Shown here: piece after piece, positions 1 to 64,000 of the stretch
Numbering within the stretch: the first letter of the stretch is position 1
Layout: each line of letters starts with the position of its first letter
Assembly (NCBI GenBank): GCA_903893545.1
Contig: CAITMJ010000033.1
Coordinates: 8,069 to 72,068 of the forward strand
DNA from: an uncultured Chlamydiae bacterium
GTDB lineage: Bacteria > Chlamydiota > Chlamydiia > Chlamydiales > SM23-39
Length of the DNA: 64,000 nucleotides
Reading direction: 5' to 3'
Notes under the pieces: model-generated
Database searches by the model: none
Told to the model about the DNA's origin: nothing
Seen by the model: the letters and a program-made list of their open reading frames with translations, nothing else
Program-made: the position numbers and the translations under genes

Positions 1-2
1 GC

Positions 3-629
3 CTAATGCGAGGAGACGAAAGTGCATGGGTGTGCTGTAAAGAGGAGTTTTTCAACTTGTTCAATCATGATGTGAATCGCTGTCATATGCGCTTCTTGAA
101 TTCGATCCGACCATGTGAAACCGGAGACGATCCATTCGAGATCCGCTTGCCCTTTGAGCTTGCCGCCTGTTTTTCCTAAAAATGCAAGCGTCGTCAATCC
201 TCTTTCTTTTGCTGTTTTCACTGCGGGAATAAGATTGCCAGAATTTCCGCTCGTCGTTAAGACAACAAGAACATCTCCCGCTTTGCCATACGCTTCGACA
301 GCGCGAGAAAAAACATGATCGTAGCCAACGTCATTGCCAACACAAGTGAGATGGCCCGGTTCTGAAAGTGCAATTGCGGGAAGCGCCGGCCGTTTTTCTC
401 GATAAAAGCCAGTGAGTTCTTCTGCAAAGTGCATCGCATCGCAAAGACTTCCCCCATTTCCGCACACAAGAAGTTTATTGCCTCTCCGAAAACAATCGGC
501 GAGAATCTCCGAACTTTTTTCGATGAATGCAAGTGCCTCTGGATGTCTTATGCTTTCAATGGCTCGTATTCCATCATCGACTGCTCGCAGAATCGCTTCT
601 CTCATACAATCCTTTTTGTTAGACTGCAA
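3..629 (-). CDS. gmhA: Phosphoheptose isomerase (SIS domain)
   Basis: 208-aa ORF. Motifs LLVCGNGGSLCDAMHFAEELTG, TTSGNS and DRIQEAH match GmhA. The stop TAG lies at 3-5, so the gene is complete. Confidence 0.9.
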   Translation of the reverse strand: MQSNKKDCMREAILRAVDDGIRAIESIRHPEALAFIEKSSEILADCFRRGNKLLVCGNGGSLCDAMHFAEELTGFYREKRPALPAIALSEPGHLTCVGNDVGYDHVFSRAVEAYGKAGDVLVVLTTSGNSGNLIPAVKTAKERGLTTLAFLGKTGGKLKGQADLEWIVSGFTWSDRIQEAHMTAIHIMIEQVEKLLFTAHPCTFVSSH

Positions 630-654
630 AGCATTCTAACGAAAATGAAGAAAA

Positions 655-1650
655 ATGCAAATCGCAGTGATCGGCGCAACTGGCGCAGTGGGAAATGAAA
701 TTGTAAAACTGTTAGAAGAACGGGAGTTTCCAGTTGCGTCTTTGCGCTGTTTTGCATCTTCTCGCTCTCTTGGAAAAACAATTTCCTTTCGCAAAAAACA
801 AATCCCACTGGAAGTTCTAACTCCGATCAAGTGCGATTTCGCTTTTTTTGCCGCAGGATCTTCTATTTCTAAAGAGTGGATTCCGAAAATGGATGCGCTA
901 TGCATCGATTCGAGTTCTGCATTTCGACAAAGTGCGCCGCTTGTGATTCCGGAAATCAACGCGCATGCACTTGCGCACCATCGCGGGGTGATCTCTTCGC
1001 CAAATTGTGCAGCGACAATTCTTCTCCTCCCGCTTTTTCCCCTCCATCGGCTCTACAAGGCTAAACGAATCATCGTCTCCACCTATCAAGCCGCCAGCGG
1101 TGGAGGGTTTCAGCTCGTCCGGCATTTAGAAGAAGAAACAGGCGCCCTTTTACGAGGAGACCATTTTCCTACGACACTCCCCTACCCTTACGCCTTTAAT
1201 CTATTTCCCCATACCTCGGAATTAGACGAAAGCGGCTATGTCGGAGAAGAGCTAAAGATCTCCCAAGAAACGAAAAAAATTCTCGAAGATGACTCCATTG
1301 CAATCAGCGCTACCTGCGTACGCGTTCCCGTCCTTCGCGCCCACAGCTTGTCTGCCAATATCGAGTTCCATCATCCTTTCGAGCTCGATGCAGCAATAGC
1401 TGCTGTCAAATCAATGCCTGGCGTCACTCTCTTTGAAGATCGATCAAAAAACCGTTTTCCAACACCCTTTGACGCCACAGGCCGCTCTGAAATTTTCACT
1501 GGGCGCTTCCGTATCGATAGAAGCCAACCCAATACGCTTGAATTTTGGGCTGTCGGCGATCAGCTATTAAAAGGGGCAGCGCTTAACGCCGTTCAAATCG
1601 CAGAATATTTGACAAAAGGCCCTCAATCTTTTATGTCTTCTTACAGATGA
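655..1650 (+). CDS. asd: Aspartate-semialdehyde dehydrogenase
   Basis: 331 aa. N-terminal Rossmann motif VIGATGAVG and active-site region SSPNCAAT match the Asd family. Confidence 0.92.
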   Translation: MQIAVIGATGAVGNEIVKLLEEREFPVASLRCFASSRSLGKTISFRKKQIPLEVLTPIKCDFAFFAAGSSISKEWIPKMDALCIDSSSAFRQSAPLVIPEINAHALAHHRGVISSPNCAATILLLPLFPLHRLYKAKRIIVSTYQAASGGGFQLVRHLEEETGALLRGDHFPTTLPYPYAFNLFPHTSELDESGYVGEELKISQETKKILEDDSIAISATCVRVPVLRAHSLSANIEFHHPFELDAAIAAVKSMPGVTLFEDRSKNRFPTPFDATGRSEIFTGRFRIDRSQPNTLEFWAVGDQLLKGAALNAVQIAEYLTKGPQSFMSSYR

Positions 1651-2438
1651 ACCTTTTATTTGAATCGCCTTCTTGGATTTTCTCTTCCGTTTTAGTCGTC
1701 GTCCCTTCGATTTTACTCTGTCTGACCGCGCTTTGGCTTGTGCGCAAAAACGTTTCGACAGAGACGCTTCGGAAAAATCACGATGTAGCCGGCTTTACAT
1801 TCAGTATTATCGGCGTGCTTTACAGCGTTATTTTAGGGTTTACCGTAATCAACGTCCAAGAGCGCTATAACAACGCCCGCGAAACGATCCATAAAGAGGC
1901 GATGGTGCTCGCAGATCTCTATCGCGACGCCGACTTCTTTCCGCCGGATAGCCGCGATGCGATTCGTTTAGACTTAAAAGATTACGTAAACTATGTCCTC
2001 AAAGAAGAGTGGTCGCTTCACCAAGAGAAGATGATCCGCTTTAAAGCGCAAAAAATATTAGCCAGAATTTGGAACGATTATTATCAAGTCGACCTTGGTA
2101 ACGAGAGAAGTAAAATCTGGTATGAACAATCGATTGCAAAGCTAGACGACCTGATGAATGTCCGTCTTGCCCGTGAATTTAGCACGTGGGAGCATCTGGG
2201 AAGCATGATGTGGAGTCTTTTGATCCTAGGAGCTCTTATTACCACCTGCTTTATGTTTTTCTTCGGCTTAGAAAACCATCGGATGCAAATGCTTATGACC
2301 TCTTTACTGGCAGGATACCTTTCTTTCATGCTCTATCTGGTCTTTTCTTTAGACCATGTCTTTCAAGGTCCTGAACGAATAAAACCAGTAGCGCTCGAAC
2401 AAGTGCTCCTCTTATTCAAGCAGTGGGATGCTTCTTAA
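1647..2438 (+). CDS. DUF4239-like membrane protein
   Basis: 263 aa. N-terminal TM segment, then HDVAGFTFSIIGVLYSVILGFTV, and C-terminal TM segments. The start overlaps the asd stop by 4 nt. Confidence 0.7.
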   Translation: MNLLFESPSWIFSSVLVVVPSILLCLTALWLVRKNVSTETLRKNHDVAGFTFSIIGVLYSVILGFTVINVQERYNNARETIHKEAMVLADLYRDADFFPPDSRDAIRLDLKDYVNYVLKEEWSLHQEKMIRFKAQKILARIWNDYYQVDLGNERSKIWYEQSIAKLDDLMNVRLAREFSTWEHLGSMMWSLLILGALITTCFMFFFGLENHRMQMLMTSLLAGYLSFMLYLVFSLDHVFQGPERIKPVALEQVLLLFKQWDAS

Positions 2439-2953
2439 AGCTGTGGAATCACAGGAACAAATTTCGCCGTGTCAGGCATTTTAAAATTGGCTGGAAAATC
2501 GGCTTTCGTAACAGGGAACCAAGTCACGCTCCGGCCAAAGAAGAGCAATTTCCCTCTGACGATGAGATTTCCAGCTTCGACCCAAACTTCAGAATTGTAA
2601 ACATTTCCTTTCTGGGGATCGAGGATTTTTCCCTTGTAGACCACTCCGCTATTTTCCAAGTTCCAAATAAGATCTAAGCCGCAATAGGGAGGGTTGCCGG
2701 GAACGCCAGGGGCCTTTTCTTTCGGATGATAAATATCATCCTGCATTTTCCCTTCTCCGTCGTACGTGCAGACGATCCTTCCATAGTACTTACCTTCATA
2801 GGGATAGACTGCGAAAACACATTGGATCTTCTTCGTATCGTCATTGATGCTTTTCCAAAATCCGGCGATGTCGTCATCGTCTGCAAAAAGCTGCATGCAA
2901 AAGGTTAGAGCTAATAGAAGTTTTTTCATTGTTCCTCTGTTTTCTTTTCTCAC
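2435..2953 (-). CDS. Secreted DUF2147-like protein
   Basis: 172 aa with a signal peptide (MKKLLLALTFCMQLFA). GFWKS...GKILDPQKGNVY pattern is typical of DUF2147. Confidence 0.6.
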   Translation of the reverse strand: MRKENRGTMKKLLLALTFCMQLFADDDDIAGFWKSINDDTKKIQCVFAVYPYEGKYYGRIVCTYDGEGKMQDDIYHPKEKAPGVPGNPPYCGLDLIWNLENSGVVYKGKILDPQKGNVYNSEVWVEAGNLIVRGKLLFFGRSVTWFPVTKADFPANFKMPDTAKFVPVIPQL

Positions 2954-3636
2954 TAACGTGTTTCAAAAAAAGTGTCAAGAAAAGGAGCATCTACATGAAA
3001 TACAATCTCCTCCCGCGTGACGGGGTGAGGAAATTTTAAATCTGTGCAAGAGAGGCAGATCGCATCGCCGCTGCCGCTTTTGGCTTTGTATCGAATATCT
3101 CCGATGATGGGATGGCCAATCGCAGCAAATTGAGCGCGGATTTGATGGTAGCGGCCTGTTTGCAGTTCGATTTGGACCACGGTGGAGTGCTCTTTTACTT
3201 GCAAAACACGATAAGTAAGAAGCGCTTTTTTAGCATCGGGATTTTTAGGCGTAGAAACAATAGCTCTACCGTCTCCATGAAGGAGAAAATGTTCCAGCGT
3301 GCCGCTTTTTTCTGAGACGATCCCTTCCACTTCAGCCAGATAGAGCCTTTGAATGGCACCTGCTCTCGAAGCTTCATTTAAACGGGTAAGGGCCTTTGAG
3401 GTTTTGGCAAAAATGACAAGCCCAGAGACGGGGCGGTCGAGGCGATGAATGCAATGGAGAAAGACTGCGCCCGGTTTTTGAAACTCTTTTTTGACCCAAT
3501 CTTTGGCAAACGATTCCAGATCAGCTCGTTTCGTATCATCTGGCTGCGTTAGCCACCCAGATGGCTTAAAGGCGATCAGGAGATGATTATCGCAAAAAAT
3601 AACATCAGGAGAGCTTTCGCTGCCGGACAACTTCAT
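2953..3636 (-). CDS. RluA-family pseudouridine synthase
   Basis: HRLDRPVSGLVIFAKT catalytic motif and GRYHQIRAQ. The start was moved to the internal ATG at 3636 (MKLSGSE...) because the long ORF overlaps the upstream gene. Confidence 0.85.
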   Translation of the reverse strand: MKLSGSESSPDVIFCDNHLLIAFKPSGWLTQPDDTKRADLESFAKDWVKKEFQKPGAVFLHCIHRLDRPVSGLVIFAKTSKALTRLNEASRAGAIQRLYLAEVEGIVSEKSGTLEHFLLHGDGRAIVSTPKNPDAKKALLTYRVLQVKEHSTVVQIELQTGRYHQIRAQFAAIGHPIIGDIRYKAKSGSGDAICLSCTDLKFPHPVTREEIVFHVDAPFLDTFFETR

Positions 3637-4420
3637 AAAGCACCAAGGTTGTTGCAGAAGCGACATTGAGAGAATCGGCAATCCCAAGCATGGGGATGCG
3701 CACTTGGACCTCTGCACGCTTCATCCAAGCATCGGTCAGTCCATATTGTTCTGTTCCGACAGCAATTGCAACAGAGGTCTTGAAATCCGCTTCGGTAAAT
3801 TCAATCTTCGCAGACGGCGTTGCCGCTACAATCGAAATCTGATGTTCTTTTAAAAGAACAAACACCTCTTCCCCACCTAATTCGAAGACGGGCACTGTAA
3901 AAAGAGTCCCTACGCTCGATCGGACGACATTGGGATTGTGAATATCTGTAGTCGGATCGCAGACGATGACCGCATCGACGCCCGCCGCGTCTGCAGAGCG
4001 GAGAATCGTGCCGAGATTGCCGGGCTTTTCAATGCTTTCAGCGATCACGAGAAACGGATTTTTTAAAGAGGCCAAGAGAACTTTTAGATCAGATAACGTC
4101 CGGTGCATCTCTGGAGCTACTGCTAAAAGCCCATCGGGCCGGTCTCGATACGAGATCTTTGCAAAAACCTCTTCTGTGCACTCAATCGCCTCAGCGCCCG
4201 ATTTTTCAATCAAAGCCCGTTCATTGGTCCCGAGAAAAAATCCGGGGCAAAAAAAGAGGGTCTCCACTTTGTAACCCGCATCGACAGCGCGCTTGAGTTC
4301 GCGGTATCCTTCGATCAAAAAGCGATCCATTTCATCGCGCGCTTTCCGATCGCGAAGGCGCACTGCGTCTTTGATCTTTGGATTCTGAAGACTCGTAATT
4401 TTAGAAAAGAATTTTTGCAT
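3605..4420 (-). CDS. TrmH/SpoU-family RNA 2'-O-methyltransferase (RlmB-like)
   Basis: 271 aa. NLGTILRSADAAGVDAVIV and LNVASATTLVLYE are SpoU methylase motifs. Confidence 0.85.
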   Translation of the reverse strand: MQKFFSKITSLQNPKIKDAVRLRDRKARDEMDRFLIEGYRELKRAVDAGYKVETLFFCPGFFLGTNERALIEKSGAEAIECTEEVFAKISYRDRPDGLLAVAPEMHRTLSDLKVLLASLKNPFLVIAESIEKPGNLGTILRSADAAGVDAVIVCDPTTDIHNPNVVRSSVGTLFTVPVFELGGEEVFVLLKEHQISIVAATPSAKIEFTEADFKTSVAIAVGTEQYGLTDAWMKRAEVQVRIPMLGIADSLNVASATTLVLYEVVRQRKLS

Positions 4421-5210
4421 AACTCCCGCTTGGAATAGAAAGAGCGCCCTCTGAGGTCAGGCACATCTCCCCTGTTTGAATGTTCGTATCGGGAAATACT
4501 TGGCGCGCTAAATGTTCTAAAACAAGCGGCGTCACTCCTGGAGTATGGCAAGAAAGAGCGACAAAACGGGGGGTTTTCGACAAGACGCTTTGGCAAAGTT
4601 CGAGCAGCGGTACGATATCCTGTTCGATTTTAAATACTTCTCCTTGCGCGCCACGGCCAAAGGTAGGCGGATCGAGGAGAATCCCCTCATAGCGCACTTC
4701 TCGGCGTACTTCTCGGCGTAGGAATTTGATCGCATCGTCGACAATCCATCGGATCGGCGCTTTTTCTAAATGATTTAACGCCGCATTTTCCCGTGCCCAG
4801 TCGACCATTCCTTTCGATGCGTCGAGATGGCATACTTTGGCTCCAGCTGCTGCAAAAGCCATCGTCGCGCCTCCAGAATAGGCAAAAAGGTTTAAGATTT
4901 GGCTATCTTGCGCAGTAGGAGCAAAGCTTTGCCAAAGAGCAGCATGTTCTGGGAACACGCCCAAATGTCCAAAGTCAGTCGGAGCAATTTTAAACTGCAC
5001 GCCGCCGATCTTGGCCGTCCACTCTTGGGGGAGCTTTCGAAAAAAGGTCCAACCCTTCTTGTCTTCGCGAGAAAAGGAAGCGTCGATTGTCTTCCATTCG
5101 TCCGGATAGGCTTTGCGCCAAAGCGCCTGTTGGCAAGGGCGAACAAGGCGAAACTGCCCAAATTGTTCGAGTTTAAGCCCTTCGCCGCTGTCAATGAGTC
5201 GATAAGTCAT
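4401..5210 (-). CDS. Class I SAM-dependent methyltransferase (RlmI/RlmK C-terminal type)
   Basis: 269 aa. LNLFAYSGGATMAFAAAGAKVCHLDASK SAM-binding motif and ILLDPPTFGRG. Confidence 0.75.
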   Translation of the reverse strand: MTYRLIDSGEGLKLEQFGQFRLVRPCQQALWRKAYPDEWKTIDASFSREDKKGWTFFRKLPQEWTAKIGGVQFKIAPTDFGHLGVFPEHAALWQSFAPTAQDSQILNLFAYSGGATMAFAAAGAKVCHLDASKGMVDWARENAALNHLEKAPIRWIVDDAIKFLRREVRREVRYEGILLDPPTFGRGAQGEVFKIEQDIVPLLELCQSVLSKTPRFVALSCHTPGVTPLVLEHLARQVFPDTNIQTGEMCLTSEGALSIPSGSYAKILF

Positions 5211-5664
5211 AGAGCTTCTTGAATGTTGTTTGTACGGCCATATCGATCACTTCCTTGCGATCCTTTGGCCCATGAATTAATTGAACATCGATCGGCTCCC
5301 CTCTTTTAGCGACAGCAATAAACACTGTGCCGACCGGCTTTCCTATCTCGCCTCCAGTAGGTCCTGCGATGCCGGAAACCGCTGCGGCAAAATCGCACTC
5401 TGTTCGAAGAAAGAGTCCTCGGACCATTTCCTCGACAGCTTCACGGCTAACAGCCCCTTTTGAAGAGAGCGTTTTGGGAGATACGCCTAAAAACTGCTCT
5501 TTCCAAACATTGGAGTAAGCGACGACAGAACCGAGAAAAAATTGAGAGGCGCCGGGGATAGCCGTCAAAGCTGCAGCCATGGCCCCGCCTGTGCAAGACT
5601 CAGCCAAAGCGAGCTTTTTGCCACTCTTTAAAAGGGATGCATGAAGAAGAGCATCAATGCGCAT
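5191..5664 (-). CDS. CinA C-terminal domain / nicotinamide-nucleotide amidohydrolase
   Basis: LALAESCTGGAMAAALTAIPGASQFFLGSVVAYSN is a CinA/PncC signature. Start set at the internal ATG 5664 (MRIDALL). Confidence 0.85.
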   Translation of the reverse strand: MRIDALLHASLLKSGKKLALAESCTGGAMAAALTAIPGASQFFLGSVVAYSNVWKEQFLGVSPKTLSSKGAVSREAVEEMVRGLFLRTECDFAAAVSGIAGPTGGEIGKPVGTVFIAVAKRGEPIDVQLIHGPKDRKEVIDMAVQTTFKKLYDLSTH

Positions 5665-6337
5665 GGATAAGCTCCACGACGGAAAGTCCTTTAGAGACAA
5701 GTTGAGGGTGCTTATTGATCCAAGAAAAACACCCTTTGCCTAAACGAATCGGAATATTGACCCGCTTATTATCGACAAACATCGGCGTTGCCACTGTGTA
5801 TTTGCGGCTCCATTCTTGGACACGTTTAAAAAGGCCAAAATCTTTCGGCGTAAAAAATTCCATCGTCTTTGGGTGTTGGCAAACTTGGGGAAAAGAAAAC
5901 TGCAAGCCCCAAAAAATAGAGTCGCGGCTTAAGATCATCGGGCGAAACTTCTCATCGACTGGGGAATAGGCCATTTGGTGCACTTGCGTCAATAAAAACG
6001 GCTCGCAGGGCCGAGCGAGATACTTATCTTGGCCAATTTCTTGTAGCCACATTGAAGAAGAAGGGGCCCATGCTGCAGCGTTGAACGCGCGAAGCTCCTG
6101 ATCATCGGGGACAAGCCCCATTTTTAGCTTCTCGATCCAAGATCGGTAAGCGGTGAGAAATCGCTCTTTTTTCATCGGAAACGCATCGGGGGGAAAAGAG
6201 CTTGAAAGTGGGTAGATATCAAAGATCTCTTCGAAGAGAATCTCCAACTCTTCTGGCTCTACCAAAGCCTGGATCTTCAGCCATTTGGCCGCTTGAAAAT
6301 TCCCTTCAACTTGAGCAGAAGAAATTCGAGTAGTCAT
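5654..6337 (-). CDS. Hypothetical protein (227 aa), no recognised domain
   Basis: Long ORF in operon context on the minus strand. No motif recognised. Confidence 0.6.
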   Translation of the reverse strand: MTTRISSAQVEGNFQAAKWLKIQALVEPEELEILFEEIFDIYPLSSSFPPDAFPMKKERFLTAYRSWIEKLKMGLVPDDQELRAFNAAAWAPSSSMWLQEIGQDKYLARPCEPFLLTQVHQMAYSPVDEKFRPMILSRDSIFWGLQFSFPQVCQHPKTMEFFTPKDFGLFKRVQEWSRKYTVATPMFVDNKRVNIPIRLGKGCFSWINKHPQLVSKGLSVVELIHAH

Positions 6338-6340
6338 AGA

Positions 6341-6496
6341 TTAACCCACTACGCAAATAATTGACAAATAGCTGGCTGCGGCTTTGTCATATCGATCCTT
6401 CATCGTCGGCCATAGTTCTACTATGTCCTCCTCCTTCGGACCGCTTCGCTTCAATCTGGCTTCGCCTTGCTTGCGCTCTTTGTCATCTATTTTCAT
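6341..6496 (-). CDS. Possible small ORF (51 aa) not in the supplied track
   Basis: Hand translation: MKIDDKERKQGEARLKRSGPKEEDIVELWPTMKDRYDKAAASYLSIICVVG. Its ATG overlaps the lspA stop (ATGA). Its TAA at 6341-6343 lies 3 nt before the next gene's start, so it fills the gap exactly. Confidence 0.3.
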   Translation of the reverse strand: MKIDDKERKQGEARLKRSGPKEEDIVELWPTMKDRYDKAAASYLSIICVVG

Positions 6497-6993
6497 AGCG
6501 AGTTAGTAGCCCGAAATTTTTGAGAGCGAGAAACGAGCAGAAGCGCAGCCGTTCCAAGTGTAATATAACAATCTGCCAGATTGAAAATCGCAAAAGAATA
6601 GCCCCAGAAACAAAAATGGAAAAAATCAATCACATGGCCATAGGCCAGATAATCGATTCCATTTCCGATTGCGCCAGTGATAATAAGCCAAAAAGGGAGT
6701 GCCGGAGCTTTCCCCCTATTGAAGAATAAAAGGTAAGCGATCAGCCCGCCGATAATGAGAGAGCGGACAAAAAACAACAAGCCCGGATGTCCTTGAAAAA
6801 GCCCCCAGGCAGCGCCGCTATTGACGACCGTGTTGAGAGAAAAACTCACATCGAAACATTCGAAGACTGGAATGCCCCCATACGGATAGCCGAATAGCTT
6901 CGGCAAGATCGTGGGGATCCACTGATTGGCAAATACCTTCGAAAGAATATCAAGCCCTAAAAGAGCGAGGAAAAAGACCCCCCATTTTTTCAT
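6493..6993 (-). CDS. lspA: Lipoprotein signal peptidase II
   Basis: 166 aa, 4 TM segments, NSGAAWGLF and FNLAD motifs. Confidence 0.9.
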   Translation of the reverse strand: MKKWGVFFLALLGLDILSKVFANQWIPTILPKLFGYPYGGIPVFECFDVSFSLNTVVNSGAAWGLFQGHPGLLFFVRSLIIGGLIAYLLFFNRGKAPALPFWLIITGAIGNGIDYLAYGHVIDFFHFCFWGYSFAIFNLADCYITLGTAALLLVSRSQKFRATNSL

Positions 6994-7379
6994 GAAAGAA
7001 TGCCCTTTTCAAACTTCTCTTGAGCTCTTACCGTCATCGTCGCATAAGGGACCGCTTCTAACCGTTTAATCGGGATCTCTTCATTGGAAAGATCGCACAT
7101 TCCATACGTCCCATCCTCAATTTTTTCTAACGCCCGATCGATTTGGCGCAAGATAGAAAATTCCTTATTCGTCACTTCGAGATTGATGTTTCTTACAAAA
7201 TCATCCGTCCCCTCATCTGCCGCATGCTGCGAATAGCCCTTCGCCTCATCGGGAGATGTGACTTCTTTTTTGGAAAGAGAGAGTGTACGCGTCACCTCTT
7301 TGTGCATCTCTTCTAATCTTTTTTTAAAGACAGCGATTTCATTTTTCTTCAGCGGCATGGGCATTTTCCTCATGTTCAA
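6990..7379 (-). CDS. dksA: DksA/TraR-family regulator
   Basis: 129 aa. Coiled-coil N-terminus and C-terminal YGMCDLSNEEIPIKRLEAVPYATMTV. Lies directly upstream of lspA, as in chlamydiae. Confidence 0.8.
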   Translation of the reverse strand: MNMRKMPMPLKKNEIAVFKKRLEEMHKEVTRTLSLSKKEVTSPDEAKGYSQHAADEGTDDFVRNINLEVTNKEFSILRQIDRALEKIEDGTYGMCDLSNEEIPIKRLEAVPYATMTVRAQEKFEKGILS

Positions 7380-7848
7380 GTTCTTTCAATGAAAGCGACC
7401 CTTGAGGGTCTATCGACTGAATTGCTTCCACTAGTTCTTTCATATCCTTAAACCTCTTATATACGCAGGCAAAACGTATATAAGCGACGACATCGCTAGA
7501 TAGCAAGCGCTTAAGAACAATTTCTCCAAGCTCTTGGCTACTAATCTCGCGAATCCCCTTTCCCACAAGATCAGCTTTGATCTGATAGGCAAGGGCTCTT
7601 ACCTGATCGTGGCTAATGCGCGTCGCCTTACAAGCCGCATCCATCCCATTGATCAGTTTCTCTTGGCAGAAGTCTTGAAATGTTCCGTCTCGCTTCTTTA
7701 CTTGAAGGCTCAAATCGACCGTTTCAAACGTCGTAAAACGGCGCATGCATTGGCCGCATTCCCGTCTACGTCTGATCGCATTGATCTCAATGGCAAATCG
7801 GGAATCGGTGACCTTGGAATCTTCATGATTGCAAAATGGACATCTCAC
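7339..7848 (-). CDS. nrdR: Transcriptional repressor NrdR
   Basis: MRCPFCNHEDSKVTDSR zinc ribbon followed by an ATP-cone. Confidence 0.92.
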   Translation of the reverse strand: MRCPFCNHEDSKVTDSRFAIEINAIRRRRECGQCMRRFTTFETVDLSLQVKKRDGTFQDFCQEKLINGMDAACKATRISHDQVRALAYQIKADLVGKGIREISSQELGEIVLKRLLSSDVVAYIRFACVYKRFKDMKELVEAIQSIDPQGSLSLKELEHEENAHAAEEK

Positions 7849-7984
7849 AGATTTATCTACTCTAGATTTAATAGCCCTTTTTAGAAGGTAAGGAAATTTT
7901 TGTGAACTTCTTTCCTTAAAAAAGAGGATCTTTGCGGGCGCTGGACTATATCAAAAAAGGATGGGATAGGCAAGAAAGAAAAAA

Positions 7985-8071
7985 CGGAGAGAGTGGGATT
8001 CGAACCCACGAAACATTTTCATGTTTACACGCTTTCCAAGCGTGCTCCTTCAGCCACTCGGACATCTCTCC
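7985..8071 (-). tRNA. tRNA-Ser (anticodon GGA)
   Basis: Reverse complement is GGAGAGATGTCCGAGTGGCTGAAGGAGCACGCTTGGAAAGCGTG...GGGTTCGAATCCCACTCTCTCCG. Anticodon loop TTGGAAA, long variable arm, CCA not encoded. Confidence 0.9.
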
Positions 8072-8181
8072 GAAGAAGAGCTTTCAAATTTTATCCAAGA
8101 GGTCCTTAAAGCACAACCGTTTTTGAATTGCATCTTAAATAAGGGTCTTGGGATAGTAGTTGCAAAACTGAGAAACTCGCT

Positions 8182-9051
8182 GTGCATAAAAAAATTCTTT
8201 GGGTCCTCCTTTGCGCGCTCCTCCTTTGCGCGCTATTGGCTGGCTGCGCAAAAAAAATGCCGGAAAGGGCTAGAAAACCCCTGCTTTTAGTCAGCCTTCC
8301 CCCGTATCAAACACTCGTAGAACAAATCGCAGGAGAAGCGTTCGAAGTTCAGGCGGTTGTGCCCCTCAATACCGATCCCCATAACTATGAGCCGACGTCC
8401 AAGCAACTCTCGGAGATCTCGCAAGGGCTCATCTGGTTCCGCATCGGCGAATCTTTTGAAGAAAAGCTCCTTCCCCTCCTAAAGAACACGAAATTGCTCG
8501 ATTTAAGACACGACCTTCCGATGATTCAAGGACAATGCAAACATCACGACCACCAAGATCGCCACCTATGGCTAAGCCCTAAATTGATGGCCGTGCAGGC
8601 AAAAAAGATCACTGCTGAACTATCCGATGCATTCCCCAGTGACAAAGAAACTTTTGAAGCCCATCTAGCGATTCTAGAGCAAGAGCTCGCAGACCTAGAC
8701 CAAGAAATCCAAGAAAGACTCCATTCAGTTGAAACGCGCATTTTCTTAGTCTCCCATCCGGCATTTGCCTATTTTTGCCGCGACTACGACTGCAGACAGC
8801 TCTCCGTCGAGCATGAAGGAAAAGAACCCCGCCCAAGAGAACTCGAAGAAACGCTCCATACAGCTATAGAAACCCATGCGACCCTTGCCATTGCGCTCCC
8901 GCAGCACAACAACAAGGGAGCTCAGCTCATCGCAGAAAAATTGCGCATCCCCGTAAGGTATGTCGATCCTTACGCCGCTGACTACTTCGACACAATGCGC
9001 AAATTGTCTGAACTCATCGCCAACCCCTATGCGACGGCGCCTGGTATATGA
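8182..9051 (+). CDS. Metal (Zn/Mn-type) ABC transporter substrate-binding lipoprotein, TroA/ZnuA family
   Basis: 289 aa, GTG start, lipobox LLAGC, and a His-rich loop CKHHDHQDRH. Followed by ATPase and permease genes. Confidence 0.85.
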   Translation: MHKKILWVLLCALLLCALLAGCAKKMPERARKPLLLVSLPPYQTLVEQIAGEAFEVQAVVPLNTDPHNYEPTSKQLSEISQGLIWFRIGESFEEKLLPLLKNTKLLDLRHDLPMIQGQCKHHDHQDRHLWLSPKLMAVQAKKITAELSDAFPSDKETFEAHLAILEQELADLDQEIQERLHSVETRIFLVSHPAFAYFCRDYDCRQLSVEHEGKEPRPRELEETLHTAIETHATLAIALPQHNNKGAQLIAEKLRIPVRYVDPYAADYFDTMRKLSELIANPYATAPGI

Positions 9052-9740
9052 CCGCTATTGATTGGAAAGAGGTTCTCTTTGCCTATGACGGTCAACCGAT
9101 TCTCCTCCCGAGCTCTTTTTCTATCCCTCATGGAAAATGGGTCGGAATCATGGGGCCCAATGGCGGCGGCAAGACTACGTTGTTAAAACTTTTAATGGGC
9201 TTTTTAAAGCCATTAAAAGGGCATCTTCGAATCTATGGGAAGACTCCTGCAGAAAATTACCCAAACATCAGCTACGTCCCACAACTACTCCGCTTTGATC
9301 GGGACTTCCCCATTACCCTTGAAGAAGTAGTCGCCCTCGGATCGGAAGAAAAAAGAGATCTTTGGATTCAAGAGTTAGGCCTCGATAGCCATCGAAAAAA
9401 ACGATTTGGAGAACTCTCCGGCGGCCTGGCCCAGCGAACGCTCCTTGCCCGCGCTTTAGCCTCCGACCCTACGCTTTTACTCCTCGACGAACCGACGGCA
9501 AACATCGACCCACCATCTGCGGCCGCTATTTTAAACCTCCTTGAATCGCTTAAAAATAAAGTGACGATTTTACTCGTCACTCATGACGTCAAGACAGTCA
9601 TTGAAAGGGTCGATCAAATCCTCTCCGTTCAAGGAAAAATTCAACTCTATATGCCACAAGAGGTGTGCGAACATTTTGCGATGGGGCTCTACCACACTCC
9701 CCTGCTCGACCTCCCCCACTCTCACTGGGGCCAGCCATGA
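9048..9740 (+). CDS. Metal ABC transporter ATP-binding protein
   Basis: Walker A GPNGGGKTT, signature LSGGLAQR, Walker B LLLLDEP. The start overlaps the upstream stop. Confidence 0.88.
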   Translation: MTAIDWKEVLFAYDGQPILLPSSFSIPHGKWVGIMGPNGGGKTTLLKLLMGFLKPLKGHLRIYGKTPAENYPNISYVPQLLRFDRDFPITLEEVVALGSEEKRDLWIQELGLDSHRKKRFGELSGGLAQRTLLARALASDPTLLLLDEPTANIDPPSAAAILNLLESLKNKVTILLVTHDVKTVIERVDQILSVQGKIQLYMPQEVCEHFAMGLYHTPLLDLPHSHWGQP

Positions 9741-10600
9741 ACATCTTTGGCAACCCATTTCTCCTAATGGCTCTTTGGGCCAGCCTCTTGGCTTCAGTCT
9801 CTTCTGGCGTCATCGGATCATATGTCGTCGTACGGCGCATTTCTTTCATTGCAGGTGGCGTCACCCACTCCGTGCTTGGCGGGATGGGTCTTTGCCTTTG
9901 GCTCCAACGAACCTGGGGCCTTAAATGGGCTCACCCAATGCTAGGAGCCATTGCGGCCGCGATCGGTTCAGCCCTACTTCTCGGATGGGTGCATCTCCGT
10001 TTTCGGCAAAGAGAAGATTCTCTCATTGCCGCGATCTGGTCGACAGGCATGGCCATGGGGGTGATTTTTATCTCCCTGACCCCTGGCTCGACAGGAGAGC
10101 TCATGAACTTCCTTTTCGGCAATATTTTATGGGTCACCCCCACCGACCTTCTCTCCCTCCTAGCCCTCGACCTTTTAGTCCTTCTCTCTGTAGGCATTTA
10201 CTATCGCCCCTTCCTCTCCCTTTGCTTCGATGAAGAGCAGGCAAGACTTCGCAAAATCCCCGTCCAGAGGCTCTATTTCCTCCTCCTTTGCCTCGTCGCG
10301 ATCTCGACTGTACTCCTCATTCAAATCATCGGAACGGTGCTCGTCTTAACCCTACTGACAATTCCCGCGACGATTGCAGCTCTTTTCACAAGCCGATTAA
10401 AAACCATGATGCTTCTTGCCACCGCTTTTAGCGCCGCTCTTAGCCTGATAGGTCTTGAAATCTCCTACACCTGCAACTGGCCGCCGGGAGCCACCATCGC
10501 TCTTGTCACCACAATTTTTTACATGGCCGCACTCCCTTTAAAAGGAAAATATTTACTTCATAAATCGGGAAATTCAGCCCCATTAAAATCGAAAGGTTGA
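9737..10600 (+). CDS. Metal ABC transporter permease (ABC-3 family)
   Basis: Polytopic membrane protein. Start set at ATG 9737 (MNIFGNPF), forming an ATGA overlap with the ATPase stop. Confidence 0.85.
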   Translation: MNIFGNPFLLMALWASLLASVSSGVIGSYVVVRRISFIAGGVTHSVLGGMGLCLWLQRTWGLKWAHPMLGAIAAAIGSALLLGWVHLRFRQREDSLIAAIWSTGMAMGVIFISLTPGSTGELMNFLFGNILWVTPTDLLSLLALDLLVLLSVGIYYRPFLSLCFDEEQARLRKIPVQRLYFLLLCLVAISTVLLIQIIGTVLVLTLLTIPATIAALFTSRLKTMMLLATAFSAALSLIGLEISYTCNWPPGATIALVTTIFYMAALPLKGKYLLHKSGNSAPLKSKG

Positions 10601-10688
10601 CATACGTCTTCAGATCGGTTAACATTTCCCGCAAAAATATAAGAGGACTTTGGGTATTTCCAATGTCCGCAAAAGTCTACGAGGAACA

Positions 10689-11003
10689 ATGTCCAAATAC
10701 GCAATTATTGAAACCGGTGGCAAACAGTATCGAGTCCAAGAGGGCGACGAACTCGATGTCGAGCTGTTAGAAGCTGCAAATACATTTACTTTTGATAAAA
10801 TCCTTCTCGTCCATGATGGAAGCGCTGCGAAAGTAGGCCTCCCTTACGTTCCGAACTGTACAGTCCACGCAGAAGTCCTCGGACAGACGAAAGGACCTAA
10901 AGTCATTGCCTTCAAATATAAGAAGTGCAAAAACTACCGCCGCCTCGTTGGCCATCGCCAAAAATACACACGCGTAAAAATCAAAGCAATTGCGGTCGCA
11001 TAA
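10689..11003 (+). CDS. rplU: 50S ribosomal protein L21
   Basis: MSKYAIIETGGKQYRVQEGD. A GAGGA Shine-Dalgarno lies 4 nt upstream of ATG 10689. Confidence 0.9.
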   Translation: MSKYAIIETGGKQYRVQEGDELDVELLEAANTFTFDKILLVHDGSAAKVGLPYVPNCTVHAEVLGQTKGPKVIAFKYKKCKNYRRLVGHRQKYTRVKIKAIAVA

Positions 11004-11015
11004 AGGAATTCAACT

Positions 11016-11267
11016 ATGGCAACAAAAAAAGGTCAGGGGTCGACACGCAATGGACGCGACTCTCGCTCACAACGCCTTGGAATCAAGGCCACAATGGGTC
11101 AATTCGTCACTACCGGCAGCATCATCGTGCGCCAGTGTGGAACGAAGTGGCACGCTGACAAAAACGTAGGCATTGGCCGAGATTTTACCTTATTTGCTTT
11201 AACAGATGGTATCGTTACCTTCCGCAAAGCCGATAAGACGTATGTCTCTGTTATGCCACAAGGATAA
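11016..11267 (+). CDS. rpmA: 50S ribosomal protein L27
   Basis: [24 protein letters not shown]. Confidence 0.93.
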
Positions 11268-11275
11268 GTCTTTCG

Positions 11276-11321
11276 CCCATGTTTGAATCTCCCTCCCCAT
11301 CTATACCCCCTCAAACATGGG
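11276..11321 (+). promoter_or_regulatory. Perfect 11-bp inverted repeat with a 24-nt C-rich loop between rpmA and obg
   Basis: cccatgtttga (11276-11286) pairs with tcaaacatggg (11311-11321). No T-run follows. Confidence 0.35.
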
Positions 11322-11364
11322 CACTTTCCTCCCACTGTACTCCCTTAGATTTGGAAGGCTCTCC

Positions 11365-12378
11365 ATGTTTATAGACAAGGTTGAACTCCAATTGATCGCA
11401 GGTAAAGGTGGTAACGGCGTTATTGCCTGGCGCCGAGAAAAATACATCCCCAAAGGCGGTCCTGCTGGCGGCGATGGCGGCAATGCTGGATCTGTTATTT
11501 TCCAAGCAGACGAACAAGTCCATTCCCTAGAAGATTATCGCAACAGACGCATCCTCAAAGCCCAAAACGGGCAGCCTGGGGGCAGCAATAACTGCAAAGG
11601 GAAAAACGGGCAAGACCTCATCTTGAAAATCCCTTGCGGGACCCTCATCAAAGACATAAAGACCAAAGAAATCCTCTACGATTTTACGACCTCAGGACAA
11701 GAGTGGAAGATCTGTCAAGGCGGCAAAGGCGGCAAAGGCAACTCTCGCTTTAAAACACCGACGCACCAAGCCCCTTTCGTGTGTACAGAAGGAACCGAGG
11801 GAGAATCCTGCGAAGTAGAACTCGAACTAAAGCTCATTGCTGACGTTGGCTTTGTAGGGATGCCAAACGCTGGCAAATCGACCCTCATCTCCGAGCTTGC
11901 CCACATCGAAGTGAAAATCGCTCCCTATCCATTTACGACGCTAAGACCGAACCTCGGCATTGTCCAATTCGATGATTTTTCAAGGATTTTGATCGCAGAC
12001 ATCCCCGGCATCATTGAAGACGCTCATGCAGATCGAGGCCTTGGCCTTTCTTTCTTGCGCCACATCGAAAGAACATCGACTCTCGTCTATCTCATCGAAC
12101 TTGCTCCTCACCAAGACAGAGACCCCTTTGAAGAGTTTATCATGCTGCGCCAAGAACTCGAAGCCTACAACCCTGAAATGCTCGAGAAGCCGTTCCTCGT
12201 AGCCCTCAATAAAATCGACCAAGAAGGAACTGAAGAACTCGCTGCAGATTTTAGAGCGAAATATCCCTTCGATCCGGCGACTCTTTTTACAATTTCTGCC
12301 CTTGAAAACACCAATATCGATCCCTTTTTAGAAGCGCTTCGCGTCCTCGCGCAACGCGACTCCGTCCGCTTCGTGTAA
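11365..12378 (+). CDS. obg: GTPase Obg/CgtA
   Basis: MFIDKVELQLIAGKGGNGVIAWRREKY, glycine-rich Obg fold, and G1 motif GMPNAGKST. Start set at ATG 11365. Confidence 0.92.
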   Translation: MFIDKVELQLIAGKGGNGVIAWRREKYIPKGGPAGGDGGNAGSVIFQADEQVHSLEDYRNRRILKAQNGQPGGSNNCKGKNGQDLILKIPCGTLIKDIKTKEILYDFTTSGQEWKICQGGKGGKGNSRFKTPTHQAPFVCTEGTEGESCEVELELKLIADVGFVGMPNAGKSTLISELAHIEVKIAPYPFTTLRPNLGIVQFDDFSRILIADIPGIIEDAHADRGLGLSFLRHIERTSTLVYLIELAPHQDRDPFEEFIMLRQELEAYNPEMLEKPFLVALNKIDQEGTEELAADFRAKYPFDPATLFTISALENTNIDPFLEALRVLAQRDSVRFV

Positions 12379-12428
12379 TCTCGACTTTGCAATTTTTTAG
12401 GGCTGCCAGCCTCGTCTAATCGAGATAA

Positions 12429-13295
12429 TCACTCATAGCCTTCTCTTTTGCGAGGAGGCTCGTTGCTAAAAAGCGCGAGCAGCCCTCCAGCCACAATCAA
12501 ACCGATTCCGACCAGTTCCCAGACTTTTGGAATCTCATGAAAAAACCACCATCCTAGAAAACCGCTAAACACAACGCCGAGATACGTCATCGTGCTGACC
12601 TTGGTTGCAGGAGCGTGAGTGAGCGATTTGACGAGAAAATACTGAAAAGCCAACGAAGTAATAGCAATGCAAAATAAATAGACCCAAAGGATTGGCTGAT
12701 CAATCGGCTTCCAAGCAAAAATCATAGGTGGGAAAGCGACAATCGTAGAAATGATGAAATAGTAAGTCATGATTGTTTCGGTCGATTCAGTCTTTGAGAG
12801 CTGGCGTATGCCTACCTGCGCAATCGCAGAAAACAGACCGCCGAGTAGCCCAATCAGCATCACCCATTCTACAGTCTGTGCGGTGGGATGCAAAACGGCT
12901 AAAATCCCAATAAATCCAATGCAAAGAGCCCCTATTCGGGACTTAGGAATGACAAGTTTCAGCCATAGAAAAACAACCAGCGGCATAAACAGCGGAGAAG
13001 TATTGGAAATTGTAACAGCATCCACAAGCGGCAAATATTTTACCGAGTAAAAATAGCAATAGATCCCTGCTATTCCTGTGAGTCCTCTTGCGATATGTTT
13101 TGCAAAAAGCTTTGGATGAACAACAACTCTTCCTAAGAACGTTGCCGGCAATACAAAAAGAAGTGAGATGAAAAACCGGACAAAGACCATCGTTTCATTG
13201 GGAACTGAAGCGGCCAGCTTGATAAATAGCGCACAGATTGCGCTCGAAAAAGCCGCCAAAAGGCCATACAAAAAACCGTGGTGTTCTTTTTCCAT
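12429..13295 (-). CDS. EamA/DMT-family transporter
   Basis: 10-TM-like hydrophobic profile with two EamA-like halves. ATG 13295 overlaps the tpsB stop by 1 nt (TGATG). The track's TTG start at 13298 is also possible. Confidence 0.8.
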   Translation of the reverse strand: MEKEHHGFLYGLLAAFSSAICALFIKLAASVPNETMVFVRFFISLLFVLPATFLGRVVVHPKLFAKHIARGLTGIAGIYCYFYSVKYLPLVDAVTISNTSPLFMPLVVFLWLKLVIPKSRIGALCIGFIGILAVLHPTAQTVEWVMLIGLLGGLFSAIAQVGIRQLSKTESTETIMTYYFIISTIVAFPPMIFAWKPIDQPILWVYLFCIAITSLAFQYFLVKSLTHAPATKVSTMTYLGVVFSGFLGWWFFHEIPKVWELVGIGLIVAGGLLALFSNEPPRKREGYE

Positions 13296-14932
13296 CAATA
13301 ACTGAGAATAACTCCGAAGTTGTATCTCGAATCCGTGATCGGATCAAATCCCGAGTGCCACAACTGAAAACCGTAGTCCAAATGGGCAGAAAAATAACGG
13401 CTCATCTGGTAGCGGATACTCGGCCCAATCGATCCTAGCGAAGCAAAAGAGGCTTCCCCTTGTGCAGGCTTATGATTCGCTCCACAGCCAGCATCGAAAA
13501 ACCCGAGCAAATAGAGCTCATCGTAATGCTTACACCAACCCAATCGATAGGCGGGGCTTGCATGGGGAGTCTCTATCGTCAAATGGATAATCCCCGCATT
13601 GTCCAAATTCAAAATTCTCTCTTCGAATCCACGCACAGAGTTATAGCCAGTCATCGTAAACTGCTCGCTCGGCAGCAAATTCGTCGTTGCATATTGACCG
13701 GAAAGATCGTACGAAAGCCACCAGCCTTTAAACTCTTGGCTTAAAGAATGCGCCGCTCTTACATAGACATAGATCGCTTCAGCCGCGTACCTGAGCGTAT
13801 GATACGAGCTATTGTTGTTGTGATTTGTAATTCCGCCGGGATTGCCAAACAGCTCTACGTTAAATGCAATTTTGCGGTTCCGACTTCTAGCGCCGACATC
13901 ATAGCCGAGCATGATTTGATTGATCGCCGCCATCCCATAGTAGCTAGAGCCTCCCCCGAAGAGTAAATTGGTATTGCTCTCCTTGTAGTCGTAGCCGACG
14001 ACAATTTCCTGCAAAAGATCGATATTCTCATAGAGAGGAAAACGGTAGCGAAGATCCACCTGCCAGCTCACCCCTCGCGGCCGAAGGCCAGAATTTCCCG
14101 CGTCAGGTCTTGCGCTCGCATAACCGCCGTACCCTTGCGCAACGTGTCGAAACCAAGGCAGCGGCACCCGGACATAGCCCGTATGAGAGAAAAAGCGATT
14201 TCCATTGGGCGCCTGCGTATATTGATAAGAGATCTCGCTATCTTGCACGATTGTTTTGCCCAAGTTAACACCGAAAAAAATCCGATTCCGCTCTGTTGAA
14301 ATCGTCCCCGTGTTATCCGCACCTGCATAGACCCGATACGGCCAGCGGTCGACGGTCAGAAGCTCCAAGTCGGCAACTCCTGGGCTCGCTCCAGGCGTAA
14401 ACACCGCATCCGTTCTACGGAACGGATTGTGATTCATAAACGCAAGGTCCTCGTAAAGCTCTTTAGAAACGATCGGATCACCCTCTCTTGCGCGGATGTA
14501 ACCTTCCAATTGCTTGCTCGTAAAATACTTATTTCCCTTAAAGCGAATTTCACCGAGCTTTGCCTCATTGACAACCAACTGCAAGATCCCCTTCGTCACC
14601 TCTTGGCGCGGCGTACTCACTACGACAAGAGGCTGATTGAGCGATTCATAATAGCTAGCAATTGCCTGCTTGATCTCTTGCATCGAAGCTTGCGTCAGAG
14701 GTTTTCCGACAAATTGGAACTCCAAATCGGCCAGAAACTCCTTATTTTTACTCAGCAAACCAACGTCCACAGCTTTTACACCGCGAAACTCATCGACCGG
14801 TTCTGCGCGCACCAAATTCCAGTCCCCCAAGAGTAAAATCCCCTCGAGCTCCGGAATAATGACAGGCTGATCTAACATCTGCGCTCGAAGCGCACTCGCA
14901 AAAAACATCAATACAAAAAATCGGTATCTCAT
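13295..14932 (-). CDS. Two-partner secretion outer-membrane transporter (ShlB/FhaC/HecB family, TpsB)
   Basis: 545 aa. Signal peptide, a POTRA region (LQLVVNEAKLGEIRFKGNKYFTSKQLEGYI...MNHNPF), and a beta-barrel with alternating aromatic pattern. Its ATG overlaps the tpsA stop (ATGA). Confidence 0.85.
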   Translation of the reverse strand: MRYRFFVLMFFASALRAQMLDQPVIIPELEGILLLGDWNLVRAEPVDEFRGVKAVDVGLLSKNKEFLADLEFQFVGKPLTQASMQEIKQAIASYYESLNQPLVVVSTPRQEVTKGILQLVVNEAKLGEIRFKGNKYFTSKQLEGYIRAREGDPIVSKELYEDLAFMNHNPFRRTDAVFTPGASPGVADLELLTVDRWPYRVYAGADNTGTISTERNRIFFGVNLGKTIVQDSEISYQYTQAPNGNRFFSHTGYVRVPLPWFRHVAQGYGGYASARPDAGNSGLRPRGVSWQVDLRYRFPLYENIDLLQEIVVGYDYKESNTNLLFGGGSSYYGMAAINQIMLGYDVGARSRNRKIAFNVELFGNPGGITNHNNNSSYHTLRYAAEAIYVYVRAAHSLSQEFKGWWLSYDLSGQYATTNLLPSEQFTMTGYNSVRGFEERILNLDNAGIIHLTIETPHASPAYRLGWCKHYDELYLLGFFDAGCGANHKPAQGEASFASLGSIGPSIRYQMSRYFSAHLDYGFQLWHSGFDPITDSRYNFGVILSY

Positions 14933-16062
14933 CGTGGTACTTTAAGGTAGTTGTGCTGTAAGTAATAAAGGTGTCGCAAAGTATCTGGATTTTTCCAGTA
15001 AGGGCTGTCTAAGAATTCGAGGTAGCGATCCATGATTCGAAGCGGTTCGCCTGAAATCGTCTGATGCAAGAAATAGTATTCAGGCAATCCGACAGAAATT
15101 GCCGGTTTACTCCCCGCAAAAGAGCGCCGGTGCTGCGCTAAATCAGAAGCGACCATCTCGAAGCCTGCCGTATCGATAAGCCAAGCAAATTCTTGATACC
15201 ATAATCGTTCTGGGATTAAAGAGCGCATTTCCTGCAGAGAGTCGAGCGTCTCTTCCACATAAGCGCCGCCATTTGAAAAAGGAGTGTCCTTCACATTGAC
15301 AAACTGATACGACGAAGCGACCCGTTCTTCTAAAAAGACCCGTCCCGCCTCTTTTCGCACAATCACCGCATCTTCCATCCCCTCTTGGTTCACCGCCAAA
15401 GCATACGGCGCAGCAAGAGCCTCTTTTTGGAACTTTACCTTGGGCCGGATCATCATCCTTGGGCGATCGAGGGAAGGAAGCGAGACCTCATCTCCCTGAA
15501 TCATAAAAACGCGATCTTCAGAAGCTTGCAGGCCACCGCTATTTTCGACAGAAGCGCCGATCAAATAAAGAGGTCCACCAAATGCGCGAATCGCTCCCCG
15601 ATTGATCACCTTTGCATCCTCAGCGCCGGGCCGGAATACAAAATCGCGCCCCTCTAAAAACGCCTGATTATCTAACTCCAAAGACGCCGCTAAAAAGTGG
15701 GCGCAATCGATCTTCCCCGTCTCTCCCACCACAACGCCATACGGATTTACGAGAAAAATCTGGCCATTGCCCTCCATTTTCCCATAGATTTCCGTCAGAT
15801 TCGACCCCGTCACACGGTTTAGCACCGCAGATTTTTCATCGGGCTGGATAAAACGGGCAACTTCATCGCCTGCGATAGAAAAACTATCCCATTCGATGAT
15901 TGCCTGCGGACTTGTCTGAACAACATTTAGCACTTCAGAAGAGGGGCGTTCAACGGCCGCCTCCCCGAAGACGATTTTCTCGCCGGCGGGGTTTGCAAAA
16001 AGGACCATCGGGAGAAGAAGTAACACCAGTGTATACACGTTAGATGCTCCTGTAAGGAACAT
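14929..16062 (-). CDS. Short TpsA exoprotein: N-terminal TPS secretion domain plus an unrecognised C-terminal domain
   Basis: 377 aa. Signal peptide, then EWDSFSIAGDEVARFIQPDEKSAVLNRVTGSNLTEIYGKMEGNGQIFLVNPYGVVVGETG, the haemagglutination-activity/TPS motif (NPNGI-like NPYGV). Confidence 0.8.
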   Translation of the reverse strand: MFLTGASNVYTLVLLLLPMVLFANPAGEKIVFGEAAVERPSSEVLNVVQTSPQAIIEWDSFSIAGDEVARFIQPDEKSAVLNRVTGSNLTEIYGKMEGNGQIFLVNPYGVVVGETGKIDCAHFLAASLELDNQAFLEGRDFVFRPGAEDAKVINRGAIRAFGGPLYLIGASVENSGGLQASEDRVFMIQGDEVSLPSLDRPRMMIRPKVKFQKEALAAPYALAVNQEGMEDAVIVRKEAGRVFLEERVASSYQFVNVKDTPFSNGGAYVEETLDSLQEMRSLIPERLWYQEFAWLIDTAGFEMVASDLAQHRRSFAGSKPAISVGLPEYYFLHQTISGEPLRIMDRYLEFLDSPYWKNPDTLRHLYYLQHNYLKVPR

Positions 16063-16187
16063 CCTTCATATACTAAAAAATTTATGCGCACAAGCCGTTT
16101 TTTCACCAGGCGCACCTTCTTAAAGAACTACTTGCCAGAAAAACCCAATAGCATTTAGACTCAGACCCTTTCAGCCATTTACTTTAT

Positions 16188-16260
<73 letters not shown>

Positions 16261-16268
16261 CAAAACGA

Positions 16269-16298
16269 ACCCAAAACGAAAGTTTTGGGTTTTTTTTT
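16269..16298 (+). terminator. Rho-independent terminator after tRNA-Phe
   Basis: acccaaaac-gaaa-gttttgggt stem-loop followed by T8. Confidence 0.7.
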
Positions 16299-16316
16299 GG
16301 CCAGAACTGGAATCGA
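16298..16316. repeat. Inverted 19-nt copy of the tRNA-Phe 3' end (T-loop to discriminator)
   Basis: tggccagaactggaatcga is the exact reverse complement of tcgattccagttctggcca (16242-16260). Confidence 0.85.
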
Positions 16317-16733
16317 GGTGAGCGTCTTAATACGGGATTCCCCTATGAAATCCCTGTCGGCGATTCCTAATACATCACGCTAGAAGCAGGCGCCGTGTGC
16401 ATGGATGACACCAAATATATTAGGTCGATCAAGTGTTACTTTCCACACAGCCTTTAAAGTGCGCTGACCCCATCCAGACGGCCTAAGCTTGACTTTTGTC
16501 CGGATGTTTTACATTCGATGTGGAAAGATGCGTCGTCTTAGCCTCGTAGACTTGTGAATCTGTTTGTGACGCGTTTTCTTTAACGCCTAACCAAACATGC
16601 GCATGATGAGCAAAAAAATGATGAACTCGATTTACAAGATACTCTGAATGTTTTGAGAACAGGTAGTCATGAAAGGGAAAAAACCATTTACGATAACAAA
16701 TTCCAGTCTTGGAAATATGCGATTAGAGGAAAT

Positions 16734-17189
16734 ATGGAAAGAAAAAAAGAAACATTTATTTTCGAAGGACTTGGATTCCCTATTGAGCTGATCGATGCTC
16801 CAATGAAAAAGGTGCTCGGTGAATGGGTCATTGACATCAACATGGGCGCTCTTCAACGCTTCGTGTTTAGAGGCTTGATTCACAAGCCTTATCCATTGAC
16901 TGGGAAAGAAATAAAATTCATGAGAAAGTTCTTGAGTCTGTCGACAAAGGAACTCGGCAAAAAACTGGGAGTCACTCACGCTGCTATCGTGAAATGGGAA
17001 AAAGAACAGTCTAGAATTAGCCCGGCTCAAGAGCCCTATCTTCGCATGGTTTTTTTAGAGTGTTTAATGGACAGTGAACTGATTAAGCTGTATCAAGAAA
17101 TACGACCTGAAAAATTAGCAGAAGCAAAAAACGAGAAACATCCTCCATTCCAAGTAAATTCAAAAGAACTTCAAGCTGCAAATTTCTAA
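16734..17189 (+). CDS. XRE-family HTH protein with MqsA-like architecture (zinc-finger cysteines absent)
   Basis: LTGKEIKFMRKFLSLSTKELGKKLGVTHAAIVKWEKEQSRISPAQEPYLR. GAGGA Shine-Dalgarno before ATG 16734. No toxin partner seen. Confidence 0.55.
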   Translation: MERKKETFIFEGLGFPIELIDAPMKKVLGEWVIDINMGALQRFVFRGLIHKPYPLTGKEIKFMRKFLSLSTKELGKKLGVTHAAIVKWEKEQSRISPAQEPYLRMVFLECLMDSELIKLYQEIRPEKLAEAKNEKHPPFQVNSKELQAANF

Positions 17190-17250
17190 ATTTCTTCTCA
17201 AAACAAAATTAGTGTGATGATTTTATAAGAATTTAAAACCTTACAACCAC

Positions 17251-18054
17251 TTAGAAATTGCCCCTACCAGTCGGCAGATCGGGATATCCTTTGCGCTGTT
17301 TGTCGAGCTCGTCAGAGCCATTGAGGATTCTACGTATTCCATCCCCGATCAGGCCAAGACCAAACCCTCCGGCTAAAGGGAAAACTGAAGCTAAAATACA
17401 GGCGAGGCAACCAGCAAAGATCTCAACACCTCCAGCATAAATGCTTCCAGGTATCTCCTCATTCGGTCCATAGGGATTTTCCTTTGCTACCTTCCCAATA
17501 CTTGAGATATCTGTTTGCTTCTTTTTCTTATTGAGGCCCCACCAGTTCCATTCCCATGGCCAACTAAGGCCATTTTTCCTTATTTCGGTCCCTTTTTTAA
17601 TGACATTCTCTTCCCGAACATTTAGCGCTATCGCATCGGATTCGAATAGATCAATTGTTGCCAAGAGAAGGCTTTGCGCTTCTGCCGGGATCTGGAACAT
17701 GTGCATGTTCTGTTTTACTAGGACGCATGCATCTTTAATCGTTAAGTTCGTCCCATATTGAGCATTCACCTGCTGAATGAATGAGATTAAAAATCTTCGC
17801 CCTTCCTCTAGACGATCGGAAGCAACTTCGATATTGCGCTCCAACTCGTCGAAACGCTCCACCAGTTGAACCTCATTCCCAGTCGTAATTAAATGCACAA
17901 CTTCGGCGCTAAGGGTACTTGATTTTTCTGCATTCAGGGCGAGGGCAATCCCCTCTTGAGGAAGAGTGCACAAGATACAGACAATCGTTATGCCGGTAGT
18001 AGCCAGCCGCCTAAACACGCCAGCATGAAGAAAAGGGAAGTCACCATTAGCCAT
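17251..18054 (-). CDS. Hypothetical membrane protein (267 aa)
   Basis: AGGAG Shine-Dalgarno 7 nt upstream. N-terminal TM segment, a W-rich patch (WPWEWNWWG), and a C-terminal Gly-rich hydrophobic hairpin (VEIFAGCLACILASVFPLAGGFGLGLIG). Confidence 0.5.
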   Translation of the reverse strand: MANGDFPFLHAGVFRRLATTGITIVCILCTLPQEGIALALNAEKSSTLSAEVVHLITTGNEVQLVERFDELERNIEVASDRLEEGRRFLISFIQQVNAQYGTNLTIKDACVLVKQNMHMFQIPAEAQSLLLATIDLFESDAIALNVREENVIKKGTEIRKNGLSWPWEWNWWGLNKKKKQTDISSIGKVAKENPYGPNEEIPGSIYAGGVEIFAGCLACILASVFPLAGGFGLGLIGDGIRRILNGSDELDKQRKGYPDLPTGRGNF

Positions 18055-18188
18055 TTTTTTCTCCTATTACCTGTTTTCCATGTCTTCTCAAAAGACTCAA
18101 AGAAGCGAAGAAGGAAAAAGCCGAATATCGGACTTACGACGATCAGTACTCCCAACCGAATGAAGAAGAATTTAAGATCATGATCCAT
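17988..18188 (-). CDS. Possible small membrane protein (66 aa)
   Basis: GAGGTG Shine-Dalgarno before the ATG and two hydrophobic segments. It overlaps the next gene by 67 nt, so it is uncertain. Confidence 0.3.
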   Translation of the reverse strand: MDHDLKFFFIRLGVLIVVSPIFGFFLLRFFESFEKTWKTGNRRKKWLMVTSLFFMLACLGGWLLPA

Positions 18189-18283
18189 TTTTTCACCTCA
18201 TAGGAGAGTAAGTTATAAAGTTTTAGAATTTTTAAGAGAAGAGAAACAATATAGATATCTTATATTCAACACGATAACTCATA

Positions 18284-18320
18284 TTTTGCACGATAACCTA
18301 GCCAAGGTTATCGTGCAAAA
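18284..18320 (-). terminator. Perfect 15-bp stem-loop downstream of the aminotransferase gene
   Basis: ttttgcacgataacc-tagccaa-ggttatcgtgcaaaa. A/T runs on both sides make it potentially bidirectional. Confidence 0.6.
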
Positions 18321-18326
18321 ATGAAG

Positions 18327-19619
18327 TTATGATCTTGTAAAATCGCGAAGAAGTTCGGCAAAGAGTTTGGGAACATTGGCCATGACTTCGGGCGGCTCGA
18401 CATAGGCGATGCGCATTTGCGATTTGCCGGGGTTCATTTCGCCGGGGCGCGAGGAATAGAACCCGGCCATCGGCGCGATAAGCAAGGTGGTTTTAACGCC
18501 ATTTAAAAGCCTTTGCCCTTTTTGGGCACAGTAGAGCGTAAACTCGGTGGCGTCAAAATGGGGACCAAAGAGATTGCGAAGATCAATAACGGTATAGAGC
18601 GCGGCGTCCGGCGAAGATACGATCAATCCCGGCACTTCTTTTTTGAGTCCTGAGGTCACAGTAGTGGCCATTTCCCGATAATAGGCTCGCTGCTGATGAA
18701 ACCACGCTTGGATTTGCGCTTTGGATTCATGGAGAAGAGAGCCGAAAATGTATTGACCTATCACATTGGCGCACAAATTAGCCGTATTTTCAGCGACAGC
18801 TTGCTGATGGAGTTCTTTGTTATCTGTGACTAGCGCTCCGATGCGAAGACCACAGGCATTCCAGACTTTTGAAGCAGATTCGATGCTGATCCGACGGCCC
18901 GTTATTCCGGGAACCTCTTTTTCACCGATGCCCCAGATGCTGCTCGTGCGGCCCGGGCTGTAAAACACTTCGCGATAAGCTTCGTCGCTAAGAATCCAGA
19001 GATTGTATTTTACGCAGAGTTTACCGAGCTCGTTGAGCGTTTCTTGGCAGAGGAATTGTCCGGTGGGATTGTCGTAAGGGATGACCAATAGGGCGCTTGG
19101 ATTACTCTCTTGAATCACTTTCTCAATCAGAGAGAGTTTGGGGAGGGTGAACTTTCCATTTTCTTCGAGATGTCTAGTCACTGCAATGGTGGAACGACCC
19201 GTCCGCTCGGCCATTGAGCTGTAGTTGGAATAGGTTGGGTCGATGAGCAATAAGGGGCGGGGGCCACATACTCCGAGGACGGCGAGCTCCATGGCATGGC
19301 TGCCGCCATCGGTCATTTGACTATACAAACCCTCTTTGGAAAAACCGCTGCATTCGATCAAGTGCAAAATGGCCTGATTGGCCTCTATTTCACCCACTGT
19401 GGTTGAATATTTTACGATGCCCTTTAGGAAAGGGCTATTGGGCGCATCGAGGGAAAACATCCGTTGGACCATAGCAGGGTGCATGGGCAAAGAGACGTTG
19501 CCGATCGCAATATTGATAGCGGTGACCTGGTCGGTGCGCTTTAAGAATTCGATTTGCGTTAAGCGAATGGCCGAGGGAGCTCTCGTTTGAAAGTGAGAGG
19601 AAAGCTGTGGTTTGATCAT
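18327..19619 (-). CDS. Class I/II PLP-dependent aminotransferase
   Basis: 430 aa. SASKVWNACGLRIGALV (PLP-lysine motif) and PYDNPTG. Confidence 0.85.
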   Translation of the reverse strand: MIKPQLSSHFQTRAPSAIRLTQIEFLKRTDQVTAINIAIGNVSLPMHPAMVQRMFSLDAPNSPFLKGIVKYSTTVGEIEANQAILHLIECSGFSKEGLYSQMTDGGSHAMELAVLGVCGPRPLLLIDPTYSNYSSMAERTGRSTIAVTRHLEENGKFTLPKLSLIEKVIQESNPSALLVIPYDNPTGQFLCQETLNELGKLCVKYNLWILSDEAYREVFYSPGRTSSIWGIGEKEVPGITGRRISIESASKVWNACGLRIGALVTDNKELHQQAVAENTANLCANVIGQYIFGSLLHESKAQIQAWFHQQRAYYREMATTVTSGLKKEVPGLIVSSPDAALYTVIDLRNLFGPHFDATEFTLYCAQKGQRLLNGVKTTLLIAPMAGFYSSRPGEMNPGKSQMRIAYVEPPEVMANVPKLFAELLRDFTRS

Positions 19620-19659
19620 TCCTTAGCAATAGAATGTTTAAGAAATTAAAGAAATTATT

Positions 19660-21687
19660 TTAATCAGAACCGGTGGGGGCAAAGGCCGCTTCCGCAGGGC
19701 GGTTTTCAGCCTCGATGCGGATCATATCCCTAAGAACATTAACGGCTTCGTTCATTTGAAGGTCTTCGTCTCCGACCCGGACCTGCTCATCGATCGTGTT
19801 GGCAGGCAGTTCGCTTCTTCGAGTCTCGATCTTTTCAAGGCGGCGAAGGAAAGACTGGTAATCGGAGTTTTTCGCGATCCGGATGGCGCTATTCTTGCGG
19901 AGCTCGGGCAAGATCTTCTTCCAGTAGGGAACAACCCTTTGAAGGAAAGGTAGGTACCTTTTTTCAAACACTTTTTGCGTTTTTTCATCGAGGTCAGTCA
20001 ATGGATCGACATAGGCTGGGCTCACTGAATCTGGGGGAAGTGGATATTCTAGGAATCTCTCGCCGATATTGTAAGGAGCATATTGCGTAGGGACGACGAT
20101 ATCGGCAATGACGCCATCGATCTGGGTGCTGCGCCCAGAGACGGTGTAATAGCGCCCAACGGTGATTTTAAAGAAGAGATCTGCATTGCCATCGGTCACA
20201 GTTTGAAATTGAATGGAGCCTTTGCCAAAGGTTCTTTTGTCGCCAACGACAATGCCAACACCGTAATCTTGGAGAGCCTGTGCGACGATTTCAGCGGCGC
20301 TCGCAGACATTTTCGAGGTGAGGACGACGACCGGTCCGCTAAAAAATTGGCGACCGGCAATGCTGCGAAGATAATGGACGTCGCCTTTGCCATATTTAGA
20401 GATGACAACGACTCCGTTGGAGATAAAAAGACCTGCCACTTTAACAGCCTGGCTTAAGAAACCACCGGAATTTTCCCGAAGATCGAGAACGATTCCACTC
20501 AGATCCCCCCGTTGACTAAATTGCTTAATCGCCTCTTTCATGTCTCGTTCGCTGCTGATGCCATCTCCCCCTTCATAAAACGAATGGAGGGAAATCTTCC
20601 CAATATAGCCATTGCCAAATTTCTCAATGCTCGTCTGGATTCTCTCTTCTTTCATCGCAATTGGCTGTTTTTGAAGGCCTACGGAAAAAGAGGTCTCTTT
20701 ACCGGAGGACCCATCGACCCGTTTAAAGCCGAGTTGGATCTCTCCCTTCCCCTTCTTCTTCAAAACGTCGAGCACTTCTTCAAAGGCTAAGTCGCTGACG
20801 TTCAGTCCGTCGATTGCGACCAATAAATCGTTCAATTGGATCTTTTTAGACTGTTCCGCAGGGCTACCTTTAATCAGCTCAGCAATCACCACCCCGTCGA
20901 CCCCTTCAGAAAGAACGACCCCAATCCCCTCAAACTGCTTTTCTAAGCTCAGGCGCATCTCATACGCCTCTTCAGGGCTAAAAAAAGAAGTGTGGGTATC
21001 TAAGCTTTTTGCAAAAGACTTTAGAATCTTTGTCGCAAGGATATGTTCCTGTTTTATTTTCGAAAGAGGCTCACCAGTAGAGTCTTTGAATAAAACGACC
21101 GATTCAATGCGGCGCATTTTTCGTTCATAGAGAGAAAAAACCTTTGCCTTGCGCTCTAAGGTGTCGAGATTGGCGCGCGACTCATGGAATAGAAAAAATC
21201 GGATCATCCGCATCCCTTGCCGCTGCGTAAGCTCCTCTTCCGTATTGGCATAGCGAGCTTGCGGGACGCCGGATAGGCCGCTCAGATCGATCTTTTGGCC
21301 AAGGAGCTCCTGAGTGAGCATGGAGCGCATCGCCTCGGCGCGGTAAACCGCCCGCTGGAAAAGAGCATTGAGGGAAAGAAAATCAGAGTAATCCCCCGCC
21401 TGCAACCGCTGGATCATCTGGCCGATCTTCTGTTCGCTAAGCTGCAGATAAGGAGCGACTTCTGAGGCGAGGAGGTAGGATTTATCCGGATCGAACTGTT
21501 CGATATATAGCTTGATCGAGCGGCGGACAAGAACGGGGTTTAACTCTTTCATTTCTATGTGAAATGAAAAAAGACGGTCGAGAACGCGTTGAATATCTGT
21601 AATTTTCAAAACTTGAGGATCAGCGGACAACGGGCCAAACCAGCTGCTAAAAAGGAAGATGCAAAGCAACCCTGCTTTTTTCCACAT
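19660..21687 (-). CDS. S41-family C-terminal processing (tail-specific) protease with PDZ domain
   Basis: 675 aa. Signal peptide, DLRENSGGF, catalytic SKMSASAAEIVA, and TFGKGS. Confidence 0.9.
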   Translation of the reverse strand: MWKKAGLLCIFLFSSWFGPLSADPQVLKITDIQRVLDRLFSFHIEMKELNPVLVRRSIKLYIEQFDPDKSYLLASEVAPYLQLSEQKIGQMIQRLQAGDYSDFLSLNALFQRAVYRAEAMRSMLTQELLGQKIDLSGLSGVPQARYANTEEELTQRQGMRMIRFFLFHESRANLDTLERKAKVFSLYERKMRRIESVVLFKDSTGEPLSKIKQEHILATKILKSFAKSLDTHTSFFSPEEAYEMRLSLEKQFEGIGVVLSEGVDGVVIAELIKGSPAEQSKKIQLNDLLVAIDGLNVSDLAFEEVLDVLKKKGKGEIQLGFKRVDGSSGKETSFSVGLQKQPIAMKEERIQTSIEKFGNGYIGKISLHSFYEGGDGISSERDMKEAIKQFSQRGDLSGIVLDLRENSGGFLSQAVKVAGLFISNGVVVISKYGKGDVHYLRSIAGRQFFSGPVVVLTSKMSASAAEIVAQALQDYGVGIVVGDKRTFGKGSIQFQTVTDGNADLFFKITVGRYYTVSGRSTQIDGVIADIVVPTQYAPYNIGERFLEYPLPPDSVSPAYVDPLTDLDEKTQKVFEKRYLPFLQRVVPYWKKILPELRKNSAIRIAKNSDYQSFLRRLEKIETRRSELPANTIDEQVRVGDEDLQMNEAVNVLRDMIRIEAENRPAEAAFAPTGSD

Positions 21688-21931
21688 GCTGACCTTTAGG
21701 GGGGTTAAAAAATGGGAGGCAAAAGAAGTTAGGGTCCCGAATAATCTTTCAAACTTAGCGTCGTAAGCTTCGGCCCGTTCTCTTGTCTCCCAAGGCTGAT
21801 TGTAAAATTAAAATAATTATTTTCGCAATAAATATTAATTAAACAGCGTGAATATAAAACCAAATCTATTATATTAAGAGCATTACACATTAGAAATTTA
21901 CACGTCCAAGACCCTAGAGGCTTAGAATTCT

Positions 21932-21961
21932 TTGCATTAAATTCTCTAGACTTGGTATATT
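21932..21961 (+). promoter_or_regulatory. Candidate sigma-70-type promoter for rpsL inside an A/T-rich leader
   Basis: TTGCAT (21932-21937), 18-nt spacer, TATATT (21956-21961), about 40 nt before the rpsL ATG. Confidence 0.35.
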
Positions 21962-22001
21962 CATCCGAAGAATTTCTATTTTTTTTAGGAGATAGGCACT
22001 C

Positions 22002-22373
22002 ATGCCGACATACAACCAACTCGTTAAGACAGGACGCAAATTTAAAGCCAAAAGACGCAAGTCTCCAGCTCTACATCAGTGTCCACAGCGCCGAGGCGTT
22101 TGCCTCCAGGTTAAGACCAAGACCCCTAAAAAGCCAAACTCCGCACTCCGGAAGGTAGCTTGGGTTCGTCTGTCCAATGGCCAGGAAGTCATCGCATATA
22201 TCCCCGGCGAAGGCCATAATCTTCAGGAACATAGCATCGTATTGGTGCGCGGTGGCAGGGTCAAAGACCTTCCCGGCGTTCGCTACCATATCGTCCGCGG
22301 TTCTCTGGACTGTGCAGCGGTCAAAGACCGTAAAAAATCTCGCTCAAAGTATGGAGCGAAGAAACCCAAGTAA
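22002..22373 (+). CDS. rpsL: 30S ribosomal protein S12
   Basis: [13 protein letters not shown]...[10 protein letters not shown]. Confidence 0.95.
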
Positions 22374-22377
22374 TACC

Positions 22378-22400
22378 AGGATATTGAGATTCAATATCCT
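22378..22400 (+). promoter_or_regulatory. Perfect 10-bp hairpin immediately after rpsL
   Basis: aggatattga-gat-tcaatatcct within the 120-nt rpsL-rpsG spacer. Confidence 0.35.
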
Positions 22401-22493
22401 TGCTCTCGGCAGCCCTTCAAAGAAGAAGGTCGGCCAATGGCAGGCCCTTAAAAGATGGGCCGGGTGAAGAAACTTTTTAGGAGTATTTAACGT

Positions 22494-22967
22494 ATGTCAA
22501 GAAGACGTAGAGCCACCAAGCGGGAAACCCCGCCCGATCCGGTCTACCAAAGCGTCACTTTAGCTAAATTCATCAATAAATTGATGCAAGATGGCAAAAA
22601 GTCGACCGCAAGACGGATCGTCTACCGCGCTCTGGAAAAATTTGCTAGCCGCATAAAAACCGAGAACCCGCTCGAAGCCTTCGAACAAGCAATCGAGAAC
22701 TCAAAACCTGCTCTCGAGGTAAAAACTCGCCGAATCGGAGGAGCCAACTACCAGGTTCCTGTGGAGATTCCAACTGATCGTCGCGTAGCGATGGCAATGG
22801 TTTGGATCATCACACATGCTCGCGCAAAACCGGGCCGAGCGACTGAAGAGGCTTTAGCTTCCGAACTCGTCGACTGCTTCAATAATCAGGGCACGACGAT
22901 CAAGAAAAAAGACGACACTCACCGAATGGCCGAGGCGAATAAAGCCTTTGCTCACTACAAATGGTAA
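22494..22967 (+). CDS. rpsG: 30S ribosomal protein S7
   Basis: 157 aa. GGANYQVPVEI and AHYKW C-terminus. Confidence 0.95.
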   Translation: MSRRRRATKRETPPDPVYQSVTLAKFINKLMQDGKKSTARRIVYRALEKFASRIKTENPLEAFEQAIENSKPALEVKTRRIGGANYQVPVEIPTDRRVAMAMVWIITHARAKPGRATEEALASELVDCFNNQGTTIKKKDDTHRMAEANKAFAHYKW

Positions 22968-22975
22968 AATAAAGT

Positions 22976-25066
22976 ATGAGCCAACGGGCAGAAACAGACT
23001 TGTTACAAAACGTCCGCAACATTGGGATTATGGCCCATATCGATGCGGGCAAGACGACCACGACAGAGAGGATCCTTTTCTACTCTGGAAGGCTCCACCG
23101 CATTGGCGAAGTGCATGAAGGCGCTGCGACCATGGACTTTATGGAACAAGAGAAGGAACGCGGCATCACGATCACGTCTGCTGCGACCACTGTTTATTGG
23201 AAAGATTCCAAGATCAACATCATCGACACGCCCGGCCACGTCGACTTCACCATTGAAGTTGAGCGGTCTCTCCGCGTTCTCGACGGTGCGGTTGCCGTAT
23301 TCTGCGCTGTTGCCGGTGTGCAACCTCAGTCGGAAACCGTCTGGAGACAAGCCGATCGCTACGGAGTCCCCCGCATCGCATTTGTCAACAAATGTGACCG
23401 AACAGGCGCAGACTTCTTCAATGCAGTCCAAACGATGAAAGAGAAGCTCTACGCCAACGCGATTCCAGTGCACTGCCCAATTGGCATGGAAGCAAATTTC
23501 AAAGGGATGGTCGACCTCGTCTCTATGAAGGCATATCTCTTCCACGATGAGACGATGGGAGCCAAATACGACACTGAAGAGATCCCTGCAGATCTTCTCG
23601 AACAGTGCAAAAAAATGCGCACAGCGCTCCTCGAAGAACTCGCAACAGTCGATGAAAGCGACGAAGAGTTCATGATGAAAGTGCTCGACGCTCCCGAGAC
23701 AATCACAGAAGATGAGATCCACGCTGTCATCCGAAAAGGGGTTATCGCACTCAAGTTCACGCCAGTTCTCTGCGGCACTGCCTTCAAAAATAAAGGCGTA
23801 CAGCAGATCCTCGACTGTGTTGTCCGTTGGATGCCATCCCCTCTCGATCGCGGCATGATCAAGGGCCATAAAATGGATACCGATGAGCCGATGGAAATTG
23901 CCCCGTCCGATTCTAGCCCTCTCTCTGCGCTTGCGTTCAAAATTATGACCGACCCTTACGTCGGTAAACTCACCTTTATCCGCATCTACAGCGGCACTTT
24001 GGCAAAAGGGTCTTCCCTTCTCAATACGACAAAAGATAAACGGGAACGCGTTTCTCGTCTTCTCGAGATGCATGCCAACCAGCGCAAAGATAAAGATGAA
24101 TTCTTTACAGGCGATATCGCAGCTTGTATCGGTCTGAAGTACACCACGACAGGCGATACACTTTGCGCAGAAAACAATCCTCTCCTCTTGGAGAAGATGA
24201 ACTTCCCTGCGCCGGTAATTTCGATGGCAATCGAGCCAAAATCAAAAGCCGACCGAGAAAAACTCTCGCTTGCGCTCAGCGCACTTTCTGAAGAAGACCC
24301 AACGTTCCGCGTCTCTACCAACGAAGAGACTGGACAAACGATCATCATGGGCATGGGAGAACTCCACTTGGAGATCCTCCGCGACCGGATGTTCCGCGAG
24401 TTTAGCGTAGAGGCCAACGTCGGAAAGCCAGAAGTTTCCTACAAAGAGACGATCACTGTTCCAGCCAAATCTGAGACAAAATACGTCAAGCAGACAGGCG
24501 GCCGCGGTCAATACGCGCACGTCTGCCTCGAGATCGAACCCAATGAGACAGGCAAAGGCAACGAAGTCGTCAGCAAGATTGTCGGCGGCGTAATCCCGAA
24601 AGAGTACATCAATCCTTGTATTAAGGGGATTGAAGAGGGATTGACCACTGGCGTTCTCGCCGGTTATCCGCTCATCGACACGAAAGTGGCGATTACCTAC
24701 GGTTCGTACCATGAAGTCGACTCGAATGAGATGGCGTTTAAGATTTGTGCATCGATGGCGGTTAAAGACGCTGCGAGAAAAGCAACTCCAATCATCCTCG
24801 AGCCGATCATGAAAGTCGTCGCGACAACGCCGGAAAACTGCGTTGGAGACGTGATTGGCGATTTAAACCGAAGACGCGGAAAGATCCTGGGCCAAGATGC
24901 CTTTAAAGGAACGATCCTCGTAACAGCCGAAGTCCCCTTAAGTGAAATGTTCGGATACTCTACGGTACTCCGCTCGATGACCTCTGGCCGCGCTACCTAT
25001 ACAATGGAGCCGAGCCACTTTGAGCGTGTTCCCACAAAAATTCAAGAAGAAATCATTAAGAAGTAA
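22976..25066 (+). CDS. fusA: Elongation factor G
   Basis: 696 aa. [28 protein letters not shown]. Confidence 0.96.
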
Positions 25067-25072
25067 AGGTTT

Positions 25073-25402
25073 ATGGCAACTCCAAAGCAGCAACCAACGC
25101 GTAAAAAAATTAGAATCCGCCTCAAGGCTTTCGATCAGCGCACGCTCGATCGATCCGTGCAGGATATCGTCGAGACAGCAAAGCGCACTGGCGCTCGCGT
25201 CGTAGGTCCAATCCCGCTTCCAACGAAGCGCGAAATCTACACCGTTTTGCGCTCTCCTCACGTCGACCGCAAGTCTCGTGAGCAGTTCGAAATGAGAACG
25301 CATATCCGCATGCTCGATCTTCTCGACCCAACGCTCGATACGATCGACAAGCTGAAAGTTCTTCCTGTCGCCGCTGGCGTCGACATCAAGATCAAAGCGT
25401 AA
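25073..25402 (+). CDS. rpsJ: 30S ribosomal protein S10
   Basis: [14 protein letters not shown]...[18 protein letters not shown]. Confidence 0.95.
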
Positions 25403-25407
25403 TTCTT

Positions 25408-27342
25408 TTAACGATCTACCGGGTTTAAAGATCCGGTAGATGCGATATAGGCGTTTACAGCCTCTTCTAGAACTGCGAGCGGTGCTGAACCCGTTTTTAG
25501 CACGACATCGTGAAAATCTCGAATATCAAAACGCTCTCCCAAAACAGCCTTTGCCTTTTCCCGTAACTGCAAGATTTTAAGCTGTCCGATTTTATAAGCG
25601 CAGGCCTGTCCTGGAAGAACGAAATATCGTTCGATTTCCGATACGACTTCTTCCTTTGCCATCCCTGTGACTTTTTCCATATACTGAATCGCTTTTTCAC
25701 GAGACCAGCGCTTTCTATGGATACCCGTATCGAGAACAAGGCGAGCTGCCCGCAATAAATCGTATTGCAAATGACCGAGTTGATCAAAAATTGTCGAATA
25801 AAATTTTTCTTCATAGCCCAGCTTTTCCACATAGAGCGCCCACCCTTCGACATAAGCCGTATAGCCCGTTGCAATTTTCCGAAGAAGAGGCAGCTGCATC
25901 TCATTTTGGATCGAGCATTGAAAATGATGCCCAGGCTCGGCTTCATGGACGGCGAGCGTCTCCATCTGGTATTTGGCCAGATTGTTCATATCGCCTAAGT
26001 TGACATAGAACACGCCGGGCCTCGATCCATCGATGCTAGGGGGGTAATAATAGGCTCCAGGAGCTCCCTCTTCCTCGTGTTTGGGAACTTGCTTGATCTC
26101 TACAGCCGCCTCAGGTTTTAGCCGAAAAAGAGGCCATAATGCTTTTCGGCTCCGCTCGAGAATCGCTTCAAACGCTGCGATGCACTCCCTTCTCCCTTCA
26201 GAAGAGTTGGCAAAATAAAACGCCTTATTCTTCGACAGTTCTAAAAGAAGCTCCCCAGCCCCTTTTTTCGGGTCGTCAAGCCCCCCTTTTGCAAAAAGGG
26301 CATGCATCTCCTTTTCGATGCGGTCGACCTCTTTAAGCCCTAAATCATGAATCTCATCAGCTGTCAAATCGGTCGTGGTATGAACCCGCAGGCAATAGGC
26401 ATAGTACTTATCGCCCTGAGGTAGCGCCCAAACTCCATGGTCATATTTGGCCCCTTTTAACATCCCTTCGAGATGCTTTTTAAGCATCCGATAGGCCGAA
26501 TAGACTTTCCCGCCAATTAAAGACTTTGCCTTCGAAAGAGCCGCTGCTTGCTTAGTCTTTTCTTGGAGGTGGAGATAGAAGATGTTTTTCTCTGCAGGAG
26601 GCTGAATGAATCGCTCAATCATCTGGATCGATTTTTCTAGGGCAAACCGCGGCGGCAAAATCCCCATATCTTGCTGCATCTTCAGTAGATCGATGAGCTG
26701 CGAAAACTGCTTTGGGATCTGATTGAGCCGAGAGAGATAATTGGCCACGTCCTCTTCGCTCCCGAACGGATGAAATAACGTGAATAAAACCGTTAAGTCT
26801 TGCACAACGCCAAACATCTGGTTGACAGGATAAGAGTGATAGAGAAACGGCTCTCCCATATTCAGCGACTGGATCATCCAAGAAAATGTCTGGAAAGAGA
26901 GCTTTTGATCCGCGGGAACTTCGCTAAGATTGTATTTTTCGATCGATGCGAAGTTTTCTTTCATCTCGTAAAACCCCTGTTTTAGGGCTACGATCGAAAG
27001 ATCGTCCAAATAGGCATTGTGCTCCCGAATCCCAATCGACTCAAACAGCCCCAAATAACTCAAAAGCTGAGGGCTGCGATTGACTGTCGATATCAGAAGA
27101 CGATCGAAAAAGGAGGAGACCTCTTTGGGGTGCACTTCTTTCCAAGAAGAAATGAGATAGACATTTTGATGATTTTTTATTGCGGTGGCAAGCTCCTCTG
27201 CCCCCGTCTTGTTGTTTTTCCCAATCTGAACGAGCGCTTCCCAATAGAGATCGCTATTTTTTTGATTGGAAAAAACCATTCCTCCATCGTGCCGGTGGTC
27301 GATGATAAGTTCCATGGCAATAGGCGCTGGTACAAAAAGCAT
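25408..27342 (-). CDS. DUF885-family (metallopeptidase-like) protein
   Basis: 644 aa. HEAEPGHHFQ motif characteristic of DUF885. Confidence 0.8.
   Translation of the reverse strand: MLFVPAPIAMELIIDHRHDGGMVFSNQKNSDLYWEALVQIGKNNKTGAEELATAIKNHQNVYLISSWKEVHPKEVSSFFDRLLISTVNRSPQLLSYLGLFESIGIREHNAYLDDLSIVALKQGFYEMKENFASIEKYNLSEVPADQKLSFQTFSWMIQSLNMGEPFLYHSYPVNQMFGVVQDLTVLFTLFHPFGSEEDVANYLSRLNQIPKQFSQLIDLLKMQQDMGILPPRFALEKSIQMIERFIQPPAEKNIFYLHLQEKTKQAAALSKAKSLIGGKVYSAYRMLKKHLEGMLKGAKYDHGVWALPQGDKYYAYCLRVHTTTDLTADEIHDLGLKEVDRIEKEMHALFAKGGLDDPKKGAGELLLELSKNKAFYFANSSEGRRECIAAFEAILERSRKALWPLFRLKPEAAVEIKQVPKHEEEGAPGAYYYPPSIDGSRPGVFYVNLGDMNNLAKYQMETLAVHEAEPGHHFQCSIQNEMQLPLLRKIATGYTAYVEGWALYVEKLGYEEKFYSTIFDQLGHLQYDLLRAARLVLDTGIHRKRWSREKAIQYMEKVTGMAKEEVVSEIERYFVLPGQACAYKIGQLKILQLREKAKAVLGERFDIRDFHDVVLKTGSAPLAVLEEAVNAYIASTGSLNPVDR
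25414..25441 (+). terminator. 9-bp stem-loop just past rpsJ, lying inside the 3' end of the convergent gene
   Basis: atctaccgg (25414-25422) pairs with ccggtagat (25433-25441). No T-run. Confidence 0.3.
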
Positions 27343-27360
27343 AATTCCCTCTAAGAGATT

Positions 27361-29244
27361 CTACACAAACACAAACGACTGTTCTTCTTTTGCGTCAGAC
27401 TCTGTCAAGAGATATACCGATTTTTCGGTTTGAAGTTTAGAAGATAGTTCCAAAAAATCTTCGTTCGATGGAATTTGTGCAAGAACCTCTTGGATCACTT
27501 CAATGCGCTCTGAAAAATCAGCCGTTAATTTCCCACAACACAAAATATAGACGATGTATTTTTCGATTAATATTTTATCTTGGAAAAGATTCCCTAGCTC
27601 GGCATTTTTTTCAGTGAGAATCCTTTTTGCTTTGTCATATTCAAAGTTCTGACAATACCGATCTGCTTTTTCAATGAGATCATTCGCAACCACATGGTGT
27701 ATTTTTGGGGGGCCGCTTTCCAACATCTTGTGAACGCTGCCTTCTCGACAAGAAATGATATAATCTACGTATAGATCGATCCAACTTTTCCATTTAAGTA
27801 GCTGTAATTTAGAACTCCTCTCCCTTAAATACCGCTCGCCCGTTTCACCGGGCACTTCCCGACAAAGTCGCTCTGTTTTGTCGATTAAATAGTCGACCAT
27901 GTAGCCTTCCATTTTAGAATCGAAATTCTCTTGAAGTAAGCCCTGATTCACCCGCTCGTATTGTTCCGTATTCAAATAGGCGACGATTTTAAGAAATCGA
28001 AGACGTAGAGAAAGCTCTGAAATCGATTCGACGGTTTTTAACGCCTGCAATACCCCATCGAAAATTGGCATCGATTCCTGGACTTTTATAACATCTTCTT
28101 CCTTCAAATCCTCAATCGAGTCTAGAAAATCGACGCAGGCTAAATATTTTTCAAGCACTGCAGTGTGAATGACCCAAGAATCTCGCATCGTCTTTTGCAA
28201 GTATTTTTTAGCCGCAGCCAAATTCCCCGCTCTACGAAGCGTTTCCGCTTCTTCAATGGCAAAAGATGCGCGCGTAAGAGGGTAACAGCGGACATTATGG
28301 ATCACCCATCCTAGATTTAAGAGAGAAAAAATCCCCGGCGCATAGGCCGTAAGAAAAAGGCGAGGAACTCCTCCCAATCTGCTAAGCATACTCGCATTTC
28401 GATAGATGATCCTCATCCCCTTTGTTGGCGGCCCTTCAAAGATATCATTGGCCGTTTGCATAAGGGCTCTATGGGCAGGAAAAGAGGGAAGTTGAAGCAC
28501 TGTGTTAGCGATCGCTGAGATATTTGCCGCTGCCGCCATAGAAAAAAGCGCAGTCATCAGTCTATTGGACGACAGGGAGGATTCGAGGATCGATCTATCT
28601 TGTAAAATAGAAAAAGTTTGTTCAGCCAGATCAAGCGCTGCGCCGCTTGCTGGGCAAAGTCGACCCAAAAGAGGAAGCCGCACAGAACTCAAAACAGTCG
28701 TTGTAAAAGAGGCGATATTGAACATCGATAAATCAGAGAATACAAGATGCTGAAACTGATGACCCAAACAAAGTGTTTGCGACACCCCATGAACAATTGG
28801 CTGCCGAACAAACCCTTGAATCATCCGTCCATTTTGGATGATCGTATCGATCGGAATACGCTCTAAAAGAGAAAACATTTCACGAGGAAGGATTTGCCGC
28901 ATTCCGGGGATCCCAAAATCTAACGTATCGATAAAGCAGCTAAACGCTTGGTATTTCCGGGCAACTACATCTGTACTTACGACCGTTCTCCACCCCGAAA
29001 AATCAGGCAATAAGCCTTGCGACATCAGTACGCAATAATCGGAAGGCTGATACCCAAAGAGGCTCCCGCTAAGAGCCCTATTTTCTGGAAACCGCCATTC
29101 TTGAATGACGCGATCCATAACCTGAAAAATTCTATAAGCAGCGCTCTTTGCTTGCAAAACAACATCCAAAGACCCACTCACCTCTTCTGAACGAAGCAGA
29201 TAACGGTCATCGGTCAGTTTCTGAAGATTTACCAAACTATTCAT
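27361..29244 (-). CDS. Hypothetical 627-aa protein, effector/Inc-like candidate
   Basis: No recognised domain. Central hydrophobic segments (LMTALFSMAAAANISAIANTVL; LFLTAYAPGIFSLLNLGWVI) and a helical repeat-like C-terminal half. The gene is visibly A/T-richer than its neighbours. Confidence 0.6.
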   Translation of the reverse strand: MNSLVNLQKLTDDRYLLRSEEVSGSLDVVLQAKSAAYRIFQVMDRVIQEWRFPENRALSGSLFGYQPSDYCVLMSQGLLPDFSGWRTVVSTDVVARKYQAFSCFIDTLDFGIPGMRQILPREMFSLLERIPIDTIIQNGRMIQGFVRQPIVHGVSQTLCLGHQFQHLVFSDLSMFNIASFTTTVLSSVRLPLLGRLCPASGAALDLAEQTFSILQDRSILESSLSSNRLMTALFSMAAAANISAIANTVLQLPSFPAHRALMQTANDIFEGPPTKGMRIIYRNASMLSRLGGVPRLFLTAYAPGIFSLLNLGWVIHNVRCYPLTRASFAIEEAETLRRAGNLAAAKKYLQKTMRDSWVIHTAVLEKYLACVDFLDSIEDLKEEDVIKVQESMPIFDGVLQALKTVESISELSLRLRFLKIVAYLNTEQYERVNQGLLQENFDSKMEGYMVDYLIDKTERLCREVPGETGERYLRERSSKLQLLKWKSWIDLYVDYIISCREGSVHKMLESGPPKIHHVVANDLIEKADRYCQNFEYDKAKRILTEKNAELGNLFQDKILIEKYIVYILCCGKLTADFSERIEVIQEVLAQIPSNEDFLELSSKLQTEKSVYLLTESDAKEEQSFVFV

Positions 29245-29350
29245 AAAGATTACGCGCGGAATTTATAAAGTATAAATTTTATCACACATAGAATTTTTCA
29301 TGCAAAGAAAACACCCGAATATGTAAAATGTTTCACTGGAGAAACTAATC

Positions 29351-29992
29351 ATGTCCAGTTACTTAAGTTTACTTGATTACTGCACCATAAACCCACAGGT
29401 CGAGTTACGCCTCGGACTAAATGATTGGGTTAGCAAAGCGACTCTTTCTGAACGGCCTAAACGACAGATCGCTTACGCAAAAATTAGAGAGTGCTTGGAT
29501 CTGAAAATAACAATGCTAGATCTATCGGGATTGGGGTTAACCTCACTGCCCAATGAGATCAGCGCTCTTTCCAAGCTTCAAAAGCTCAACGCATCCCATA
29601 ACAATCTCGAATCTTTTCCAGATTTGTCAGAGTGCAAAAAACTCGTCTCCATCGATGTCTCACACAATGAGTTGACGGGATTTCCAGATCTTACCCGATT
29701 CTACGATCTGGAACTGCTTGATCTCTCTTATAACAAAATAGAAAAGGTTCCAGACTGTCCGGATAGCTCTTCTCTAAAATGCTTAAACCTCGTTCACAAC
29801 CAAGTCGTTTATCTGTCTGAAAATTTTGCCCATCTCAGTTCAGAGTGTGAAATCTCGATCGATAACAACCCAATCTCCATTAAGACCCTGGAAAATTTCT
29901 TGCAGCTCATTAAAGAGCCGCGTGGCCCTAAAATTTTGTGCAGCGTCATCTTAATAAAAGAGATTTTCAGGCGCGAAATCCACGCTAGATAA
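29351..29992 (+). CDS. Leucine-rich-repeat protein of the bacterial IpaH/SspH/YopM type, no ligase domain
   Basis: 213 aa. Lead-in W..ERPKRQIAYAKIRECLDLKITMLDLSGLGLTSLP, followed by five to six 22-aa LRRs (LxxLxxSHNxLxxFPDL). Confidence 0.8.
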   Translation: MSSYLSLLDYCTINPQVELRLGLNDWVSKATLSERPKRQIAYAKIRECLDLKITMLDLSGLGLTSLPNEISALSKLQKLNASHNNLESFPDLSECKKLVSIDVSHNELTGFPDLTRFYDLELLDLSYNKIEKVPDCPDSSSLKCLNLVHNQVVYLSENFAHLSSECEISIDNNPISIKTLENFLQLIKEPRGPKILCSVILIKEIFRREIHAR

Positions 29993-30066
29993 CTCGACAA
30001 AATCTCGCAAAAAAGTTATACACAATGTGATTTAAGGTAAAACCCTTTAAATAGAGGAATTTCCGA

Positions 30067-30828
30067 ATGAAGTGGTCTCTTTTTTTTCTATCGATCTTCT
30101 CTTGTGTGACTGGTGAAATCCGAGAAATCCAAACGATTGCTGAGTTTAAAAATCATTTAGATCCCGATGCGCTGGTGCTCTTCGATATAGACAATACCAT
30201 TATGGAAACTACGCAAACTCTCGGTTCAGATCAGTGGTTTACCCATCGCCGAAACGATTACGAAACTCGCGGCTATCCAGCCGTGGAAGCGCTTGAAAAT
30301 GCGCTTGCTGAATGGATGTCGATTCAAAATTTGACAAAAGTCCAAATCGTAGAGAAAGAGACCGCCGATCTTATTCGGGGATTGCAAGAAGAGGGACAAA
30401 CGCTAATGGGCCTTACCACGCGCGGCATGGGGCTAGCCCTCCGAACGATTGAGCAGCTAAAAACGCTACACGTAGATCTCACTAAGACATCTCCTTTGAA
30501 AGAAGAACAGCTTCTTCAAGGCGGGGCAGTTTTATTTCGCCAAGGGATTTTATTCACTGCGGGAACTGATAAGGGCAAAGCGTTTCTCGCCTTATTCAAA
30601 GATAAACTCCCACAGAAAGTGCTATTTATTAACGATAAAGCCTCTCACCTCAAAGAGGTGGAAAGAGCGTGCGAGCAGGCAAAGATTCCATTCATCGGCC
30701 TCCGATACGGTTTTCTCGATGAGAAGGTCAAAAGATTTTCTCATGAAATCGCCGCTATTCAATGGGAACATTTCGGCAAGCTTCTCTCCGATGAAGAAAC
30801 GGCAACGATCCTGAACTTATCTAATTAA
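30067..30828 (+). CDS. Secreted HAD-like protein (DUF2608-like)
   Basis: 253 aa, signal peptide, and HAD motif I LVLFDIDNTIMET. Confidence 0.6.
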   Translation: MKWSLFFLSIFSCVTGEIREIQTIAEFKNHLDPDALVLFDIDNTIMETTQTLGSDQWFTHRRNDYETRGYPAVEALENALAEWMSIQNLTKVQIVEKETADLIRGLQEEGQTLMGLTTRGMGLALRTIEQLKTLHVDLTKTSPLKEEQLLQGGAVLFRQGILFTAGTDKGKAFLALFKDKLPQKVLFINDKASHLKEVERACEQAKIPFIGLRYGFLDEKVKRFSHEIAAIQWEHFGKLLSDEETATILNLSN

Positions 30829-33800
30829 AACTCTCCTCCGATTCCGAGGTAGAAGAATGCATCGAAAAACAAGCTGTTCCATTTAAAGTCAGCCATGGCT
30901 TCGATCTGTACGACTTCGCAGATGGTAGTGAGGAAGTCAAATTCCAAAAGCCAACTATTGCGTCCCATTCCAAGGGCCGTTGTGCTCGCTGTTGTTCCAG
31001 AGGCACTCAAGACCTCATAATCGACAATGCGGTTATGATCGAGATATTCTCTTTGCCAGCCGAAATCAACCTCGGCGTGGAACTGCACAAGGGATTTTTC
31101 CCCTGAAAAAACAACCCTCGTTCCTAGAAATGTACTCAATGATTGAGGATCTTGCGAAGCAAACTGGAGGTCGTACATGCCCGCTCCCGACTCTTCATAT
31201 CCGCTGATGTGATCATAGATGTACTGCAGATCGAGGATAGGAATTAAGGCCAACCCTTCGGGAATCGAAGAATATGTCTTATTGGAGAAGGTGTATTCCA
31301 GATCAAATAAAAGATCGATGATGCTCTCATGCGGGGTTCCAATGGCTACTTCGCTTCCGTTAAGGCCCGTATTGCGGTGTAAATCATCCCAAGCGTAGGC
31401 GTACCCTCCTAGAAAATCGATAGCGATGTCTGGAAGTGCTTTGGGCACGATTGTGCTATACACAGTGCCGTGTAGTTTATTTACAAAGAACGCGCCGCCA
31501 TTTTCATCGATGACGCCTGTTTTACAGCGATAATCGACAGCCCCGCCAATACCTACGTAGTAAGCGCGACTGTCGTTGTCTTCAAAGGCATAGTCGCTGC
31601 CAGCAAGCGCGCCAATGGAGGAATATTTACTGCCCGGCTGCCCTTGTTTTGGATTGATCTGGCCAAATGAAGCGATCGGCCCCCCGTAGATCGTCCACGG
31701 TCTAGGTTGCTTTGCCACGGCCACTTTTTGACTGAGCATCTCCTGCCGTTTTCTAAAGGGACTCATTTCCTCATTGGCTGCGACAAGAGAATTAGGAGCT
31801 GCCGTTGGAAGACGACCGCGAAGCTGCAAACATTTGCGCATAAGTTCTGTGTTGTGCTGCCCGACGGAAGTAAATGTGAGACTTGTCGTCGATGTGCTTG
31901 CATGGGAGGGAACAGAAGGGACTAGGACCAACTGCACGGCGTTTGCTGTGTACTGAATGGAGGGAATAATCGATCCTGGAAACCCTTGCAAAGAGATGGA
32001 AGAAAACTGCGAAACAATCGAGTTTGTCGCGTAGATTAAATCCAATGTCTCTCCACTGGCGAGCGTCAGGCCAGGCAGTGCTGTGACGGTGAGCGGGCCG
32101 GTAAGGGTTGCTGTTTCTGTAGTAATCCCCCCAAAACTCGAGGTCGAGGCGATGTTTACATTGTATTGGGGAGAATTGCTTTCTGTGAATACTGTGGTTG
32201 TGATCAATGCGGCATTGGTGAGCGTTCCTCCAGAAAGAGTAAAGGGCTCTGTCGTGATTAAATAGTTGTTGGTCAACTGACCGCCGCTCATCGCAATGTT
32301 GTTGGTTGAAAGATCTCCGTTATTGACAACTGTTCCTCCGCTCATCGTCACGGTATCGCTCAAAATCAGTTCATTGTTTGTCAGAGTCCCGCCGGTCACG
32401 GTGAACGCAGCAAAAGAAGAGAGCAAGCCGGTGTTTACAATGTTTGCCGTCCCTTGAATTGTGAGGTCTCCTGATGAGGTAATAATCCAACCGCTATTGT
32501 TGACGTTATTTCCTTCGATCACTGCAATGTCAGGTTCGAGAACGCCAGCGTTGTTAAAAGTGCCAAGTCCTCCCGTATCTGTGATCGTGAGCGTATCGAG
32601 AGTTCCCAGCGAAACAGCGGAACCGAATGTCAGGGTAGCTCCAGAGGCAATGCTTATAATCCCAGAAACCGAAGAGGACGACCCTACAATGGGGACATTG
32701 ATGGTATGGCTTCCTGCTTCCACCTGAATTGTCGGAGTGGTTCCCGCAATACTGCCATCCAAGGTGAATTCTCCTCCCCCGCCTGAAAACTGTGAAATTG
32801 TATAAGAGGTCGCTGCCGTATTAAAGACCAAATTAAGCAGCGTAGGAGACTCCTCCACGCTGCCATTGGTCAACTCAATCGCTACCTCAGCAGATGCGAC
32901 AGCAGCAAATGTGGCAGTATCTCCGGCTGGCGCACTAATTCCAGGGACGCACCCGCCAGACCAATTCGAAGAATTGTCCCAAACATCGCTCGCCGATGAA
33001 ATCCAAGTTCCCGAACAGTCAGCCGATACCAACTTCACGGTCGCAGGGCTTACCATCTTTGGACTATATTGGACTGTATATCCAGCAGGAGGAGAGCTAA
33101 ATGTCCCTGTGAGGGAAGTGCCCGACAACAAGGTCAGTGGACTTGAAATGCTCCCTGTCACATTGAGCGTTCCATTTAAAACAAGCGGACCACTTGAATC
33201 GATAAACCCTGGCGCAGAGATATTTAGCGTTAATGCACCACCTGCTGCTTGCGTGTAGCTAGCCACATTGATGGTATTGGCCGCAACCACTGTTCCGTTG
33301 TTGGTCAAGGCGCCTACTTCTGTGACCGCATACGTTTGGAACGTTAACTCTGCCCCCGAAGCAACTGTGACAGCCGATCCGTTTCCAAGTACGTTTGTAG
33401 AGGCCCCTGCTTGCAGAGTGCCTCCGGAAACGGTGGTGGGTCCAGTGTAGTTACTGTTGCCGCTTAAAGTGAGCGTGCCGGTTGTCAGAGTAAGGCCGCC
33501 GCTCCCTGTGATTGCACCGGAAAAGGAGAGGCTGTCGCCATTTGCGATCGTCAAGACTGCAGAACCAGAACCTAAGTTCACATTGCCCGCGCCAGTCAAA
33601 CTGCCAATCGTCGTGTTATAGGTATCTATCGCAAGAGTCGCTCCTGAGCTGACTGTGACAGCAGATCCGACGCCAAACGCGCCACTTGTCTGTGTAGAGC
33701 CTGAAAAAACAGAGACCACGCCCGCTTGCAGGGTTCCCACACTTACAGTCGTAGCGCCCGTGTATGTGTTGGCGCCATTTAAAATTTGCGCCCCAGAGCC

Positions 33801-36800
33801 ATTCTTTGTAACGCCACCAGTCCCTGAAATCACGCCCTGAAAACTTTGCCCAGTAGAGACGCCAATGGTCAATGTATTGGCTCCCAAGAGAATTTTGGAA
33901 GAAGTGCTGCTGCTCGTCAAGCTTCCGACAGTGTTGTTATACCCATTGAGAGAGAGGATCCCTGAGCCAGACAAAACGATCGGAGACCCTGTTCCAAAAG
34001 CAGTTGTCGCTACGCCCGCTTGCAACGTCCCGCCAGAGACAGTCGTAGTCCCTGTGTATCCATTGGCATGGCTAAAAGTTTGGACTCCACTGACTAAAGT
34101 GATCCCGCCGCCACTTCCCGAAATTTGGCCAGAAAGGGTATTGCCGCCTCCAGAACTGATCGTCAAGACTCCAGATCCTAAAGTCACAGCGCCAGCGCCA
34201 GATAAGCTGCCGACTGTGTTGTTAAATCCATTGAGAGCAAGTGTTGCGCCGCTGCTGACTGTTACAGCAGAACCTACGCCAAAAGCGCCTGTCGTAGAAG
34301 TGGAGATAATGCCCGCCTGCAACGTCCCTACGCTGACTGTCGTAGCTCCCGTATACGTATTGGCCGCAGCAAGGATACATGTGTTTGATCCTATTTTTGT
34401 CAGCGCCCCTGCTCCAGAAATAATCCCCGTAGAGCTCACAGCGTTTGTCTGCGTATCGATCGTCCCTGCGGCAGTGAGTACAAGAGCGGAGGAGAGAGTC
34501 ACCGCTTCTTCTGCTTGCCAAATTCCTGCGCCGCTTCCGCTAAATGTCACTTGAACCGGCTGAGAAGAAGTGTCGATTTGCAGTGTTCCACTTTGGATGG
34601 TCAGGTTTGCAATCTCGCTGCTCAATCCTTGCAGCTCTAAAGCGCCTCCATTCAAGATGATATTTCCCCCAGGGCTTAGGAAATTCCCCGATACCGTAAT
34701 TACTCCTGTTGGAGAGATAAATGAGTTCGTCAGGGTCAGCGTCGTAGAATTCAAATTTACATTCCCAGAAATCGTAAGGAAGTCCGCCCCAGTCCCAGAC
34801 ATGATGCTCAGCGTATCTGCGACTGTAATCGGCACTGCGATCGTATGAGGGCCGTAATACACTTGAATTTGCGGAGATAGAGCCGCCGTGCCGCCCATGG
34901 TGATCGATCCGGTTCCACTGATGGTATAGTCGGTCGCAGAGCCTATGCTCAATGCGCCCAAGGTCGCTACAGAATTTAAAGTTACTGTAATCGCCCCCTG
35001 CCCCATTTCATAGCCAAAGACCGCTGTATCATCCTCGGCCCCGCCAGTATTGCCGATGCCAGGAGCGCAGCTTGTGCTCCAATTGCCAGAGGTTTCCCAC
35101 GCGCCTGCGCCAGCCACATTCCAAGTCCCTTGGCAGGCGGTCGAGGTGCCAATGTTCCAAATGGCTTGCGTCGCATTGTATTCGATTGTCGTATTCCCAA
35201 GATTTGTGACTGTCGAGAACATCCCTGTTTCAGACGAGTACTGCAAAATCACCTGATTGGAACCGGGCTGAATGCGAGGGAGAATCAACGTCCCCCCTAA
35301 AGTGGCAATCCCTGAGCCATCGATCACGCCAGTGCCTGGGAATGTCGCGAGATTGGAGACATCCAACGTCCCTGTTTGCGTATAGGTCGTCCCAGTAACT
35401 TGCTGATAGGGGATCAAAGTCCCCGAGTTTGTAATCACTCCCAGCGCATTTGTCCCGCCATCTAAAATGAGGGTAGCTCCACTATCTACTGTTGCTGCTG
35501 ATAGACTGTTATCTCCCGACAGCGTCAAAGTGCCTGCAGCTAGAGTTAAACCTCCGCCAGCGCCAGTAATCCCCCCAGAAAAAGTATTTCCATTCCCATT
35601 GCTGATCGTCAAGACCCCTGAGCCCGTTGTTACGCTGCCAGCGCCCGACAACATCCCGATTGTATTGCTAAAGCCATCGAGATCCAATGTAGCGCCTGAA
35701 GAGACTGTGATCGCAGAACCAACCCCGAACGCTCCGCTTGTCTGTGTATTCCCTGAAAAAACAGAAACCACCCCTGCTTGCAGAGTGCCAGCGGTGACGA
35801 GTGTAGGTCCAGAATAGGTATTTGTCCCTGAAAGAGTCAGTATTGCTGTTCCCGATTTGGTGAATGTATAGGCCGAGCCGCCCGCAATGGAGTTATTGGC
35901 GACGATGTTATGCCCGTTCGTATCGATTGTTCCCGAAGAGAAGAAAACGACCTTTGGGAAAGAGGTAAACGCTCCAGAGGCCTCGAAAACACCCGTGCCT
36001 CCTGAAATCACTTCAAAGAGGAGCTGTTTGGCCACAATGGTTGCAGTCGCAGTCGTATCGGTTGGAAATGCAGCTTGGTTTGCAATCAGAGTCCCATTGA
36101 GAAGCGTCGTATTTCCGTTGTATGTATTGGTCCCAGACAGTGTCAAAGTGCCCGATCCTGTCTTGGTCAATCCACCGCCGCCGATAGGAGCAGCCATTCC
36201 CGTCGTCACTAGATAAATGATATTTCCAGGAATCGCTACGTTATAGGTTTGCGTGTCGATAATTCCAGTGGTCGCCATGACGATCCCCGAAGTGGGGTTT
36301 AGCGAAATCGAACTCCCCGCAGCCTGAAGCGTTCCGCAAAACTGCTGGAAAGTAATCGATGAAGGAGCGCCTACGCTCAAGTGCGTTACATTGAGAACTC
36401 CCCCTTCTATGACGAGATCCCCCACAAGTGTGGCGGAGTTATCTGCCGTCAGAGTTAAGGTCCCCTGACCAATTTTTGCAAATGTCGTGGTCGAATCTGG
36501 CACTGTGATCGTGCCGCCGACTGTCAAATTAAAGGTGTTGGTGCTTAAAGTTCCAGTAGCTCCAGACGCAACGCTAAAATTATTCACTGGAGTGTCGTCA
36601 TCGGCAAGAACCGTAACAATGCCTCCGGTCCCCGTAAATAGATACGTGGAAGAGTCCCCCAAATATTGCGTATTGAAATAGACCCCATTTGTGAGGGTTG
36701 TCGTTCCGGTATATGTGTTAGCGCCAAAAAATGTGGGTTGAGGCTCTGGTTGGCCAGTTTCTGTAGTGCCTTCGAGAACGACAGCTCCGTTCCCTGTAAT

Positions 36801-39110
36801 CACCCCATAGAAGGGATTCGTACTGAGTCCACTTGTGATCGTAAGAACCCCGGGGCTTGTCACCTCTACGGAGGAACTAGAAGCGCCTTCGACGAGCCCT
36901 GTTAACTGTTGGATAGAGAGCGAATAGCCATTTAAATTCAGGACGCCACTTGCGCCGAGATTCACCTCCGCAGTAGATCCTAACGCAGTGGATGAGCCCA
37001 ATTGCAAAGTTCCATCGACCACAGATGTGATTCCACTAAAACCTGTGTTCGTCCCAGACAATATCAAAGTCCCAGGTCCATCTTTTTGCAACGTTCCCGT
37101 AGTATCTCCACTCGATACAGCCCCGCTGACAGTCATCGTGATAAGATCATTGATATAGAACTGCCCCACTGTTGGCACGCCGGAGACGTTGATAGAAACT
37201 GGCCCTGAAAAGGAGGTGTTCGCCCCAATGTTCACTCCACTGGTGCCCCCTTCTCTAAAATTTAGAGCCGTTATGCCTCCCAAAGAATTGGTTACAAGTG
37301 TTCCGCTCCCCACATCTCCTAAGGTGAGCGATCCCGTAAAGGAGCTAAAAGGATCTGTACTTGTCGTCGTAAGCTCGCCATTGCTAATCGTGAGTGAGCC
37401 TGACCCAGAAATCGTGCCCCCGTACGAGGTTTGCGCAGGAGATGGACCATTTCCAAAAAGAATGGTCACCGCATTTGTTCCCAGCAATAAACTAGCAGAT
37501 GAACCAGTCCCAGAAAGATACGAAATCGTACTATCATTGAGCGCTGTCGTCGACATATCCACGATCCCAGCGTTGCTGATGATCAGTGGAGGATTCCCGC
37601 TGGTTGGAAATGAGGCGCTCGTGCTAAAGACAAGAGTCCCCCCAGAGACCTGCGTTCCTCCTGTATAGCCACTTGTGCCCTGTAGAGTCAGAGTCCCCGT
37701 CCCTGTCTTAATAAGAGCTCCTCCACCTTCGATCTTCCCCGTTGTCAATACATTGTTCCCGTTCGTATCGATCCCTCCGCTAGTGGAAAGTGTGATCGTT
37801 TGGGCGATCGTAAAGGCTCCAAGAGCCTTCAACTTCCCGCCAGGAGCTGTTTGAATGGTTAAAGCGCTCCCCGAAGGAAGTCCCTGCAAGGCGATCTTAT
37901 TCCCCCCTGCAATCGTCAAGACTCCATTGTAATTGCTGCTCGTGGTCACATTGGATAAAGACCACAGATTTGATCCAAAATATATGATTGCCGCAGAGCC
38001 ATTGAGAGTCCCTGAAAACGTTCCACCGGAATAGACGTTCAAGGTTGAATTCGTAAGGGACCCGAGATTGACTGTTCCCGCTCCCGTCAAAGTGTTTGCA
38101 CTAGATGTATAGGCAGAGCTTGGATAGGTCAGCGTCCCAGAAGCCCCAACGGAGATATTCGACTGGATGCCGAAAGAGTTTGGCGCGGATCCTTGCAAGG
38201 TTCCTGCATTGACCGTCGTATCGCCGATAAACGATGCAGTGGCGCTTACATAGCTATAACTATTGTCATTGCTTAAAATAAGAGTGCCAGTGCTTCCGGC
38301 TGCCAATACAAGCGTTCCTCCAGATCCCGTTCCACTCGTAGGGGCCGTTGCCAAATATTCGATCGACCCCGACCAATTCGCTCCATCTTGCGTGTTGATC
38401 AGCGTAAACGTATTGCTATTGGCCACGACGTTCGCAACAATGGAAGCTTGATCTATGTTCAGTGTTTGATTGGCATTGAGTGTGAGAACTCCAATGCTGC
38501 TTTGGATCGTACAAAGGCTCGTCGGACAGATCGCATTGGCCGTATTGATGCTTACGCCGGCAGAGCCAAGTGTTGTTGGGCCTGTGTAGCCGTTTGACCC
38601 AGATAATACAAGAGAGCCTCCTCCGAGTAAAAGCCCTCCATCCCCCGTGATGTCCCCGGAAAAAACATCCTTATTATTGCCATAGAGAGCGAGGTTCGTC
38701 CCGCTCGGGATACTAATTGCGCATCCAAAAGTGTTGGCCGAAATAGTGGGTCCGCCTCCGCAATTAATCCACCCTCCCCCTGTCTGCACAATGAACGGAA
38801 AATCGCTGAACGTATAGCTCATTGCAGAAGAAGGTGGGACAAGAGTGATCGAAGGAGAGGTGCTCGTATTGGGGTATCCCACGGAAAGGGAATAGGGATT
38901 GGCAACATTTTGAATCACCGTGAAATTCGACGGAGATGTGTACGTAAAAAGGAGCTCATCTCCACTAGACGGCGTCGAGTTAGACTGCCAACTCAACGGA
39001 TTATTCATGTCGCCGCTGGGACTTCCCACCCAAGTAAAGGGAGCATCGCCTTTCAAATTGGCGCTGAGAAAAATGGCAATTAGGAGAGTTAATCTTTTTC
39101 TATTCATCAT
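30825..39110 (-). CDS. Giant autotransporter / Pmp-like adhesin with many PATR (autotransporter-associated beta-strand) repeats
   Basis: The maximal ORF (2766 aa) starts at 39125. MMNRKRLTLLIAIFLSA starts at 39110. Dozens of G-GTLTLSG-NTYTG-TTV--GTLQ units. C-terminal ~280 aa has alternating barrel-like sequence ending GIGGEF. Confidence 0.9.
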   Translation of the reverse strand: MMNRKRLTLLIAIFLSANLKGDAPFTWVGSPSGDMNNPLSWQSNSTPSSGDELLFTYTSPSNFTVIQNVANPYSLSVGYPNTSTSPSITLVPPSSAMSYTFSDFPFIVQTGGGWINCGGGPTISANTFGCAISIPSGTNLALYGNNKDVFSGDITGDGGLLLGGGSLVLSGSNGYTGPTTLGSAGVSINTANAICPTSLCTIQSSIGVLTLNANQTLNIDQASIVANVVANSNTFTLINTQDGANWSGSIEYLATAPTSGTGSGGTLVLAAGSTGTLILSNDNSYSYVSATASFIGDTTVNAGTLQGSAPNSFGIQSNISVGASGTLTYPSSAYTSSANTLTGAGTVNLGSLTNSTLNVYSGGTFSGTLNGSAAIIYFGSNLWSLSNVTTSSNYNGVLTIAGGNKIALQGLPSGSALTIQTAPGGKLKALGAFTIAQTITLSTSGGIDTNGNNVLTTGKIEGGGALIKTGTGTLTLQGTSGYTGGTQVSGGTLVFSTSASFPTSGNPPLIISNAGIVDMSTTALNDSTISYLSGTGSSASLLLGTNAVTILFGNGPSPAQTSYGGTISGSGSLTISNGELTTTSTDPFSSFTGSLTLGDVGSGTLVTNSLGGITALNFREGGTSGVNIGANTSFSGPVSINVSGVPTVGQFYINDLITMTVSGAVSSGDTTGTLQKDGPGTLILSGTNTGFSGITSVVDGTLQLGSSTALGSTAEVNLGASGVLNLNGYSLSIQQLTGLVEGASSSSVEVTSPGVLTITSGLSTNPFYGVITGNGAVVLEGTTETGQPEPQPTFFGANTYTGTTTLTNGVYFNTQYLGDSSTYLFTGTGGIVTVLADDDTPVNNFSVASGATGTLSTNTFNLTVGGTITVPDSTTTFAKIGQGTLTLTADNSATLVGDLVIEGGVLNVTHLSVGAPSSITFQQFCGTLQAAGSSISLNPTSGIVMATTGIIDTQTYNVAIPGNIIYLVTTGMAAPIGGGGLTKTGSGTLTLSGTNTYNGNTTLLNGTLIANQAAFPTDTTATATIVAKQLLFEVISGGTGVFEASGAFTSFPKVVFFSSGTIDTNGHNIVANNSIAGGSAYTFTKSGTAILTLSGTNTYSGPTLVTAGTLQAGVVSVFSGNTQTSGAFGVGSAITVSSGATLDLDGFSNTIGMLSGAGSVTTGSGVLTISNGNGNTFSGGITGAGGGLTLAAGTLTLSGDNSLSAATVDSGATLILDGGTNALGVITNSGTLIPYQQVTGTTYTQTGTLDVSNLATFPGTGVIDGSGIATLGGTLILPRIQPGSNQVILQYSSETGMFSTVTNLGNTTIEYNATQAIWNIGTSTACQGTWNVAGAGAWETSGNWSTSCAPGIGNTGGAEDDTAVFGYEMGQGAITVTLNSVATLGALSIGSATDYTISGTGSITMGGTAALSPQIQVYYGPHTIAVPITVADTLSIMSGTGADFLTISGNVNLNSTTLTLTNSFISPTGVITVSGNFLSPGGNIILNGGALELQGLSSEIANLTIQSGTLQIDTSSQPVQVTFSGSGAGIWQAEEAVTLSSALVLTAAGTIDTQTNAVSSTGIISGAGALTKIGSNTCILAAANTYTGATTVSVGTLQAGIISTSTTGAFGVGSAVTVSSGATLALNGFNNTVGSLSGAGAVTLGSGVLTISSGGGNTLSGQISGSGGGITLVSGVQTFSHANGYTGTTTVSGGTLQAGVATTAFGTGSPIVLSGSGILSLNGYNNTVGSLTSSSTSSKILLGANTLTIGVSTGQSFQGVISGTGGVTKNGSGAQILNGANTYTGATTVSVGTLQAGVVSVFSGSTQTSGAFGVGSAVTVSSGATLAIDTYNTTIGSLTGAGNVNLGSGSAVLTIANGDSLSFSGAITGSGGLTLTTGTLTLSGNSNYTGPTTVSGGTLQAGASTNVLGNGSAVTVASGAELTFQTYAVTEVGALTNNGTVVAANTINVASYTQAAGGALTLNISAPGFIDSSGPLVLNGTLNVTGSISSPLTLLSGTSLTGTFSSPPAGYTVQYSPKMVSPATVKLVSADCSGTWISSASDVWDNSSNWSGGCVPGISAPAGDTATFAAVASAEVAIELTNGSVEESPTLLNLVFNTAATSYTISQFSGGGGEFTLDGSIAGTTPTIQVEAGSHTINVPIVGSSSSVSGIISIASGATLTFGSAVSLGTLDTLTITDTGGLGTFNNAGVLEPDIAVIEGNNVNNSGWIITSSGDLTIQGTANIVNTGLLSSFAAFTVTGGTLTNNELILSDTVTMSGGTVVNNGDLSTNNIAMSGGQLTNNYLITTEPFTLSGGTLTNAALITTTVFTESNSPQYNVNIASTSSFGGITTETATLTGPLTVTALPGLTLASGETLDLIYATNSIVSQFSSISLQGFPGSIIPSIQYTANAVQLVLVPSVPSHASTSTTSLTFTSVGQHNTELMRKCLQLRGRLPTAAPNSLVAANEEMSPFRKRQEMLSQKVAVAKQPRPWTIYGGPIASFGQINPKQGQPGSKYSSIGALAGSDYAFEDNDSRAYYVGIGGAVDYRCKTGVIDENGGAFFVNKLHGTVYSTIVPKALPDIAIDFLGGYAYAWDDLHRNTGLNGSEVAIGTPHESIIDLLFDLEYTFSNKTYSSIPEGLALIPILDLQYIYDHISGYEESGAGMYDLQFASQDPQSLSTFLGTRVVFSGEKSLVQFHAEVDFGWQREYLDHNRIVDYEVLSASGTTASTTALGMGRNSWLLEFDFLTTICEVVQIEAMADFKWNSLFFDAFFYLGIGGEF
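33400..35835 (-). repeat. Three diverged ~0.35-kb coding modules inside the autotransporter gene
   Basis: The module NTY(T/S)G.T.V..GTLQAG...GAFGVGSA(V/I)TVSSGATL...G(S/M)L(S/T)GAG.V..GSGVLTI recurs at about 35490-35835, 34015-34375 and 33400-33790. Confidence 0.75.
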
Positions 39111-39112
39111 TT

Positions 39113-41296
39113 CTATCCCGGCCATCCTGGTGGAGAGCTCGCTACGTTAATTCCGAAATTAGGAGTTGTCACTTCAAACCAAGGCTCTAAAGGCTTGGGA
39201 AATTGGGCTTCAATTGAGGTAATGGGGACAGAAAATGTAACCCCTTCTAACAACTGTTGCGTTTGTGTCGAGTAGGCGTTCGCAGCGCTCGATGGAGTCA
39301 CAATCTGTCTTTGTAAATTGATGTTAAATACATACGTTTGGCTATTGTATTGGAACTCGACCTGGAATGGGTGAGTTGCATCGACATAGACATTGAAGTA
39401 GTCTGTATTTCCTGAAGTGGGAGGCACAATCGTATTTTGCAAAATCTGCGTGCCATCAGATGACTTATAATAATACATGAATGAAACAGTCACTCCATTG
39501 GGTGCAGGAGTAAGACTCACAGAATAGGTATACGTATCGTTGTTTATGTCCATCTCTTGAACGGGTGTGAGCGATAAACTCTCCATCACAACGACGACAT
39601 ACGGGCTATTTTGGGTAGAATCGCTTGTGTCGGTATACGGGTTTCCATTGCCATCTTGCACTGGCATCGCCATCAGTCCCGCCATCCCGAGTAAGTCATC
39701 ATAATCATACGCGTAGCCGAGGCCGAGATTGACATTATTCAACACGGCATAAGGCAAAGAAGAACTCGCAACCCCTTGCCCATCCAAATTTTGGTGCAAG
39801 GCATCGACGTACAAATTGTTCCAAGGACCGCCTGTCCAAGTCGAAGGAATCCCGGGAATCGCCTGAAAATAACTATTCTTATTCGGACTGACAGGATCTA
39901 ACTCTCCAAATCCCCCAGGAGGAACCTCGGCAGGCGCATTGAACGAAGAGGCTGCCTTAGAAACAAAGGGAGAGGTAAATGGAGCAATCACTGGCATTTG
40001 CCCAATACTAAATAAGGCACTCACAGCTTTTGATAGCTCATTGGTATAGCCGACCGCAATGGCTGGGCTAAATGGCCAAACCGATCCGCTAAGAAGCTGC
40101 TCTGTAGTGACCTCAGTGTCTCCTGTTGTCGAAGTCGGCACCCCATCGTAAAATAACTGAAGCTGTGTTGTCGGAGGGACGGGAGCTGTTCCCGAGCCGG
40201 TAAATTGCAAAAGCCCAGTCGTCCCGGAAACCGACGTCAATGTATACGTATTTGATGTCGTGTTCTCTGGAGGGGTGATCGTAAATGTGAAACTATGGGA
40301 AAGATAATAATTATATAACGCCAACATATACGACTGGCCGGTTAAAGGCCCATTGCTTGTATTCGATGTATAATCGGAAGGGAAATATTGGGCCGGATTG
40401 GTTGTCGAACTTACATTTTTAAATTGTGTTGTACTCCCTAAAGCGATGCTATTTTTCGCAGCCAATACTCGAGTGCTTCCAATGCGATTGGTTCCAGATA
40501 CAATGTAAGGATTTGCATAAAAAGGGATCTCCAAGCCCAGCCAAGCATTCTTTAAAGGGGCTGCGCTAAAAACGGTATTCATATTGTTGATTACGTTTTC
40601 CCGTGTCAGATTTGTCAACGTACCGGAATAGGGTTGCCCTAGGTTTAAAGGATCTGTCCCTGTCCCTGTATAACTATACGCAGCCAGATGCATCGGAAGG
40701 CAAAAATAATCGACCCAAGACAAGTTGATGTACAAGGTCGTGGCGACTGTCGATGTCGTATTTGCAGCCGGGTCATAATTGACCAGGCCAAACTCAAAAT
40801 CTTGATAGAGCGTATAGTAATTTACATCGTTGAGCGCTGTGACAGAGCTATCTCCAATATCCAATACCATTCTCGAAGGAGCCGGATTAAAAATTGTCGG
40901 CAAATACATCGGCTGCCCGATAGAAATATATCCTCTTGCAGAGCTACAGACCGGCAAGTAGATCACAAAGGCATCGCCTGGCTGTGGGTTTATATTCTTC
41001 GCCGGAGGCAACTGATCGAAGGTGATACTCAGCGCTGCAGAACTCGGAGTTCCATCTACATTCGGATAGACATAACTACAAATCCCCGTCGTCAAATCGG
41101 GGACCAAATAGCAAGGAAGGCCGCAGGGATCTAGCGCATGGGCAATGAAATAGAGTTGATCATCTGCCTGCCCTGTATTGTTGACGAGCACCACGGGCAC
41201 ACAATTTGGAATCGGCGCAGGAGCGATTGCGGCTGGAGCTGCCATAGCGCCTCGCATCGCCCATAAAATATACACAATATAAAGCAATCTCTTCAT
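39113..41296 (-). CDS. Secreted 727-aa protein with GH64 (beta-1,3-glucanase / thaumatin-like superfamily) signatures
   Basis: Signal peptide MKRLLYIVYILWAMRGAMA. VVLVNNTGQADDQLYF, IYLPVCSSARGYISIG, DFEFGL...INLSWVDYF and LGYAYDYDDLLG parallel GH64 landmarks recalled from memory. The CDS itself is solid; the function call is tentative. Confidence 0.55.
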   Translation of the reverse strand: MKRLLYIVYILWAMRGAMAAPAAIAPAPIPNCVPVVLVNNTGQADDQLYFIAHALDPCGLPCYLVPDLTTGICSYVYPNVDGTPSSAALSITFDQLPPAKNINPQPGDAFVIYLPVCSSARGYISIGQPMYLPTIFNPAPSRMVLDIGDSSVTALNDVNYYTLYQDFEFGLVNYDPAANTTSTVATTLYINLSWVDYFCLPMHLAAYSYTGTGTDPLNLGQPYSGTLTNLTRENVINNMNTVFSAAPLKNAWLGLEIPFYANPYIVSGTNRIGSTRVLAAKNSIALGSTTQFKNVSSTTNPAQYFPSDYTSNTSNGPLTGQSYMLALYNYYLSHSFTFTITPPENTTSNTYTLTSVSGTTGLLQFTGSGTAPVPPTTQLQLFYDGVPTSTTGDTEVTTEQLLSGSVWPFSPAIAVGYTNELSKAVSALFSIGQMPVIAPFTSPFVSKAASSFNAPAEVPPGGFGELDPVSPNKNSYFQAIPGIPSTWTGGPWNNLYVDALHQNLDGQGVASSSLPYAVLNNVNLGLGYAYDYDDLLGMAGLMAMPVQDGNGNPYTDTSDSTQNSPYVVVVMESLSLTPVQEMDINNDTYTYSVSLTPAPNGVTVSFMYYYKSSDGTQILQNTIVPPTSGNTDYFNVYVDATHPFQVEFQYNSQTYVFNINLQRQIVTPSSAANAYSTQTQQLLEGVTFSVPITSIEAQFPKPLEPWFEVTTPNFGINVASSPPGWPG

Positions 41297-41310
41297 CTTT
41301 CTACCTTGCC

Positions 41311-42384
41311 CTAGAAATCCACTTGCATAGACGCATTTATCCCTTGTAAACCAAGATCTCCCTGAGAAGGCTGTCCCGCTCCAGGCGCTTGATCGATAAA
41401 GAAGTAGTTAAAGAGCTGATTTTGATCAAACCAACTCATCATTTCGTATCCTACAGAAACGGAAAGCCGTCTCTTTTGACTGTTGAAAAACATCGCCCAC
41501 TTCGCCCCTACAGCCAGTTCCATCGCATAAGCATTTTGAAAAAACGAGTCCTCTGCATCGAGTAACTCCAGATCGGCGGCGCCAGACATGACCCCTTTTT
41601 GCTCCGTGGCAAATCTTCCGAATAAAAGAGAGGCAGCTCCATTGGCATACAAGCTCCACTGCTTGTTCAGAAACCAGTTGGTTCTCACGCCGGGCTTTAG
41701 CCCCCAACCATCAAAATTATTCTGCATCGACATAGAGACGTTTTCGGCCCCGGCTCCTCCACCAGTTTGATTGAGAAAGGATCCATTGTTATAAGAGCTC
41801 TTTACCTGTTGATGAATAAACGCCCCTGTAAATGCCATGTAAGGATCGATAGAGACCCTACTTGTCGCAAACGATGATCTCGCTAGGCAAAGATCCAATG
41901 TATTGAAGTGGAGAGTCCAGCTTAAAGAGGCATCTTCTGCTACGAACGCTGCCATGCGGAAGCCAGCGGGGAACCAGGTCGCAATGAGAGTATCTGTCGC
42001 AAGAGATGAAATGGATGCAGAACTCTGCGAATGGCTTTGATAGTAGGTCCAAATCAAAGAAGCCTCCCAAGACTGCGCTTCGAACCGATACCCCGCCAAC
42101 AATCGAAATCCGGGATTCCACGAAAAATCGACATCGTGAGAAGTCCCATTGGGCAAAGGTCCCTGTCGATTGTAATGACCTATCGCTGCCGGGTAAATCT
42201 CAGGAAACGTCCATGCGTAAGAAAGACCATCTTGATCTGCCGCCATATACAAAAATTCAGCGCCGACAAATCCATATCCATAGTTTGCCGGGAACGTTGA
42301 CGGGACCTTTTCCCCTACAGCTGCAAAGATACCGACCCACGCAAGGAGACAAGCAAAGGAGAGAGAGTTTCGCAATCGGTTCAT
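41311..42384 (-). CDS. MOMP-like outer-membrane porin paralog 1
   Basis: 357 aa, signal peptide, AEFLYMAADQDGLSYAW, DFSWNPGFR, WTLHFNTLDLCLARS, terminal MQVDF. Confidence 0.75.
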   Translation of the reverse strand: MNRLRNSLSFACLLAWVGIFAAVGEKVPSTFPANYGYGFVGAEFLYMAADQDGLSYAWTFPEIYPAAIGHYNRQGPLPNGTSHDVDFSWNPGFRLLAGYRFEAQSWEASLIWTYYQSHSQSSASISSLATDTLIATWFPAGFRMAAFVAEDASLSWTLHFNTLDLCLARSSFATSRVSIDPYMAFTGAFIHQQVKSSYNNGSFLNQTGGGAGAENVSMSMQNNFDGWGLKPGVRTNWFLNKQWSLYANGAASLLFGRFATEQKGVMSGAADLELLDAEDSFFQNAYAMELAVGAKWAMFFNSQKRRLSVSVGYEMMSWFDQNQLFNYFFIDQAPGAGQPSQGDLGLQGINASMQVDF

Positions 42385-42395
42385 GATATCCTCGC

Positions 42396-43463
42396 TTAAA
42401 AATCCAATCGTATCGATAGAGAAAGGCCTTGCATTTCTAAATCTGAACGCCTTTCGTAGTTTTGCGCAAACGTCGTATTCACTTGAGAAAAGAGGTTTTG
42501 TTTAAACCAAATAATCCCTTCGTACTGAGCAGCGATCGCCACGCGCAAATTCGCTCGAGTCGGAGAAGTTTGCCACTGCAAGCCAAGCGCGCTTTGCAAT
42601 CCTATGCGCGTCCTTTGAGAAGATTTGCGCATTTTCAAGTCTCCATCTGCAAGCTCCGGCACGAGCCACTTCTGGTCGATCTCAAAAACGCCGTGGACAA
42701 TGTAACTTGCAATCGTCCCTAGCACGCTCCAAGAAGAGGATAAATTCCATTGAGGACTAGCTCGTAAAAACAGCCCTCCTGCAGAATACGAACTCTCTAA
42801 TTCCGGTCGCAGGGTTACTTCGGAAGGGATGATTGTATATTGCGTCGATGCGGCGGTTGCATTCTGTTCATTGACATCGAGGCCTTGATGAATCCACACG
42901 CCTGCGGCTCCAAAAGAAAGATCTGTCGAAAGATTTTTGCCGAGGAAATAAGAGCGAGAAAGCCCCCCATCGATCAAATTGTAGTGCAAATGCCACTTTG
43001 CAGACATCTGCGTCATATCTGCCGATTCGATAATCCCAACTCCATCATTCCACACACCGTTATTTAAGAGTCCATTGCCAGCTGCTACCTCAGTCTTTTG
43101 CGAAGCGCTCGTAAAAAACCGAGTCCAAAACGCTTTGAGTTCCCAATCATCGGGCAAATTTCTCACGCCCACTGAAATTCTCGATCCAGGGCTCCACTGA
43201 AAATCGACCTCGCGGACAGAAACGCCTTGCATGATTTGAACAGGCAAAAGAGTATTGCTTAAAAGGTCGTATTCCAATCCATCTTGCCTTGCAATCCAAA
43301 AGAGAAAGTCTCCGCGTACAATCGTGTAAATCCCCTTTACAGTGGCAGACGCTGTAGGCGTGCAAGTTCCTATGGTCCCGTTGATAAACAGTTGCCGACA
43401 TCCCGGCTCTTCTCCAAAGAGGGCGCTTCCAAATACACAGAGTAACATTCCTATTTTCTTCAT
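42396..43463 (-). CDS. MOMP-like outer-membrane porin paralog 2
   Basis: 355 aa, GDFLFWIARQDGLEYDL, DFQWSPGSR, WHLHYNLIDGGLSRS, terminal IRLDF. Confidence 0.75.
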   Translation of the reverse strand: MKKIGMLLCVFGSALFGEEPGCRQLFINGTIGTCTPTASATVKGIYTIVRGDFLFWIARQDGLEYDLLSNTLLPVQIMQGVSVREVDFQWSPGSRISVGVRNLPDDWELKAFWTRFFTSASQKTEVAAGNGLLNNGVWNDGVGIIESADMTQMSAKWHLHYNLIDGGLSRSYFLGKNLSTDLSFGAAGVWIHQGLDVNEQNATAASTQYTIIPSEVTLRPELESSYSAGGLFLRASPQWNLSSSWSVLGTIASYIVHGVFEIDQKWLVPELADGDLKMRKSSQRTRIGLQSALGLQWQTSPTRANLRVAIAAQYEGIIWFKQNLFSQVNTTFAQNYERRSDLEMQGLSLSIRLDF

Positions 43464-43472
43464 TCCATCACC

Positions 43473-44579
43473 CTAGTAGTCGAACCGCGTTGCAAAGGAA
43501 AATCCTTGGAAACCTAAATTGCCGTTGGCCGAATAAAAATATCTGCTGTTTGAAGAGTTTACAAATGTGAACCTGCGCAATTGATTGAGGTGGATCCATT
43601 CGGATAAGTCATACATCACTTGGAAGGCGAGTTTTGACTGTTTTTTCCATGCACATTCCCATTCCGCTCCCAATCCCGCCTCGTAAGCAAAACGAGTTCG
43701 ATAAGATCTCTGATCTAAGACATCGTGCACACTGTAAGACAAGCTCGAAGCGCGATCAAACACAGCAGACAGATCCTGCTGCTCTAATTTATATTTGCCA
43801 AAATTCAAAGACCCCTGAAACCTTCCCAAAATCTTCCATTGATTCGACACCAGCCAAGACATTCCAAAGGTAGAAAAAAGACCCACTGCCTGAAAGTTAT
43901 TTTTTCCCTTAAAATAAGTCGGATTATTCACAACAGTTCCTCCTGCATAATTTGCCTGAAACTGCTGATTGATCCATGCGCCCTGCACTCCCGAATGGAC
44001 GCTAAGCGCCAGTTGAGAACTCGAAAAATAGGTCCGCTTGCAAGCGAAATTTACGACGTTATAGTGAAGATTCCAAGTCGCAGATGATTGTAAAACCGGA
44101 TTGTATCCGGTCTGGTATCCGGCTCCTAACCAAATGGGGGCGATATTGGCATTGTCTAAAGAATCGATGCTCGAAGAATTATTCATCGTTCCTACGAGCT
44201 GTGTCCAGCGGGCATAGACATCCCAATTGTCAAAAGGAGTGTGGATTCCTCCCTCTACGCGAACACCTGGTTTCCAGGAACCTCCGACCTTGGTAAACTT
44301 GCCATTGTCAATGATCGGTATCGTAGTAGGGTCAGTTCCTGGAGTCGTGCTCCCAAGAGAATCTTGGCGATAGGAGTATTCCAGCCCATCTTCGTACGAG
44401 GACCAGTACAAAAATTCTGCCTGAAGAAAAACTCCCCATGCGCGGGCCCTTGGACTCGCTATTTTCCCTTGGGCACGAGAGAACACATTGTATTCTTGGA
44501 TCTGCGGCACTGGCGCTGGCGTTTCTTTTGCAAAACCAGCAAAAGTTATCCCCAGAAGAAGAAAATAGACCTTTTTCAT
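43473..44579 (-). CDS. MOMP-like outer-membrane porin paralog 3
   Basis: 368 aa, AEFLYWSSYEDGLEYSY, GGSWKPGVR, WNLHYNVVNFACKRT, terminal TRFDY. Confidence 0.75.
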   Translation of the reverse strand: MKKVYFLLLGITFAGFAKETPAPVPQIQEYNVFSRAQGKIASPRARAWGVFLQAEFLYWSSYEDGLEYSYRQDSLGSTTPGTDPTTIPIIDNGKFTKVGGSWKPGVRVEGGIHTPFDNWDVYARWTQLVGTMNNSSSIDSLDNANIAPIWLGAGYQTGYNPVLQSSATWNLHYNVVNFACKRTYFSSSQLALSVHSGVQGAWINQQFQANYAGGTVVNNPTYFKGKNNFQAVGLFSTFGMSWLVSNQWKILGRFQGSLNFGKYKLEQQDLSAVFDRASSLSYSVHDVLDQRSYRTRFAYEAGLGAEWECAWKKQSKLAFQVMYDLSEWIHLNQLRRFTFVNSSNSRYFYSANGNLGFQGFSFATRFDY

Positions 44580-44679
44580 GCCCTGCCCACAAGGTTAAAG
44601 AACCTTTGTACATAGAAAAAATTTTATTCTCAACCAAGAACCTATCCTAATAAAATTTTTTCGTCAGAAATTAAGCCAA

Positions 44680-45576
44680 TTAAAGATCCAAAATCGCAAA
44701 TTCCATATCGGATACATCGCGATTATTCGGCAGATCATCCTTTGTAGGATGGGATTGATCTGGAGAAATTTCGTATTTTTCGACGAGGCGCTTGTTGATA
44801 TAGCTAAGTTCCATCACCCGTGGAAGGCGACCTGTAGAATTACTAGTAACAAAATGGTCTAGGCAATAATTATTTCCATGAACATGAACCAAGAGAAAGT
44901 CTTTGTCCAATGTTCTCAATAGATTGAGCGCCTCGGCAATCTGGTTATCTGCAGGAAAATGAATTTCTAGAACAATTCCTGTAATATCACGAGTGTGTTG
45001 CAAAAGATCTGGCAGCGTATCGTATTCATTCCCTTCAATGTCCATTTTCACAAAAAGCTTCTTGCCTCTTATGCCCAACATTTCAACCTGCTCATCAAAA
45101 GAGGCGTTCCTTCCTTCACTCATCTGTTTATTACTTACAATGCATAAAGGGACAAAATGACATAACTCATGTGTAGTCTCTACGGGAGGGCAAGTGCCAT
45201 CGAATCCCCAAGAGGGTTTCTCATAAATGGCTGCTACCGATTCTTCAAATGAAATATCATCTGAAATCCCATATCCCATTACGGCGTCAGCCTTCTGTAT
45301 TGCAATTTCAGGCACTACATAGCCGCCATCACGATCTCTCCCAATACGCCGAAGTTGAATAGGACCTTCTGCATCATAGGCTCGATACACGCGAAGAAGC
45401 CTTACGATATCATGAGTGTCGGGTGTTTCGGAAAGGAGGGAATGAAGGAGATGGGTCTTGAGGAAGACAATCGCTGGACTAACGACTCTTTTTAGCTCCT
45501 TATCGGATACAATAAAACCATATGCGCTTCCTATAACCAGAAGCGCTATTGCGTATTGAGCCCACTTCAATTTCAT
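44680..45576 (-). CDS. FkbM-family methyltransferase with N-terminal membrane anchor
   Basis: 298 aa. KLFVKMDIEGNEYDTLPDLL...IVLEIHF matches the FkbM pattern (KiDvEGaE...E.H). Confidence 0.7.
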   Translation of the reverse strand: MKLKWAQYAIALLVIGSAYGFIVSDKELKRVVSPAIVFLKTHLLHSLLSETPDTHDIVRLLRVYRAYDAEGPIQLRRIGRDRDGGYVVPEIAIQKADAVMGYGISDDISFEESVAAIYEKPSWGFDGTCPPVETTHELCHFVPLCIVSNKQMSEGRNASFDEQVEMLGIRGKKLFVKMDIEGNEYDTLPDLLQHTRDITGIVLEIHFPADNQIAEALNLLRTLDKDFLLVHVHGNNYCLDHFVTSNSTGRLPRVMELSYINKRLVEKYEISPDQSHPTKDDLPNNRDVSDMEFAILDL

Positions 45577-45671
45577 TCCAGCTCCATTTGTTTAGACGAA
45601 ACGATATATTCTGAGAATTTTTGAGACAATTGGAATCAGAACTTTTGATTGAAAAAAACTGAAAGATCCCA

Positions 45672-45716
45672 TTATACCCAATGTAATTCAGAAATCGGAT
45701 TTTGCCAAAGTTGGCG
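45672..45716 (+). repeat. 45-bp direct repeat, copy A
   Basis: ttatacccaatgtaattcagaaatcggattttgccaaagttggcg. 40 of 45 positions match copy B. Confidence 0.85.
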
Positions 45717-45741
45717 CTGTAGAAGAACCTAAAGGAACTAG

Positions 45742-46575
45742 ATGAGATGTAGATTATTCATTCTTTACCTGCTTGCCGCGGCTATTCCCCATGCAAACTC
45801 GAAAGTGTATGATTGCTTCTTGTTTCTCAACGAAGTGGAAGTCTTGGATATCCGCCTGCATGAGATGGCTCCTGTCGTCGATAAATTTGTGATTGTAGAG
45901 GCTATCGAAACTTTCCGCGGCAATCCCAAGGAGCTCGTCTTTGCGAAATTTGCGGACAGTTTCAAAGAATTCGCCGATAAGATCATTTATATTCCGATCG
46001 ATCATCACTTTGAATCGGAATGTGCTTGGAGGCGGGAGAAGTATCATAGAAACATGATTATAAAGGGATTGGAGGAATGCGAAGAAAATGATGTCATTCT
46101 GATCTCCGATGTCGATGAAATCGTTTCGGCAAAGAGCGTTAAGGAAATCGTCGTCGCTTTGCGCGGAAAGCAAAACTTGGTCGTTGCAGTCAACCAAAAA
46201 TTACACTCTTTCTTTCTCAACAGAGTCCCGGATGGCGCCTTATGGAGAGGAACGGTCGCGACCTCTTTTAATAAGTTGAAAAGACTTACTTGCGATGGAA
46301 CGAGATTACTTCGATACGACGTGCCGGGGGTTGGCAATGGCTGGCATTTCACGAATCAAGGGGGTTTGGAAAGGTATCTGTATAAACTCGGAGCTTACTC
46401 CCATTCTGAATGGGATACACCCGAATACAAAGAAGCCAAAAGAGAAGAAAGCCCAGTTTGGAGAACCTCTTCTGTACCCGTCGATGAATCATTCCCTCTT
46501 TACATTCGAGAAAACCAATCGTACTTCGAGGAAATCGGTTTTCTCTTGAGGTGTCCGTCGATCGATCAGCAATAA
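45742..46575 (+). CDS. Glycosyltransferase family 17-like (GnT-III type)
   Basis: 277 aa. KVYDCFLFLNEVEVLDIRLHEMAPVVDKFVIVEAIETFRGNPKEL matches the GT17 N-terminal signature. DVDE acidic motif present. Confidence 0.8.
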   Translation: MRCRLFILYLLAAAIPHANSKVYDCFLFLNEVEVLDIRLHEMAPVVDKFVIVEAIETFRGNPKELVFAKFADSFKEFADKIIYIPIDHHFESECAWRREKYHRNMIIKGLEECEENDVILISDVDEIVSAKSVKEIVVALRGKQNLVVAVNQKLHSFFLNRVPDGALWRGTVATSFNKLKRLTCDGTRLLRYDVPGVGNGWHFTNQGGLERYLYKLGAYSHSEWDTPEYKEAKREESPVWRTSSVPVDESFPLYIRENQSYFEEIGFLLRCPSIDQQ

Positions 46576-46590
46576 CATAGTCGATCCGTT

Positions 46591-47447
46591 TCATTTCTCA
46601 GGAAGCAGTTCCATTTCGACAGCATTAACCTCTAAGAAATTAGATTTACTGACTACCTTGCGACCACTTTTTTGCTCTAGCGCATGCCTTGCGTCGCCGG
46701 CGATTTCGCCACCCTCTTTGGCGGCTTTCTTATTTTGACGAAATCCTTGCGCATCTTTCTGAACGGCAATTTCTGTTGTCGATGCCTCTCCTAACATCGT
46801 GAAAATCAACTCGAGATGGGTCATATGATCTCTAAGATTTTGCCTTTGAAGCCCCTTCAACTTTTTGTGATCGGAAGGCTTGAGACCAAATGTCGCCTCG
46901 GCGATCTCTGCCGTAAGTATTGCATATTCTTTTTCTTCCTTAACGCCCCGTTTTTCCCATTCATTCGTCAATTGTTCGCGAATGGCTATACCGCGCATTC
47001 GCTTCTCAACCAGTCATCTGGATAGCCTTTGGCCTTGTATATGGCCCTGCCTCGTTTGGCAGCAAGCTCTGGGTCTTCTATCTCCTGAATGCGCTCGTAG
47101 CCAACTTTTGCCAGCCAACGCTTGAAAGGTTCGGCTTTTGGAGATGGAATAGACTGGATAATCCGAAAGAGAGTTTCTGTATTGGCAGTATCTGTTTCTC
47201 TCATTTTCCCATCAGGAGCCTGTAATTTCAATTGTACTGTTTTTGGGTACAGTTGAACGAACCCTTCATTTTCAGAGAGTTGTATCTTGAGATTAGACCA
47301 ATAGCGGCGAGGATTAGGACTTTCTGTCAAAACTGCAACTACATCAATAATAGAAAAATACCATTCGCCTTGGTGAAGGATTTTTCGGATCTGCTTCCCT
47401 CTAAAAACTGCGATTTTTAGTGAGGTTTCTTCAAGTGGTCCAGTCAT
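46591..47447 (-). pseudogene. Bro-N domain (phage antirepressor-like) gene split by a frameshift
   Basis: ORFs 46986-47447 (WYFSIIDVVAVLTES...IQSIPSPKAEPFKRWLAKVG) and 46591-46998 (MRGIAIREQLTNEWEKRGVKE...) are the two halves of one widespread family. Frames switch near 46990-47000 (DDWL|VEKRMRGIAIR). Confidence 0.75.
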
Positions 47448-47552
47448 ATGATCTACTCCTTAAGTACCAAGGCCACGAATTGTAAATTAGCTATAAAATA
47501 TTTTTATAGAAAAAAGAGAGATTATTTTGAAAATAGAAGAAACAAAATTTGT

Positions 47553-47738
47553 TTAACGAACAATCCACAGAGGTATAGGAACGTCACTGATCCAATTATA
47601 AACAGGGAACAGGAGGGCCACTCCGTTTTTTAGCCTCTTAACCTCGTAATCTACCGCTGGGAAGACTTGGAAATCTTCGGGGAGATTAAGATGGATGACT
47701 TGTAAATTCTTTGCTTCCTTTTTTCCATCATTTCTCAA
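47553..47738 (-). CDS. Possible orphan AbrB/VapB-like antitoxin remnant (61 aa)
   Basis: QVIHLNLPEDFQVFPAVDYEVKRLKNGVALLFPVYNW resembles the VagC/VapB pattern (RLPkeF...V.i.r.G..i.L.P...W). No PIN partner follows. Confidence 0.25.
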   Translation of the reverse strand: MRNDGKKEAKNLQVIHLNLPEDFQVFPAVDYEVKRLKNGVALLFPVYNWISDVPIPLWIVR

Positions 47739-47777
47739 TATGAGATTATGAGTAGATATAATTTCATCGTTGCCACT

Positions 47778-47793
47778 TCGAGTCCGGTCACCG
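47778..47793. repeat. Inverted copy of the tRNA-Leu(CAA) 3' end
   Basis: tcgagtccggtcaccg is the exact reverse complement of 47836-47851. By hand alignment 22 of 26 nt match when extended (47771-47796). Confidence 0.8.
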
Positions 47794-47794
47794 A

Positions 47795-47829
47795 CAAAAA
47801 AAAAGAGAGGCTTTGGCCTCTCTTTTTTC
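47795..47829 (-). terminator. Bidirectional-looking terminator after tRNA-Leu(CAA)
   Basis: A9-agagaggc-tttg-gcctctct-T6. Confidence 0.65.
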
Positions 47830-47832
47830 TGT

Positions 47833-47915
47833 TGCCGGTGACCGGACTCGAACCAGCACTCAATTGCTTGAAGTAGATTTTGAGTCTACCGCGGCTACCA
47901 TTACGCCACACCGGC
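47833..47915 (-). tRNA. tRNA-Leu (anticodon CAA)
   Basis: Reverse complement is GCCGGTGTGGCGTAATGGTAGCCGCGGTAGACTCAAAATCTAC...GGTTCGAGTCCGGTCACCGGCA. Long variable arm. Confidence 0.9.
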
Positions 47916-47954
47916 ATAGGATGTGAAGCCGCTTATTTTAAGCGATGGAGGATT

Positions 47955-47999
47955 TTATACACAACGTGATTCAGAAATCGGCTTTTGCCAAAGCTGGCG
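47955..47999 (+). repeat. 45-bp direct repeat, copy B
   Basis: ttatacacaacgtgattcagaaatcggcttttgccaaagctggcg. Confidence 0.85.
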
Positions 48000-48023
48000 T
48001 CCAGAATTTGCAAAAGAAAAGCT

Positions 48024-48869
48024 CTAACTATGTGGGTAGCCTTTAGCGGCTTTTTCCCAATCAAAGAGGACTCTCTCGGCTTTGTTGCGGTCCCAACGGA
48101 CTTGAAGGGAAAGATAGGGGTAGGGATGCCGATTATCGGCATTACGCCCTTCGTTTTTTTGGTGGAGCTTGATGAAGATTTCTTTGTTGAGCCAGGGCTG
48201 GGTATCCACTTTGGCGTCAGGCTTGTCATAGCGCTGAAAAGTGATCCACTCTTTTTGAGTTTTGTAGGTGGGGTGTTCTTGGTAATACTGCATGAGAAGG
48301 GTCACGATCTCAAGGGGCTGGTCTTCCATCCCCTGGATGTAAAAGTCTACTTCAGCGCCAATTTGATGTTTTGAAGCCTTGGCTTCTTTCGAGGGGTCGG
48401 TGTAAGAGTTGTGCGCAGGACAGCGATGACCGCTTGTAATGACCACTCGCTTTCCAGTCTTTTTTTGCAGGTAGTTCATAAGCTCGAGGAGGATAGGGTA
48501 GACGTTTTCTTTGCCCCCAATGATGGGTAGGCCGTGGCGAGTCATCCCATCGCAGTCGGCGAGCAGGGCGGGCTTTTCAGGGTCAGACAAGGAAGTATAG
48601 GGAGCATTGAGCGGAGAGCCTTTACAGCGAAAAAACTCCTTTGTGATCCGAGGCAGATGGGCTTCGGTTTCCCAAGGGTAGGAGCTACGCGGCATGTGCT
48701 GGGGAGGGGCGATGGGAGAAAAAACATCGTTCTCGGCGCGGTAGATGTATTCCCCCTTGCTATTTCGTCTCCGAACTTTCTCCTGTTCAGAGCGTTCAAA
48801 TCCAGAGCAGCTCACGAGGATAGAGATTAATCCGCAAATCCGTATAGTCCGGTTTAACAGGGTAACCAT
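48024..48869 (-). CDS. Peptidase M15A-like (YcbK/DUF882-type) lipoprotein
   Basis: 281 aa. Lipobox ILVSCSG. ITSGHRCPAHNSYTDPSKEAKASKHQIGAEVDF fits the SGYR..N....S.H..G.A.D pattern. Confidence 0.65.
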   Translation of the reverse strand: MVTLLNRTIRICGLISILVSCSGFERSEQEKVRRRNSKGEYIYRAENDVFSPIAPPQHMPRSSYPWETEAHLPRITKEFFRCKGSPLNAPYTSLSDPEKPALLADCDGMTRHGLPIIGGKENVYPILLELMNYLQKKTGKRVVITSGHRCPAHNSYTDPSKEAKASKHQIGAEVDFYIQGMEDQPLEIVTLLMQYYQEHPTYKTQKEWITFQRYDKPDAKVDTQPWLNKEIFIKLHQKNEGRNADNRHPYPYLSLQVRWDRNKAERVLFDWEKAAKGYPHS

Positions 48870-49950
48870 GCTTGAACCTCAACTCCATTGCAGACAAAAC
48901 GAAGAACCAAAGTACCAGGCTACGCTCGCTTTTGCAAATGTTCTTTTGCCAAGACTTTCAGAGGGGATTTTAATGCTCGATGTCAGCGGCAACTTCCAGG
49001 TTGTCGGCGATGCGGTTTTAAAACTATTCAACAAGGAAAAAGAGGCTCTTTTGCAGAGAAGCTTTTGGGATGTTTTTCCCGATGACCATTTCGGCTTTTC
49101 CATGCGCGAATCTCTTCGTTACGGAATCTCTCACGGGTTGATTTACAAGTCACTATCTGGCATGGAGTTAGAGATTTCAACATCGTTTTTTTGCGAAGGG
49201 CCAAGGGCTGAGCACGGCCTCATTCTCTTTCTTCGCGATATTACCGCCTGGCAAAAGCTACAGCAGATGGCCAAAAGAACCGACCGGATGAAGGAACTCG
49301 GGGAAATGGCGGCAAAGTTGTCCCATGAGATTCGAAATAGCCTCGGCGGGATCCGGGGATTTGCGAGTTTGCTATTTCGCGACCTCTCAAACCAGCCCCA
49401 TCTCCAGGAAATGATTGGCCGCATTATCGAAGGGACTAAGGCTTTAGAGCAGCTCGTGACAACCATTCTTGTATATGCCCGGCCGATAGAACTTGTAGAA
49501 CAGACGATCGATCTTTCTCAATTCATGAGGCAAACGGCAAAAGCGTTTAAGATCGATCCCAATTTCCCAACGAATGTGAAGTTCATCCTCCATATTCCAG
49601 ATGAACCGATCCTTGTCCCCGTCGATCCCGATGCCTTAAAACGGGCTCTCCTCAATCTCTTTTTTAACGCGATCCAGGCAATGGACGCGGGTGGCGAATT
49701 GACGGTCTCTTTATTGAAATACGAGCTGAGTTGCCAAATCTCCATTTCAGATACCGGAATTGGAATGAATGAAGAGCAGTTAAACTCCCTCTTCTCTCCC
49801 CTATTTACGACCAAAAGAACTGGCAATGGCCTCGGCCTTGTCGAAACTAAAAAAATTATCCAGGGACATGGTGGATCGATTGGAGTCCGCTCTACGCTAG
49901 GCCGCGGCAGCACATTCCTCCTGACGCTCCCTTTAAAGAGGTGCTCATGA
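48868..49950 (+). CDS. ctcB: Cytoplasmic PAS-histidine kinase (NtrB/AtoS type; CtcB-like)
   Basis: H-box AAKLSHEIRNSLGGI, N-box LLNLFFNAIQA, G-boxes DTGIGM and GNGLGL. Start chosen at ATG 48868 because the longer ORF overlaps the divergent gene. Confidence 0.8.
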   Translation: MLEPQLHCRQNEEPKYQATLAFANVLLPRLSEGILMLDVSGNFQVVGDAVLKLFNKEKEALLQRSFWDVFPDDHFGFSMRESLRYGISHGLIYKSLSGMELEISTSFFCEGPRAEHGLILFLRDITAWQKLQQMAKRTDRMKELGEMAAKLSHEIRNSLGGIRGFASLLFRDLSNQPHLQEMIGRIIEGTKALEQLVTTILVYARPIELVEQTIDLSQFMRQTAKAFKIDPNFPTNVKFILHIPDEPILVPVDPDALKRALLNLFFNAIQAMDAGGELTVSLLKYELSCQISISDTGIGMNEEQLNSLFSPLFTTKRTGNGLGLVETKKIIQGHGGSIGVRSTLGRGSTFLLTLPLKRCS

Positions 49951-51275
49951 TTGAACGTGTTCTCGTAGTAGATGATGAACCTCTCATCCGCGATTTTGTC
50001 GCTGAGATGCTTCGGCGCCAAAAATTTGATGTAACCGTGGCTGCCAATGGAGAAGAGGCGATCGCCAAGTTGCAGACAAGCTCCTTTGAAATGGTAATCA
50101 CTGACCTAAAAATGCCGGGCAAAAGTGGCCTCGATGTCTTAAAAGCGGCAAAAACATTGCACCCTCAAATCATTGTCATCGTCGCAACGGCTTTTGGAAG
50201 TATCGAAACCGCTGTGGAAACAATGCGGCTTGGAGCCTTTAATTTCCTGATTAAGCCCTTTTCTCTAGAAGCTTTGGAGATCAATGTAGAAAAGGCAAAT
50301 GAGCATCTTCGGCAAATGGCCGAAACGCGCTTTTACCAAGAAGAGCAGACGCTCTTTAAATGCCCTGCGCTGATCGCCAATAGCCGCTCTATGAAAAAGA
50401 TCCTTCGCGATCTGGAAAAAATCGCAAAAAGCCAGGCGTCGGTCTTTATTACGGGCGAATCGGGAACCGGAAAAGAGGTCATTGCAGCGGCCATTTGCCG
50501 CCTCTCCCCTCGGATCAATCAACCATTTGTCAAAGTCAATTGCGCAGCAATCCCAGAGACGCTCGTCGAATCGGAATTCTTCGGCCATGAACGAGGCGCT
50601 TTTACCGGCGCTGCCCTGCGTAAGATCGGCCGATTCGAACTGGCCGATAAAGGGACCCTCCTTCTCGACGAAGTGACTGAGATTCCACTCAACTTGCAGG
50701 CAAAACTTCTCCGCGCTATCCAAGAGATGGAATTTGAGAGGGTCGGAGGAACCAAAAGCATCAAAGTCAATGTCCGCATTTTGGCAACTTCCAATCGACC
50801 GATGATAGAAGCGATTGAATCGAAGCTGTTTCGAGAAGACCTCTACTATCGCCTCAATGTCGTCCCAATCCACATCCCGCCGCTACGGGAACGAGTGGAA
50901 GATATTTTGCCGCTGGCAGAATATTTTTTGCACCGTTTCTGCATCGAAAACCATAAACCGAAAAAAACAATCTCAAAGCGGGCTGAGGAAAAGCTTCTTG
51001 CCTACCACTGGCCGGGCAATGTCCGCGAACTTGCAAACATCATCGAACGGACCGTTGTCTTAGATTTTGATCCGATCATCGATAGCGAACATTTGTATTT
51101 AGATAGCATGCCGCCAATCAAAAAAGAGGCCACAACACTTCATGCTTTAGAAAAACGGCTCATCTTAGATACGTTAGAAGCGCAAGGACAAAATCGGGGA
51201 AGAACTGCAGAGCTTCTCGGAATCAGCGCCCGGACGCTTCGGAACAAGCTGCAGGAATACGCGGTTGAAGAATAA
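49941..51275 (+). CDS. ctcC: Sigma-54-dependent response regulator (NtrC/AtoC type; CtcC-like) with C-terminal Fis-type HTH
   Basis: Receiver (VLVVDDE...DLKMPG), AAA+ (GESGTGKE, GAFTGA, ESEFFGHE) and HTH (RTAELLGISARTLRNKLQEY). Confidence 0.92.
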   Translation: MLMIERVLVVDDEPLIRDFVAEMLRRQKFDVTVAANGEEAIAKLQTSSFEMVITDLKMPGKSGLDVLKAAKTLHPQIIVIVATAFGSIETAVETMRLGAFNFLIKPFSLEALEINVEKANEHLRQMAETRFYQEEQTLFKCPALIANSRSMKKILRDLEKIAKSQASVFITGESGTGKEVIAAAICRLSPRINQPFVKVNCAAIPETLVESEFFGHERGAFTGAALRKIGRFELADKGTLLLDEVTEIPLNLQAKLLRAIQEMEFERVGGTKSIKVNVRILATSNRPMIEAIESKLFREDLYYRLNVVPIHIPPLRERVEDILPLAEYFLHRFCIENHKPKKTISKRAEEKLLAYHWPGNVRELANIIERTVVLDFDPIIDSEHLYLDSMPPIKKEATTLHALEKRLILDTLEAQGQNRGRTAELLGISARTLRNKLQEYAVEE

Positions 51276-52824
51276 CCATATATTTTCTGGCAATCTCTAG
51301 GTAAAGCGTCCATTTATCGTCAGAGCGCTTTCCCACCTGATACAAAGCCTTCTCCATTCCGTAGAAAAGCACAGAAGAGACAAACTCCTCTCTCATTTCA
51401 AACTCTGCGAGCGCTTTTGATCCCTTTTTTTCACCGGCTAACACTTCTAAATGCCCGATCATTCGCTCTAAACTCTCTTTGATCTCTTGCGAAAGATCTC
51501 GCTTCATCTCGGGCATCGGGTGCGCCGCGATCAGCTCGGAGACTTTTTCTCTGATTTTCTCTCTCTTTGGAAAGGCGATCTTTTGCAAGGCAATCTCTTC
51601 AAACCCCTCGATCCGAAGTCCCCCTTCTGCGGCATTGACCCAGCGAACTTCCGGATGTTTTTTTGCAAAATGAGCGATGGCCGAAGCTTCCATAACCCAG
51701 CGCACAGCGGTATCGACGAATTTTCCCCGCTTATCTTTTTTACGCACAAGGCGATCTATTGAAGCGGTCACCGCTTCAATTTTTTTACCGTCGCAAACTC
51801 CCGCTGTATAGCGCTTCCCGCCCGTGTAGGCGAGATCGACGCCGGCAAGAATGATCGTCGAGCAGCCTAAATGATGCGCAAAGGAAAGGCAAATGGTTAA
51901 AACGGAGAGCGATTCATCCGAGAGATCTTGGCTAAGAAGGGGCTCGGTAAGGCCTAGAGTCTCTTCCATCCAAAGTTCAAGCACGCCGCCGATCCCAGAG
52001 CGAAAGTATCCAAAAGGGCCCTTGCAAGTGGTAAATACGGCGGGAAATAAACGGGTGGAAAAAAGAAGAGGGCATTCGATGGCAAAGTCGTGACAAAATC
52101 GGTGATACTCTTCCACATTCGGATCGACCGCCATCCCAAAATGGGGCACAATCCCCTGCTTGCTCAGAGCCGCAACCGCAGATCCCCCCGCAATCACAAC
52201 AGCTCTTCCCTCGAGCTCTTTTAAGAGCGGAATCACCGCCTCTAAAGAAGGTCCTGCGCCGCAGATAATTGCAGTCTTCCCTAGAAAAGCGTTGTGGAAA
52301 CGATTGGCATAAAAAGCCCGTTTTACATGGGGAATATTTTGAACGAAATTGTCAAATAGCCGATAGCCGGAAAGCCGCTCGGTTACAAGAGAGTGGGAAA
52401 TGGTTGTCTTTCGAAAAAGCTCCATCCTCATTTTCTTGAGGCGAGGCGTCTTTTTTGCCGCGAGAAGTTCGATCCTCCCCGCCGGATATCTCTCTGCAAG
52501 ATCTGCCGGATCAAAAGGACCAACTTCAAGCTCTACCTGCGGATCTACAAAAAGATCGGTCTCATGGTCCAAAAGAGCTGCAATGCCCCCCGGATCCTCC
52601 TCGATAAAGACAAGGCGGCGCTCCGGATTTTTATGGAGCCAAACTTTGAACTGCTCATAGGCAAAAGAGGCGGCAAAAAGATAGAGTACTTCGATCTCTT
52701 CGAGCTTATCTGGTAGAATGAGCTCTACGGCCGCCACTTCTTTTGGCTTCCAATGAGCAGCGAAGAGCGCATATCTCGAATACCGCTCATAAACCTTCTC
52801 TATGTTAAGAGTTCGGTTGTCCAT
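51223..52824 (-). CDS. DUF115 / MptE-like (Maf-type) protein
   Basis: AIICGAGPSL...GGSAVAALSKQGIVPHF...AVDPN pattern. Start set at ATG 52824. The 3' end overlaps ctcC convergently by 53 nt. Confidence 0.65.
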   Translation of the reverse strand: MDNRTLNIEKVYERYSRYALFAAHWKPKEVAAVELILPDKLEEIEVLYLFAASFAYEQFKVWLHKNPERRLVFIEEDPGGIAALLDHETDLFVDPQVELEVGPFDPADLAERYPAGRIELLAAKKTPRLKKMRMELFRKTTISHSLVTERLSGYRLFDNFVQNIPHVKRAFYANRFHNAFLGKTAIICGAGPSLEAVIPLLKELEGRAVVIAGGSAVAALSKQGIVPHFGMAVDPNVEEYHRFCHDFAIECPLLFSTRLFPAVFTTCKGPFGYFRSGIGGVLELWMEETLGLTEPLLSQDLSDESLSVLTICLSFAHHLGCSTIILAGVDLAYTGGKRYTAGVCDGKKIEAVTASIDRLVRKKDKRGKFVDTAVRWVMEASAIAHFAKKHPEVRWVNAAEGGLRIEGFEEIALQKIAFPKREKIREKVSELIAAHPMPEMKRDLSQEIKESLERMIGHLEVLAGEKKGSKALAEFEMREEFVSSVLFYGMEKALYQVGKRSDDKWTLYLEIARKYMVILQPRIPAACSEASGR

Positions 52825-53167
52825 GGAGCCGTTGCAGTAATTGTGGATAGGGGGGCAAGAAACCCACTGATTTAATTTCGTTCGCCTCTTTCCAAAACGT
52901 TCGAATGCCACCCGCATGTGCCAAGCACCAAAAAGGAGCCTTCAGGCTCGAATTATAGCCCATTGCCTGCGCATAAGCATCTTCATCGATCGATGCTCTC
53001 TTGCATTCGATCAGCAATAAAGCGGCACCATTTTGCAGGTAGACGATAATATCTGCGCGCCTTCTTGCGGCGATCGAAGCTTCTACGGAAACGAGTCCTT
53101 TAGGGAAAGAAAGAACCCCGAGCATCTGCTGTAAAAGCGCCTGGCGAACTTTCTCTTCAGGTCTCAC
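52805..53167 (-). CDS. HsdR N-terminal-domain-like small protein
   Basis: 120 aa. PEEKVRQALLQQML...RRADIIVY...LLLIECK resembles the type I restriction R-subunit N-terminal (PD-(D/E)xK-like) domain. Confidence 0.55.
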   Translation of the reverse strand: MRPEEKVRQALLQQMLGVLSFPKGLVSVEASIAARRRADIIVYLQNGAALLLIECKRASIDEDAYAQAMGYNSSLKAPFWCLAHAGGIRTFWKEANEIKSVGFLPPYPQLLQRLHGQPNS

Positions 53168-53787
53168 TGGATCTGAACCAAACCGTAATTTTCATCTTTG
53201 CGACGGTAAATCACTTTGACCTTTTGGTCTTCCTCAGAGCGGAAAATTAAAAAAGGTTCATCGGCGATTTCCATTTTTATCACCGCTTCATCTTGGGTCA
53301 GCGTCTTTAACTTCATGGTCTCTCTTGCGACGATTGCATGCAGTCTAAACCGCTCCTCTTCAATGCGGGCATTTTCCGCTTCAATGTCTTCATTGATCAC
53401 CTTTAGATTGTCTTGGAGCGGCTGAATCACATTTACGTGAATATCGACGGTGCTTAAATCCTTAAAGCGATGCGATTGAAGCTTTGTTTTATAGCGAGAA
53501 ATCAATCTTACCAAACGATCTGTCGCCTTATCGATCGCAGAGTACATGTTGTCAGTGCTTGCCGTTACTTTGATGTGATAATGGATAAAATTCATCAAGA
53601 TTGAACAAGAGTGTTCGAGCTTTTGGGCATCTAGAGTCACAACTACATCGATGATGTGATCTGCGAGCCTTTCCACTTTATTGAGCTTTTCAAACACATA
53701 GTTTCGTATTGCATCCGTAATCTGAAAATGTTTTCCGACGATCGAAATATTATAGCCGGCATTCGGCTCGATTTCTGGCTTTGCCAT
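53164..53787 (-). CDS. hpf: Ribosome hibernation promoting factor, long form
   Basis: GKHFQITDAIRNYVFEKLNKVERL N-terminal domain plus a C-terminal dimerisation domain. Confidence 0.88.
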   Translation of the reverse strand: MAKPEIEPNAGYNISIVGKHFQITDAIRNYVFEKLNKVERLADHIIDVVVTLDAQKLEHSCSILMNFIHYHIKVTASTDNMYSAIDKATDRLVRLISRYKTKLQSHRFKDLSTVDIHVNVIQPLQDNLKVINEDIEAENARIEEERFRLHAIVARETMKLKTLTQDEAVIKMEIADEPFLIFRSEEDQKVKVIYRRKDENYGLVQIQ

Positions 53788-53867
53788 AGATGATGCTCCT
53801 AAATTGTTCCACGATCTTATGCCCGCATAAGCATTTTTTCAAGAAGAATGATAGAGTTATACACAAC

Positions 53868-54419
53868 ATGACTGAAGAAAAAACCACCGGCCTTCTACTG
53901 CAATCGATTCCTTATCTCGGCCAAAAACGGATCTTGAAAGTGTTGACGGCAGATAGCGGCCTCCTCTCCTTTTTTACTAAAGGAAAGCTCTCCCCCGTCC
54001 TTGCGACCCCTTTTGTCTTTGCAGAATGGGTGTTTCAAAAAACGCAAAAAGAACTTTACCCACTCACCGATGCGACGCTCTTAGACGACCTGTCTCACCT
54101 AAAAAAAGACTACCCCTCTCTCCTCGCTGCAGGCCAGCTAGCAAACGACCTGCTCCGGACGCAGGTTCCCGGAGGAGATGCCCAAGGGCCTCTCACCCTA
54201 GCCCTTGCCTGCCTACGCAAGCTCCCCCTTTTTAAAGAGCCCGCCATTCTTCTGGCTGCCTTTCGCCTAAAGCTCCTGGCCCTAGAAGGTCTTATCGACG
54301 ACCTTCCCCCGCCCTTACAAGAGCTTCTTGCCGCAAAATCATTTGCCCACCTCGCTTCGCTCTCAAAAGACGAGCAGGTTTGCCGAGAAGTAGATCTACT
54401 CTTCGAAGAAAAGCTATAA
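53868..54419 (+). CDS. recO: RecO-like DNA repair protein (short)
   Basis: TTGLLLQSIPYLGQKRILKVLTADSGLLSFFTKG resembles the RecO OB-fold N-terminus. At 183 aa it is shorter than typical RecO. Confidence 0.45.
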   Translation: MTEEKTTGLLLQSIPYLGQKRILKVLTADSGLLSFFTKGKLSPVLATPFVFAEWVFQKTQKELYPLTDATLLDDLSHLKKDYPSLLAAGQLANDLLRTQVPGGDAQGPLTLALACLRKLPLFKEPAILLAAFRLKLLALEGLIDDLPPPLQELLAAKSFAHLASLSKDEQVCREVDLLFEEKL

Positions 54420-54440
54420 AGATTGAACCATGAGAGATAA

Positions 54441-54467
54441 AACACAACAAAGGCGGGGAAGCCCCGC
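54441..54467 (-). terminator. GC hairpin plus T-rich tail after tRNA-Arg, also facing the recO-like gene
   Basis: gcgggg-aag-ccccgc. On the minus strand it is followed by CTTTGTTGTGTT. Confidence 0.5.
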
Positions 54468-54497
54468 ACCCCAATAGAAATATGTTTTTTGGGGAAT

Positions 54498-54570
54498 TGC
54501 ATCGGAAGGGACTCGAACCCCTAACCCCTTGGTCCGAAGCCAAGTGCTCTATCCATTGAGCTACCGATGC
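54498..54570 (-). tRNA. tRNA-Arg (anticodon TCG)
   Basis: Reverse complement is GCATCGGTAGCTCAATGGATAGAGCACTTGGCTTCGGACCAAGGGGTTAGGGGTTCGAGTCCCTTCCGATGCA. Confidence 0.9.
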
Positions 54571-54585
54571 CAAGAAGAAGAAGAA

Positions 54586-54669
54586 TGCGAAAGGAGGGAC
54601 TCGAACCCTCACGAGCGTGAGCCCGTTACCACCTCAAGGTAGTGCGTCTGCCAATTTCGCCACTTTCGC
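54586..54669 (-). tRNA. tRNA-Leu (anticodon GAG)
   Basis: Reverse complement is GCGAAAGTGGCGAAATTGGCAGACGCACTACCTTGAGGTGGTAA...GGGTTCGAGTCCCTCCTTTCGCA. Lies 15 nt upstream of tRNA-Arg. Confidence 0.88.
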
Positions 54670-54704
54670 AAGAATGAAAGTCAAAACTATACATCTTGTC
54701 TGAG

Positions 54705-56300
54705 TTACGTACAAGAGGAACTTGCAAATTCATGAATCCAGGCCTCGGCCGTCAATGAGTGCCCTGTCACATGCCGTACCAGCTCGCTCCATGGCATCTT
54801 ATTGCCGGGGTTAAAAATTTTCTTCTGTAAAAACTCTCCAGCCTTTTTTGAAGAAAGGAGATGATCGCCGCATTCTTTGGCAAGCGATTCCTGGATCGCA
54901 GAGGCAAACATCTCGCCGAGAAGATAGGAAAAATAATAGACCGGGGCAAGTCCGATATGGTACTTACACGCCCAATCAAACGCCTTTTCTCGGTGTTTTG
55001 GAGGGGTTATTTTCTGGAATTTTTCCACAAGGCGCCACCAGAGCCCATTTAAATCCTGGGTGGGATCGCGGTAAAGCTCGCTCTCAAACTCTGTCATCAC
55101 AAGAACCCACCGGCTAAAGATCAGCTGCCGCCGCTGCAGGCTTTTTTCTACCTTTTCTAAAAGCTCTTTTTTCTTCTCTGCCGACTTTCCGATCAGAAAC
55201 TTGAGCGAATTTTCCAAATACGCCTGCCTTCCTGCAATCAGCGCCATCGCTTCTGTCGTGATCATGTGCGGTGGTTCGCGAAGAAGCCAAGGGAGCTTTT
55301 CATCAAATCCCAGCTCGTAAATCGCGTGGCCTAGCTCATGGAGCACAGTCTCTAGCCACTTCAATGAAGAGCGAACGTTATTGAGCGTACGCACATCTCC
55401 TGTCCGATCGATATGGATACAAAATGCGTGCTGATTCTTCCCTGGCCGCTCAAGCATATCGCTACGCGCTAAAATCGGCCCCACATCAACCCCTAATCGC
55501 TGGTAAAACGCTTCACTTCTCTTTGCAAGGTCGACCCCATCGACGATCGTATCGAGCTCTTTATTATCGAGCGGATCTTCTTGGCAAAACGGATTAGTCC
55601 AGCACCAAGGCCCCACTTCTTTTGTATTAAACTTCTTTCTAAAAGAGGCATTGATCTCATCGATCACCTTAGCGTACGCTGCGTCTGATTTCTTGCCCAA
55701 ATCTTCCAATGTCGCAAGGAGCCATTTTGCATCTACCTCTTGCAAATCGAGCTGCATCTGAAAATAATCGGAATAGCCAAGGCTTTTGGCCGCCCTATTG
55801 CGAAGATCGACGAGCCCCAAAATTTGCGGCGCTAACACAGCCCCAATCTTTTTCGAAGCCTCCCAAACCGCTTTTCTCTTCTCGACATTCGATTCCAATT
55901 TTAGCGCTTCTAGAATATCGTTCTCAGAGGCCTTTTTACCCTCTAGCTCCGGTCTAAACGATGCGTAGCTTTGGGCCAGAGCCGCCTCTTTTTCAGCCAT
56001 TTCCTGCAAAAGCTCTTTGGGCACCTGATTTTGCTTAAAAGAGCGGATAAGCACATTGAGCTGCCGCTTTAAAAGAGGCTCTTTTAACGCAGGGTCCCGA
56101 TCCCAAGCCAAAAGCTGCTCATACACCTTTGAATCATTGAATAAGAACCGAAGTTCCGTATCCAGGTCAGCCTTTAAATCGGCTGCATCTTGGGCTCCCG
56201 TTGTCTCGAGCAGCCAGAATGCCTGATTGAGCTGTTTAGATTTTTTTGCGACCTTTGGGACAAAAGTCTCTAAAAAGTGCTGGAATGGATGTTCTTTCAT
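54705..56300 (-). CDS. Gluzincin metallopeptidase (HExxH...E; M2/M3/M32-like)
   Basis: 531 aa. VLHELGHAIYELGF with a downstream TTEAMALIAG. The subfamily cannot be assigned by eye. Confidence 0.7.
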   Translation of the reverse strand: MKEHPFQHFLETFVPKVAKKSKQLNQAFWLLETTGAQDAADLKADLDTELRFLFNDSKVYEQLLAWDRDPALKEPLLKRQLNVLIRSFKQNQVPKELLQEMAEKEAALAQSYASFRPELEGKKASENDILEALKLESNVEKRKAVWEASKKIGAVLAPQILGLVDLRNRAAKSLGYSDYFQMQLDLQEVDAKWLLATLEDLGKKSDAAYAKVIDEINASFRKKFNTKEVGPWCWTNPFCQEDPLDNKELDTIVDGVDLAKRSEAFYQRLGVDVGPILARSDMLERPGKNQHAFCIHIDRTGDVRTLNNVRSSLKWLETVLHELGHAIYELGFDEKLPWLLREPPHMITTEAMALIAGRQAYLENSLKFLIGKSAEKKKELLEKVEKSLQRRQLIFSRWVLVMTEFESELYRDPTQDLNGLWWRLVEKFQKITPPKHREKAFDWACKYHIGLAPVYYFSYLLGEMFASAIQESLAKECGDHLLSSKKAGEFLQKKIFNPGNKMPWSELVRHVTGHSLTAEAWIHEFASSSCT

Positions 56301-56316
56301 GAGTATTCTCGTAGCA

Positions 56317-56523
56317 ATGAAACGATTCTGTTTATTCTTAATCGACCTCTATCAGGCAGCCATCAGTCCCTTTATGGGCCATTGCTGCCGCTTTACTCCA
56401 ACCTGTTCGGAATATGCCAAAGAAGCCATTCAAAAGCACGGCATTTGCAAAGGCTGCGGCAAGACCGCCTGGCGCATCTTGCGCTGCAATCCTTTCTGCC
56501 GCGGCGGCCTAGATAATCCTTAA
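56317..56523 (+). CDS. yidD: Membrane protein insertion efficiency factor YidD
   Basis: LIDLYQAAISPFMGHCCRFTPTCSEYAKEAIQKHG. An alternative start at 56299 is possible. Confidence 0.85.
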   Translation: MKRFCLFLIDLYQAAISPFMGHCCRFTPTCSEYAKEAIQKHGICKGCGKTAWRILRCNPFCRGGLDNP

Positions 56524-57641
56524 GGAATTTTTAAGGTCATCCCCGGATAGAGCTTATCCTTGTCGATACCGTTTAAAAGGACAATGTCATCGACTTTTAC
56601 TTTGTAGGTCCGAGCGATTTTCCAAAGGCTCTCGCCAACGTCCACTGTGTGGTAGCGGGTAGTGGGCGCAGGAGCTGCAATAGGCGGAACAACGGCTACT
56701 TTGGGAACCTCTTGCACCGGCTCTCCGGTAAAAAACGAGATTTTCTGGATAGATGCCTTTCGGACTACATCGCTGCGTAAAGAAGTGGCCAAAGCGTGGC
56801 AAAACTTCTCCGCTTCTTCCGTTCTTTGATTCAATAGAGAGAGAAGATCGACAATCCCCTGATCTTCCAATCGTTTCTGCGCAAAAGAGAAGTCGGTCTT
56901 TAGGAGCAGCTCTGCAGCGGTCGGAGATTTATGCGCAAGAAAGCTCAGTAAAAGCCGGCGCCGTTTTTCCACGGAAAGATCGAGAAGCTGCAATTGCTCT
57001 TTTGCAAAGCGATCTAAAAGCTCCCAATTCCCTTCGAGAGCCAAGCGGAAAAGAGTCTCAGAATCTTGCGGCGCTTCAGTCTTTTGAAAAAGAACCTGCA
57101 GCGCATAAAATTCAGGCGTGATCAAAAATGCACTCTCAAGCGACTCGTCCTTCACGTTTTTTTGAAGAAGAGAAAAAATCCCCTTTGCCGTCAACGGCCA
57201 TTTTTCCTGATAGGCAAAGCGAATCACCGCTTCAAACGCCTCATTGGAAAGACCGGGATAAAGCGCAATCGATTCATCTCCAAGCATCATGTCTCGTTTC
57301 TGCAAGATCGACGCGCCAAGCGCTTTTTCGAGATTGAAATGATGAAAGGAAACTAACGTAGAGAGCGCAAGATCCCGCTTTGTATACCCCTCTTCAATCG
57401 ACTCTCGGTTAGTAAGGAGCGTAACGAGCTCTCGGAACGTCAATTTGGACATCGCGGAGATCTCCGCTACATTCGAAAGCTTATTGCCTAAGTCGCCCTT
57501 TTTCGAAACCTCGCCCCCCAAAGAACACCGTTCCTGTAGGCTAAATGCGACCAAAGAGGCAATCAGCCCGATGTTGAGCGCTCCACTGAACATAAGCGCG
57601 ATATTCAAGATGCGAAATTTTTTACCCCAATTTTGATCCAT
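56520..57641 (-). CDS. Membrane-anchored LysM-domain protein
   Basis: N-terminal TM segment (ILNIALMFSGALNIGLIASLVAF). C-terminal LysM YHTVDVGESLWKIARTYKVKVDDIVLLNG...GMTLKIP. Start set at ATG 57641. Confidence 0.75.
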   Translation of the reverse strand: MDQNWGKKFRILNIALMFSGALNIGLIASLVAFSLQERCSLGGEVSKKGDLGNKLSNVAEISAMSKLTFRELVTLLTNRESIEEGYTKRDLALSTLVSFHHFNLEKALGASILQKRDMMLGDESIALYPGLSNEAFEAVIRFAYQEKWPLTAKGIFSLLQKNVKDESLESAFLITPEFYALQVLFQKTEAPQDSETLFRLALEGNWELLDRFAKEQLQLLDLSVEKRRRLLLSFLAHKSPTAAELLLKTDFSFAQKRLEDQGIVDLLSLLNQRTEEAEKFCHALATSLRSDVVRKASIQKISFFTGEPVQEVPKVAVVPPIAAPAPTTRYHTVDVGESLWKIARTYKVKVDDIVLLNGIDKDKLYPGMTLKIP

Positions 57642-57749
57642 AATCCCTCGTTTCAAACAAAAATACCGTTTACCCGAGTTTTTGCAAAGCACTTGAAATA
57701 GGAATAGGTCCAAGGTACACTGGAAGCTTTCGAACATTGCAGTGACACT

Positions 57750-60119
57750 ATGAAACTTCCACTATCTCTTATTAAGTCCTTTATACACATAGACTTACCG
57801 GTTAAAAAAATCGAAGAAACGCTGACGCTTCTGGGAATTGAGGTCGATGCAATTTACGCCCCCACCCCCCCCTTTAGCAGAGTCGTGGTCGCGAAAGTAC
57901 AATCGGTAAAGCCTCACCCTTCTGCCGAGAAGCTCCAAATAGCCGAAGTGTTTGATGGCAAAGAGACGTTTCAAGTGATCTGCGGCGCAAACAATTGCCG
58001 CGCCGGAATGTTGACCGCGTTTGCCAAAGTAGGCGCGCAGCTTCTCGATGGACACGGAAAACTTCGAACAATTGAAAAAGCCTCCATCCGCGGCGTCGAA
58101 TCGTTTGGCATGCTCTCTTCTGCTTCAGAATTATCCCTCTATGCAGATGACCTTGGAATCCTCGATCTTCCCGCTGATTTTCCCTTAGGCGCTGATTGCG
58201 TCCAATTACTTTGGGATCCTGTCTTTGAAATTTCTCTCACTCCAAACCTCGGCCACTGCATGAGCGCTCTTGGCATTGCAAGAGAGCTTTCAGCCGCCTT
58301 GGCTATTCCGCTCCATCGAAAAGAATTCAAAGAACAAACTGGCTCCTCCAAAATACAGATCAAAAACAAAGCGGAAAAACTCGCTCCTCGCTACATGGCT
58401 AAGATCATTGAGAATGTCAAAGTAGGCCCCTCTCCTTTTTGGCTCCAACGAGAGCTTTTAGCAGCGGGACAGCGCCCGATCAACAATATCGTCGACGTGA
58501 CAAACTACATCCTTTTGAAAAACGGCCAGCCGATGCACGCCTTTGATCTCGATGCGATCGAAGGGGCGACCATCGAGATCGACACGGCTAAAAAAATAGA
58601 GTCCTTTAGCGCGTTAAATGGCGCTGAGTTACAAATCCCCGTAGGCGCCCTTCTGATCTCAGATGCAAAAAAACCACTTGCGATTGCCGGCATTATCGGA
58701 GGGATTAGCTCCGCTGTTTCTGACACCACTCGAAATATTTTGTTAGAAGCGGCCTTTTTCGATCCGATTTCTGTCCGCGTAAACGCCAAAAAAATGGGCC
58801 TTCGCACAGACAGCTCTTTCCGCTTTGAAAAAGGGGTCGATATCCATGCAATTGGAGAATTTTTAGAAGAAGCCGCGTCTCTTATCGCCTCGATTTCCGG
58901 CGGACATCTCACCTCTGGAACCATCGACTGCAAGAAAGAATCGTTTAAAGCTAGACAGATCCACTGCCGACCAGCACGCGTCAATCAAGTGCTCGGGACA
59001 AAACTCTCTTCGAGTGAAATCGAAGCGATTTTTGGCCGCTTAAACTTTCAGATAAAGGCGGAAAAAGAGGGCTTTTTAGTCACGGTTCCCTTTTATCGAA
59101 ACGATCTTTTCGAGGAAGTCGACCTCATCGAAGAGGTCGCAAGGATCTATGGCTACAATCACATTGAAAGACCACTGCCGAAAATCACCACTGCCGAGAT
59201 CCCTCACGATCCGAATTATCTCTTTGAGACAAAACTTCGCCACTCCCTAGTTGGGCTTGGTCTGACTGAATTTCTCACCTGCGATCTCATCTCCCCAAAG
59301 CTCGCTCAAATCGCACAAGAACTCTCCCACTCAAAAAATACCCTCTTGCAAACACTCCATTCTAAATCGGAAGAATATTCTATCTTGCGCCCCTCGCTTC
59401 TTCCCGGCCTTTTGCAAGTCATCAGCTCCAATCTCGATCACAAAAATAACCAATTAGCCGCTTTTGAAATTGGAAGAATCCACTTTCAACAAGATGGCAA
59501 GCCCATCGAATTTCCGATGAGCGCAATTTTATTGACCGGCAAAGAATTTCCGCTTCACTGGGATCGAAAACCTTCCGATGTCGATTTTTACGACCTCAAA
59601 GGCCTCGTCGAAAATTTGCTCCAAGCCTTGCGCATCTCCTCGTATGAATTTTCCCACTCCGAGCATCCGACATTCCATCCTGGAAGACAAGCCAACCTCA
59701 CTGTAAATGGACTATGCATTGGAAGCATTGGGGAATTGCATCCGGCGCTTTTAGCAAAACTCGACATCAAGCAAAAAGTCTACTACGCCGAACTCAATGC
59801 AGAAGAGCTTCAAAAATTGCAGGGCCCTTCTCCAAAAATGAAACCTCTTTCTCAATTCCCCTCGTCGATGCGCGATTGGACCGTCCCACTTTCTTTAAAA
59901 ACGAGCATCGCCTCTCTTGTGCAACTGATCCAAACGATCTCCCCGGCGCTTTTAGAAAAATTCGAAGTGATCGATCTTTATCGAGGAGAAGAAAAGACCA
60001 ACGCAACGCTTCGCTTCACCTATCGAGACCAAACCAAAACCGTTTCTTTCGAGGAAGTTGAGTCTGCACATGCAAAATTGATTGAAGAAGTTCTTGCAAA
60101 AACAAATTCACATCGGTAA
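57750..60119 (+). CDS. pheT: Phenylalanine-tRNA ligase beta subunit
   Basis: 789 aa with tRNA-binding, B3/4, B5 and anticodon-binding-like regions (FEISLTPNLGHCMS; NDLFEEVDLIEEVARIYGY). Confidence 0.93.
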   Translation: MKLPLSLIKSFIHIDLPVKKIEETLTLLGIEVDAIYAPTPPFSRVVVAKVQSVKPHPSAEKLQIAEVFDGKETFQVICGANNCRAGMLTAFAKVGAQLLDGHGKLRTIEKASIRGVESFGMLSSASELSLYADDLGILDLPADFPLGADCVQLLWDPVFEISLTPNLGHCMSALGIARELSAALAIPLHRKEFKEQTGSSKIQIKNKAEKLAPRYMAKIIENVKVGPSPFWLQRELLAAGQRPINNIVDVTNYILLKNGQPMHAFDLDAIEGATIEIDTAKKIESFSALNGAELQIPVGALLISDAKKPLAIAGIIGGISSAVSDTTRNILLEAAFFDPISVRVNAKKMGLRTDSSFRFEKGVDIHAIGEFLEEAASLIASISGGHLTSGTIDCKKESFKARQIHCRPARVNQVLGTKLSSSEIEAIFGRLNFQIKAEKEGFLVTVPFYRNDLFEEVDLIEEVARIYGYNHIERPLPKITTAEIPHDPNYLFETKLRHSLVGLGLTEFLTCDLISPKLAQIAQELSHSKNTLLQTLHSKSEEYSILRPSLLPGLLQVISSNLDHKNNQLAAFEIGRIHFQQDGKPIEFPMSAILLTGKEFPLHWDRKPSDVDFYDLKGLVENLLQALRISSYEFSHSEHPTFHPGRQANLTVNGLCIGSIGELHPALLAKLDIKQKVYYAELNAEELQKLQGPSPKMKPLSQFPSSMRDWTVPLSLKTSIASLVQLIQTISPALLEKFEVIDLYRGEEKTNATLRFTYRDQTKTVSFEEVESAHAKLIEEVLAKTNSHR

Positions 60120-60149
60120 CATCGGCCCTTTAGCAACGCGAGGCTTACG

Positions 60150-61136
60150 ATGAAAAAGCAACATGTAGGGTTGTCTTTGACAACTGTTCTTTTATTGACC
60201 GGATGTTTTTCGGGCGATGCAGGAAATCCAATTGTCTCCCAAAAATATGTCCATAAATATGGATTCGACGTCTCTGAAGCAGAATGGCAAGAGCGCGACC
60301 AAGAGGGACAGATCGTCTCCATGCTGAAAAACGGCGTAAAAGTGATCCATTCGTACGAAAATGGCATGCTCAATGGCTCTACGACCTATTCCTTCCCCCA
60401 CAGCTCCGTCATTGAAAGGCTCCAAATTTACGCGCAAGGAACCCTTCTCAAAGAGGTTGTGAATGATCTAGAAGGGATTCCGATCTCGGAAGAAACTTAC
60501 GAATTCGACGACCGAAAAATCACCACCACATGGGATGAAAAAGGGACCCCCCTTTCGATCGAAGAGTACGATGGAGATCTCCTCGTTGAAGGTAAGTATT
60601 TCACCCCCGATCATGAACTCGAGGGGCAAGTCGAGGCAGGGTTTGGAGAGCGGTACAAAAGAGAGCGCTTAGGGCCTTTAGTTTCTCGAGACCTCGTTGA
60701 AAACGGAACTGTGGCCACGCGCACAAATTTCCATCCAAATGGACTCATCCACTCTATTTCCCACTACCATGACTATCAATTGCATGGGGAACAGAAAAAA
60801 TTCACCTCAGCTGGGAAACCGCTGATGGATCTCAATTGGAACCATGGCGTTCTCGACGGCCTTAAAGTGATCTACCGAGAAGGGACAAAAGTTGCAGAAA
60901 TCCCCTACATCAACGGTCAAAAACACGGCATAGAAATCCATTTTGACGATCTTGGCAATCTCACTGCTGAAATCGAATGGAGAAACGACAAAAAGCATGG
61001 GCTTAGCTCGTTTTTCAATAGCGAATCGCTAGAACACGAATGGTTCTATAAAGGCGCTGTCGTCAGCCAGCAAAAGTTTGAGATCCTCTCGAACCGAGAG
61101 AACCTAGTCGCAGACTTTTCGCTCGAGACAGAATAA
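60150..61136 (+). CDS. Lipoprotein with MORN-variant (YwqK-like) repeats
   Basis: Lipobox LLLTGC. Repeated (L/H)(N/H)G....Y...G pattern (LHGEQKKFTSAGKP, LDGLKVIYREGTK, KHGIEIHFDDLGN, KHGLSSFFNSES). Confidence 0.7.
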   Translation: MKKQHVGLSLTTVLLLTGCFSGDAGNPIVSQKYVHKYGFDVSEAEWQERDQEGQIVSMLKNGVKVIHSYENGMLNGSTTYSFPHSSVIERLQIYAQGTLLKEVVNDLEGIPISEETYEFDDRKITTTWDEKGTPLSIEEYDGDLLVEGKYFTPDHELEGQVEAGFGERYKRERLGPLVSRDLVENGTVATRTNFHPNGLIHSISHYHDYQLHGEQKKFTSAGKPLMDLNWNHGVLDGLKVIYREGTKVAEIPYINGQKHGIEIHFDDLGNLTAEIEWRNDKKHGLSSFFNSESLEHEWFYKGAVVSQQKFEILSNRENLVADFSLETE

Positions 61137-61147
61137 TCTACGTAGGT

Positions 61148-61172
61148 ATACCGCGCAACGAATACGCGGTAT
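61148..61172. terminator. 8-bp stem-loop between convergent genes
   Basis: ataccgcg...cgcggtat. No clear T-run. Confidence 0.3.
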
Positions 61173-61189
61173 GCCCTCTTACAAAGTCT

Positions 61190-61606
61190 TTATAGAGATA
61201 GTACAACAGTATTTTCTGACACCGGAGTGCTTGGAAGGGATTCGAAAAGCTGTGTCGTAGGCTCTTCATTCATAGAAGGAGTCTCAACCTTTCTCTCTGC
61301 AGATTCAGAAGAAGACTGAACTTTAGCCTCAACGGCCTCTTGCGCTTCTGATTTTACTGGAGCGGGTTCTGCCGCTGCGCTCTTTTCTTCTTTGGGCGTA
61401 TCAATTTCAATCACATGGACTTTCGCCTCTTCTCCGGCTTCTGTCTCATCGCACTCATCTTCATTGCATGGCACTTTATCTTCTGACGACGATTGTGGTG
61501 GAGCGGGAGGGGTAGCAGACATATCTTCTTTTGGATTGCAACTGCAACCGACAAGAGTGCTAATCACCCCGATTAAAAACAAATGACGCAACTGGTTTTC
61601 CTTCAT
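61190..61606 (-). CDS. Acidic, low-complexity lipoprotein (138 aa)
   Basis: Lipobox TLVGCS. E/S/P/A-rich body. Confidence 0.5.
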   Translation of the reverse strand: MKENQLRHLFLIGVISTLVGCSCNPKEDMSATPPAPPQSSSEDKVPCNEDECDETEAGEEAKVHVIEIDTPKEEKSAAAEPAPVKSEAQEAVEAKVQSSSESAERKVETPSMNEEPTTQLFESLPSTPVSENTVVLSL

Positions 61607-61691
61607 ATCAAATCCTTTGGTAAAGATCGTTCGAGTTCAGATTGAGGCTTTGTCAATTTTTCTTCAATTGAAAAGAGAGCATCTTTTCCCG

Positions 61692-61707
61692 TGGCACGGT
61701 TTTTGCA
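61692..61707 (+). promoter_or_regulatory. Sigma-54 (-24/-12) promoter
   Basis: TGGCACGGTTTTTGCA equals TGGCACG-N4-TTGCA. GG (61693-61694) and GC (61705-61706) are 12 nt apart. Lies 35 nt upstream of ATG 61742. Confidence 0.6.
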
Positions 61708-61741
61708 GGATATATTTATAGAACTGCCAAGGAGGAAACGT

Positions 61742-61927
61742 ATGAAAGAGAGAGAATTGATCAAAAAAATCGCCAAGCTAGAGACAATCAACGATCAGTT
61801 ATCCGCAGAGCTCAACTACTTAGAGCGGCTAACACGCGCGCTTGGATTTGCCGATGGCCTAAAAACCCTAAAAGCTGCCGCCTTAGAAATGTTGGAAAGC
61901 GATCACAAAAAAGACAAATTTAACTAA
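61742..61927 (+). CDS. Small coiled-coil protein (61 aa)
   Basis: AAGGAGG Shine-Dalgarno 6 nt before the ATG. MKERELIKKIAKLETINDQLSAELNYLERLTRALGF shows a heptad-like pattern. Confidence 0.5.
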   Translation: MKERELIKKIAKLETINDQLSAELNYLERLTRALGFADGLKTLKAAALEMLESDHKKDKFN

Positions 61928-64000
61928 ACAGTTTAAGTAGATCGTCTTGCGATAAAGTAGACTCTTCATTCTTAAGAAGCGCCTCGGCTGAGGCGGTTTT
62001 GGCTGCTTTGATCGCAAGCATCTTCTCTTCAATGGAATGAGGCGTTAAATAGCGGTGAACAAAGAGTGTCTTTTTTTGCCCTATTCGATGAGCGCGACCT
62101 ACCGCCTGCTGCTCGACTGCATCATTCCACCAAGGGTCTAAAAGAAAGACCGTTTCTCCGGCTGTGAGATTTAAGCCAACGCCTCCAGCCTTAAGACTTA
62201 AGAGGAAAAGATGCGGCTTTTCCTCTTCCTGAAAGCGGCGCACGATTTGCCCTCGCTCCTCTTCTGCCGTAGAACCATCTAGATAAAGAGGTTCGATCCC
62301 CACACCCCGCAGATCCTTCTGCAATAGGCGCAAAAACGTCGTAAACTGACTAAATACAATCACTTTCTTTCCAAGAGAAGCCAGCTCTTGCGCTGCAATG
62401 AGAAGCATTTCCGCTTTTGCGCCGGCCTCTTCTTCCCCGAGTAACCGAGGATCTGCGCAGATTTGGCGAAGGCGCAAAATCGCCTCCAACACTTCCATAC
62501 GATGTGCTTGAAGACCCTCTGCTTGCACTTTGCGAAGAAGGCCGTTTTTAAAGCCCAAAAGCACCCGATCGTAAAGAGCCTCCTGCGCTTCGGTAAAATC
62601 AACCCAAGTGGGACAATCGATCTTCTCTGGCAATTCAATCGCTACATCCTCTTTTCTGCGCCTGAGGATAAACGGCTTGAGTCTGCGATAGATAACTTCG
62701 GAAGGAGTTCTTAAGAACTCCGATTTTTCGCCCAGTAGATCGGGCATCATAAAACGAAACTGCGACCAGAGCTCCTCGGGACGGTTCTCTACAGGAGTTC
62801 CCGACATCGCAATCTTAAAACGAGCCTTCAAGCGATAGGCTGCTCCAGCTACCTGAGAGCTCGAAGACTTAATCATTTGCGACTCATCCAAAAGGGCCGC
62901 CTCAAACTCACATCCGGCCAAAAGCTCCTGATCGATCCGGAGAAGCGCATAGGAAGTCAGTATAACCTGGAAAGACCCCTCTAAAGTCTTTAAACGGTCG
63001 GGCCCCGAATGGAGATAGACCTTTGCCTCTGGCCAAAACCGAGACAATTCGCTCTGCCAGTTAAAGAGCAAAGAAGTCGGGGCGACGATCAAAATGGGCA
63101 AATCTGTCCTCAATTGGGAAAAAAATGCCACTGCCTGGACAGTTTTGCCAAGCCCCATCTCGTCAGAAAGTAGAGCCCCAAACCCCCATTTTTGGTGAAA
63201 CTGAAGCCACTCGACCCCTTTTTGCTGATAGGGCAAAAGCTGGCCCTGGAAATTCGAGAGATTGCAAGCTTCGAGCCCTGCGCCATTTTTAAGCGCAGCG
63301 ACGACCCTTTTTAAAGGCTCATCCCAGTCGACATTTTCTCGCTCTAAAAAAGGGAGGAGCTGTCCAATTTGCCGCTTCTGCAACCGAAGCGAATTTCCTT
63401 CCCACTCTCCTTCTAAAAGCACTTCCTTTTTATCGAGAAGCCCCACATGACCGCTCCCAAGTTCTACGAAAAGATGGCTTTTTTGACTATTTGCAACCAC
63501 TCCCTCTTTTTCTTGGAACCGGAGTTTGCCCTCAACCACAAGAGAGTCTCCCTCTTTGCCAATTCTTAGCTCAAGCGATGTCTGCGGCAAGATTTTTCTC
63601 CCTTGCATATCGATGCAAGTCCAACCAATGTCCAGTAAAAGCCGAATTGTCTCGCGCACCTTCTCGCCAGAGCAATAATAGCGGGCGTTTCCTAAAGTCT
63701 TTCGCAAATACCCCGCTTCCACAAGATCCCTCTCCCAAGAAGCCTCTTCTTTTTTCAGTCGAGTCCTGCCGTGAATATCCGGCGCTAAATCTTCAAACGC
63801 CACCTTCCCTACGCCCGGATAATCCATCCAAAGATTGGCAGAAATTCCCGCCGCATCGACCAAAACAAGCTGTGGGAAAACCGCAAGTGAATCCTCTGCC
63901 TTCTCTTCCCAAGAAACTTTCGGCTCCTCTTCGAGAAAATTCTTCTTATGAACCCCTTCTAAGAGCACCTTTCCAGAGCGAAAAAACTCAATCCACTTCC
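61920..64000 (-). CDS. SNF2-family helicase (partial; N-terminus beyond the window)
   Basis: DEMGLGKT (motif I), LLDESQMIKS (II), LLSLKAGGVGLNLT and QAVGRAHRIGQ (V/VI). The frame stays open from the GTG at 63968 to position 64000. Confidence 0.88.
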   Translation of the reverse strand, partial: KWIEFFRSGKVLLEGVHKKNFLEEEPKVSWEEKAEDSLAVFPQLVLVDAAGISANLWMDYPGVGKVAFEDLAPDIHGRTRLKKEEASWERDLVEAGYLRKTLGNARYYCSGEKVRETIRLLLDIGWTCIDMQGRKILPQTSLELRIGKEGDSLVVEGKLRFQEKEGVVANSQKSHLFVELGSGHVGLLDKKEVLLEGEWEGNSLRLQKRQIGQLLPFLERENVDWDEPLKRVVAALKNGAGLEACNLSNFQGQLLPYQQKGVEWLQFHQKWGFGALLSDEMGLGKTVQAVAFFSQLRTDLPILIVAPTSLLFNWQSELSRFWPEAKVYLHSGPDRLKTLEGSFQVILTSYALLRIDQELLAGCEFEAALLDESQMIKSSSSQVAGAAYRLKARFKIAMSGTPVENRPEELWSQFRFMMPDLLGEKSEFLRTPSEVIYRRLKPFILRRRKEDVAIELPEKIDCPTWVDFTEAQEALYDRVLLGFKNGLLRKVQAEGLQAHRMEVLEAILRLRQICADPRLLGEEEAGAKAEMLLIAAQELASLGKKVIVFSQFTTFLRLLQKDLRGVGIEPLYLDGSTAEEERGQIVRRFQEEEKPHLFLLSLKAGGVGLNLTAGETVFLLDPWWNDAVEQQAVGRAHRIGQKKTLFVHRYLTPHSIEEKMLAIKAAKTASAEALLKNEESTLSQDDLLKLFS

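What the first reader, a model, noticed from the sequence alone, without database searches (positions are those of the whole stretch)
12429..16062. Two-partner secretion locus with a miniature TpsA and a translationally coupled EamA transporter
- **TpsA.** tpsA (14929-16062) encodes only 377 aa. It has a clear TPS secretion domain (…SAVLNRVTGSNLTEIYGKMEGNGQIFLVNPYGVVVGETG…). Roughly 130-170 residues of non-beta-helical, Tyr/Leu-rich sequence follow (…WYQEFAWLIDTAGFEMVASDL…YWKNPDTLRHLYYLQHNYLKVPR), and I cannot place that region in any family.
- **Contrast.** Known TpsA proteins are usually more than 1000 aa, with long beta-helix shafts.
- **Coupling.** tpsA, tpsB and eamA are chained by ATGA and TGATG overlaps, implying co-translation.
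- **Why it matters.** A minimal TPS cargo (a possible toxin or effector head fused directly to the secretion domain) together with a small-molecule exporter is an unusual combination. To my knowledge TPS systems are not part of the classical Chlamydiaceae repertoire.
Basis: partly seen in the sequence, partly recalled or inferred. Interest (0 to 1): 0.7.

Follow-up and report, generated by a model that had tools for sequence, protein, structure and literature searches.

The report
Miniature TpsA with conserved orphan domain
A chlamydia-like bacterium encodes a very small two-partner secretion protein, and in related genomes its unknown ~105-residue tail, not its secretion domain, is the part that always stays with (or is fused to) the outer-membrane transporter, which points to an undescribed variant of type V secretion.

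Summary
Three minus-strand genes are chained by ATGA and TGATG overlaps:
- tpsA: 377 aa, TPS domain at residues 24-245.
- tpsB: 545 aa, two POTRA domains plus a ShlB barrel.
- eamA: 288 aa.

TpsA is not a truncated pseudogene. At least 15 full-length orthologues (44-99% identity, 318-393 aa) keep the same layout. A 1213-aa relative in an orthologous slot shows the mini form is a long TpsA minus its ~865-aa shaft.

The C-terminal ~105 residues (CTD) are a rare orphan domain. I found no Pfam, PDB-sequence or Foldseek match, and only 35 representatives among 1.84 billion proteins. The CTD occurs in four layouts, always beside one TpsB clade:
- long TpsA;
- mini TpsA;
- signal peptide plus CTD only, with no TPS domain;
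- CTD fused to the barrel in place of POTRA1 (at least nine fused clusters).

The constant unit is therefore CTD plus TpsB, not TPS plus TpsB. My best reading (0.45) is that the CTD is a periplasmic TpsB-docking or anchor module. The main rival (0.3) is that the CTD is the exported cargo.

EamA follows tpsB in 6 of 12 informative loci, so it is a facultative operon partner. I rate this a new variant of a known kind.

The parts
14929..16062 (-). tpsA, the miniature (shaft-less) TpsA. 377 aa from the ATG at 16062. Alternative GTG start at 16038 gives 369 aa.
   Evidence: ORF. PF05860 at 1.3e-22 and TIGR01901. 15 full-length orthologues.
15994..16062 (-). Sec signal peptide, residues 1-23 (MFLTGASNVYTLVLLLLPMVLFA|NPAGEK).
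   Evidence: Read from the sequence. A23, P25 and G27 are invariant in alignment A1. No signal-peptide predictor was run.
15328..15993 (-). TPS secretion domain, residues 24-245, of the HMW1/EtpA/HxuA type.
   Evidence: Pfam hit. PDB sequence hits: EtpA 8cpk 3.3e-26, HMW1 pro-piece 2odl 2.3e-25, HxuA 4i84 8.9e-20. 50% identical to residues 1-237 of the long TpsA P0038.
15247..15327 (-). Variable linker, residues 246-272.
   Evidence: Mean pairwise identity 0.32, against 0.61 for the TPS core and 0.53 for the CTD. Orthologues carry indels here. It marks the site where the ~865-aa shaft of P0038 is missing.
14932..15246 (-). CTD: orphan C-terminal domain, residues 273-377. Motifs LQxxRxLIPERLWxQEF and YFLxxTxSGExIRIxDxYxEFxxSPYWKxP.
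   Evidence: Alignments A2 and A3. No Pfam, PDB-sequence or fold match. 35 representatives in 1.84e9 proteins. AF2 model of the domain alone: pLDDT 75.7, pTM 0.38.
13295..14932 (-). tpsB, an Omp85/TpsB transporter of 545 aa. Approximate layout: POTRA1 residues 27-123, POTRA2 124-195, barrel 196-545. L6 VRGF motif at residue ~433 and FFDAG at ~478.
   Evidence: Pfam ShlB, POTRA and POTRA_2. CdiB 6wim at 7.8e-06. Motifs conserved in all relatives. More than 110 homologue clusters.
12429..13295 (-). eamA, a DMT/EamA-family inner-membrane transporter of 288 aa. Its start overlaps the tpsB stop (TGATG).
   Evidence: PF00892, two repeats, 5.8e-33. Orthologues at 40-75% identity lie directly downstream of tpsB in L005, L009, L012, L013 and L014.

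Best explanation
The locus is a functional but radically shortened type Vb (two-partner) system.

Proposed mechanism:
1. TpsA is exported by Sec.
2. Its HMW1/EtpA/HxuA-type TPS domain is recognised by the POTRA domains of the co-translated TpsB and is threaded outward through the 16-stranded barrel.
3. The ~105-residue CTD folds in the periplasm and stays there, docked on TpsB (POTRA2 or the periplasmic mouth of the barrel).
4. The ~18-25-residue linker occupies the pore, so the protein remains cell-bound.

The CTD-TpsB contact, not the TPS-POTRA contact, is the evolutionarily constant core of the family. That is why relatives can lose the shaft, then the TPS domain, and finally fuse the CTD onto the barrel in place of POTRA1.

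What is shown:
- the domain architecture;
- conservation of the mini form;
- the four architectures in orthologous slots;
- loss of POTRA1 in the fusions;
- weaker POTRA1 conservation when the TPS domain is absent.

What is inferred:
- the topology (CTD periplasmic, TPS stub outside);
- the physical docking;
- the cellular role of the CTD-TpsB pair, which remains unknown.

EamA is a co-transcribed, facultative neighbour.
For: 1. The TPS domain is of the HMW1/EtpA/HxuA class. In that class a C-terminal domain that stays in the periplasm and locks the TpsA in its TpsB is described (review PMC5422565).

2. The CTD lies at the extreme C-terminus in all TpsA-type members, including the 1213-aa P0038.

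3. Signal peptide plus CTD proteins with no TPS domain (105-173 aa) are the commonest form: 20 of 35 representatives. In every context I fetched they sit directly upstream of the same TpsB clade, mostly with the same ATGA overlap. A periplasmic partner needs no secretion signal.

4. At least nine distinct clusters are SP-CTD-POTRA2-barrel fusions. They give no POTRA1 match at E<=10 and a full POTRA2 match at 1e-19 to 1e-38. They fall in three or more places on the TpsB tree and occupy slots orthologous to the split forms (versus 34). This is a Rosetta-stone signal for a physical CTD-TpsB complex.

5. PlpD gives a precedent for an N-terminal domain on an Omp85 barrel that is periplasmic rather than secreted (PMC11116518).

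6. At matched barrel divergence, POTRA1 is less conserved when the partner lacks a TPS domain (0.34-0.39 versus 0.47-0.53 identity). So POTRA1 serves the TPS domain, not the CTD.

7. One standalone/fused sub-clade carries a C-x8-10-C loop just before the CTD (P0044, P0054, P0057, P0060, P0061). This recalls the disulfide stopper of the HMW1/HxuA anchor.

8. The minimum TPS-to-CTD spacing is 12-25 residues, enough to span a barrel.
Against: - There is no direct evidence for topology or for a CTD-TpsB contact.
- The window's CTD has no cysteine and no detectable similarity to HxuA or EtpA chains in the PDB. It is therefore not the HMW1-type anchor by descent.
- A pure anchor would be useless once the shaft and TPS domain are gone, so the CTD-TpsB pair must have a further function that I cannot name.
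- The 292-331-aa forms keep only the N-terminal half of the TPS domain plus the CTD. That looks like signal plus cargo.
- The translocation-associated L6 VRG[FY] and FxDxG motifs stay intact in every architecture. This is also what a cargo model expects.
- The tree is neighbour-joining without support values. Several CTD/TpsB pairings were inferred from equal contig lengths only.
Confidence: 0.45

Rival explanations
1. The CTD is the exported cargo, a small surface or secreted effector. The TPS domain is only its address label. Relatives have replaced that label with direct recognition by POTRA2 (standalone forms) or with covalent attachment to the transporter (type Vd-like fusions).
For: - The CTD is the most persistently conserved part, with near-invariant polar and aromatic residues (E, R, D, Y, W) that could form a binding or active site.
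- The forms shrink progressively while always keeping the N-terminal TPS half and the CTD.
- POTRA2, L6 VRG[FY] and FxDxG are conserved in all architectures.
- The fused layout SP-domain-single POTRA-barrel equals the classical type Vd scheme (PMC5422565; PMC4104836).
Against: - No substrate without a TPS domain is known for a TpsB (established knowledge; review PMC5422565).
- POTRA1, the expected recruitment site, is less conserved in the standalone-partner TpsBs.
- The type Vd prototype's passenger is now reported to be periplasmic (PMC11116518).
- A small, aromatic-rich alpha/beta domain, sometimes preceded by a Cys-Cys loop, is not a typical type V passenger.
Confidence: 0.3
2. The TpsB barrel, with the CTD as periplasmic gate or adaptor, has been repurposed as an outer-membrane conduit that works with the EamA inner-membrane transporter to move a small metabolite across the envelope.
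For: - eamA overlaps the tpsB stop in the window.
- It lies directly downstream of tpsB in 6 of 12 informative loci, spanning both main TpsB clades, with orthologues at 40-75% identity.
- The mature TpsB seems to start about 8 residues before POTRA1, and its N-terminal region is about 23 residues shorter than that of CdiB. That leaves little room for an H1 plug helix (by inspection only).
Against: - eamA is absent from half of the loci, while CTD and TpsB persist there.
- I know of no precedent for TpsB proteins acting as metabolite channels.
- Adjacency may simply reflect the conserved eamA-obg neighbourhood.
Confidence: 0.08
3. This is a CDI-like polymorphic toxin system, in which the CTD is a toxin delivered to competitors or to host cells.
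For: The CTD is a C-terminal ~100-aa domain on a TpsA. There is one very weak profile hit to the colicin E5 RNase domain (E=1.4).
Against: - The CTD is conserved rather than hypervariable.
- There is no pre-toxin motif such as VENN in the sequence.
- No small immunity ORF follows tpsA. The next gene is tpsB, with a 4-nt overlap.
- The locus is chromosomal and syntenic next to obg-rpmA-rplU across genomes.
- The colicin hit is not significant, and Foldseek finds nothing.
Confidence: 0.04
4. The mini TpsA is a decaying, non-functional remnant of a long TpsA.
For: It derives from a long form by loss of about 865 aa. Relatives show further erosion of the TPS domain.
Against: - The reading frames are intact.
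- Length and motifs are conserved over 44-99% identity in at least 15 clusters. The TPS core is at 0.61 identity and the CTD at 0.53, against 0.32 for the linker.
- The ATGA coupling to tpsB is conserved.
- POTRA1 is more constrained in TpsBs whose partner has a TPS domain.
Confidence: 0.03

Closest known systems
HMW1A/HMW1B and HxuA/HxuB of Haemophilus influenzae (TPS family 2, with a C-terminal periplasmic anchor)
   Same: - Same TPS-domain subfamily by sequence: 2odl at 2.3e-25, 4i84 and 4rm6 at ~1e-19.
- Gene order A-B-(third gene).
- A C-terminal module reported or expected to stay in the periplasm and lock the TpsA in its TpsB (PMC5422565).
   Different: - Those TpsAs are large and carry a beta-helix (the HxuA chain in the PDB is 884 aa).
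- Their anchor is short (the last 66 aa in HxuA) and depends on a disulfide.
- Here there is no shaft, the tail is a ~105-aa Cys-free orphan domain with no sequence similarity to them, and it survives as a separate or barrel-fused protein.
EtpA/EtpB of enterotoxigenic E. coli
   Same: Best solved-structure match to the window's TPS domain: 8cpk at 3.3e-26, residues 24-199.
   Different: EtpA is a long beta-helical glycosylated adhesin (the 8vba chain is 1564 aa) that is secreted. It has no CTD-like domain (no hit).
PlpD / type Vd (patatin-like Omp85 proteins)
   Same: Relatives of this locus (P0059, P0060, P0179-P0182, P0189, P0190, P0192) have the same layout: signal peptide, N-terminal non-POTRA domain, one POTRA, 16-strand Omp85-type barrel. 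The PlpD N-terminal domain is reported to be periplasmic.
   Different: - The window itself is a two-gene system.
- The domain is not patatin.
- The barrel is ShlB/TpsB-type (PF03865) and is clearly derived from a TpsB by loss of POTRA1.
FhaB prodomain and CdiA C-terminal region
   Same: C-terminal portions of TpsA proteins. For FhaB, a paper cited in the review reports that the prodomain remains intracellular (PMC5422565 reference list).
   Different: Those belong to very large TpsAs of TPS family 1. CdiA-CT is hypervariable and comes with an immunity gene. Neither is known as a standalone gene product or fused to the transporter.

Membership tests
Type Vb two-partner secretion, TpsA exoprotein | N-terminal Sec signal peptide followed by a TPS domain with the NPxG-type motifs | tested here: met
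   PF05860 at 1.3e-22 and TIGR01901 at 1.4e-17. LNRVTG and VNPYG motifs and a hydrophobic leader are read in the sequence.
Type Vb two-partner secretion, TpsA exoprotein | Long, mostly beta-helical passenger downstream of the TPS domain (typical, large proteins) | tested here: not met
   Only about 130 aa follow the TPS domain. They are predicted alpha/beta rather than beta-helix. The ~865-aa shaft present in P0038 is absent.
Type Vb two-partner secretion, TpsA exoprotein | Cognate TpsB encoded adjacently | tested here: met
   tpsB overlaps the tpsA stop (ATGA). The same coupling is found in 10 of 13 related loci.
Type Vb two-partner secretion, TpsA exoprotein | TpsB-dependent translocation across the outer membrane | not testable with these tools
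   This needs expression and fractionation. The only indirect support is the stronger POTRA1 conservation in TpsBs whose partner has a TPS domain.
TpsB (ShlB/FhaC/HecB) transporters | Two POTRA domains plus an Omp85-type barrel with the L6 VRG[FY] tetrad and the FxDxG motif | tested here: met
   PF03865, PF07244 and PF08479. VRGF and FFDAG are present and conserved in all relatives. CdiB 6wim at 7.8e-06.
TpsB (ShlB/FhaC/HecB) transporters | N-terminal H1 plug helix and linker before POTRA1 | tested here: inconclusive
   Only about 8 mature residues precede the first POTRA strand by inspection, and the N-terminal region is about 23 residues shorter than in CdiB. No structure of TpsB was predicted.
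HMW1/HxuA-type C-terminal periplasmic anchor | Short C-terminal segment with a disulfide-bonded loop | tested here: not met
   The window's CTD has 0 Cys. The CTD profile does not hit the HxuA or EtpA chains in the PDB. Some standalone or fused relatives have a C-x8-10-C loop, but it lies N-terminal to the CTD.
CDI / polymorphic toxin TpsA (CdiA-CT with CdiI) | Hypervariable C-terminal toxin after a pre-toxin motif, with an immunity gene immediately downstream | tested here: not met
   The CTD is conserved. There is no VENN-type motif. The downstream gene is tpsB and no small ORF is present.
Type Vd (PlpD-like) | Single polypeptide: N-terminal patatin domain, one POTRA, Omp85 barrel | tested here: not met
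   The window has separate genes and no patatin domain. The layout, but not the domain, is met by the relatives P0059, P0060, P0179-182, P0189, P0190 and P0192.
EamA/DMT transporters | Two EamA repeats in a ~290-aa polytopic membrane protein | tested here: met
   PF00892 at 5.8e-33 with 2 stretches. TIGR00950 scores 69.8 bits, below its 230.2-bit cutoff, so no specific subfamily or substrate can be assigned.

The most novel reading that the evidence does not exclude
The CTD plus TpsB pair is a distinct, undescribed Omp85-based module of chlamydia-like bacteria, in which the transporter's obligate partner is recognised without any TPS domain. The window's mini-TpsA, the long TpsA, the TPS-less standalone CTD and the CTD-POTRA2-barrel fusions would then be snapshots of a type Vb to Vd-like transition occurring repeatedly at orthologous loci. 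On this reading TPS-independent partner handling by a TpsB exists in nature. The CTD-TpsB pair would also have its own envelope function, possibly linked to the EamA transporter.
Probability: 0.3. Interest if true: 0.8.

Novelty: new variant of a known kind. Interest (0 to 1): 0.62.

Why it matters
Two-partner secretion is defined by the TPS domain/POTRA handshake and by very large beta-helical cargo. This family breaks both rules.
- The cargo can shrink to a bare TPS domain plus a 105-residue orphan domain.
- In close relatives the TPS domain disappears altogether, while the orphan domain and the transporter stay together or fuse.

This gives a natural series for two open questions:
- what a TpsB needs in order to recognise a partner;
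- how two-gene type Vb systems turn into single-chain, type Vd-like Omp85 proteins, whose topology is currently disputed for PlpD.

It also flags a conserved envelope module in uncultured Parachlamydiales-like bacteria. I found no paper describing a TPS system in that group, and the module is small enough (about 40 kDa plus 60 kDa) to test in E. coli.

Tried and rejected
- Pfam, NCBIfam and PDB-sequence profile searches of the CTD found nothing significant. The only hits were one member to DUF7679 at 0.033 and colicin E5 at E=1.4.
- AF2 of full-length TpsA with 16 sequences was poor: pLDDT 48.7, C-terminus below 50.
- AF2 of the CTD with 43 sequences was moderate: pLDDT 75.7, pTM 0.38. Foldseek of that model against the PDB gave no match (best E=0.72).
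- I tested whether the CTD is a cryptic POTRA using hhalign. Probability was below 1%, but the POTRA1-versus-POTRA2 control also failed, so the test is uninformative.
- An Rfam scan for a riboswitch or leader found only tRNAs.
- The promoter/terminator scan was at or below shuffle expectation, apart from the tRNA-Phe hairpin.
The genome-contig scan gave 6 loci.
- Literature searches joining Chlamydiae or Chlamydiales with TPS, TpsB, ShlB, FhaC or hemagglutinin found no paper describing such a system.
- Truncated pseudogene rejected.
- CDI-type toxin rejected: no immunity gene and a conserved CT.
- The second large TpsA in L007 has no CTD.

Full report
**1. What is in the window**

Three minus-strand ORFs occupy 12429-16062.

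- The first (14929-16062, 377 aa) carries a TPS secretion domain: PF05860 at E=1.3e-22, residues 45-245, and TIGR01901 at 1.4e-17.
- The second (13295-14932, 545 aa) is a ShlB/FhaC-type Omp85 transporter with two POTRA hits. It has the L6 VRGF and FFDAG motifs.
- The third (12429-13295 from its ATG) has two EamA repeats at 5.8e-33.

A tRNA-Phe on the other strand (16188-16261) bounds the operon upstream.

There are two refinements. The TPS domain extends to about residue 245, so the unplaced tail is about 130 aa. A GTG at 16038 with a good AGGAG spacing may be the true start (369 aa).

**2. Not a truncation**

A search of 5.8 billion proteins returns 15 clusters that cover 92-100% of the protein at 44-99% identity and are 318-393 aa long. 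In their alignment the TPS core (0.61 mean identity) and the last ~105 residues (0.53) are conserved. The 27-residue stretch between them is variable (0.32) and carries indels.

One relative, P0038 (1213 aa), matches the window protein in two blocks:
- residues 22-244 align to P0038 1-237 at 50% identity;
- residues 267-374 align to P0038 1105-1212 at 40% identity.

P0038 lies in a slot orthologous to that of the 367-aa P0015. Both have Cupin_2 and Aminotran_5 upstream and a tpsB overlapping downstream. The mini-TpsA is therefore a long TpsA that lost its ~865-aa shaft and was then maintained.

**3. The tail is a rare orphan domain**

A profile of the tail (A2) found nothing in Pfam or PDB sequences. 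A 43-sequence profile (A3) gave only a non-significant colicin E5 hit at E=1.4.

An AF2 model of the domain is of moderate confidence (pLDDT 75.7, pTM 0.38). Its order of elements is helix, strand, helix, strand, then short helices. It has no Foldseek match in the PDB.

An exhaustive HMMER scan of 1.84 billion representatives found only 35 proteins. Near-invariant positions are Q277, P284, E285, R286, F292, Y330, G338, R342, D345, Y347, F350, P354, W356 and P359.

**4. Four architectures, one transporter clade**

The 35 representatives, read from their sequences, fall into these groups:
- 11 mini-TpsAs;
- 2 long TpsAs (P0038 and the C-terminal fragment P0033);
- 20 proteins that are only a signal peptide plus the CTD (105-173 aa when complete; three are shorter fragments);
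- 2 proteins in which the CTD is fused to the N-terminus of a TpsB.

Searching with the window's TpsB gave more than 110 clusters at 40% identity or above, all from MAGs or metagenomes. Where named, they are Parachlamydiales, Chlamydiia or 'Verrucomicrobiota' MAGs.

That search revealed more fusions: P0179-P0182, P0189, P0190 and P0192. All nine complete fusions lack any POTRA1 match at E<=10 and have a full POTRA2 match (1e-19 to 1e-38) right after the CTD.

Every context I could fetch shows the CTD-bearing gene directly upstream of this TpsB. Ten of 13 loci have the same ATGA/GTGA overlap.

The loci are syntenic:
- window, L005, L007, L012, L014/15, L017 and L024 all lie next to obg-rpmA-rplU and a Znu-type ABC system;
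- the fused L026/27 shares lipB-ftsW neighbours with the split L016.

Obg is 70-90% identical among these genomes, so the architectural turnover is recent relative to housekeeping divergence.

A TPS-domain HMM shows a size continuum:
- full TPS in the 349-422-aa forms;
- only the N-terminal 106-158 profile positions in the 292-331-aa forms;
- none in the standalone forms.

**5. Evolutionary pattern**

I built a neighbour-joining tree of the barrel region, without support values.
- The window falls in a monophyletic clade whose members all have TPS-bearing partners.
- The sister clade mixes standalone and fused forms with one long/mini branch.
- Fusions appear in at least three places.

At matched barrel divergence, POTRA1 is clearly less conserved in TpsBs whose partner lacks a TPS domain: 0.34-0.39 versus 0.47-0.53 identity. 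POTRA2 differs less. The L6 and FxDxG motifs are intact everywhere.

I read this as follows. In the window's clade the TPS-POTRA1 handshake is still under selection, so canonical export of the TPS domain is likely. Elsewhere that handshake has been abandoned, but the CTD-TpsB association has not.

**6. Mechanism**

The window's TPS domain belongs to the HMW1/EtpA/HxuA class. [quoted passage not shown] PlpD, the prototype of N-terminal-domain-Omp85 fusions, is now reported to keep that domain in the periplasm (PMC11116518).

A periplasmic, TpsB-docking CTD explains all four architectures with the fewest assumptions:
- no secretion signal is needed for the standalone forms;
- the fusions are topologically trivial;
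- POTRA1 becomes dispensable.

I give this reading 0.45.

Its weak point is that a mere anchor should not outlive what it anchors. The CTD-TpsB pair must therefore do something more, and I cannot identify what.

The main rival (0.30) is that the CTD is the exported cargo. On that view the TPS domain is a replaceable address label, and the fusions are true type Vd-like autotransporters. The retention of only the TPS N-terminal half plus the CTD in the smallest TpsA forms, and the universal conservation of POTRA2 and L6, fit this model.

I rate the other readings low, for the reasons given under the rival explanations:
- EamA-coupled conduit: 0.08
- CDI-like toxin: 0.04
- decaying remnant: 0.03

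**7. EamA**

Orthologous eamA genes (40-75% identity) sit directly after tpsB in the window, L005, L009, L012, L013 and L014/15. They are missing in L001-4, L007, L016, L017, L020 and L024. It is an operon neighbour in half of the loci, not a defining component. NCBIfam gives no specific subfamily, so the substrate is unknown.

**8. Comparison and novelty**

The pair passes the sequence-level tests for TpsA/TpsB membership except for the beta-helical passenger. It fails the tests for a CDI toxin, for an HMW1-type disulfide anchor and for type Vd.

I found no paper linking Chlamydiae with TPS systems in the searchable library. Absence from that library is not proof of novelty.

I classify this as a new variant of a known kind: a shaft-less type Vb system built around an undescribed transporter-associated domain.

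**Limits**
- No experimental data.
- No complex structure prediction.
- The tree has no support values.
- Several CTD/TpsB pairings were inferred from matching contig lengths.
- The taxonomy rests on MAG labels and synteny.

Noticed in passing
window 30825-39125 (-), with 39113-41296 (-) downstream: A 2766-aa ORF with 8 PATR (passenger-associated transport) repeats, E=2.3e-40. This suggests a giant autotransporter-like passenger. It is followed by an overlapping 727-aa ORF with no Pfam hit.
   Followed up: partly
window 41311-44579 (-): Three tandem paralogues (357, 355 and 368 aa) of the Legionella major outer-membrane protein family PF05150, presumably a porin array.
   Followed up: partly
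window 16188-16292: tRNA-Phe (GAA) on the plus strand, immediately followed by an 11-bp bidirectional hairpin terminator (16267-16292). It separates the tRNA from the region further upstream and marks the upstream boundary of the tps operon.
   Followed up: partly
window 16038 versus 16062: The annotated ATG start of tpsA has GAAGG immediately adjacent. A GTG eight codons downstream has AGGAG 9 nt upstream and matches the start of the 99%-identical P0001 (369 aa).
   Followed up: partly
window 16653-17189 (+) and 17251-18054 (-): A 178-aa HTH_3-type ORF and a 267-aa ORF with no family and a Gly-rich hydrophobic C-terminus lie between the tps operon and an aminotransferase. They are absent from the syntenic locus L014.
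   Followed up: no
L009 5813-8569 (+): In the 'Verrucomicrobiota' MAG REEB169, the TpsB partnered with a 386-aa mini-TpsA is 918 aa. It has an N-terminal extension of roughly 370-440 aa with no Pfam hit before POTRA1.
   Followed up: no
L007 1-2656 (+): A second, large TpsA (at least 1641 aa, TPS domain) lies 5 kb upstream of the mini-TpsA in GCA_964644465.1. Its C-terminus is unrelated to the CTD.
   Followed up: partly
L012 5291-5908, L013 3923-4549, L024 5348-5959: A DUF2490 gene (L013 copy 2.9e-19; the 205-aa L012 ORF is assigned by sequence similarity only) sits immediately upstream of the standalone-CTD or fused genes in three loci. It is not present in the window.
   Followed up: no
P0044, P0054, P0057, P0060, P0061 (relatives, N-termini): A sub-clade of standalone and fused CTD proteins begins, right after the signal peptide, with a C-x8-10-C-[AY]GW loop that the window's protein lacks.
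   Followed up: partly
window 19660-25066: The arrangement of tail-specific protease with EF-G (S7 and S12 between them in L014; not checked in the window) next to the tps locus is shared with locus L014, indicating extended macro-synteny among these MAGs.
   Followed up: no

Follow-up and report, generated by a model that had tools for sequence, protein, structure and literature searches.

A conserved chlamydial gene cluster combining three MOMP-family barrels, a GH64-like protein and a giant autotransporter

In Legionella, trimers of the MOMP-family protein Lpg2961, built from 10-stranded barrels, make up architectural arrays, and the trimer decorates a T4SS (PMC12501162). The MOMP of chlamydiae is also trimeric, with 10-stranded barrels, and can be superposed on 9NH1; the 2026 paper on the C. 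muridarum MOMP structure argues against a pore function (PMC13254160). MOMP-like genes are expanded to 35 in Simkania and to 11 in Waddlia (PMC3561449), and the tandem Simkania genes SNE_A02780, SNE_A02800 and SNE_A02810 are related to Legionella MOMP (PMC12591485). Among GH64 enzymes, LPHase from Streptomyces matensis has Glu154 and Asp170 as catalytic residues (PMC4758615). None of the papers that we found reports MOMP-like genes linked to genes for a GH64-like protein and an autotransporter. A five-gene arrangement of this kind is presented here; no paper describing it was found in the searchable literature, in line with the initial annotation, which knew of no description of it for chlamydiae.

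The arrangement occupies a block of ca. 13.8 kb (30825-44579) of the window, i.e. the whole 64,000-nt stretch of DNA analysed, and consists of five ORFs on the same strand (Table 1). Recomputation from the coordinates confirmed the packing proposed initially, with gaps of 9, 11 and 14 nt among the first four genes. At the fourth junction, the stop of the GH64-like gene overlaps the autotransporter gene by 13 nt if the latter starts at the ATG at 39125, or lies 2 nt from it if the start is M6 (39110), as had also been proposed. A typical signal peptide (MMNRKRLTLLIAIFLSANLKG) follows M6, which is also the start in the ENA gene call of locus L002. Every short gap contains a Shine-Dalgarno-like purine run (GGTGATGGA, GCGAGGA, AAGGTAGAAAG and GGGATAGAA). 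The NCBI contig carries barrel B in its 350-aa form. Independent assemblies from Logan (L001) and ENA (L002) contain the same arrangement of this DNA, so that the cluster is not an assembly artefact. The FkbM-like gene found upstream is not kept beside the cluster in relatives. A chlamydial origin, from an uncultured environmental organism, is supported by a match to the CT441-type Tsp model above its curated cut-off and by the Chlamydiae-labelled relatives of the GH64-like protein (below).

Table 1. Features of the cluster and its flanks; nucleotide positions are those of the window.
Feature	Position (nt)	Strand	Details
FkbM-like gene	44680-45576	-	sixth same-strand gene, 100 nt upstream of barrel A
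Candidate promoter region	44580-44679	-	100-nt AT-rich gap upstream of barrel A
Barrel A ORF	43473-44579	-	368 aa
Barrel B ORF	42396-43463	-	355 aa; 350 aa from alternative ATG at 43448
Barrel C ORF	41311-42384	-	357 aa
GH64-like ORF	39113-41296	-	727 aa
GH64 catalytic region, enlarged			residues ~28-540 of the 727-aa protein
Candidate acid/base E168	40793-40795	-	
Candidate acid/base D196	40709-40711	-	
Beta-rich C-terminal domain	39116-39679	-	residues ~540-727 of the 727-aa protein
Autotransporter ORF	30825-39125	-	2766 aa; 2761 aa from M6 (39110)
Beta-barrel translocator domain PF03797	30933-31682	-	protein end ...GIGGEF
DUF2608 gene	30067-30828	+	convergent, downstream; 4-nt overlap with autotransporter stop

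The products of the first three genes all exceed the gathering score of PF05150, the Legionella MOMP family (cut-off 25.4 bits), with 76.1 bits for barrel A (E=3e-21), 51.2 bits for barrel B (E=1.1e-13) and 109.3 bits for barrel C (E=2.3e-31). At E<=0.1, they matched neither the Chlamydia MOMP Pfam model nor any NCBIfam model. The landmark motifs noticed initially are present in all three, one version per protein (AEFLYW..EDGLEY, GDFLFW..QDGLEY and AEFLYM..QDGLSY; WKPGVR, WSPGSR and WNPGFR; WNLHYN, WHLHYN and WTLHFN), and so is the terminal aromatic residue, which is Tyr in barrel A, a protein with a signal peptide, and Phe in barrels B and C. The mature proteins contain 1-2 cysteines each. 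Barrel C, the one of the three that we modelled with AF2 (pLDDT 82.4, pTM 0.80), is predicted to have 10 long strands and not the 14-18 anticipated in the initial annotation. Its top Foldseek match was Legionella MOMP Lpg2961 (9nh1; E=1.7e-13, TM 0.83), followed by the 10-stranded OmpT, Pla and OpcA. The designation of these proteins as MOMP-like porins therefore stands as to the family, PF05150, but they do not fit the Chlamydia MOMP model and a pore function is questionable. Relatives are named 'Lpg1974 family pore-forming outer membrane protein' at NCBI; 'porin' is here a family label and not an established function, because the literature argues against a pore role for this architecture.

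The GH64-like protein has a Sec signal peptide and ends in PPGWPG. In a direct scan, the protein itself gave no Pfam GH64 match, and PF16483 was matched by all 17 of its aligned homologs (best E=1.9e-24). Searching the PDB with a profile of the family retrieved 9vp9 and 5h4e, both GH64 structures (E about 1e-6), in an alignment that places E168 and D196 on catalytic strands, and the AF2 model (pLDDT 67, pTM 0.71) resembled 5h4e (E=7e-11) and 3gd0 (TM 0.69) in Foldseek comparisons. Both residues, as well as the motif Y[AG]YD[YF]DD, are invariant in 38/38 relatives that are otherwise only 25-50% identical. Judged by homolog profiles, fold matches and this Glu/Asp pair, the protein is a putative divergent GH64, as had been suggested. 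Its substrate, and even its activity, are uncertain because the Pfam GH64 model missed it and because Gly170 aligns with Thr156 of LPHase, a residue of a substrate subsite. These two observations would also suit a GH64 fold without catalytic relevance, retained as a structural or lectin-like part of the envelope or surface, for instance one that binds glycans as a partner of the autotransporter or the MOMP-family lattice. The same can be said of the enlarged catalytic region, whose inserted stretches have low confidence in the model, and of the genomic context, since the genes lie beside membrane-barrel genes (except in L012 and L021, where no barrel neighbour was found) and never beside carbohydrate-metabolism genes. 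We nevertheless consider a non-catalytic role unlikely, because the invariance of these residues at such low overall identity is what one would expect if the enzyme were active. Relatives of the protein come almost only from Chlamydiae-labelled MAGs, and the family is small: the 44 representatives retrieved at E<=1e-3 among 1.84 billion are almost all chlamydial by their record titles. To our knowledge, the known producers of GH64 enzymes are bacteria that live freely and lyse fungi, and none is obligate intracellular.

The last gene codes for a protein with a signal peptide, a PATR-repeat passenger of ca. 2400 aa and a C-terminal beta-domain. PATR Pfam matches cover 11 stretches (E=2.3e-40) and TIGR02601 matches nine (E=6.5e-41), and two internal module starts of the form W..W..NW occur in the passenger at residues 1335 and 2041. 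The translocator domain PF03797 was missed by the whole-protein scan and was found when the last 391 aa were scanned alone (E=9.3e-24; 85 bits vs a 26-bit cut-off). These matches bear out the original proposal of a giant autotransporter, and by its domain organization the 2766-aa protein is a predicted classical type Va autotransporter, with a passenger that presumably forms a beta-helical fibre or adhesin at the surface. A PDB sequence search with this protein gave no match, and a profile of seven orthologous C-termini matched the autotransporter EstA (3kvn) weakly (E=0.005). We found no DNA tandem repeats in the gene and, in the Pfam scan, no Pmp domains; Pmp-type motifs are limited to four GGA[ILV] and seven FxxN in 2766 aa.

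Far from being scattered in all relatives, the full five-gene order is kept, with similarly tiny gaps, in three other divergent lineages (L030-33, L034 and L035/36), where other genes flank the cluster (MFS transporter, short-chain dehydrogenase and amino-acid permease). The barrels of L030, L034 and L035/36 are 1:1:1 orthologous to those of the window and their order is fixed, with 55-58% identity for barrel A in the first position, 51-59% for barrel B in the second and 50-65% for barrel C in the third. Within the window, the three paralogs share 22-26% identity, and in the comparison with these lineages paralogs share 22-28%, which agrees with their initial interpretation as old paralogs. 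The GH64-like gene is also followed by an autotransporter gene in ca. 18 more chlamydial loci (L004, L005, L006, L008, L009, L010, L011, L013, L014, L016, L018, L037, L039, L040, L041, L043, L044 and L045), and the order of both genes is swapped in L042. Members of a sister GH64-like clade instead adjoin, in 14 loci, a conserved signal-peptide protein of ca. 270 aa with an aromatic end, which is a small outer-membrane barrel. In L017, L022 and L029, a single PF05150 gene lies no more than 1.5 kb from the GH64-like gene, and L046 shows an independent triplication of a MOMP-family gene upstream of its GH64-like gene. Most relatives, including the closest GTDB relative (L003), have no barrel trio in the 10 kb preceding the pair, and the link between trio and pair is therefore evolutionarily labile. 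On gene order, the evolutionary core of the cluster is the GH64-like/autotransporter pair, to which the barrel trio is attached only in some lineages.

The tight packing and the conserved gene order fit a single transcription unit, and co-transcription of the five genes is very probable. The gene upstream of the cluster is different in each relative, and therefore the cluster probably has its own promoter. A candidate was identified by eye, TTGAGA (44633-44628) and TACAAA (44610-44605) separated by a 17-nt spacer; the promoter scan omitted this site, whose -10 hexamer has no T at position 6. The scans yielded 20 promoter-like sites (shuffles: 20.7±3.8) and, for terminators, 20 sites (shuffles: 16.3±4.4), counts that suit one transcript as well as several. 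Alternatively, the five genes might be independent, brought side by side in a compact genome and served by several internal promoters. Promoter-like hexamer pairs within upstream coding regions (e.g. 44207-44178 and 42197-42169) and the separation of trio and pair in many relatives would favour mere adjacency. This is very unlikely, however, as such matches are not commoner than in shuffled sequence, order and tiny gaps persist at 50-65% protein identity with different flanking genes, the pair adjoins in the ca. 18 further loci, and L046 represents a second, independent recruitment.

In all, we assign a probability of roughly 0.6 to a conserved, co-transcribed envelope cluster in which MOMP-family barrels, a GH64-like enzyme and a surface autotransporter work together. 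One mRNA, with translational coupling over gaps of 2-14 nt, would allow all five proteins to reach the envelope together. Trimers of the MOMP-family proteins, predicted to be 10-stranded barrels with long strands, would form an outer-membrane scaffold, and the autotransporter would insert and show its passenger. We infer that the GH64-like enzyme is active on or close to the cell surface, partnered by the adjacent barrel protein, and that it may target a beta-1,3-glucan from the host, or some related glycan, in attachment, entry or exit. The conserved catalytic pair, the name of the barrel relatives at NCBI and the MOMP-family genes adjoining GH64-like genes in several independent lineages could also point to glycan foraging, with the enzyme releasing laminari-oligosaccharides from beta-1,3-glucan of host storage or walls, the barrels letting these diffuse through the outer membrane and the autotransporter tethering the cell to the substrate. 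Foraging seems improbable, however, because no more than 10 strands are predicted for the barrel and chlamydial MOMP, of the same architecture, cannot be a porin according to the structure paper (PMC13254160). Moreover, neither in the window nor in relatives is the cluster flanked by a gene for a sugar transporter, kinase or downstream glycosidase, and the majority of GH64-like/autotransporter pairs lack barrel genes in their vicinity. The envelope cluster that we favour combines known families around a putative glucanase-autotransporter core that is found in many chlamydial genomes.

Compared with known systems, the barrels share with Lpg2961 (9NH1) the PF05150 domain, the signal peptide, the C-terminal aromatic residue and, for the barrel C model, the fold (TM 0.83), but they are only ~16% identical to 9NH1 and ~70-100 residues longer. 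Unlike in Legionella, they are three fixed tandem paralogs beside glycosidase and autotransporter genes. They belong to the same family (PF05150) as the Simkania 'MOMP-like' proteins, and their 1-2 cysteines differentiate them from Chlamydiaceae MOMP, with its conserved cysteines and cysteine-rich periplasmic region (PMC13254160). The GH64-like protein resembles the laminaripentaose-producing beta-1,3-glucanases of GH64 (S. matensis LPHase 3GD0/3GD9; 5H4E, 5H9X and 9VP9) in its predicted fold (E=7e-11 to 1e-9, target TM 0.61-0.69), in its Glu/Asp pair, which corresponds to Glu154/Asp170, in the Y-x-Y-D-x-D-D motif and, to judge from its Sec signal peptide, in being secreted. In contrast, its catalytic region is larger than in solved GH64 structures (~510 vs ~360 aa; about 180 aa larger), and a further C-terminal domain of ~190 aa, without a confident structural match, is present instead of one of the known modules (CBM or ricin; PMC8394091). 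Finally, the autotransporter shares with ShdA-type type Va adhesins the signal peptide, the PATR/TIGR02601 repeats and the C-terminal PF03797 barrel, and with the Pmps its being a chlamydial autotransporter encoded among outer-membrane protein genes; it is set apart by its unusual size and by the GH64-like gene consistently found upstream, and from the Pmps by giving no match to Pmp Pfam domains.

The five minus-strand ORFs that the initial annotation had described, three barrel genes (A, B and C) followed by a gene for a GH64-like protein and another for a giant autotransporter, were found exactly as claimed, including the intergenic gaps of 9, 11 and 14 nt, and a Shine-Dalgarno-like purine run occurs within each short gap. 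The last two genes overlap by 13 nt if the autotransporter starts at the ATG at 39125, or are separated by 2 nt if it starts at the ATG at 39110; the latter is the more probable start, because it precedes a typical signal peptide and is used by the independent gene call of L002, which, like L001, is another data set in which the DNA of the cluster was independently assembled. Genes on the same strand, with short gaps and in an order kept in divergent genomes, constitute an operon-like layout, and to this extent the proposal of a probable operon stands; the five genes would thus probably give a single transcript with translational coupling. Promoter and terminator consensus scans of the cluster yielded hits at background level, and no consistent sigma-70-like or sigma-54-like motif was common to the cluster upstream regions of relatives. 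At the downstream end, the stop codons of the autotransporter and of a convergent DUF2608 gene overlap by 4 nt, closing the block.

Table. Features of the cluster and of other parts of the window (positions of the window).
Feature	Position	Strand	Remarks
Two-partner-secretion-like pair	13295-16062	-	545-aa and overlapping 377-aa proteins
Leucine-rich-repeat protein and DUF2608 protein	29351-30828	+	213 aa and 253 aa (DUF2608, E=1.2e-57); converge on autotransporter
Autotransporter	30825-39125	-	2766-aa ORF
GH64-like protein	39113-41296	-	727-aa ORF
Barrel C	41311-42384	-	357-aa ORF
Barrel B	42396-43463	-	355-aa ORF
Barrel A	43473-44579	-	368-aa ORF
FkbM-like methyltransferase	44680-45576	-	Sixth same-strand gene, 100 nt upstream of cluster; E=1.8e-4, below Pfam cut-off; unlinked to cluster in relatives
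Glycosyltransferase family 17 protein	45742-46575	+	E=3.8e-29; divergent to FkbM-like gene; unlinked to cluster in relatives
Bro-N domain protein	46986-47447	-	
tRNA-Leu	47831-47916		
Peptidase M15-like gene	48024-48869		
Histidine kinase and sigma-54-dependent response regulator	48745-51275	+	ca. 4 kb from cluster
Snf2-family helicase	61920-63968	-	682 aa

Several other features of the window deserve mention. The histidine kinase and response regulator resemble the chlamydial CtcB/CtcC type, and the region upstream of the cluster showed no convincing sigma-54 promoter. Glycosyltransferase family 17 is mainly eukaryotic, and the Bro-N family is typical of phages and large DNA viruses; the region with the Bro-N gene, the tRNA-Leu and the adjacent peptidase M15-like gene may be a mobile-element remnant. 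The best model for the Snf2-family helicase was 'pilus expression-regulating Snf2 helicase', with weaker scores for the defence-system helicases ZorD and DrmD, all of them far below the curated cut-offs. As for the source of the DNA, a CT441-type tail-specific protease model scored 730.5 bits against a cut-off of 700 bits, and MAGs labelled Chlamydiae, Parachlamydiales, Simkania or Neptunochlamydia are almost the only sources of relatives of the 727-aa protein; judging from these matches, the organism is chlamydial.

Proteins A, B and C matched PF05150 (Legionella major outer membrane protein) with 76.1, 51.2 and 109.3 bits, respectively, against a gathering cut-off of 25.4 bits, covering positions 8-278, 38-279 and 11-279 of the 281 in the HMM. 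At E<=0.1, none of the three matched any other Pfam family, including the Chlamydia MOMP model (Chlam_OMP), or any NCBIfam model, including that of the Lpg1974-family pore-forming OMP, a name borne at NCBI by a relative (P0079) with 30-34% identity. The landmark motifs and terminal aromatic residues reported for these proteins are present in all three. The initial annotation had anticipated barrels of 14-18 strands; the AlphaFold2 model of C (25-sequence alignment; pLDDT 82.4, pTM 0.80) contains instead ten long strands, and A and B are, by homology, probably 10-stranded barrels as well. Foldseek matched the model of C to 9nh1 (E=1.7e-13, TM 0.83) and then to the 10-stranded OmpT, Pla and OpcA. 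The 9NH1 structure corresponds to the Legionella MOMP Lpg2961, in which 10-stranded barrels associate as trimers and build architectural arrays around the T4SS (PMC12501162). The native MOMP of C. muridarum, solved in 2026, is a similar trimer of 10-stranded barrels that superposes on 9NH1 at ~6 Å, and its authors concluded that it cannot be a porin (PMC13254160). Of the earlier designation 'MOMP-like porins', then, the first half is a fair label, borne out by the PF05150 and 9NH1 matches, and 'porin' is a family name from which a pore function does not follow; by analogy, MOMP-family proteins would mainly be trimeric building blocks of the outer membrane. Foldseek listed chains A, B and C of 9NH1 separately, and we considered whether the structure might be a heterotrimer; a single sequence occupies the three chains, so 9NH1 is a homotrimer and lends no support to a heterotrimer of the window proteins A, B and C.

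The 727-aa protein gave no direct match in Pfam or NCBIfam, and none to PF16483 (GH64) even at E<=10, so its assignment is indirect, but the lines of evidence are consistent. It has 47 homologs, and PF16483 was matched by all 17 of those aligned (31-51% identical; best E=1.9e-24). The alignment profile retrieved solved GH64 structures (9vp9, E=1.1e-6; 5h4e, E=4.1e-6), placing E168 and D196 opposite the E and V-D of the GH64 catalytic strands; in LPHase, the GH64 enzyme of Streptomyces matensis, the catalytic acid/base pair is Glu154/Asp170 (PMC4758615). Likewise, an AlphaFold2 model of moderate quality (pLDDT 67, pTM 0.71) had only GH64 structures as its top six PDB matches in Foldseek, with no significant match outside GH64; the values for 5h4e (E=7.3e-11) and 3gd0 (E=1.1e-9, target TM 0.69) are indicative of the two-domain GH64 fold. 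E168, D196 and the motif Y[AG]YD[YF]DD do not vary across any of the 38 chlamydial sequences compared, whose identity is elsewhere 25-50%. The homolog profiles, the fold matches and the invariant E168/D196 thus bear out the designation of this protein as GH64-like, and this invariance of the catalytic residues also weakens the alternative that a GH64 fold has been retained for a non-enzymatic role. The family is small, with 44 representatives at E<=1e-3 among 1.84 billion. Its 24 full-length members that are linked to an autotransporter, or that group with those so linked (L004-L045), end in PPPWPG or in a W-x-G tail close to it, which in the window is PPGWPG (encoded at 39113-39130). This tail is kept even where a gap of 28-99 nt precedes the next gene, which indicates that it is more than a ribosome-binding site.

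The description of the 2766-aa protein as an autotransporter was also substantiated. A signal peptide is apparent by eye in the translation after M6, the passenger contains PATR repeats in 11 stretches (Pfam) and TIGR02601 in nine, and the last 391 aa, scanned alone, matched the PF03797 beta-domain (E=9.3e-24, 85 bits against a 26-bit cut-off); a Pfam scan of the whole protein had reported only PATR and missed this barrel, which is kept in six orthologs. By its domain architecture it is a classical type Va autotransporter, with a repetitive passenger predicted to be beta-helical. The gene contains no DNA tandem repeats, and its product has no sequence relatives in the PDB. In two independent JGI assemblies (L035:5448-11482 and L036:5441-11475), the autotransporter is split into an identical set of three ORFs of 868, 871 and 339 aa, the third of which consists only of the PF03797 barrel; the gene may have become a pseudogene or may be genuinely split. 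Elsewhere in the window, the 545-aa protein of the two-partner-secretion-like pair has a weak BamA/POTRA-type match and its 377-aa partner a filamentous-haemagglutinin N-terminal (TPS) domain (E=1.4e-17). In one relative (L006), the GH64-like/autotransporter pair is immediately preceded by a ShlB-type gene.

Genome comparisons showed that the cluster is not an isolated occurrence. Three PF05150 genes followed by a GH64-like gene and a giant autotransporter gene occur in three other lineages (L030-L033, L034 and L035/L036), with equally tight gaps and different flanking genes. The barrels of these clusters are strict 1:1:1 orthologs in a fixed A-B-C order, with identities of 55-58% for A, 51-59% for B and 50-65% for C, compared with 22-28% between paralogs. 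Because orthologs are far more alike than paralogs, the triplication is old and its order has been maintained, in agreement with the earlier view of the three genes as old paralogs. Conservation of the arrangement likewise makes it improbable that the five genes are merely adjacent. The pair is also adjacent at ca. 18 additional loci in GTDB MAGs and metagenomes, complete Neptunochlamydia and Simkania sp. chromosomes included, without nearby barrel genes: tblastn and an iterated HMM search detected no PF05150 gene within 10 kb of these pair-only loci. The order of the pair is reversed in one relative (L042), the trio is not upstream in the closest GTDB relative (L003), and the GH64-like gene has no barrel neighbour in another two (L012 and L021). 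A metagenome scan with a GH64-like profile retrieved 16 loci, and one with the barrel C orthologs none. The trio-bearing loci are scattered within the autotransporter-linked clade of a rough NJ tree, and the genes next to the pair have unrelated housekeeping or envelope functions. To judge from these loci, the conserved core is the GH64-like/autotransporter pair, and this pairing argues against annotating either gene in isolation as 'hypothetical' or 'beta-1,3-glucanase family'.

GH64-like genes are also associated with other barrel genes. In a sister clade, a conserved protein of ~265-290 aa adjoins the GH64-like gene in 14 loci (L017, L019, L020, L022-L027, L029, L047-L049 and L052; e.g. L017:11873-12676), and the GH64-like proteins end in LPNTNPFP-like tails. 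This ~270-aa partner is presumably a small outer-membrane barrel, because it has a signal peptide, a C-terminal aromatic residue (Phe) and weak OMP_b-brl matches. We also considered it as a detached autotransporter beta-domain, which was rejected with an hhalign probability of 2.6% and no sequence match in the PDB. Moreover, locus L046 (2761-8159) contains three tandem PF05150 genes directly upstream of a GH64-like gene, the contig ending before the next gene. Their products are 39-49% identical to each other, 21-26% identical to A, B and C from the window, and closest to the product of the lone barrel gene that precedes the GH64-like gene in L029; on these identities, the triplication in L046 arose independently at the equivalent position. 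In all, chlamydial GH64-like genes show a recurrent, partly convergent linkage to genes for outer-membrane barrels.

All components of the cluster belong, by their matches, to known families, and MOMP-like genes in tandem have been described from Simkania and Waddlia (PMC3561449, PMC12591485); for instance, the Simkania tandem genes SNE_A02780, SNE_A02800 and SNE_A02810 are related to Legionella MOMP (PMC12591485). We found no paper linking a GH64 protein or glucanase in chlamydiae with these partners. The genome matches were all MAGs, with no named cultured chlamydiae among them, in a scan that required one of two short peptide motifs. From the overall initial reading, the assignments as GH64-like protein and autotransporter, the old age of the paralogs and the probable operon were upheld, and the barrel type and the term 'porin' called for correction.

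The GH64-like enzyme would probably act on the outer membrane or cell surface in concert with the product of its barrel-encoding neighbour, and its substrate would presumably be host beta-1,3-glucan or a related glycan. In a more tentative model, to which we give a probability of roughly 15%, the enzyme would be a dedicated partner or cargo docked to this barrel via its C-terminal domain and tail, in a two-gene system for export or surface display 'in trans'; A, B and C might form a heterotrimeric scaffold, by analogy with Lpg2961 around the Legionella T4SS. Were this correct, the hosts would be beta-1,3-glucan-bearing organisms such as fungi, oomycetes or algae. The same genes could instead be viewed as a glycan-foraging module of enzyme and channel, but the 10-strand barrel is narrow and uptake and catabolic genes are absent, which makes this less probable: neither the cluster flanks nor the immediate neighbours of the pair in five relatives scanned contained sugar-catabolism genes, and no SusC/SusD-type TonB-dependent transporter or SusD-like protein was found in the cluster, in its flanks or beside the pair in those relatives. 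For environmental chlamydiae, which are uncultured, most views on host range and surface biology are guesses from genome content. A conserved, secreted homolog of beta-1,3-glucanases that retains its catalytic residues and is encoded beside outer-membrane barrel genes is a concrete clue to the surfaces that they attack or bind, and a hint that their hosts, or structures of these, may contain beta-1,3-glucan. Additionally, the fixed A-B-C trio is a natural test of how MOMP-family proteins assemble, as hetero- or homotrimers, a timely question because the structures of 2025-2026 reveal trimers of 10-stranded barrels and contest the porin role that was long accepted.

The three types of protein differ from their best-known counterparts. 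Compared with known GH64 enzymes, the catalytic region of the 727-aa protein is ~180 residues larger and is followed by an additional, confidently modelled beta-rich C-terminal domain (~540-727), for which Foldseek returned no significant structural match. The autotransporter is not Pmp-like in comparison with the chlamydial Pmp proteins, since the Pfam output contained no Pmp family and its 2766 aa include only four GGA[ILV] and seven FxxN motifs. Finally, A, B and C are cysteine-poor, with totals of two, three and two cysteines, of which two, two and one lie outside the signal peptide, unlike the MOMP of Chlamydiaceae, which has conserved cysteines and a cysteine-rich periplasmic region (PMC13254160).

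Follow-up and report, generated by a model that had tools for sequence, protein, structure and literature searches.

Chlamydiae have, to our knowledge, very few glycoside hydrolases, and we know of no instance in which they make, use or meet beta-1,3-glucan. Characterised members of glycoside hydrolase family 64 (GH64) are inverting endo-beta-1,3-glucanases. What, then, might a GH64-like protein be doing directly upstream of a giant autotransporter in an uncultured Chlamydiae bacterium? The window considered here, a stretch of 64,000 nucleotides from contig CAITMJ010000033.1, holds the gene and its parts at the following positions:

39113..41296, minus strand: GH64-like gene, an open reading frame of 727 aa with signal peptide, enlarged GH64 domain and C-terminal beta-sandwich
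41240..41296, minus strand: predicted Sec signal peptide, residues 1-19 (MKRLLYIVYILWAMRGAMA, then AP), from reading the sequence
39662..41200, minus strand: GH64-type catalytic region, residues ~33-545, from PF16483, profile alignment to 9vp9/7vtl and Foldseek
40793..40795, minus strand: Glu168 codon, the residue aligned by profile with the catalytic acid of GH64 (Glu154)
40709..40711, minus strand: Asp196 codon, the residue aligned by profile (VD motif) with the catalytic base of GH64 (Asp170)
39116..39661, minus strand: C-terminal beta-sandwich, residues ~546-727 (~180 aa), from the AlphaFold model and the family alignment

Is the protein truly a member of GH64? A sequence-only reading of the gene had recognised four GH64 landmarks in their family order: VVLVNNTGQADDQLYF (residues 35-50), IYLPVCSSARGYISIG (residues 112-127), DFEFGL with INLSWVDYF (residues 166-171 and 190-198, holding Glu168 and Asp196, respectively), and LGYAYDYDDLLG (residues 526-537). 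All four are present, and in an alignment of 46 homologues they occupy invariant or almost invariant columns. When the full-length 727-aa product was scanned, hmmscan returned no Pfam match at E <= 1 and the NCBIfam scan was likewise empty. This is a filter artefact: the N-terminal 230 aa scanned alone match PF16483 (Glyco_hydro_64) on residues 33-211 with 39.9 bits (E 4.1e-10), above the curated gathering cut-off of 27 bits, so that the Pfam search proposed in that reading came out in its favour. The match is seen only with this fragment or in a six-frame genome search (38.3 bits at the gene), and it covers profile positions 3-156 of 370, directly matching the N-terminal 40% and no more. PF16483 is matched by 44 of the 46 homologues (best E 1.9e-24). 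A search of the PDB with the single sequence gave no match and a family profile was required; with it, the GH64 structure 9vp9 comes out best (E 3.4e-6). The alignment to 9vp9 runs across the Arg-bearing strand and both acidic residues, and alignment to both 9vp9 and 7vtl takes in the C-terminal YDYDD block, part of the last conserved block of the catalytic region (YAYDYDD, residues 528-534).

The predicted structure points the same way. The AlphaFold model (pLDDT 86.6, pTM 0.89) has the fold of GH64, in which a beta-barrel and a mixed alpha/beta domain form a cleft, and comparison by Foldseek with solved structures, a further check that had been suggested, returns the GH64 structure 3gd0 as best PDB match (E 3e-17, TMt 0.77; 551 alignment columns, target of 362 residues). 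The six top PDB matches are all GH64 (3gd0, 5h4e, 7vtl, 7vtk, 5h9x, 5h9y), with thaumatin-like proteins next and far behind (E 1e-3 to 8e-3, TMt 0.33-0.38). The latter (PR-5; Mal d 2, 3zs3) share a distant GH64-TLP superfamily fold and an acidic cleft, and are much smaller at about 200-220 aa; Pfam scans of the full-length protein and of its N-terminal and C-terminal fragments gave no thaumatin match. The protein clearly lies on the GH64 side of the superfamily. Profile, homologues, PDB profile and fold together support its homology, and we conclude that the gene product is a very divergent GH64 relative.

How divergent is evident from the comparison with 3gd0, the closest known GH64. The two have a common fold and only 15% identity. 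Both carry the Glu...Asp pair in the motifs E-[FY]-x-[LF] and N-x-[ST]-x-V-D, an Arg in an R-x-Y-[FI]-S strand and a C-terminal Y-x-[FY]-D-D block, and both are secreted (here by prediction). By contrast, Glu and Asp are 28 residues apart in the chlamydial protein and 16 in 3gd0 (16-17 in solved GH64 structures), bearing out the longer insert that had been noticed between them; the catalytic region is ~150 residues larger, as it is relative to canonical GH64 domains generally, and an extra beta-sandwich of ~180 aa follows it. The settings differ as well, in that 3gd0 stems from a free-living saprophyte whereas the chlamydial gene belongs to an obligate intracellular lineage and has an outer-membrane partner gene. 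Other solved GH64 proteins, of 373-412 residues, are 9vp9 ('GH64 domain-containing protein'), 7vtk/7vtl, 5h4e and 5h9x/5h9y, and the solved set supplies both the top structural matches of our model and, in 9vp9, the best match by profile. One of them, the Paenibacillus barengoltzii enzyme 5h9x/5h9y, carries a CBM56, and the accessory modules of these proteins, where there are any, are known CBMs (PMC7915573). The C-terminal domain of the chlamydial protein, unlike these modules, matches no CBM: neither Pfam scans of the fragment and of 21 relatives nor a PDB profile search assigned it to a CBM or any other family, and the Foldseek results of the full model hold no significant match to it. It is modelled with strands between residues 542 and 718, at pLDDT >90 for most of the domain, is alignable in all subfamilies, and terminates in a clade-specific tail (SSPPGWPG here; S.PP.WPG in the autotransporter-paired clade). 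The extra C-terminal region announced by the sequence-only reading thus exists, at roughly 546-727 and ~180 aa rather than the ~160 aa given there, and is a family-specific beta-sandwich without known relative.

The nearest named proteins are chlamydial. Three records annotated as 'beta-1,3-glucanase family protein' (P0025, P0044 and P0031; from Simkania sp., Candidatus Neptunichlamydia and Chlamydiae MAGs) are true orthologues, with 34-39% identity over 94-100% of the length, the same architecture, the same autotransporter downstream and nothing essential that differs. Their name is automatic only, and a literature search found no paper linking GH64 or glucanase with Chlamydiae or Simkania.

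Is so divergent a relative likely to be an enzyme? In the laminaripentaose-producing glucanase (LPHase) of Streptomyces matensis, Glu154 is the catalytic acid and Asp170 the catalytic base, as stated in a passage of PMC4758615 that cites Wu et al. 2009. The family profile sets Glu168 and Asp196 against the Glu and Asp that are conserved in 9vp9 and 7vtl, so that both catalytic acidic residues are present, as had been proposed; the correspondence rests on sequence-profile alignment and the overall fold match. Each is invariant in all 46 homologues. Among 42 diverse relatives, down to ~25% identity, the Glu is retained in every one and the Asp in 37, and in the three clear exceptions Asp, Arg121 and Asp534 are altered together, a joint change consistent with a working active site in the remaining relatives. 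The surroundings of the pair are less well kept. LPHase binds sugar through Thr156, Asn158, Trp163 and Thr167, near the catalytic Glu (PMC4758615), the first three of which are not recognisably retained: Gly170 and Val172 stand at +2 and +4 from Glu168, the offsets of Thr156 and Asn158 from Glu154, and the region of Trp163 is replaced by a loop 12 residues longer, which the model renders with low confidence at 176-181. The position of Thr167 is taken by Ser193 and is Thr or Ser in 42/42 relatives. Since Thr156, Asn158 and Trp163 are without recognisable counterparts, the specificity of the protein may differ from that of LPHase. Because the catalytic pair is kept, the protein most likely still hydrolyses a glycan, and family membership would suggest a beta-1,3-glucan-like polymer as putative substrate. 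The non-enzymatic role that had been offered as an option seems less likely, because throughout the family the Glu never varies and the Asp seldom does.

Where would such an enzyme act? The N-terminus, MKRLLYIVYILWAMRGAMA followed by AP, looks like a Sec-type signal peptide, in line with the earlier reading; it forms a helix at residues 2-18 in the AlphaFold model and holds no lipobox within residues 1-19. Cys62 and Cys73 are nearly invariant in the alignment of 46 homologues. We infer Sec export from the N-terminus, and signal peptide and cysteines together suggest an extracytoplasmic location. A Sec signal by itself brings the protein only as far as the periplasm. The neighbouring genes are the following:

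30825..39125, minus strand: giant autotransporter, about 2761-2766 aa, from PATR, TIGR02601 and orthologues with PF03797
41311-42384, minus strand: Legionella_OMP/MOMP-like porin (PF05150), directly upstream of the GH64-like gene
42396-43463, minus strand: Legionella_OMP/MOMP-like porin (PF05150)
43473-44579, minus strand: Legionella_OMP/MOMP-like porin (PF05150)

The GH64-like gene and the autotransporter gene are nearly contiguous. The TAG stop at 39115-39113 is followed, after 2 nt, by ATG ATG at 39110, and, if the autotransporter ORF is read at its longest (start 39125), it falls 13 nt within it; the ATG at 39110 is the likely start, and the junction suggests that the two genes are probably co-translated. 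The coupling to the autotransporter claimed by the sequence-only reading is upheld both by this junction and by the pairing kept in other genomes. A classical (type Va) autotransporter has a signal peptide, a repetitive beta-helical passenger with PATR repeats and a 12-stranded C-terminal beta-domain with an aromatic last residue, and the 30825-39125 product reads as one: PF12951 (PATR) matches in eight stretches (E 2.3e-40) and TIGR02601 repeats in nine, the final 330 aa share 31-40% identity with orthologues carrying PF03797 (absent from the protein's own scan at E <= 0.01), and the C-terminus is GIGGEF. On the other side, the three tandem porins (PF05150 E-values 2.3e-31, 1.1e-13 and 3e-21) and the GH64-like gene follow one another with gaps of 9-14 nt and probably form one transcription unit. 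A promoter and terminator scan of 30-46 kb gave counts not above those in shuffled sequence, so operon structure is read here from spacing alone. Porin genes also occur in GH64-like clusters elsewhere, one in L049 and one in L040. A plasmid origin was considered and dropped, a PLSDB search having returned no match.

Adjacency in one genome might be fortuitous, and we therefore turn to a survey of 400 Chlamydiota genomes. With a narrow profile the GH64-like gene is found in 82 of them, so that about one sampled genome in five, or more, is a carrier; genome G060 carries the module. In the clade of the window gene (clade 1), an orthologous giant PATR autotransporter adjoins in 13/13 assessable loci, directly downstream in 12 and, in the 13th, with an autotransporter gene ending just upstream, while the other flanking genes vary from genome to genome. 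Conversely, an orthologue of the autotransporter beta-domain (>300 bits) occurs in 15 genomes, all 15 of which have a clade-1 GH64-like gene; of the four congeners without the GH64-like gene, three also lack the autotransporter and the fourth has a fragment only. Elsewhere in the family the neighbour is another barrel. A small outer-membrane protein (OMP), modelled as a 10-stranded OpcA-like barrel (2vdf, E 2.9e-9, TMt 0.75), lies <=1 kb from 10/10 subfamily-2 and 14/16 subfamily-3 genes and from 0/18 clade-1 genes; the resulting 24/26 covers the two best-scoring sister groups, and with a broader profile a GH64-like gene adjoins a further 7/14 small-OMP loci, plus two weak cases. We also considered whether the small OMP could be a stand-alone autotransporter beta-domain (a 'split autotransporter') and rejected this, its model being OpcA/omptin-like and the hhalign probability 1.4%. 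The two partner barrels are mutually unrelated, and no single common interface can therefore be identified. In a tree of the family's own members, all autotransporter-paired proteins form one clade (SH-aLRT 99), so that one partner change suffices. The family, spread through environmental Chlamydiota, nearly always adjoins an outer-membrane beta-barrel gene.

What might explain this pattern? We think it fairly probable that the protein is a Sec-exported, divergent GH64 that supplies the glycan-acting part of a module in the envelope or at the surface, together with an adhesin-type outer-membrane partner. It would probably hydrolyse a glycan, and the partner would work with it at the host interface; cooperation with the autotransporter, physical or functional, and a surface location of the GH64-like protein are what we infer from the pairing. 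Conserved adjacency could come from common regulation of envelope genes instead of joint action. In its strongest form, such an explanation would make the adjacency meaningless, the gene being one of many clustered, co-regulated envelope and secreted genes of the chlamydial developmental cycle. Chlamydial envelope genes are often clustered, and the porins in these same clusters (three in the window, one each in L049 and L040) are what one would then expect. If clustering were all, however, the pairing would hardly be expected to survive across genomes in which the other flanking genes are completely different, nor co-occurrence with the autotransporter orthologue to reach 15/15, nor the partner type to follow the GH64-like tree and change just once; we hold this explanation to be quite improbable.

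Nor do we give much credit to the idea of a periplasmic accessory factor that folds, inserts or matures the partner barrel, with the GH64 fold a mere scaffold and no role in host-glycan chemistry. The consistent presence of a barrel gene next door, the tight coupling in the window, a Sec signal that by itself predicts the periplasm, and a tail (S.PP.WPG) peculiar to the autotransporter-paired clade would all sit well with it, yet since the partner barrels are unrelated, a specific chaperone function would need re-invention, and the conserved glycosidase pair and many aromatic cleft residues would be left unexplained. We know of no accessory protein of this kind for classical autotransporters, and regard such a role as very unlikely. 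A lectin-like protein of GH64/thaumatin fold, decorating the envelope or adhesin and binding glycans of the host or the environment but not cleaving them, is a less remote prospect, though still an unlikely one. Thaumatin-like proteins, which have a related fold (Foldseek E ~1e-3), often act by binding; the profile alignment shows no recognisable counterparts of Thr156, Asn158 and Trp163, subsite residues in the Streptomyces enzyme (PMC4758615); and one branch that has lost the Asp along with two further cleft residues persists beside the small OMP, so that catalysis is not indispensable for every family member. Against this, Glu168 and Asp196 are invariant in 46/46 close homologues and their retention in distant relatives (42/42 and 37/42) is hard to explain without catalysis, and GH64 enzymes match the model far better than thaumatin-like proteins do (TMt 0.77 versus 0.38).

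What is new here is the partner rule linking GH64-like clades to the type of outer-membrane barrel, with one partner switch defining the clade of the window gene. The presence, in so many of the sampled chlamydial genomes, of a GH64-derived protein with an intact catalytic pair points to a glycan not yet recognised at the interface of chlamydia and host, and strict pairing with adhesin-type OMPs offers a testable hypothesis on the way environmental chlamydiae interact with their hosts, among them amoebae and other protists as well as arthropods and marine animals. Were the protein inactive or purely periplasmic, the finding would shrink to a divergent, automatically annotated GH64 homologue. 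More speculatively, and with low expectation on our part, adhesin barrel and dedicated GH64-derived glycanase might constitute an unrecognised two-component surface module that binds and cuts a host or prey glycan, much as certain viruses pair receptor binding with receptor destruction. The glycanase might then dock by its beta-sandwich and S.PP.WPG tail, be held by, or work beside, the OpcA-like barrel or the giant autotransporter, and the module would act during attachment, entry or release.

A loose parallel exists in E. coli, where the gene of a sugar-modifying enzyme lies directly upstream of, and is co-transcribed with, an autotransporter adhesin gene (Aah/AIDA-I, TibC/TibA). There, too, a gene of carbohydrate-active type immediately precedes a large autotransporter. 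The proteins are not homologous, and while Aah and TibC work in the cytoplasm as heptosyltransferases and modify the passenger ahead of its export, the GH64-like protein has a hydrolase fold and a signal peptide and would act after export.

The sequence-only reading had placed a secreted protein with glucanase-like landmarks at 39113-41296, and a minus-strand open reading frame of 727 residues does lie there, containing every motif that had been quoted. Its first residues, MKRLLYIVYILWAMRGAMA and then AP, look like a cleavable Sec signal with no lipobox.

Landmarks of the GH64-like protein (residues) and its gene (window coordinates)
Residues 35-50: motif VVLVNNTGQADDQLYF
Residues 112-127: motif IYLPVCSSARGYISIG
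Residues 166-171: motif DFEFGL
Residues 190-198: motif INLSWVDYF
Residues 526-537: motif LGYAYDYDDLLG
39116-39139, minus strand: C-terminal tail SSPPGWPG
39115-39113, minus strand: stop codon TAG

At full length the protein matches no Pfam family at E <= 1 with hmmscan, and a single-sequence search of the PDB likewise returns no match. We regard both negatives as a search artefact because the Glyco_hydro_64 profile, PF16483, recovers the gene in a six-frame search of the genome (38.3 bits; curated cut-off 27) and exceeds its gathering cut-off when the first 230 residues are scanned alone (39.9 bits, E 4.1e-10, with residues 33-211 covering profile positions 3-156 of 370), because 44 of 46 homologues match it too (best E 1.9e-24), and because a profile built from the homologues retrieves 9vp9, a GH64 protein of known structure, from the PDB (E 3.4e-6) and, more weakly, 7vtk and 7vtl. 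An AlphaFold2 model built from the 46-sequence alignment (mean pLDDT 86.6, pTM 0.89) has 3gd0 as its top PDB match in Foldseek (E 3e-17, TM-score 0.77 on the target), followed by 5h4e, 7vtl, 7vtk, 5h9x and 5h9y, the best six all being GH64 structures. We rejected a thaumatin-like identity, since such proteins appear only at E about 1e-3 with far lower TM-scores (0.33-0.38). The GH64 relationship proposed earlier is thus borne out by Pfam, by the homologues, by the PDB profile and by structure, and that the window protein is a GH64 homologue is close to certain.

Family membership as such is not new, since some orthologues carry the automatic name 'beta-1,3-glucanase family protein'; given the miss in the full-length scan, pipelines may leave the window protein unnamed yet name its orthologues. 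Our literature search found no paper on GH64 or glucanase in Chlamydiae. As far as can be seen, no earlier description exists of the enlarged architecture and its own C-terminal domain, of how the family is distributed across the phylum, or of the pairing of the GH64-like gene with an outer-membrane barrel gene, the last being the main addition to the sequence-only reading.

The GH64-type region begins near residue 33 and ends with the YDYDD block (528-534), spanning some 510 residues as against about 360 in solved enzymes, and the Foldseek alignment to the 362-residue 3gd0 took 551 columns. Behind it the model has a beta-sandwich about 180 residues long, its strands falling between 542 and 718 with pLDDT mostly above 90, for which Pfam, PDB-sequence and Foldseek searches gave no significant match. 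As this domain aligns across all subfamilies, it is an old part of the family design. The tail S-x-P-P-x-W-P-G occurs only in the autotransporter-paired clade (clade 1), and in relatives paired with a small outer-membrane protein (OMP) the last residues are ...LP(N/D)T(N)PFP or just Pro; the tail may serve in partner-specific docking or sorting.

The alignment of the homologue profile with solved GH64 passes along the conserved Arg strand (Arg121), pairs the GH64 Glu with Glu168 and the VD-motif Asp with Asp196, and in a second stretch covers the YDYDD block. Both acidic residues are therefore predicted where they had been expected, with the longer insert between them. The two are unchanged in all 46 close homologues. 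Among 42 diverse relatives, reaching down to about 25% identity, Glu and Trp252 are kept in 42/42, Arg121 in 39/42 and Asp in 37/42; three related sequences jointly have Ser in place of the Asp, Leu in place of Arg121 and Glu in place of Asp534, and the two remaining exceptions are doubtful homologues.

Genes of the branch with three joint changes (locus coordinates)
L052: 3350-4960
L054: 5855-7396
L057: 3003-4676

This branch still adjoins the small OMP, and its proteins are probably inactive, binding-only derivatives. The joint loss in this one small branch suggests that Asp, Arg121 and Asp534 operate as a single site, and also that the remaining family, window protein included, is under catalytic constraint.

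The family is small and limited to chlamydia-like genomes. Homologues form 48 clusters at 90% identity, with 44 representatives among 1.84 billion proteins, and bear few source names (Parachlamydiales, Simkania, Candidatus Neptunichlamydia, Chlamydiae/Chlamydiales and one 'Verrucomicrobia' MAG). In a sample of 400 genomes of the phylum, one of which lay outside two of the three phylum-wide searches, the clade-1 profile matches at E <= 1e-5 in 82/400 genomes and 47/212 genera, and all 82 belong to the window's order. The gene is single-copy in the window's genome; the same profile finds none in four other species of its genus.

The coupling to the autotransporter noted earlier holds both locally and across genomes. 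Two bases past the GH64-like stop codon, ATG ATG at 39110 opens the signal-peptide-like MMNRKRLTLLIAIFLSA; on its longest reading the downstream ORF starts at 39125 and overlaps the GH64-like gene by 13 nt. Three porin genes lie upstream, and successive gaps of 9, 11 and 14 nt there make this a run of five genes packed head to tail on one strand. Among the 18 clade-1 loci (the best-scoring profile matches in the 400 genomes), a homologous giant PATR autotransporter lies directly 3' of the GH64-like gene in 12 of the 13 uncut by contig ends, and in the thirteenth an autotransporter gene ends just upstream. The other neighbours vary: ribosomal protein genes and a TPS pair, type III secretion genes, or enolase and RsgA (three genomes). 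All 15 genomes with a beta-domain orthologue above 300 bits have a clade-1 GH64-like gene, and of the four congeners lacking that gene three lack the autotransporter and the fourth keeps a fragment. In genome G205 three TAG codons interrupt the GH64-like gene (C9:35420-37390) in frame, and the beta-domain of the adjacent autotransporter (C9:42556-43229) is split into two ORFs, which may reflect joint decay. Single in-frame TAGs were also seen in G267 (GH64-like gene) and G060 (small OMP).

In the more distant subfamilies, whose boundaries are score bands against the clade-1 profile, no autotransporter is found near the GH64-like gene. A small OMP of about 230 mature residues (pairwise identity 36-48%, and 69% for two closer copies) is encoded within 1 kb of 10/10 subfamily-2 and 14/16 subfamily-3 genes, within 1.3 kb of 23/45 weaker matches and near 0/18 clade-1 genes; a broader profile adds a GH64-like neighbour at 7/14 'orphan' small-OMP loci, plus two weak cases. 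No orthologue of it was found in the window's genome. Its model (pLDDT 86.9) is a roughly 10-stranded barrel closest to the meningococcal adhesin OpcA (E 2.9e-9, TMt 0.75), then to a Legionella Dot/Icm machine porin and omptins; comparison shows no relationship to the autotransporter barrel. In a maximum-likelihood tree made up of 49 members of the family itself, the autotransporter-paired proteins all form a single clade (SH-aLRT 99); its sister is an OMP-paired clade, it is nested among others, and the tree needs a single change of partner. Under midpoint rooting the direction would be OMP first and autotransporter later.

The gene encodes a GH64-fold protein that has a signal peptide and retains both catalytic residues, and it forms a conserved unit with the gene of an adhesin-type outer-membrane protein. 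We propose that the protein would be exported, would act as an inverting glycosidase on a beta-1,3-glucan-like substrate, and would work jointly with its partner on the cell surface or in the envelope during host contact. Chlamydiae possess a type II secretion system, one candidate outer-membrane route for the Sec-exported protein. A functional tie to the autotransporter is likely; that the two genes are merely co-regulated, or that the protein is a periplasmic accessory factor serving the partner barrel, strikes us as improbable in either case.

Conservation of the catalytic pair moderately favours retained hydrolysis. For the Streptomyces matensis enzyme (LPHase), PMC4758615, with reference to Wu et al. 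2009 (J Biol Chem), assigns catalysis to Glu154 and Asp170 and sugar binding to Thr156, Asn158, Trp163 and Thr167. Against a simple laminarinase reading, the Glu-Asp spacing of 28 residues exceeds the 16-17 of solved GH64, the inserted loop is low-confidence (residues 176-181), and Gly170 and Val172 stand at the offsets from the catalytic Glu held by Thr156 and Asn158. Beta-1,3-glucan is a tentative choice of substrate, and a non-catalytic, lectin-like role, of the kind the triple-change branch may have adopted, is unlikely though not negligible.

Several neighbouring genes deserve mention. At L005:6324-9845 (the P0010 genome) the GH64-like gene is also directly preceded by an autotransporter, a second and shorter one (1173 aa, PF03797), and so has autotransporters on either side. 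In G339 (L047), too, the end of an autotransporter gene lies just upstream. At L040:8136-15083 the order is GH64-like gene, small OpcA-like OMP, Legionella_OMP-type porin (E 2.5e-17) and two more OMP-like ORFs with aromatic C-terminal residues, similar to the window's porin-GH64-autotransporter array; such porin genes recur in these clusters (three in the window, one each in L049 and L040). Downstream of the window's autotransporter, on the opposite strand (29351-30828), are a 213-aa leucine-rich-repeat protein (LRR_4/LRR_8) and a DUF2608 protein (E 1.2e-57) weakly resembling HAD acid phosphatases. Immediately upstream of the porins, a divergent pair (44680-46575) encodes a methyltransferase of FkbM type (E 1.8e-4, a weak Pfam match) and a glycosyltransferase of the mainly eukaryotic GT17 family (PF04724, E 3.8e-29) whose N-terminus resembles a signal or anchor sequence, so that a second glycan-related function adjoins the GH64-like module.

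Follow-up and report, generated by a model that had tools for sequence, protein, structure and literature searches.

The 135-nt spacer that separates a divergent 138-aa open reading frame from the start codon of a 61-aa gene (the mini-gene) contains a 16-mer, TGGCACGGTTTTTGCA, with the appearance of a sigma-54 (-24/-12) promoter. The locus lies in a 64,000-nt stretch of DNA from an uncultured Chlamydiae bacterium, referred to here as the window. It raises the question of whether the 16-mer is a promoter for the mini-gene and, if so, whether the two form a new candidate member of the chlamydial sigma-54 regulon, as the initial annotation proposed, or belong to a system that is already known. 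It is very probable that TGGCACGGTTTTTGCA is a sigma-54 promoter and that, with a CtcC-like activator, it drives the ortholog of Chlamydia trachomatis CT652.1/CTL0021. The features of the locus and of the associated regulatory genes are summarized in Table 1.

Table 1. Coordinates of the mini-gene, its predicted expression signals, nearby repeats and the regulatory gene pair in the window.
Feature	Position	Strand	Basis or detail
Sensor histidine kinase, CtcB/AtoS-like	48745..49950	+	Best NCBIfam match AtoS, E 2.8e-69, below equivalog cut-off
Sigma-54 activator, CtcC/AtoC-like, 444 aa	49941..51275	+	Pfam Response_reg, Sigma54_activat, HTH_8
Palindrome TCAATT-N7-AATTGA	61653..61671		Present in sequence; contains TTCAATTGAA at 61663-61672
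Second inverted repeat, GAAAAGA-N5-TCTTTTC, 7-bp arms	61670..61688		Abuts -24 element
Sigma-54 (-24/-12) promoter TGGCACGGTTTTTGCA	61692..61707	+	GG 61693-94, GC 61705-06
Predicted transcription start	61717..61719	+	~11-13 nt downstream of GC, inferred from standard geometry
Shine-Dalgarno AAGGAGG	61729..61735	+	6 nt 5' of ATG
61-aa protein gene, ortholog of C. trachomatis CT652.1/CTL0021	61742..61927	+	ORF list, homology
Terminator-like hairpin CGCCTCGGCTGAGGCG, then GTTTTGG	61980..61995	+	53 nt past stop, inside convergent SNF2 gene

The identity of the mini-gene follows from its homologues. The 61-aa protein has 276 database homologues, of which the best 120 of 276 are 75-88% identical, and the named homologues come from Chlamydiae MAGs. 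Six-frame searches located the protein in 194 of 200 sampled Chlamydiota genomes. Aligned by BLASTP with Protochlamydia PC_RS01835, an ortholog from Table S1 of PMC12282069, it shows 45% identity over 53 aa (E 6e-15). The Simkania ortholog of the same table is very close in sequence to the window protein and has a near-complete common core (...LLKKIA.LE...DQL..E.NYL..L....GF..GLKTLKAAA.E), which is also common to the Parachlamydia and Chlamydia sequences listed there. Family members are ~58-65 aa long, a range into which the window protein fits. Judged by these alignments, the 61-aa ORF is the CT652.1/CTL0021 ortholog.

CT652.1/CTL0021 is the best-documented sigma-54 target of C. trachomatis. 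Its sigma-54 promoter and transcription starts were mapped by Mathews and Timms (2000, J Bacteriol 182:6239, as cited in PMC12282069). In sigma-54 ChIP-seq of C. trachomatis, only ctl0021 (ct652.1) and ctl0052 (ct683) were bound in vivo, and all ctl0021 orthologs inspected from Chlamydia-related bacteria were found in silico to be preceded by a sigma-54 promoter (PMC12282069, mSystems 2025). The view of the mini-gene as a new regulon candidate therefore has to be given up, since the gene is the ortholog of one whose promoter was published in 2000 and whose ChIP-seq appeared in 2025. The unit is the published CT652.1/CTL0021 system in one more genome, and hence a further example, not a discovery. 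The window genome falls outside the set analysed in that study.

The likeness to ct652.1/ctl0021 of C. trachomatis extends over the whole unit. Both loci encode a member of a ~60-aa family in which a heptad helix at the N-terminus is linked to a second helix by a G-F-x-x-G-L turn; both have a GG/GC promoter at canonical spacing in a similar position, ~40-50 bp before the coding region; and both have rpoN and a CtcB/CtcC-type two-component system as partner machinery. There are also differences. In this case the system belongs to an uncultured environmental chlamydia (assembly size 1.63 Mb), and the -12 region reads TTGCA where the Chlamydia consensus is TCGCT. In addition, unlike C. trachomatis, this genome yielded no convincing ortholog of ctl0052, which encodes a TPR protein, and no second intergenic promoter. 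Like the window genome, the environmental chlamydiae Simkania, Protochlamydia and Parachlamydia have a predicted sigma-54 promoter ahead of their ctl0021 ortholog, and no ctl0052 ortholog is listed for them (Table S1, PMC12282069). The mini-gene is single-copy here, whereas Protochlamydia naegleriophila has four tandem copies.

The initial annotation described a consensus -24/-12 element with correct GG-GC spacing, followed at a sensible distance by an AAGGAGG Shine-Dalgarno sequence and an ATG at 61742, and each of these is present where it was placed. TGGCACGGTTTTTGCA agrees with TGGCACG-N4-TTGCW at all positions, and it also fits TGGCAC-N5-TTGCW with canonical GG/GC spacing. Transcription from sigma-54 promoters starts ~11-13 nt 3' of the GC element, a geometry that would leave a predicted 5' UTR of ~24 nt, which is unstructured by fold prediction. 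The ATG is 34 nt from the promoter, and relatives have GGAGG-like sequences at the position equivalent to the window Shine-Dalgarno. The 16-mer motif alone is not beyond chance: exact TGGCAC-N5-TTGCW occurs twice in the 1.63-Mb assembly, as does the reversed control pattern, and with up to one mismatch the window holds 2 occurrences against 1.65 expected. It is position, orientation and conservation that give the match its significance.

The machinery for such a promoter is encoded in the same genome. The rpoN gene is at G000:C21:79794-80228 (E 1.9e-37), and the NtrC-type activator and kinase that had been noted about 10 kb away are borne out as a single NtrC/AtoC-type activator with its kinase, 10.5 kb from the mini-gene. 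At E <= 1e-30 the genome has no other activator gene of this kind. GAFTGA is seen in the translation of the activator's AAA+ domain, and the kinase gene overlaps the start of the activator gene. As in C. trachomatis CtcB/CtcC (PMC7482065), a receiver and a sigma-54 AAA+ domain with GAFTGA are combined with an adjacent histidine kinase, the best named match is AtoC/AtoS, and the regulator is the only enhancer-binding protein of its genome. Unlike CtcC of C. trachomatis, which is without a DNA-binding domain (PMC7482065), the window activator carries a C-terminal Fis-type HTH (HTH_8, residues 401-440, E 2.5e-12). Within the phylum sample, activator alignments end at about residue 380-390 in families f4 and f3, whereas in most of the others they extend to ~440; f4, the family of the 1.0-1.3-Mb genomes, is presumably Chlamydiaceae. 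The HTH is also missing in a few genera of f1 and f6. Because the HTH is kept in most chlamydial families, its loss is derived, and by position and similarity the window activator is the CtcC ortholog in the ancestral HTH-bearing form.

Retention of the HTH makes an enhancer plausible in principle, and the initial annotation had pointed to the palindrome upstream of TGGCACGGTTTTTGCA as an activator site. Under this proposal, which adds to the main explanation, the palindrome would be the enhancer of the HTH-bearing CtcC-like activator, and the promoter would be enhancer-dependent, unlike that of C. trachomatis. The TCAATT-N7-AATTGA dyad is truly present, and the activator domain that could recognize it, missing from C. 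trachomatis CtcC, is kept in most families other than Chlamydiaceae. However, the dyad is at chance level and unconserved. Shuffling the 85-nt spacer yields a comparable inverted repeat with 6-bp arms in 24-44% of cases, and 27% of 85-mers drawn at random from the genome contain one. The palindrome is absent from the other orthologous promoters and even from a same-genus relative whose activator is 73% identical. Enhancers usually lie at -80 to -150, whereas the palindrome is centred nearer to the promoter, at only about -56 relative to the predicted start. When the regions upstream of 22 orthologues were searched for enriched dyads and k-mers, A/T tracts were the only result and no dyad was common to them; in 7 aligned close relatives, no conservation extends upstream beyond the -24 element; and comparison of the window promoter region with the DNA upstream of the kinase gene gave no common motif above shuffles. 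The palindrome is probably fortuitous, and its service as an enhancer is unlikely. The activator has a DNA-binding domain, yet no conserved binding site was found near the promoter. A second inverted repeat abuts the -24 element; at its position the same-genus relative (L006) has a different inverted repeat, TGTAAAGC-G-GCTTTACA, and other relatives have none.

The promoter element is conserved where the palindrome is not. When seven close relatives are aligned, conservation in the intergenic DNA is confined to the -24/-12 block, and the rest is unalignable. For a wider comparison, the DNA upstream of the mini-gene orthologue was taken from 90 genomes, 72 with sigma-54 machinery, defined as rpoN and/or a CtcC-like activator (G059 has the activator, with rpoN undetected), and 18 without, and a promoter was scored when GGCAY-N7-GC occurred no more than 200 nt before the start. 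Of the 72 genomes with machinery, 65 have the element; of the 18 that are without both rpoN and the CtcC-like activator, none does (0/18). These 18 represent six or more distinct lineages, namely two within f1, two f9 genera, and f15, f17, f23 and f30. The distance from promoter to ATG, 34 nt here, compares with a median of 33 nt in the 65 orthologous loci. In seven of the 72 genomes there is no canonical element before the closest mini-gene copy, so the link between promoter and machinery is strong, not absolute. The association gives a Fisher p of 1e-13, which is indicative only and overstates the support because related genomes are not independent. The repeated co-loss of promoter and sigma-54 machinery, as read from these genomes, is nevertheless strong evidence. 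In the larger sample, rpoN is found in 162/200 genomes and the CtcC-like activator in 161/200, with nearly identical family distributions. At least six lineages have lost sigma-54 and evidently keep the mini-gene under another type of promoter.

Some upstream regions in the comparison depart from the arrangement in the window. Three f9 genomes, G077 (L105), G132 (L026) and G031 (L095), have a mini-gene with a long 5'-leader hairpin. In G077 and G132 the sigma-54 promoter lies 60-95 nt before the start, upstream of the leader hairpin, and in G031 a canonical sigma-54 promoter was not found for this gene. Many f8/f9 genomes also have a second, divergent mini-protein paralogue (...LESKVDMLE.EL...CGFPEGI.TLK...), at loci L098, L100, L101, L102, L108 and L109 (genomes G092, G099, G031, G119, G057 and G077), with AT-rich upstream DNA and without the -24/-12 element.

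A genome-wide scan with a position weight matrix (PWM), proposed with the initial annotation as a way to rank the site, placed TGGCACGGTTTTTGCA first or second according to the matrix. With the published chlamydial PWM it scores 14.9, second in the genome behind a site inside accD, and these two are the only sites genome-wide above 10, the cut-off of the authors of that matrix. The higher score, 16.8, belongs to TGGCATATTTTTTGCA (G000:C2:42768-42783, minus strand), which is antisense in the 3' end of accD with no downstream ORF; this match is probably a false positive, the alternative being an antisense promoter. A second PWM was trained on 64 orthologous promoters, all from other genomes. It puts TGGCACGGTTTTTGCA first genome-wide at 24.9 bits, and TGGCACGGTTTTTGCA alone both reaches the training minimum and lies outside long ORFs. 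The loose pattern TGGCAY-N7-GCW has 37 matches in the genome; on inspection, 36 are within coding sequence and TGGCACGGTTTTTGCA is the sole exception.

No other convincing target emerged from these scans. Coding-region sites in accD (antisense), in rpsH, at the nusB start and in a SEC-C protein gene were rejected as sigma-54 candidates, as were further PWM candidates that form part of a tRNA-like tandem repeat. The latter are ~96-nt tandem repeats at G000:C2:69650-70180, outside the window, which resemble the 3' half of an adjacent minus-strand tRNA gene and gave a weak PWM match, TGGCATGCTTCTCTCA, twice. The published PWM, the loose regular expression and the orthologue-derived PWM, applied to the whole assembly, revealed no convincing second intergenic sigma-54 promoter. 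A tblastn search for a ctl0052 ortholog in the genome gave only a generic TPR match (E 3.7e-4). The mini-gene is thus the only recognisable sigma-54 target in the genome, an apparent one-gene regulon, in an assembly that is 95.6% complete and could therefore be missing a second target.

The same comparisons bear on the possibility that the -24/-12 match is fortuitous and that the main sigma-66 polymerase transcribes the mini-gene from an unrecognised promoter. Such a reading could draw on the 16-mer pattern being no commoner than its reversed control, on the other promoter type evidently used by orthologues in sigma-54-less lineages, and on the seven genomes that have the machinery and are missing the canonical element. 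It is countered by the rank of TGGCACGGTTTTTGCA as top score under the orthologue-derived PWM and sole intergenic match, by the fixed distance of the element in genomes with machinery and its absence from the others, and by its standing as the sole conserved intergenic block. A simple scan of the spacer found no sigma-70-type promoter, and the orthologous promoter of C. trachomatis was bound by sigma-54 and not by sigma-66 (PMC12282069). Transcription by sigma-66 through an overlooked promoter is consequently very improbable.

The protein encoded behind the promoter had been described as a coiled coil, which is roughly right and can now be refined by a heptad pattern in the first helix and a predicted two-helix hairpin. 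In an alignment of 43 close homologues, the conserved core comprises residues 8-51 with 21 invariant columns. AlphaFold2, run with this 43-sequence alignment, predicts helices at residues 3-34 and 37-57 with a mean pLDDT of 88, and the two meet at the invariant G35-F36. Helix 1 can be read as a heptad series (I10, L13, N17, L20, L24, L27, L34) with an invariant Asn at 'a', reminiscent of the GCN4 zipper. On the predicted model the protein is possibly a dimeric coiled-coil or hairpin protein. Pfam and NCBIfam hold no family model that matches it, a profile search of PDB sequences gave non-significant coiled-coil matches only (Nnf1, GCN4 zipper, FtsB; E 0.065 to 0.55), and Foldseek of the AlphaFold model against the PDB returned no matches. 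In C. trachomatis the gene belongs to the late class (PMC12282069). When CT652.1 was assayed for type III secretion in Shigella as a heterologous host, the result was positive (Subtil 2005, cited through PMC7862739). In another study it was positive in a BlaM assay, was rated 'possibly secreted', and localised to the nucleus as an ectopically expressed GFP fusion (PMC12671076). The C. trachomatis ortholog is a candidate type III secretion substrate.

The neighbourhood of the mini-gene is partly conserved. In f1, f8 and f9 the gene order is pheT, a MORN-repeat gene, a variable small gene, the mini-gene and a convergent SNF2 helicase gene. In the window, the product of the divergent 138-aa ORF (61190-61606, minus strand) resembles a lipoprotein at its N-terminus (...LVGC) and is otherwise acidic and rich in Pro, Ser and Glu; neither Pfam nor NCBIfam has a matching family, and tblastn found no homologue at the equivalent position in 30 related loci. 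At its stop codon the mini-gene shares 8 nt (61920-61927) with the end of the convergent SNF2-helicase gene. The terminator-like hairpin downstream is a weak terminator candidate, its fold being overall no better than shuffles (z -1.0). As the sole terminator-like hairpin lies inside the SNF2 gene, read-through would be antisense to the SNF2 3' end.

An in-frame 78-aa ORF from GTG 61691 and, given the SNF2 overlap and the location of the hairpin, a non-coding or antisense RNA against the SNF2 3' end can be imagined as the real product, but such readings are very improbable, since GTG 61691 falls within the promoter itself, the homologues begin at the Met equivalent to 61742 with upstream residues unconserved, a strong Shine-Dalgarno precedes that ATG, and the protein is conserved without stops across the 194 genomes with its 21 invariant columns in close homologues. 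On the homologue alignment, the 78-aa ORF was rejected as the product, and likewise an antisense 62-aa ORF.

The preferred reading, sigma-54 control of the CT652.1/CTL0021 ortholog, builds on what was observed: the identity of the promoter motif, the orthology of the gene, the full machinery, and a promoter that is conserved across the phylum and lost together with sigma-54. From these a mechanism can be proposed. Sigma-54 RNA polymerase would sit on the -24/-12 element as a closed complex. The adjacent CtcB/AtoS-like kinase would phosphorylate the single CtcC/AtoC-like regulator, and ATP hydrolysis by this regulator would open the complex, if activation proceeds through CtcC as supposed. TGGCACGGTTTTTGCA would then transcribe, from a start expected at ~61718, a monocistronic mRNA for the 61-aa helical protein. 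By analogy with C. trachomatis, the unit may act as a late-developmental switch, with timing carried over from that organism.

The mini-gene and the ctcB/ctcC operon also lie near each other in many genomes. More than 35 genomes, from 10 or more chlamydial families, have both on one contig at a separation of 10-40 kb. Distances include 10.5 kb here, 15.7 kb in G159, 13.7 kb in G147, 18.9 kb in G001 and 21.3 kb in G104; G132, G055 and G152 are exceptions. This linkage may be simply conserved synteny.

A broader proposal can be entertained tentatively, namely that here, and probably in most chlamydiae outside Chlamydiaceae, rpoN, the kinase and the HTH-bearing activator serve only the 61-aa protein. 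It is favoured by the finding that at least six lineages have kept the protein after the loss of sigma-54, and by the location of the mini-gene within 10-40 kb of ctcBC in many families. As a claim about the whole apparatus it is possible, though somewhat doubtful.

On the sequence evidence, the gene can confidently be annotated as a sigma-54-controlled member of the CT652.1/CTL0021 family, and the finding corroborates the 2025 proposal that the chlamydial sigma-54 regulon is small and conserved. The loss of the promoter together with rpoN and the activator, with the protein kept, constitutes comparative evidence for sigma-54 dependence that is apparently additional to published work. Beyond this promoter co-loss, what is added here is the apparent one-gene regulon, an HTH without a detectable conserved enhancer and the 10-40 kb ctcBC linkage. 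If the apparatus does serve this gene only, the mini-protein would be the ancestral and sole effector of the phylum's sigma-54 developmental switch.
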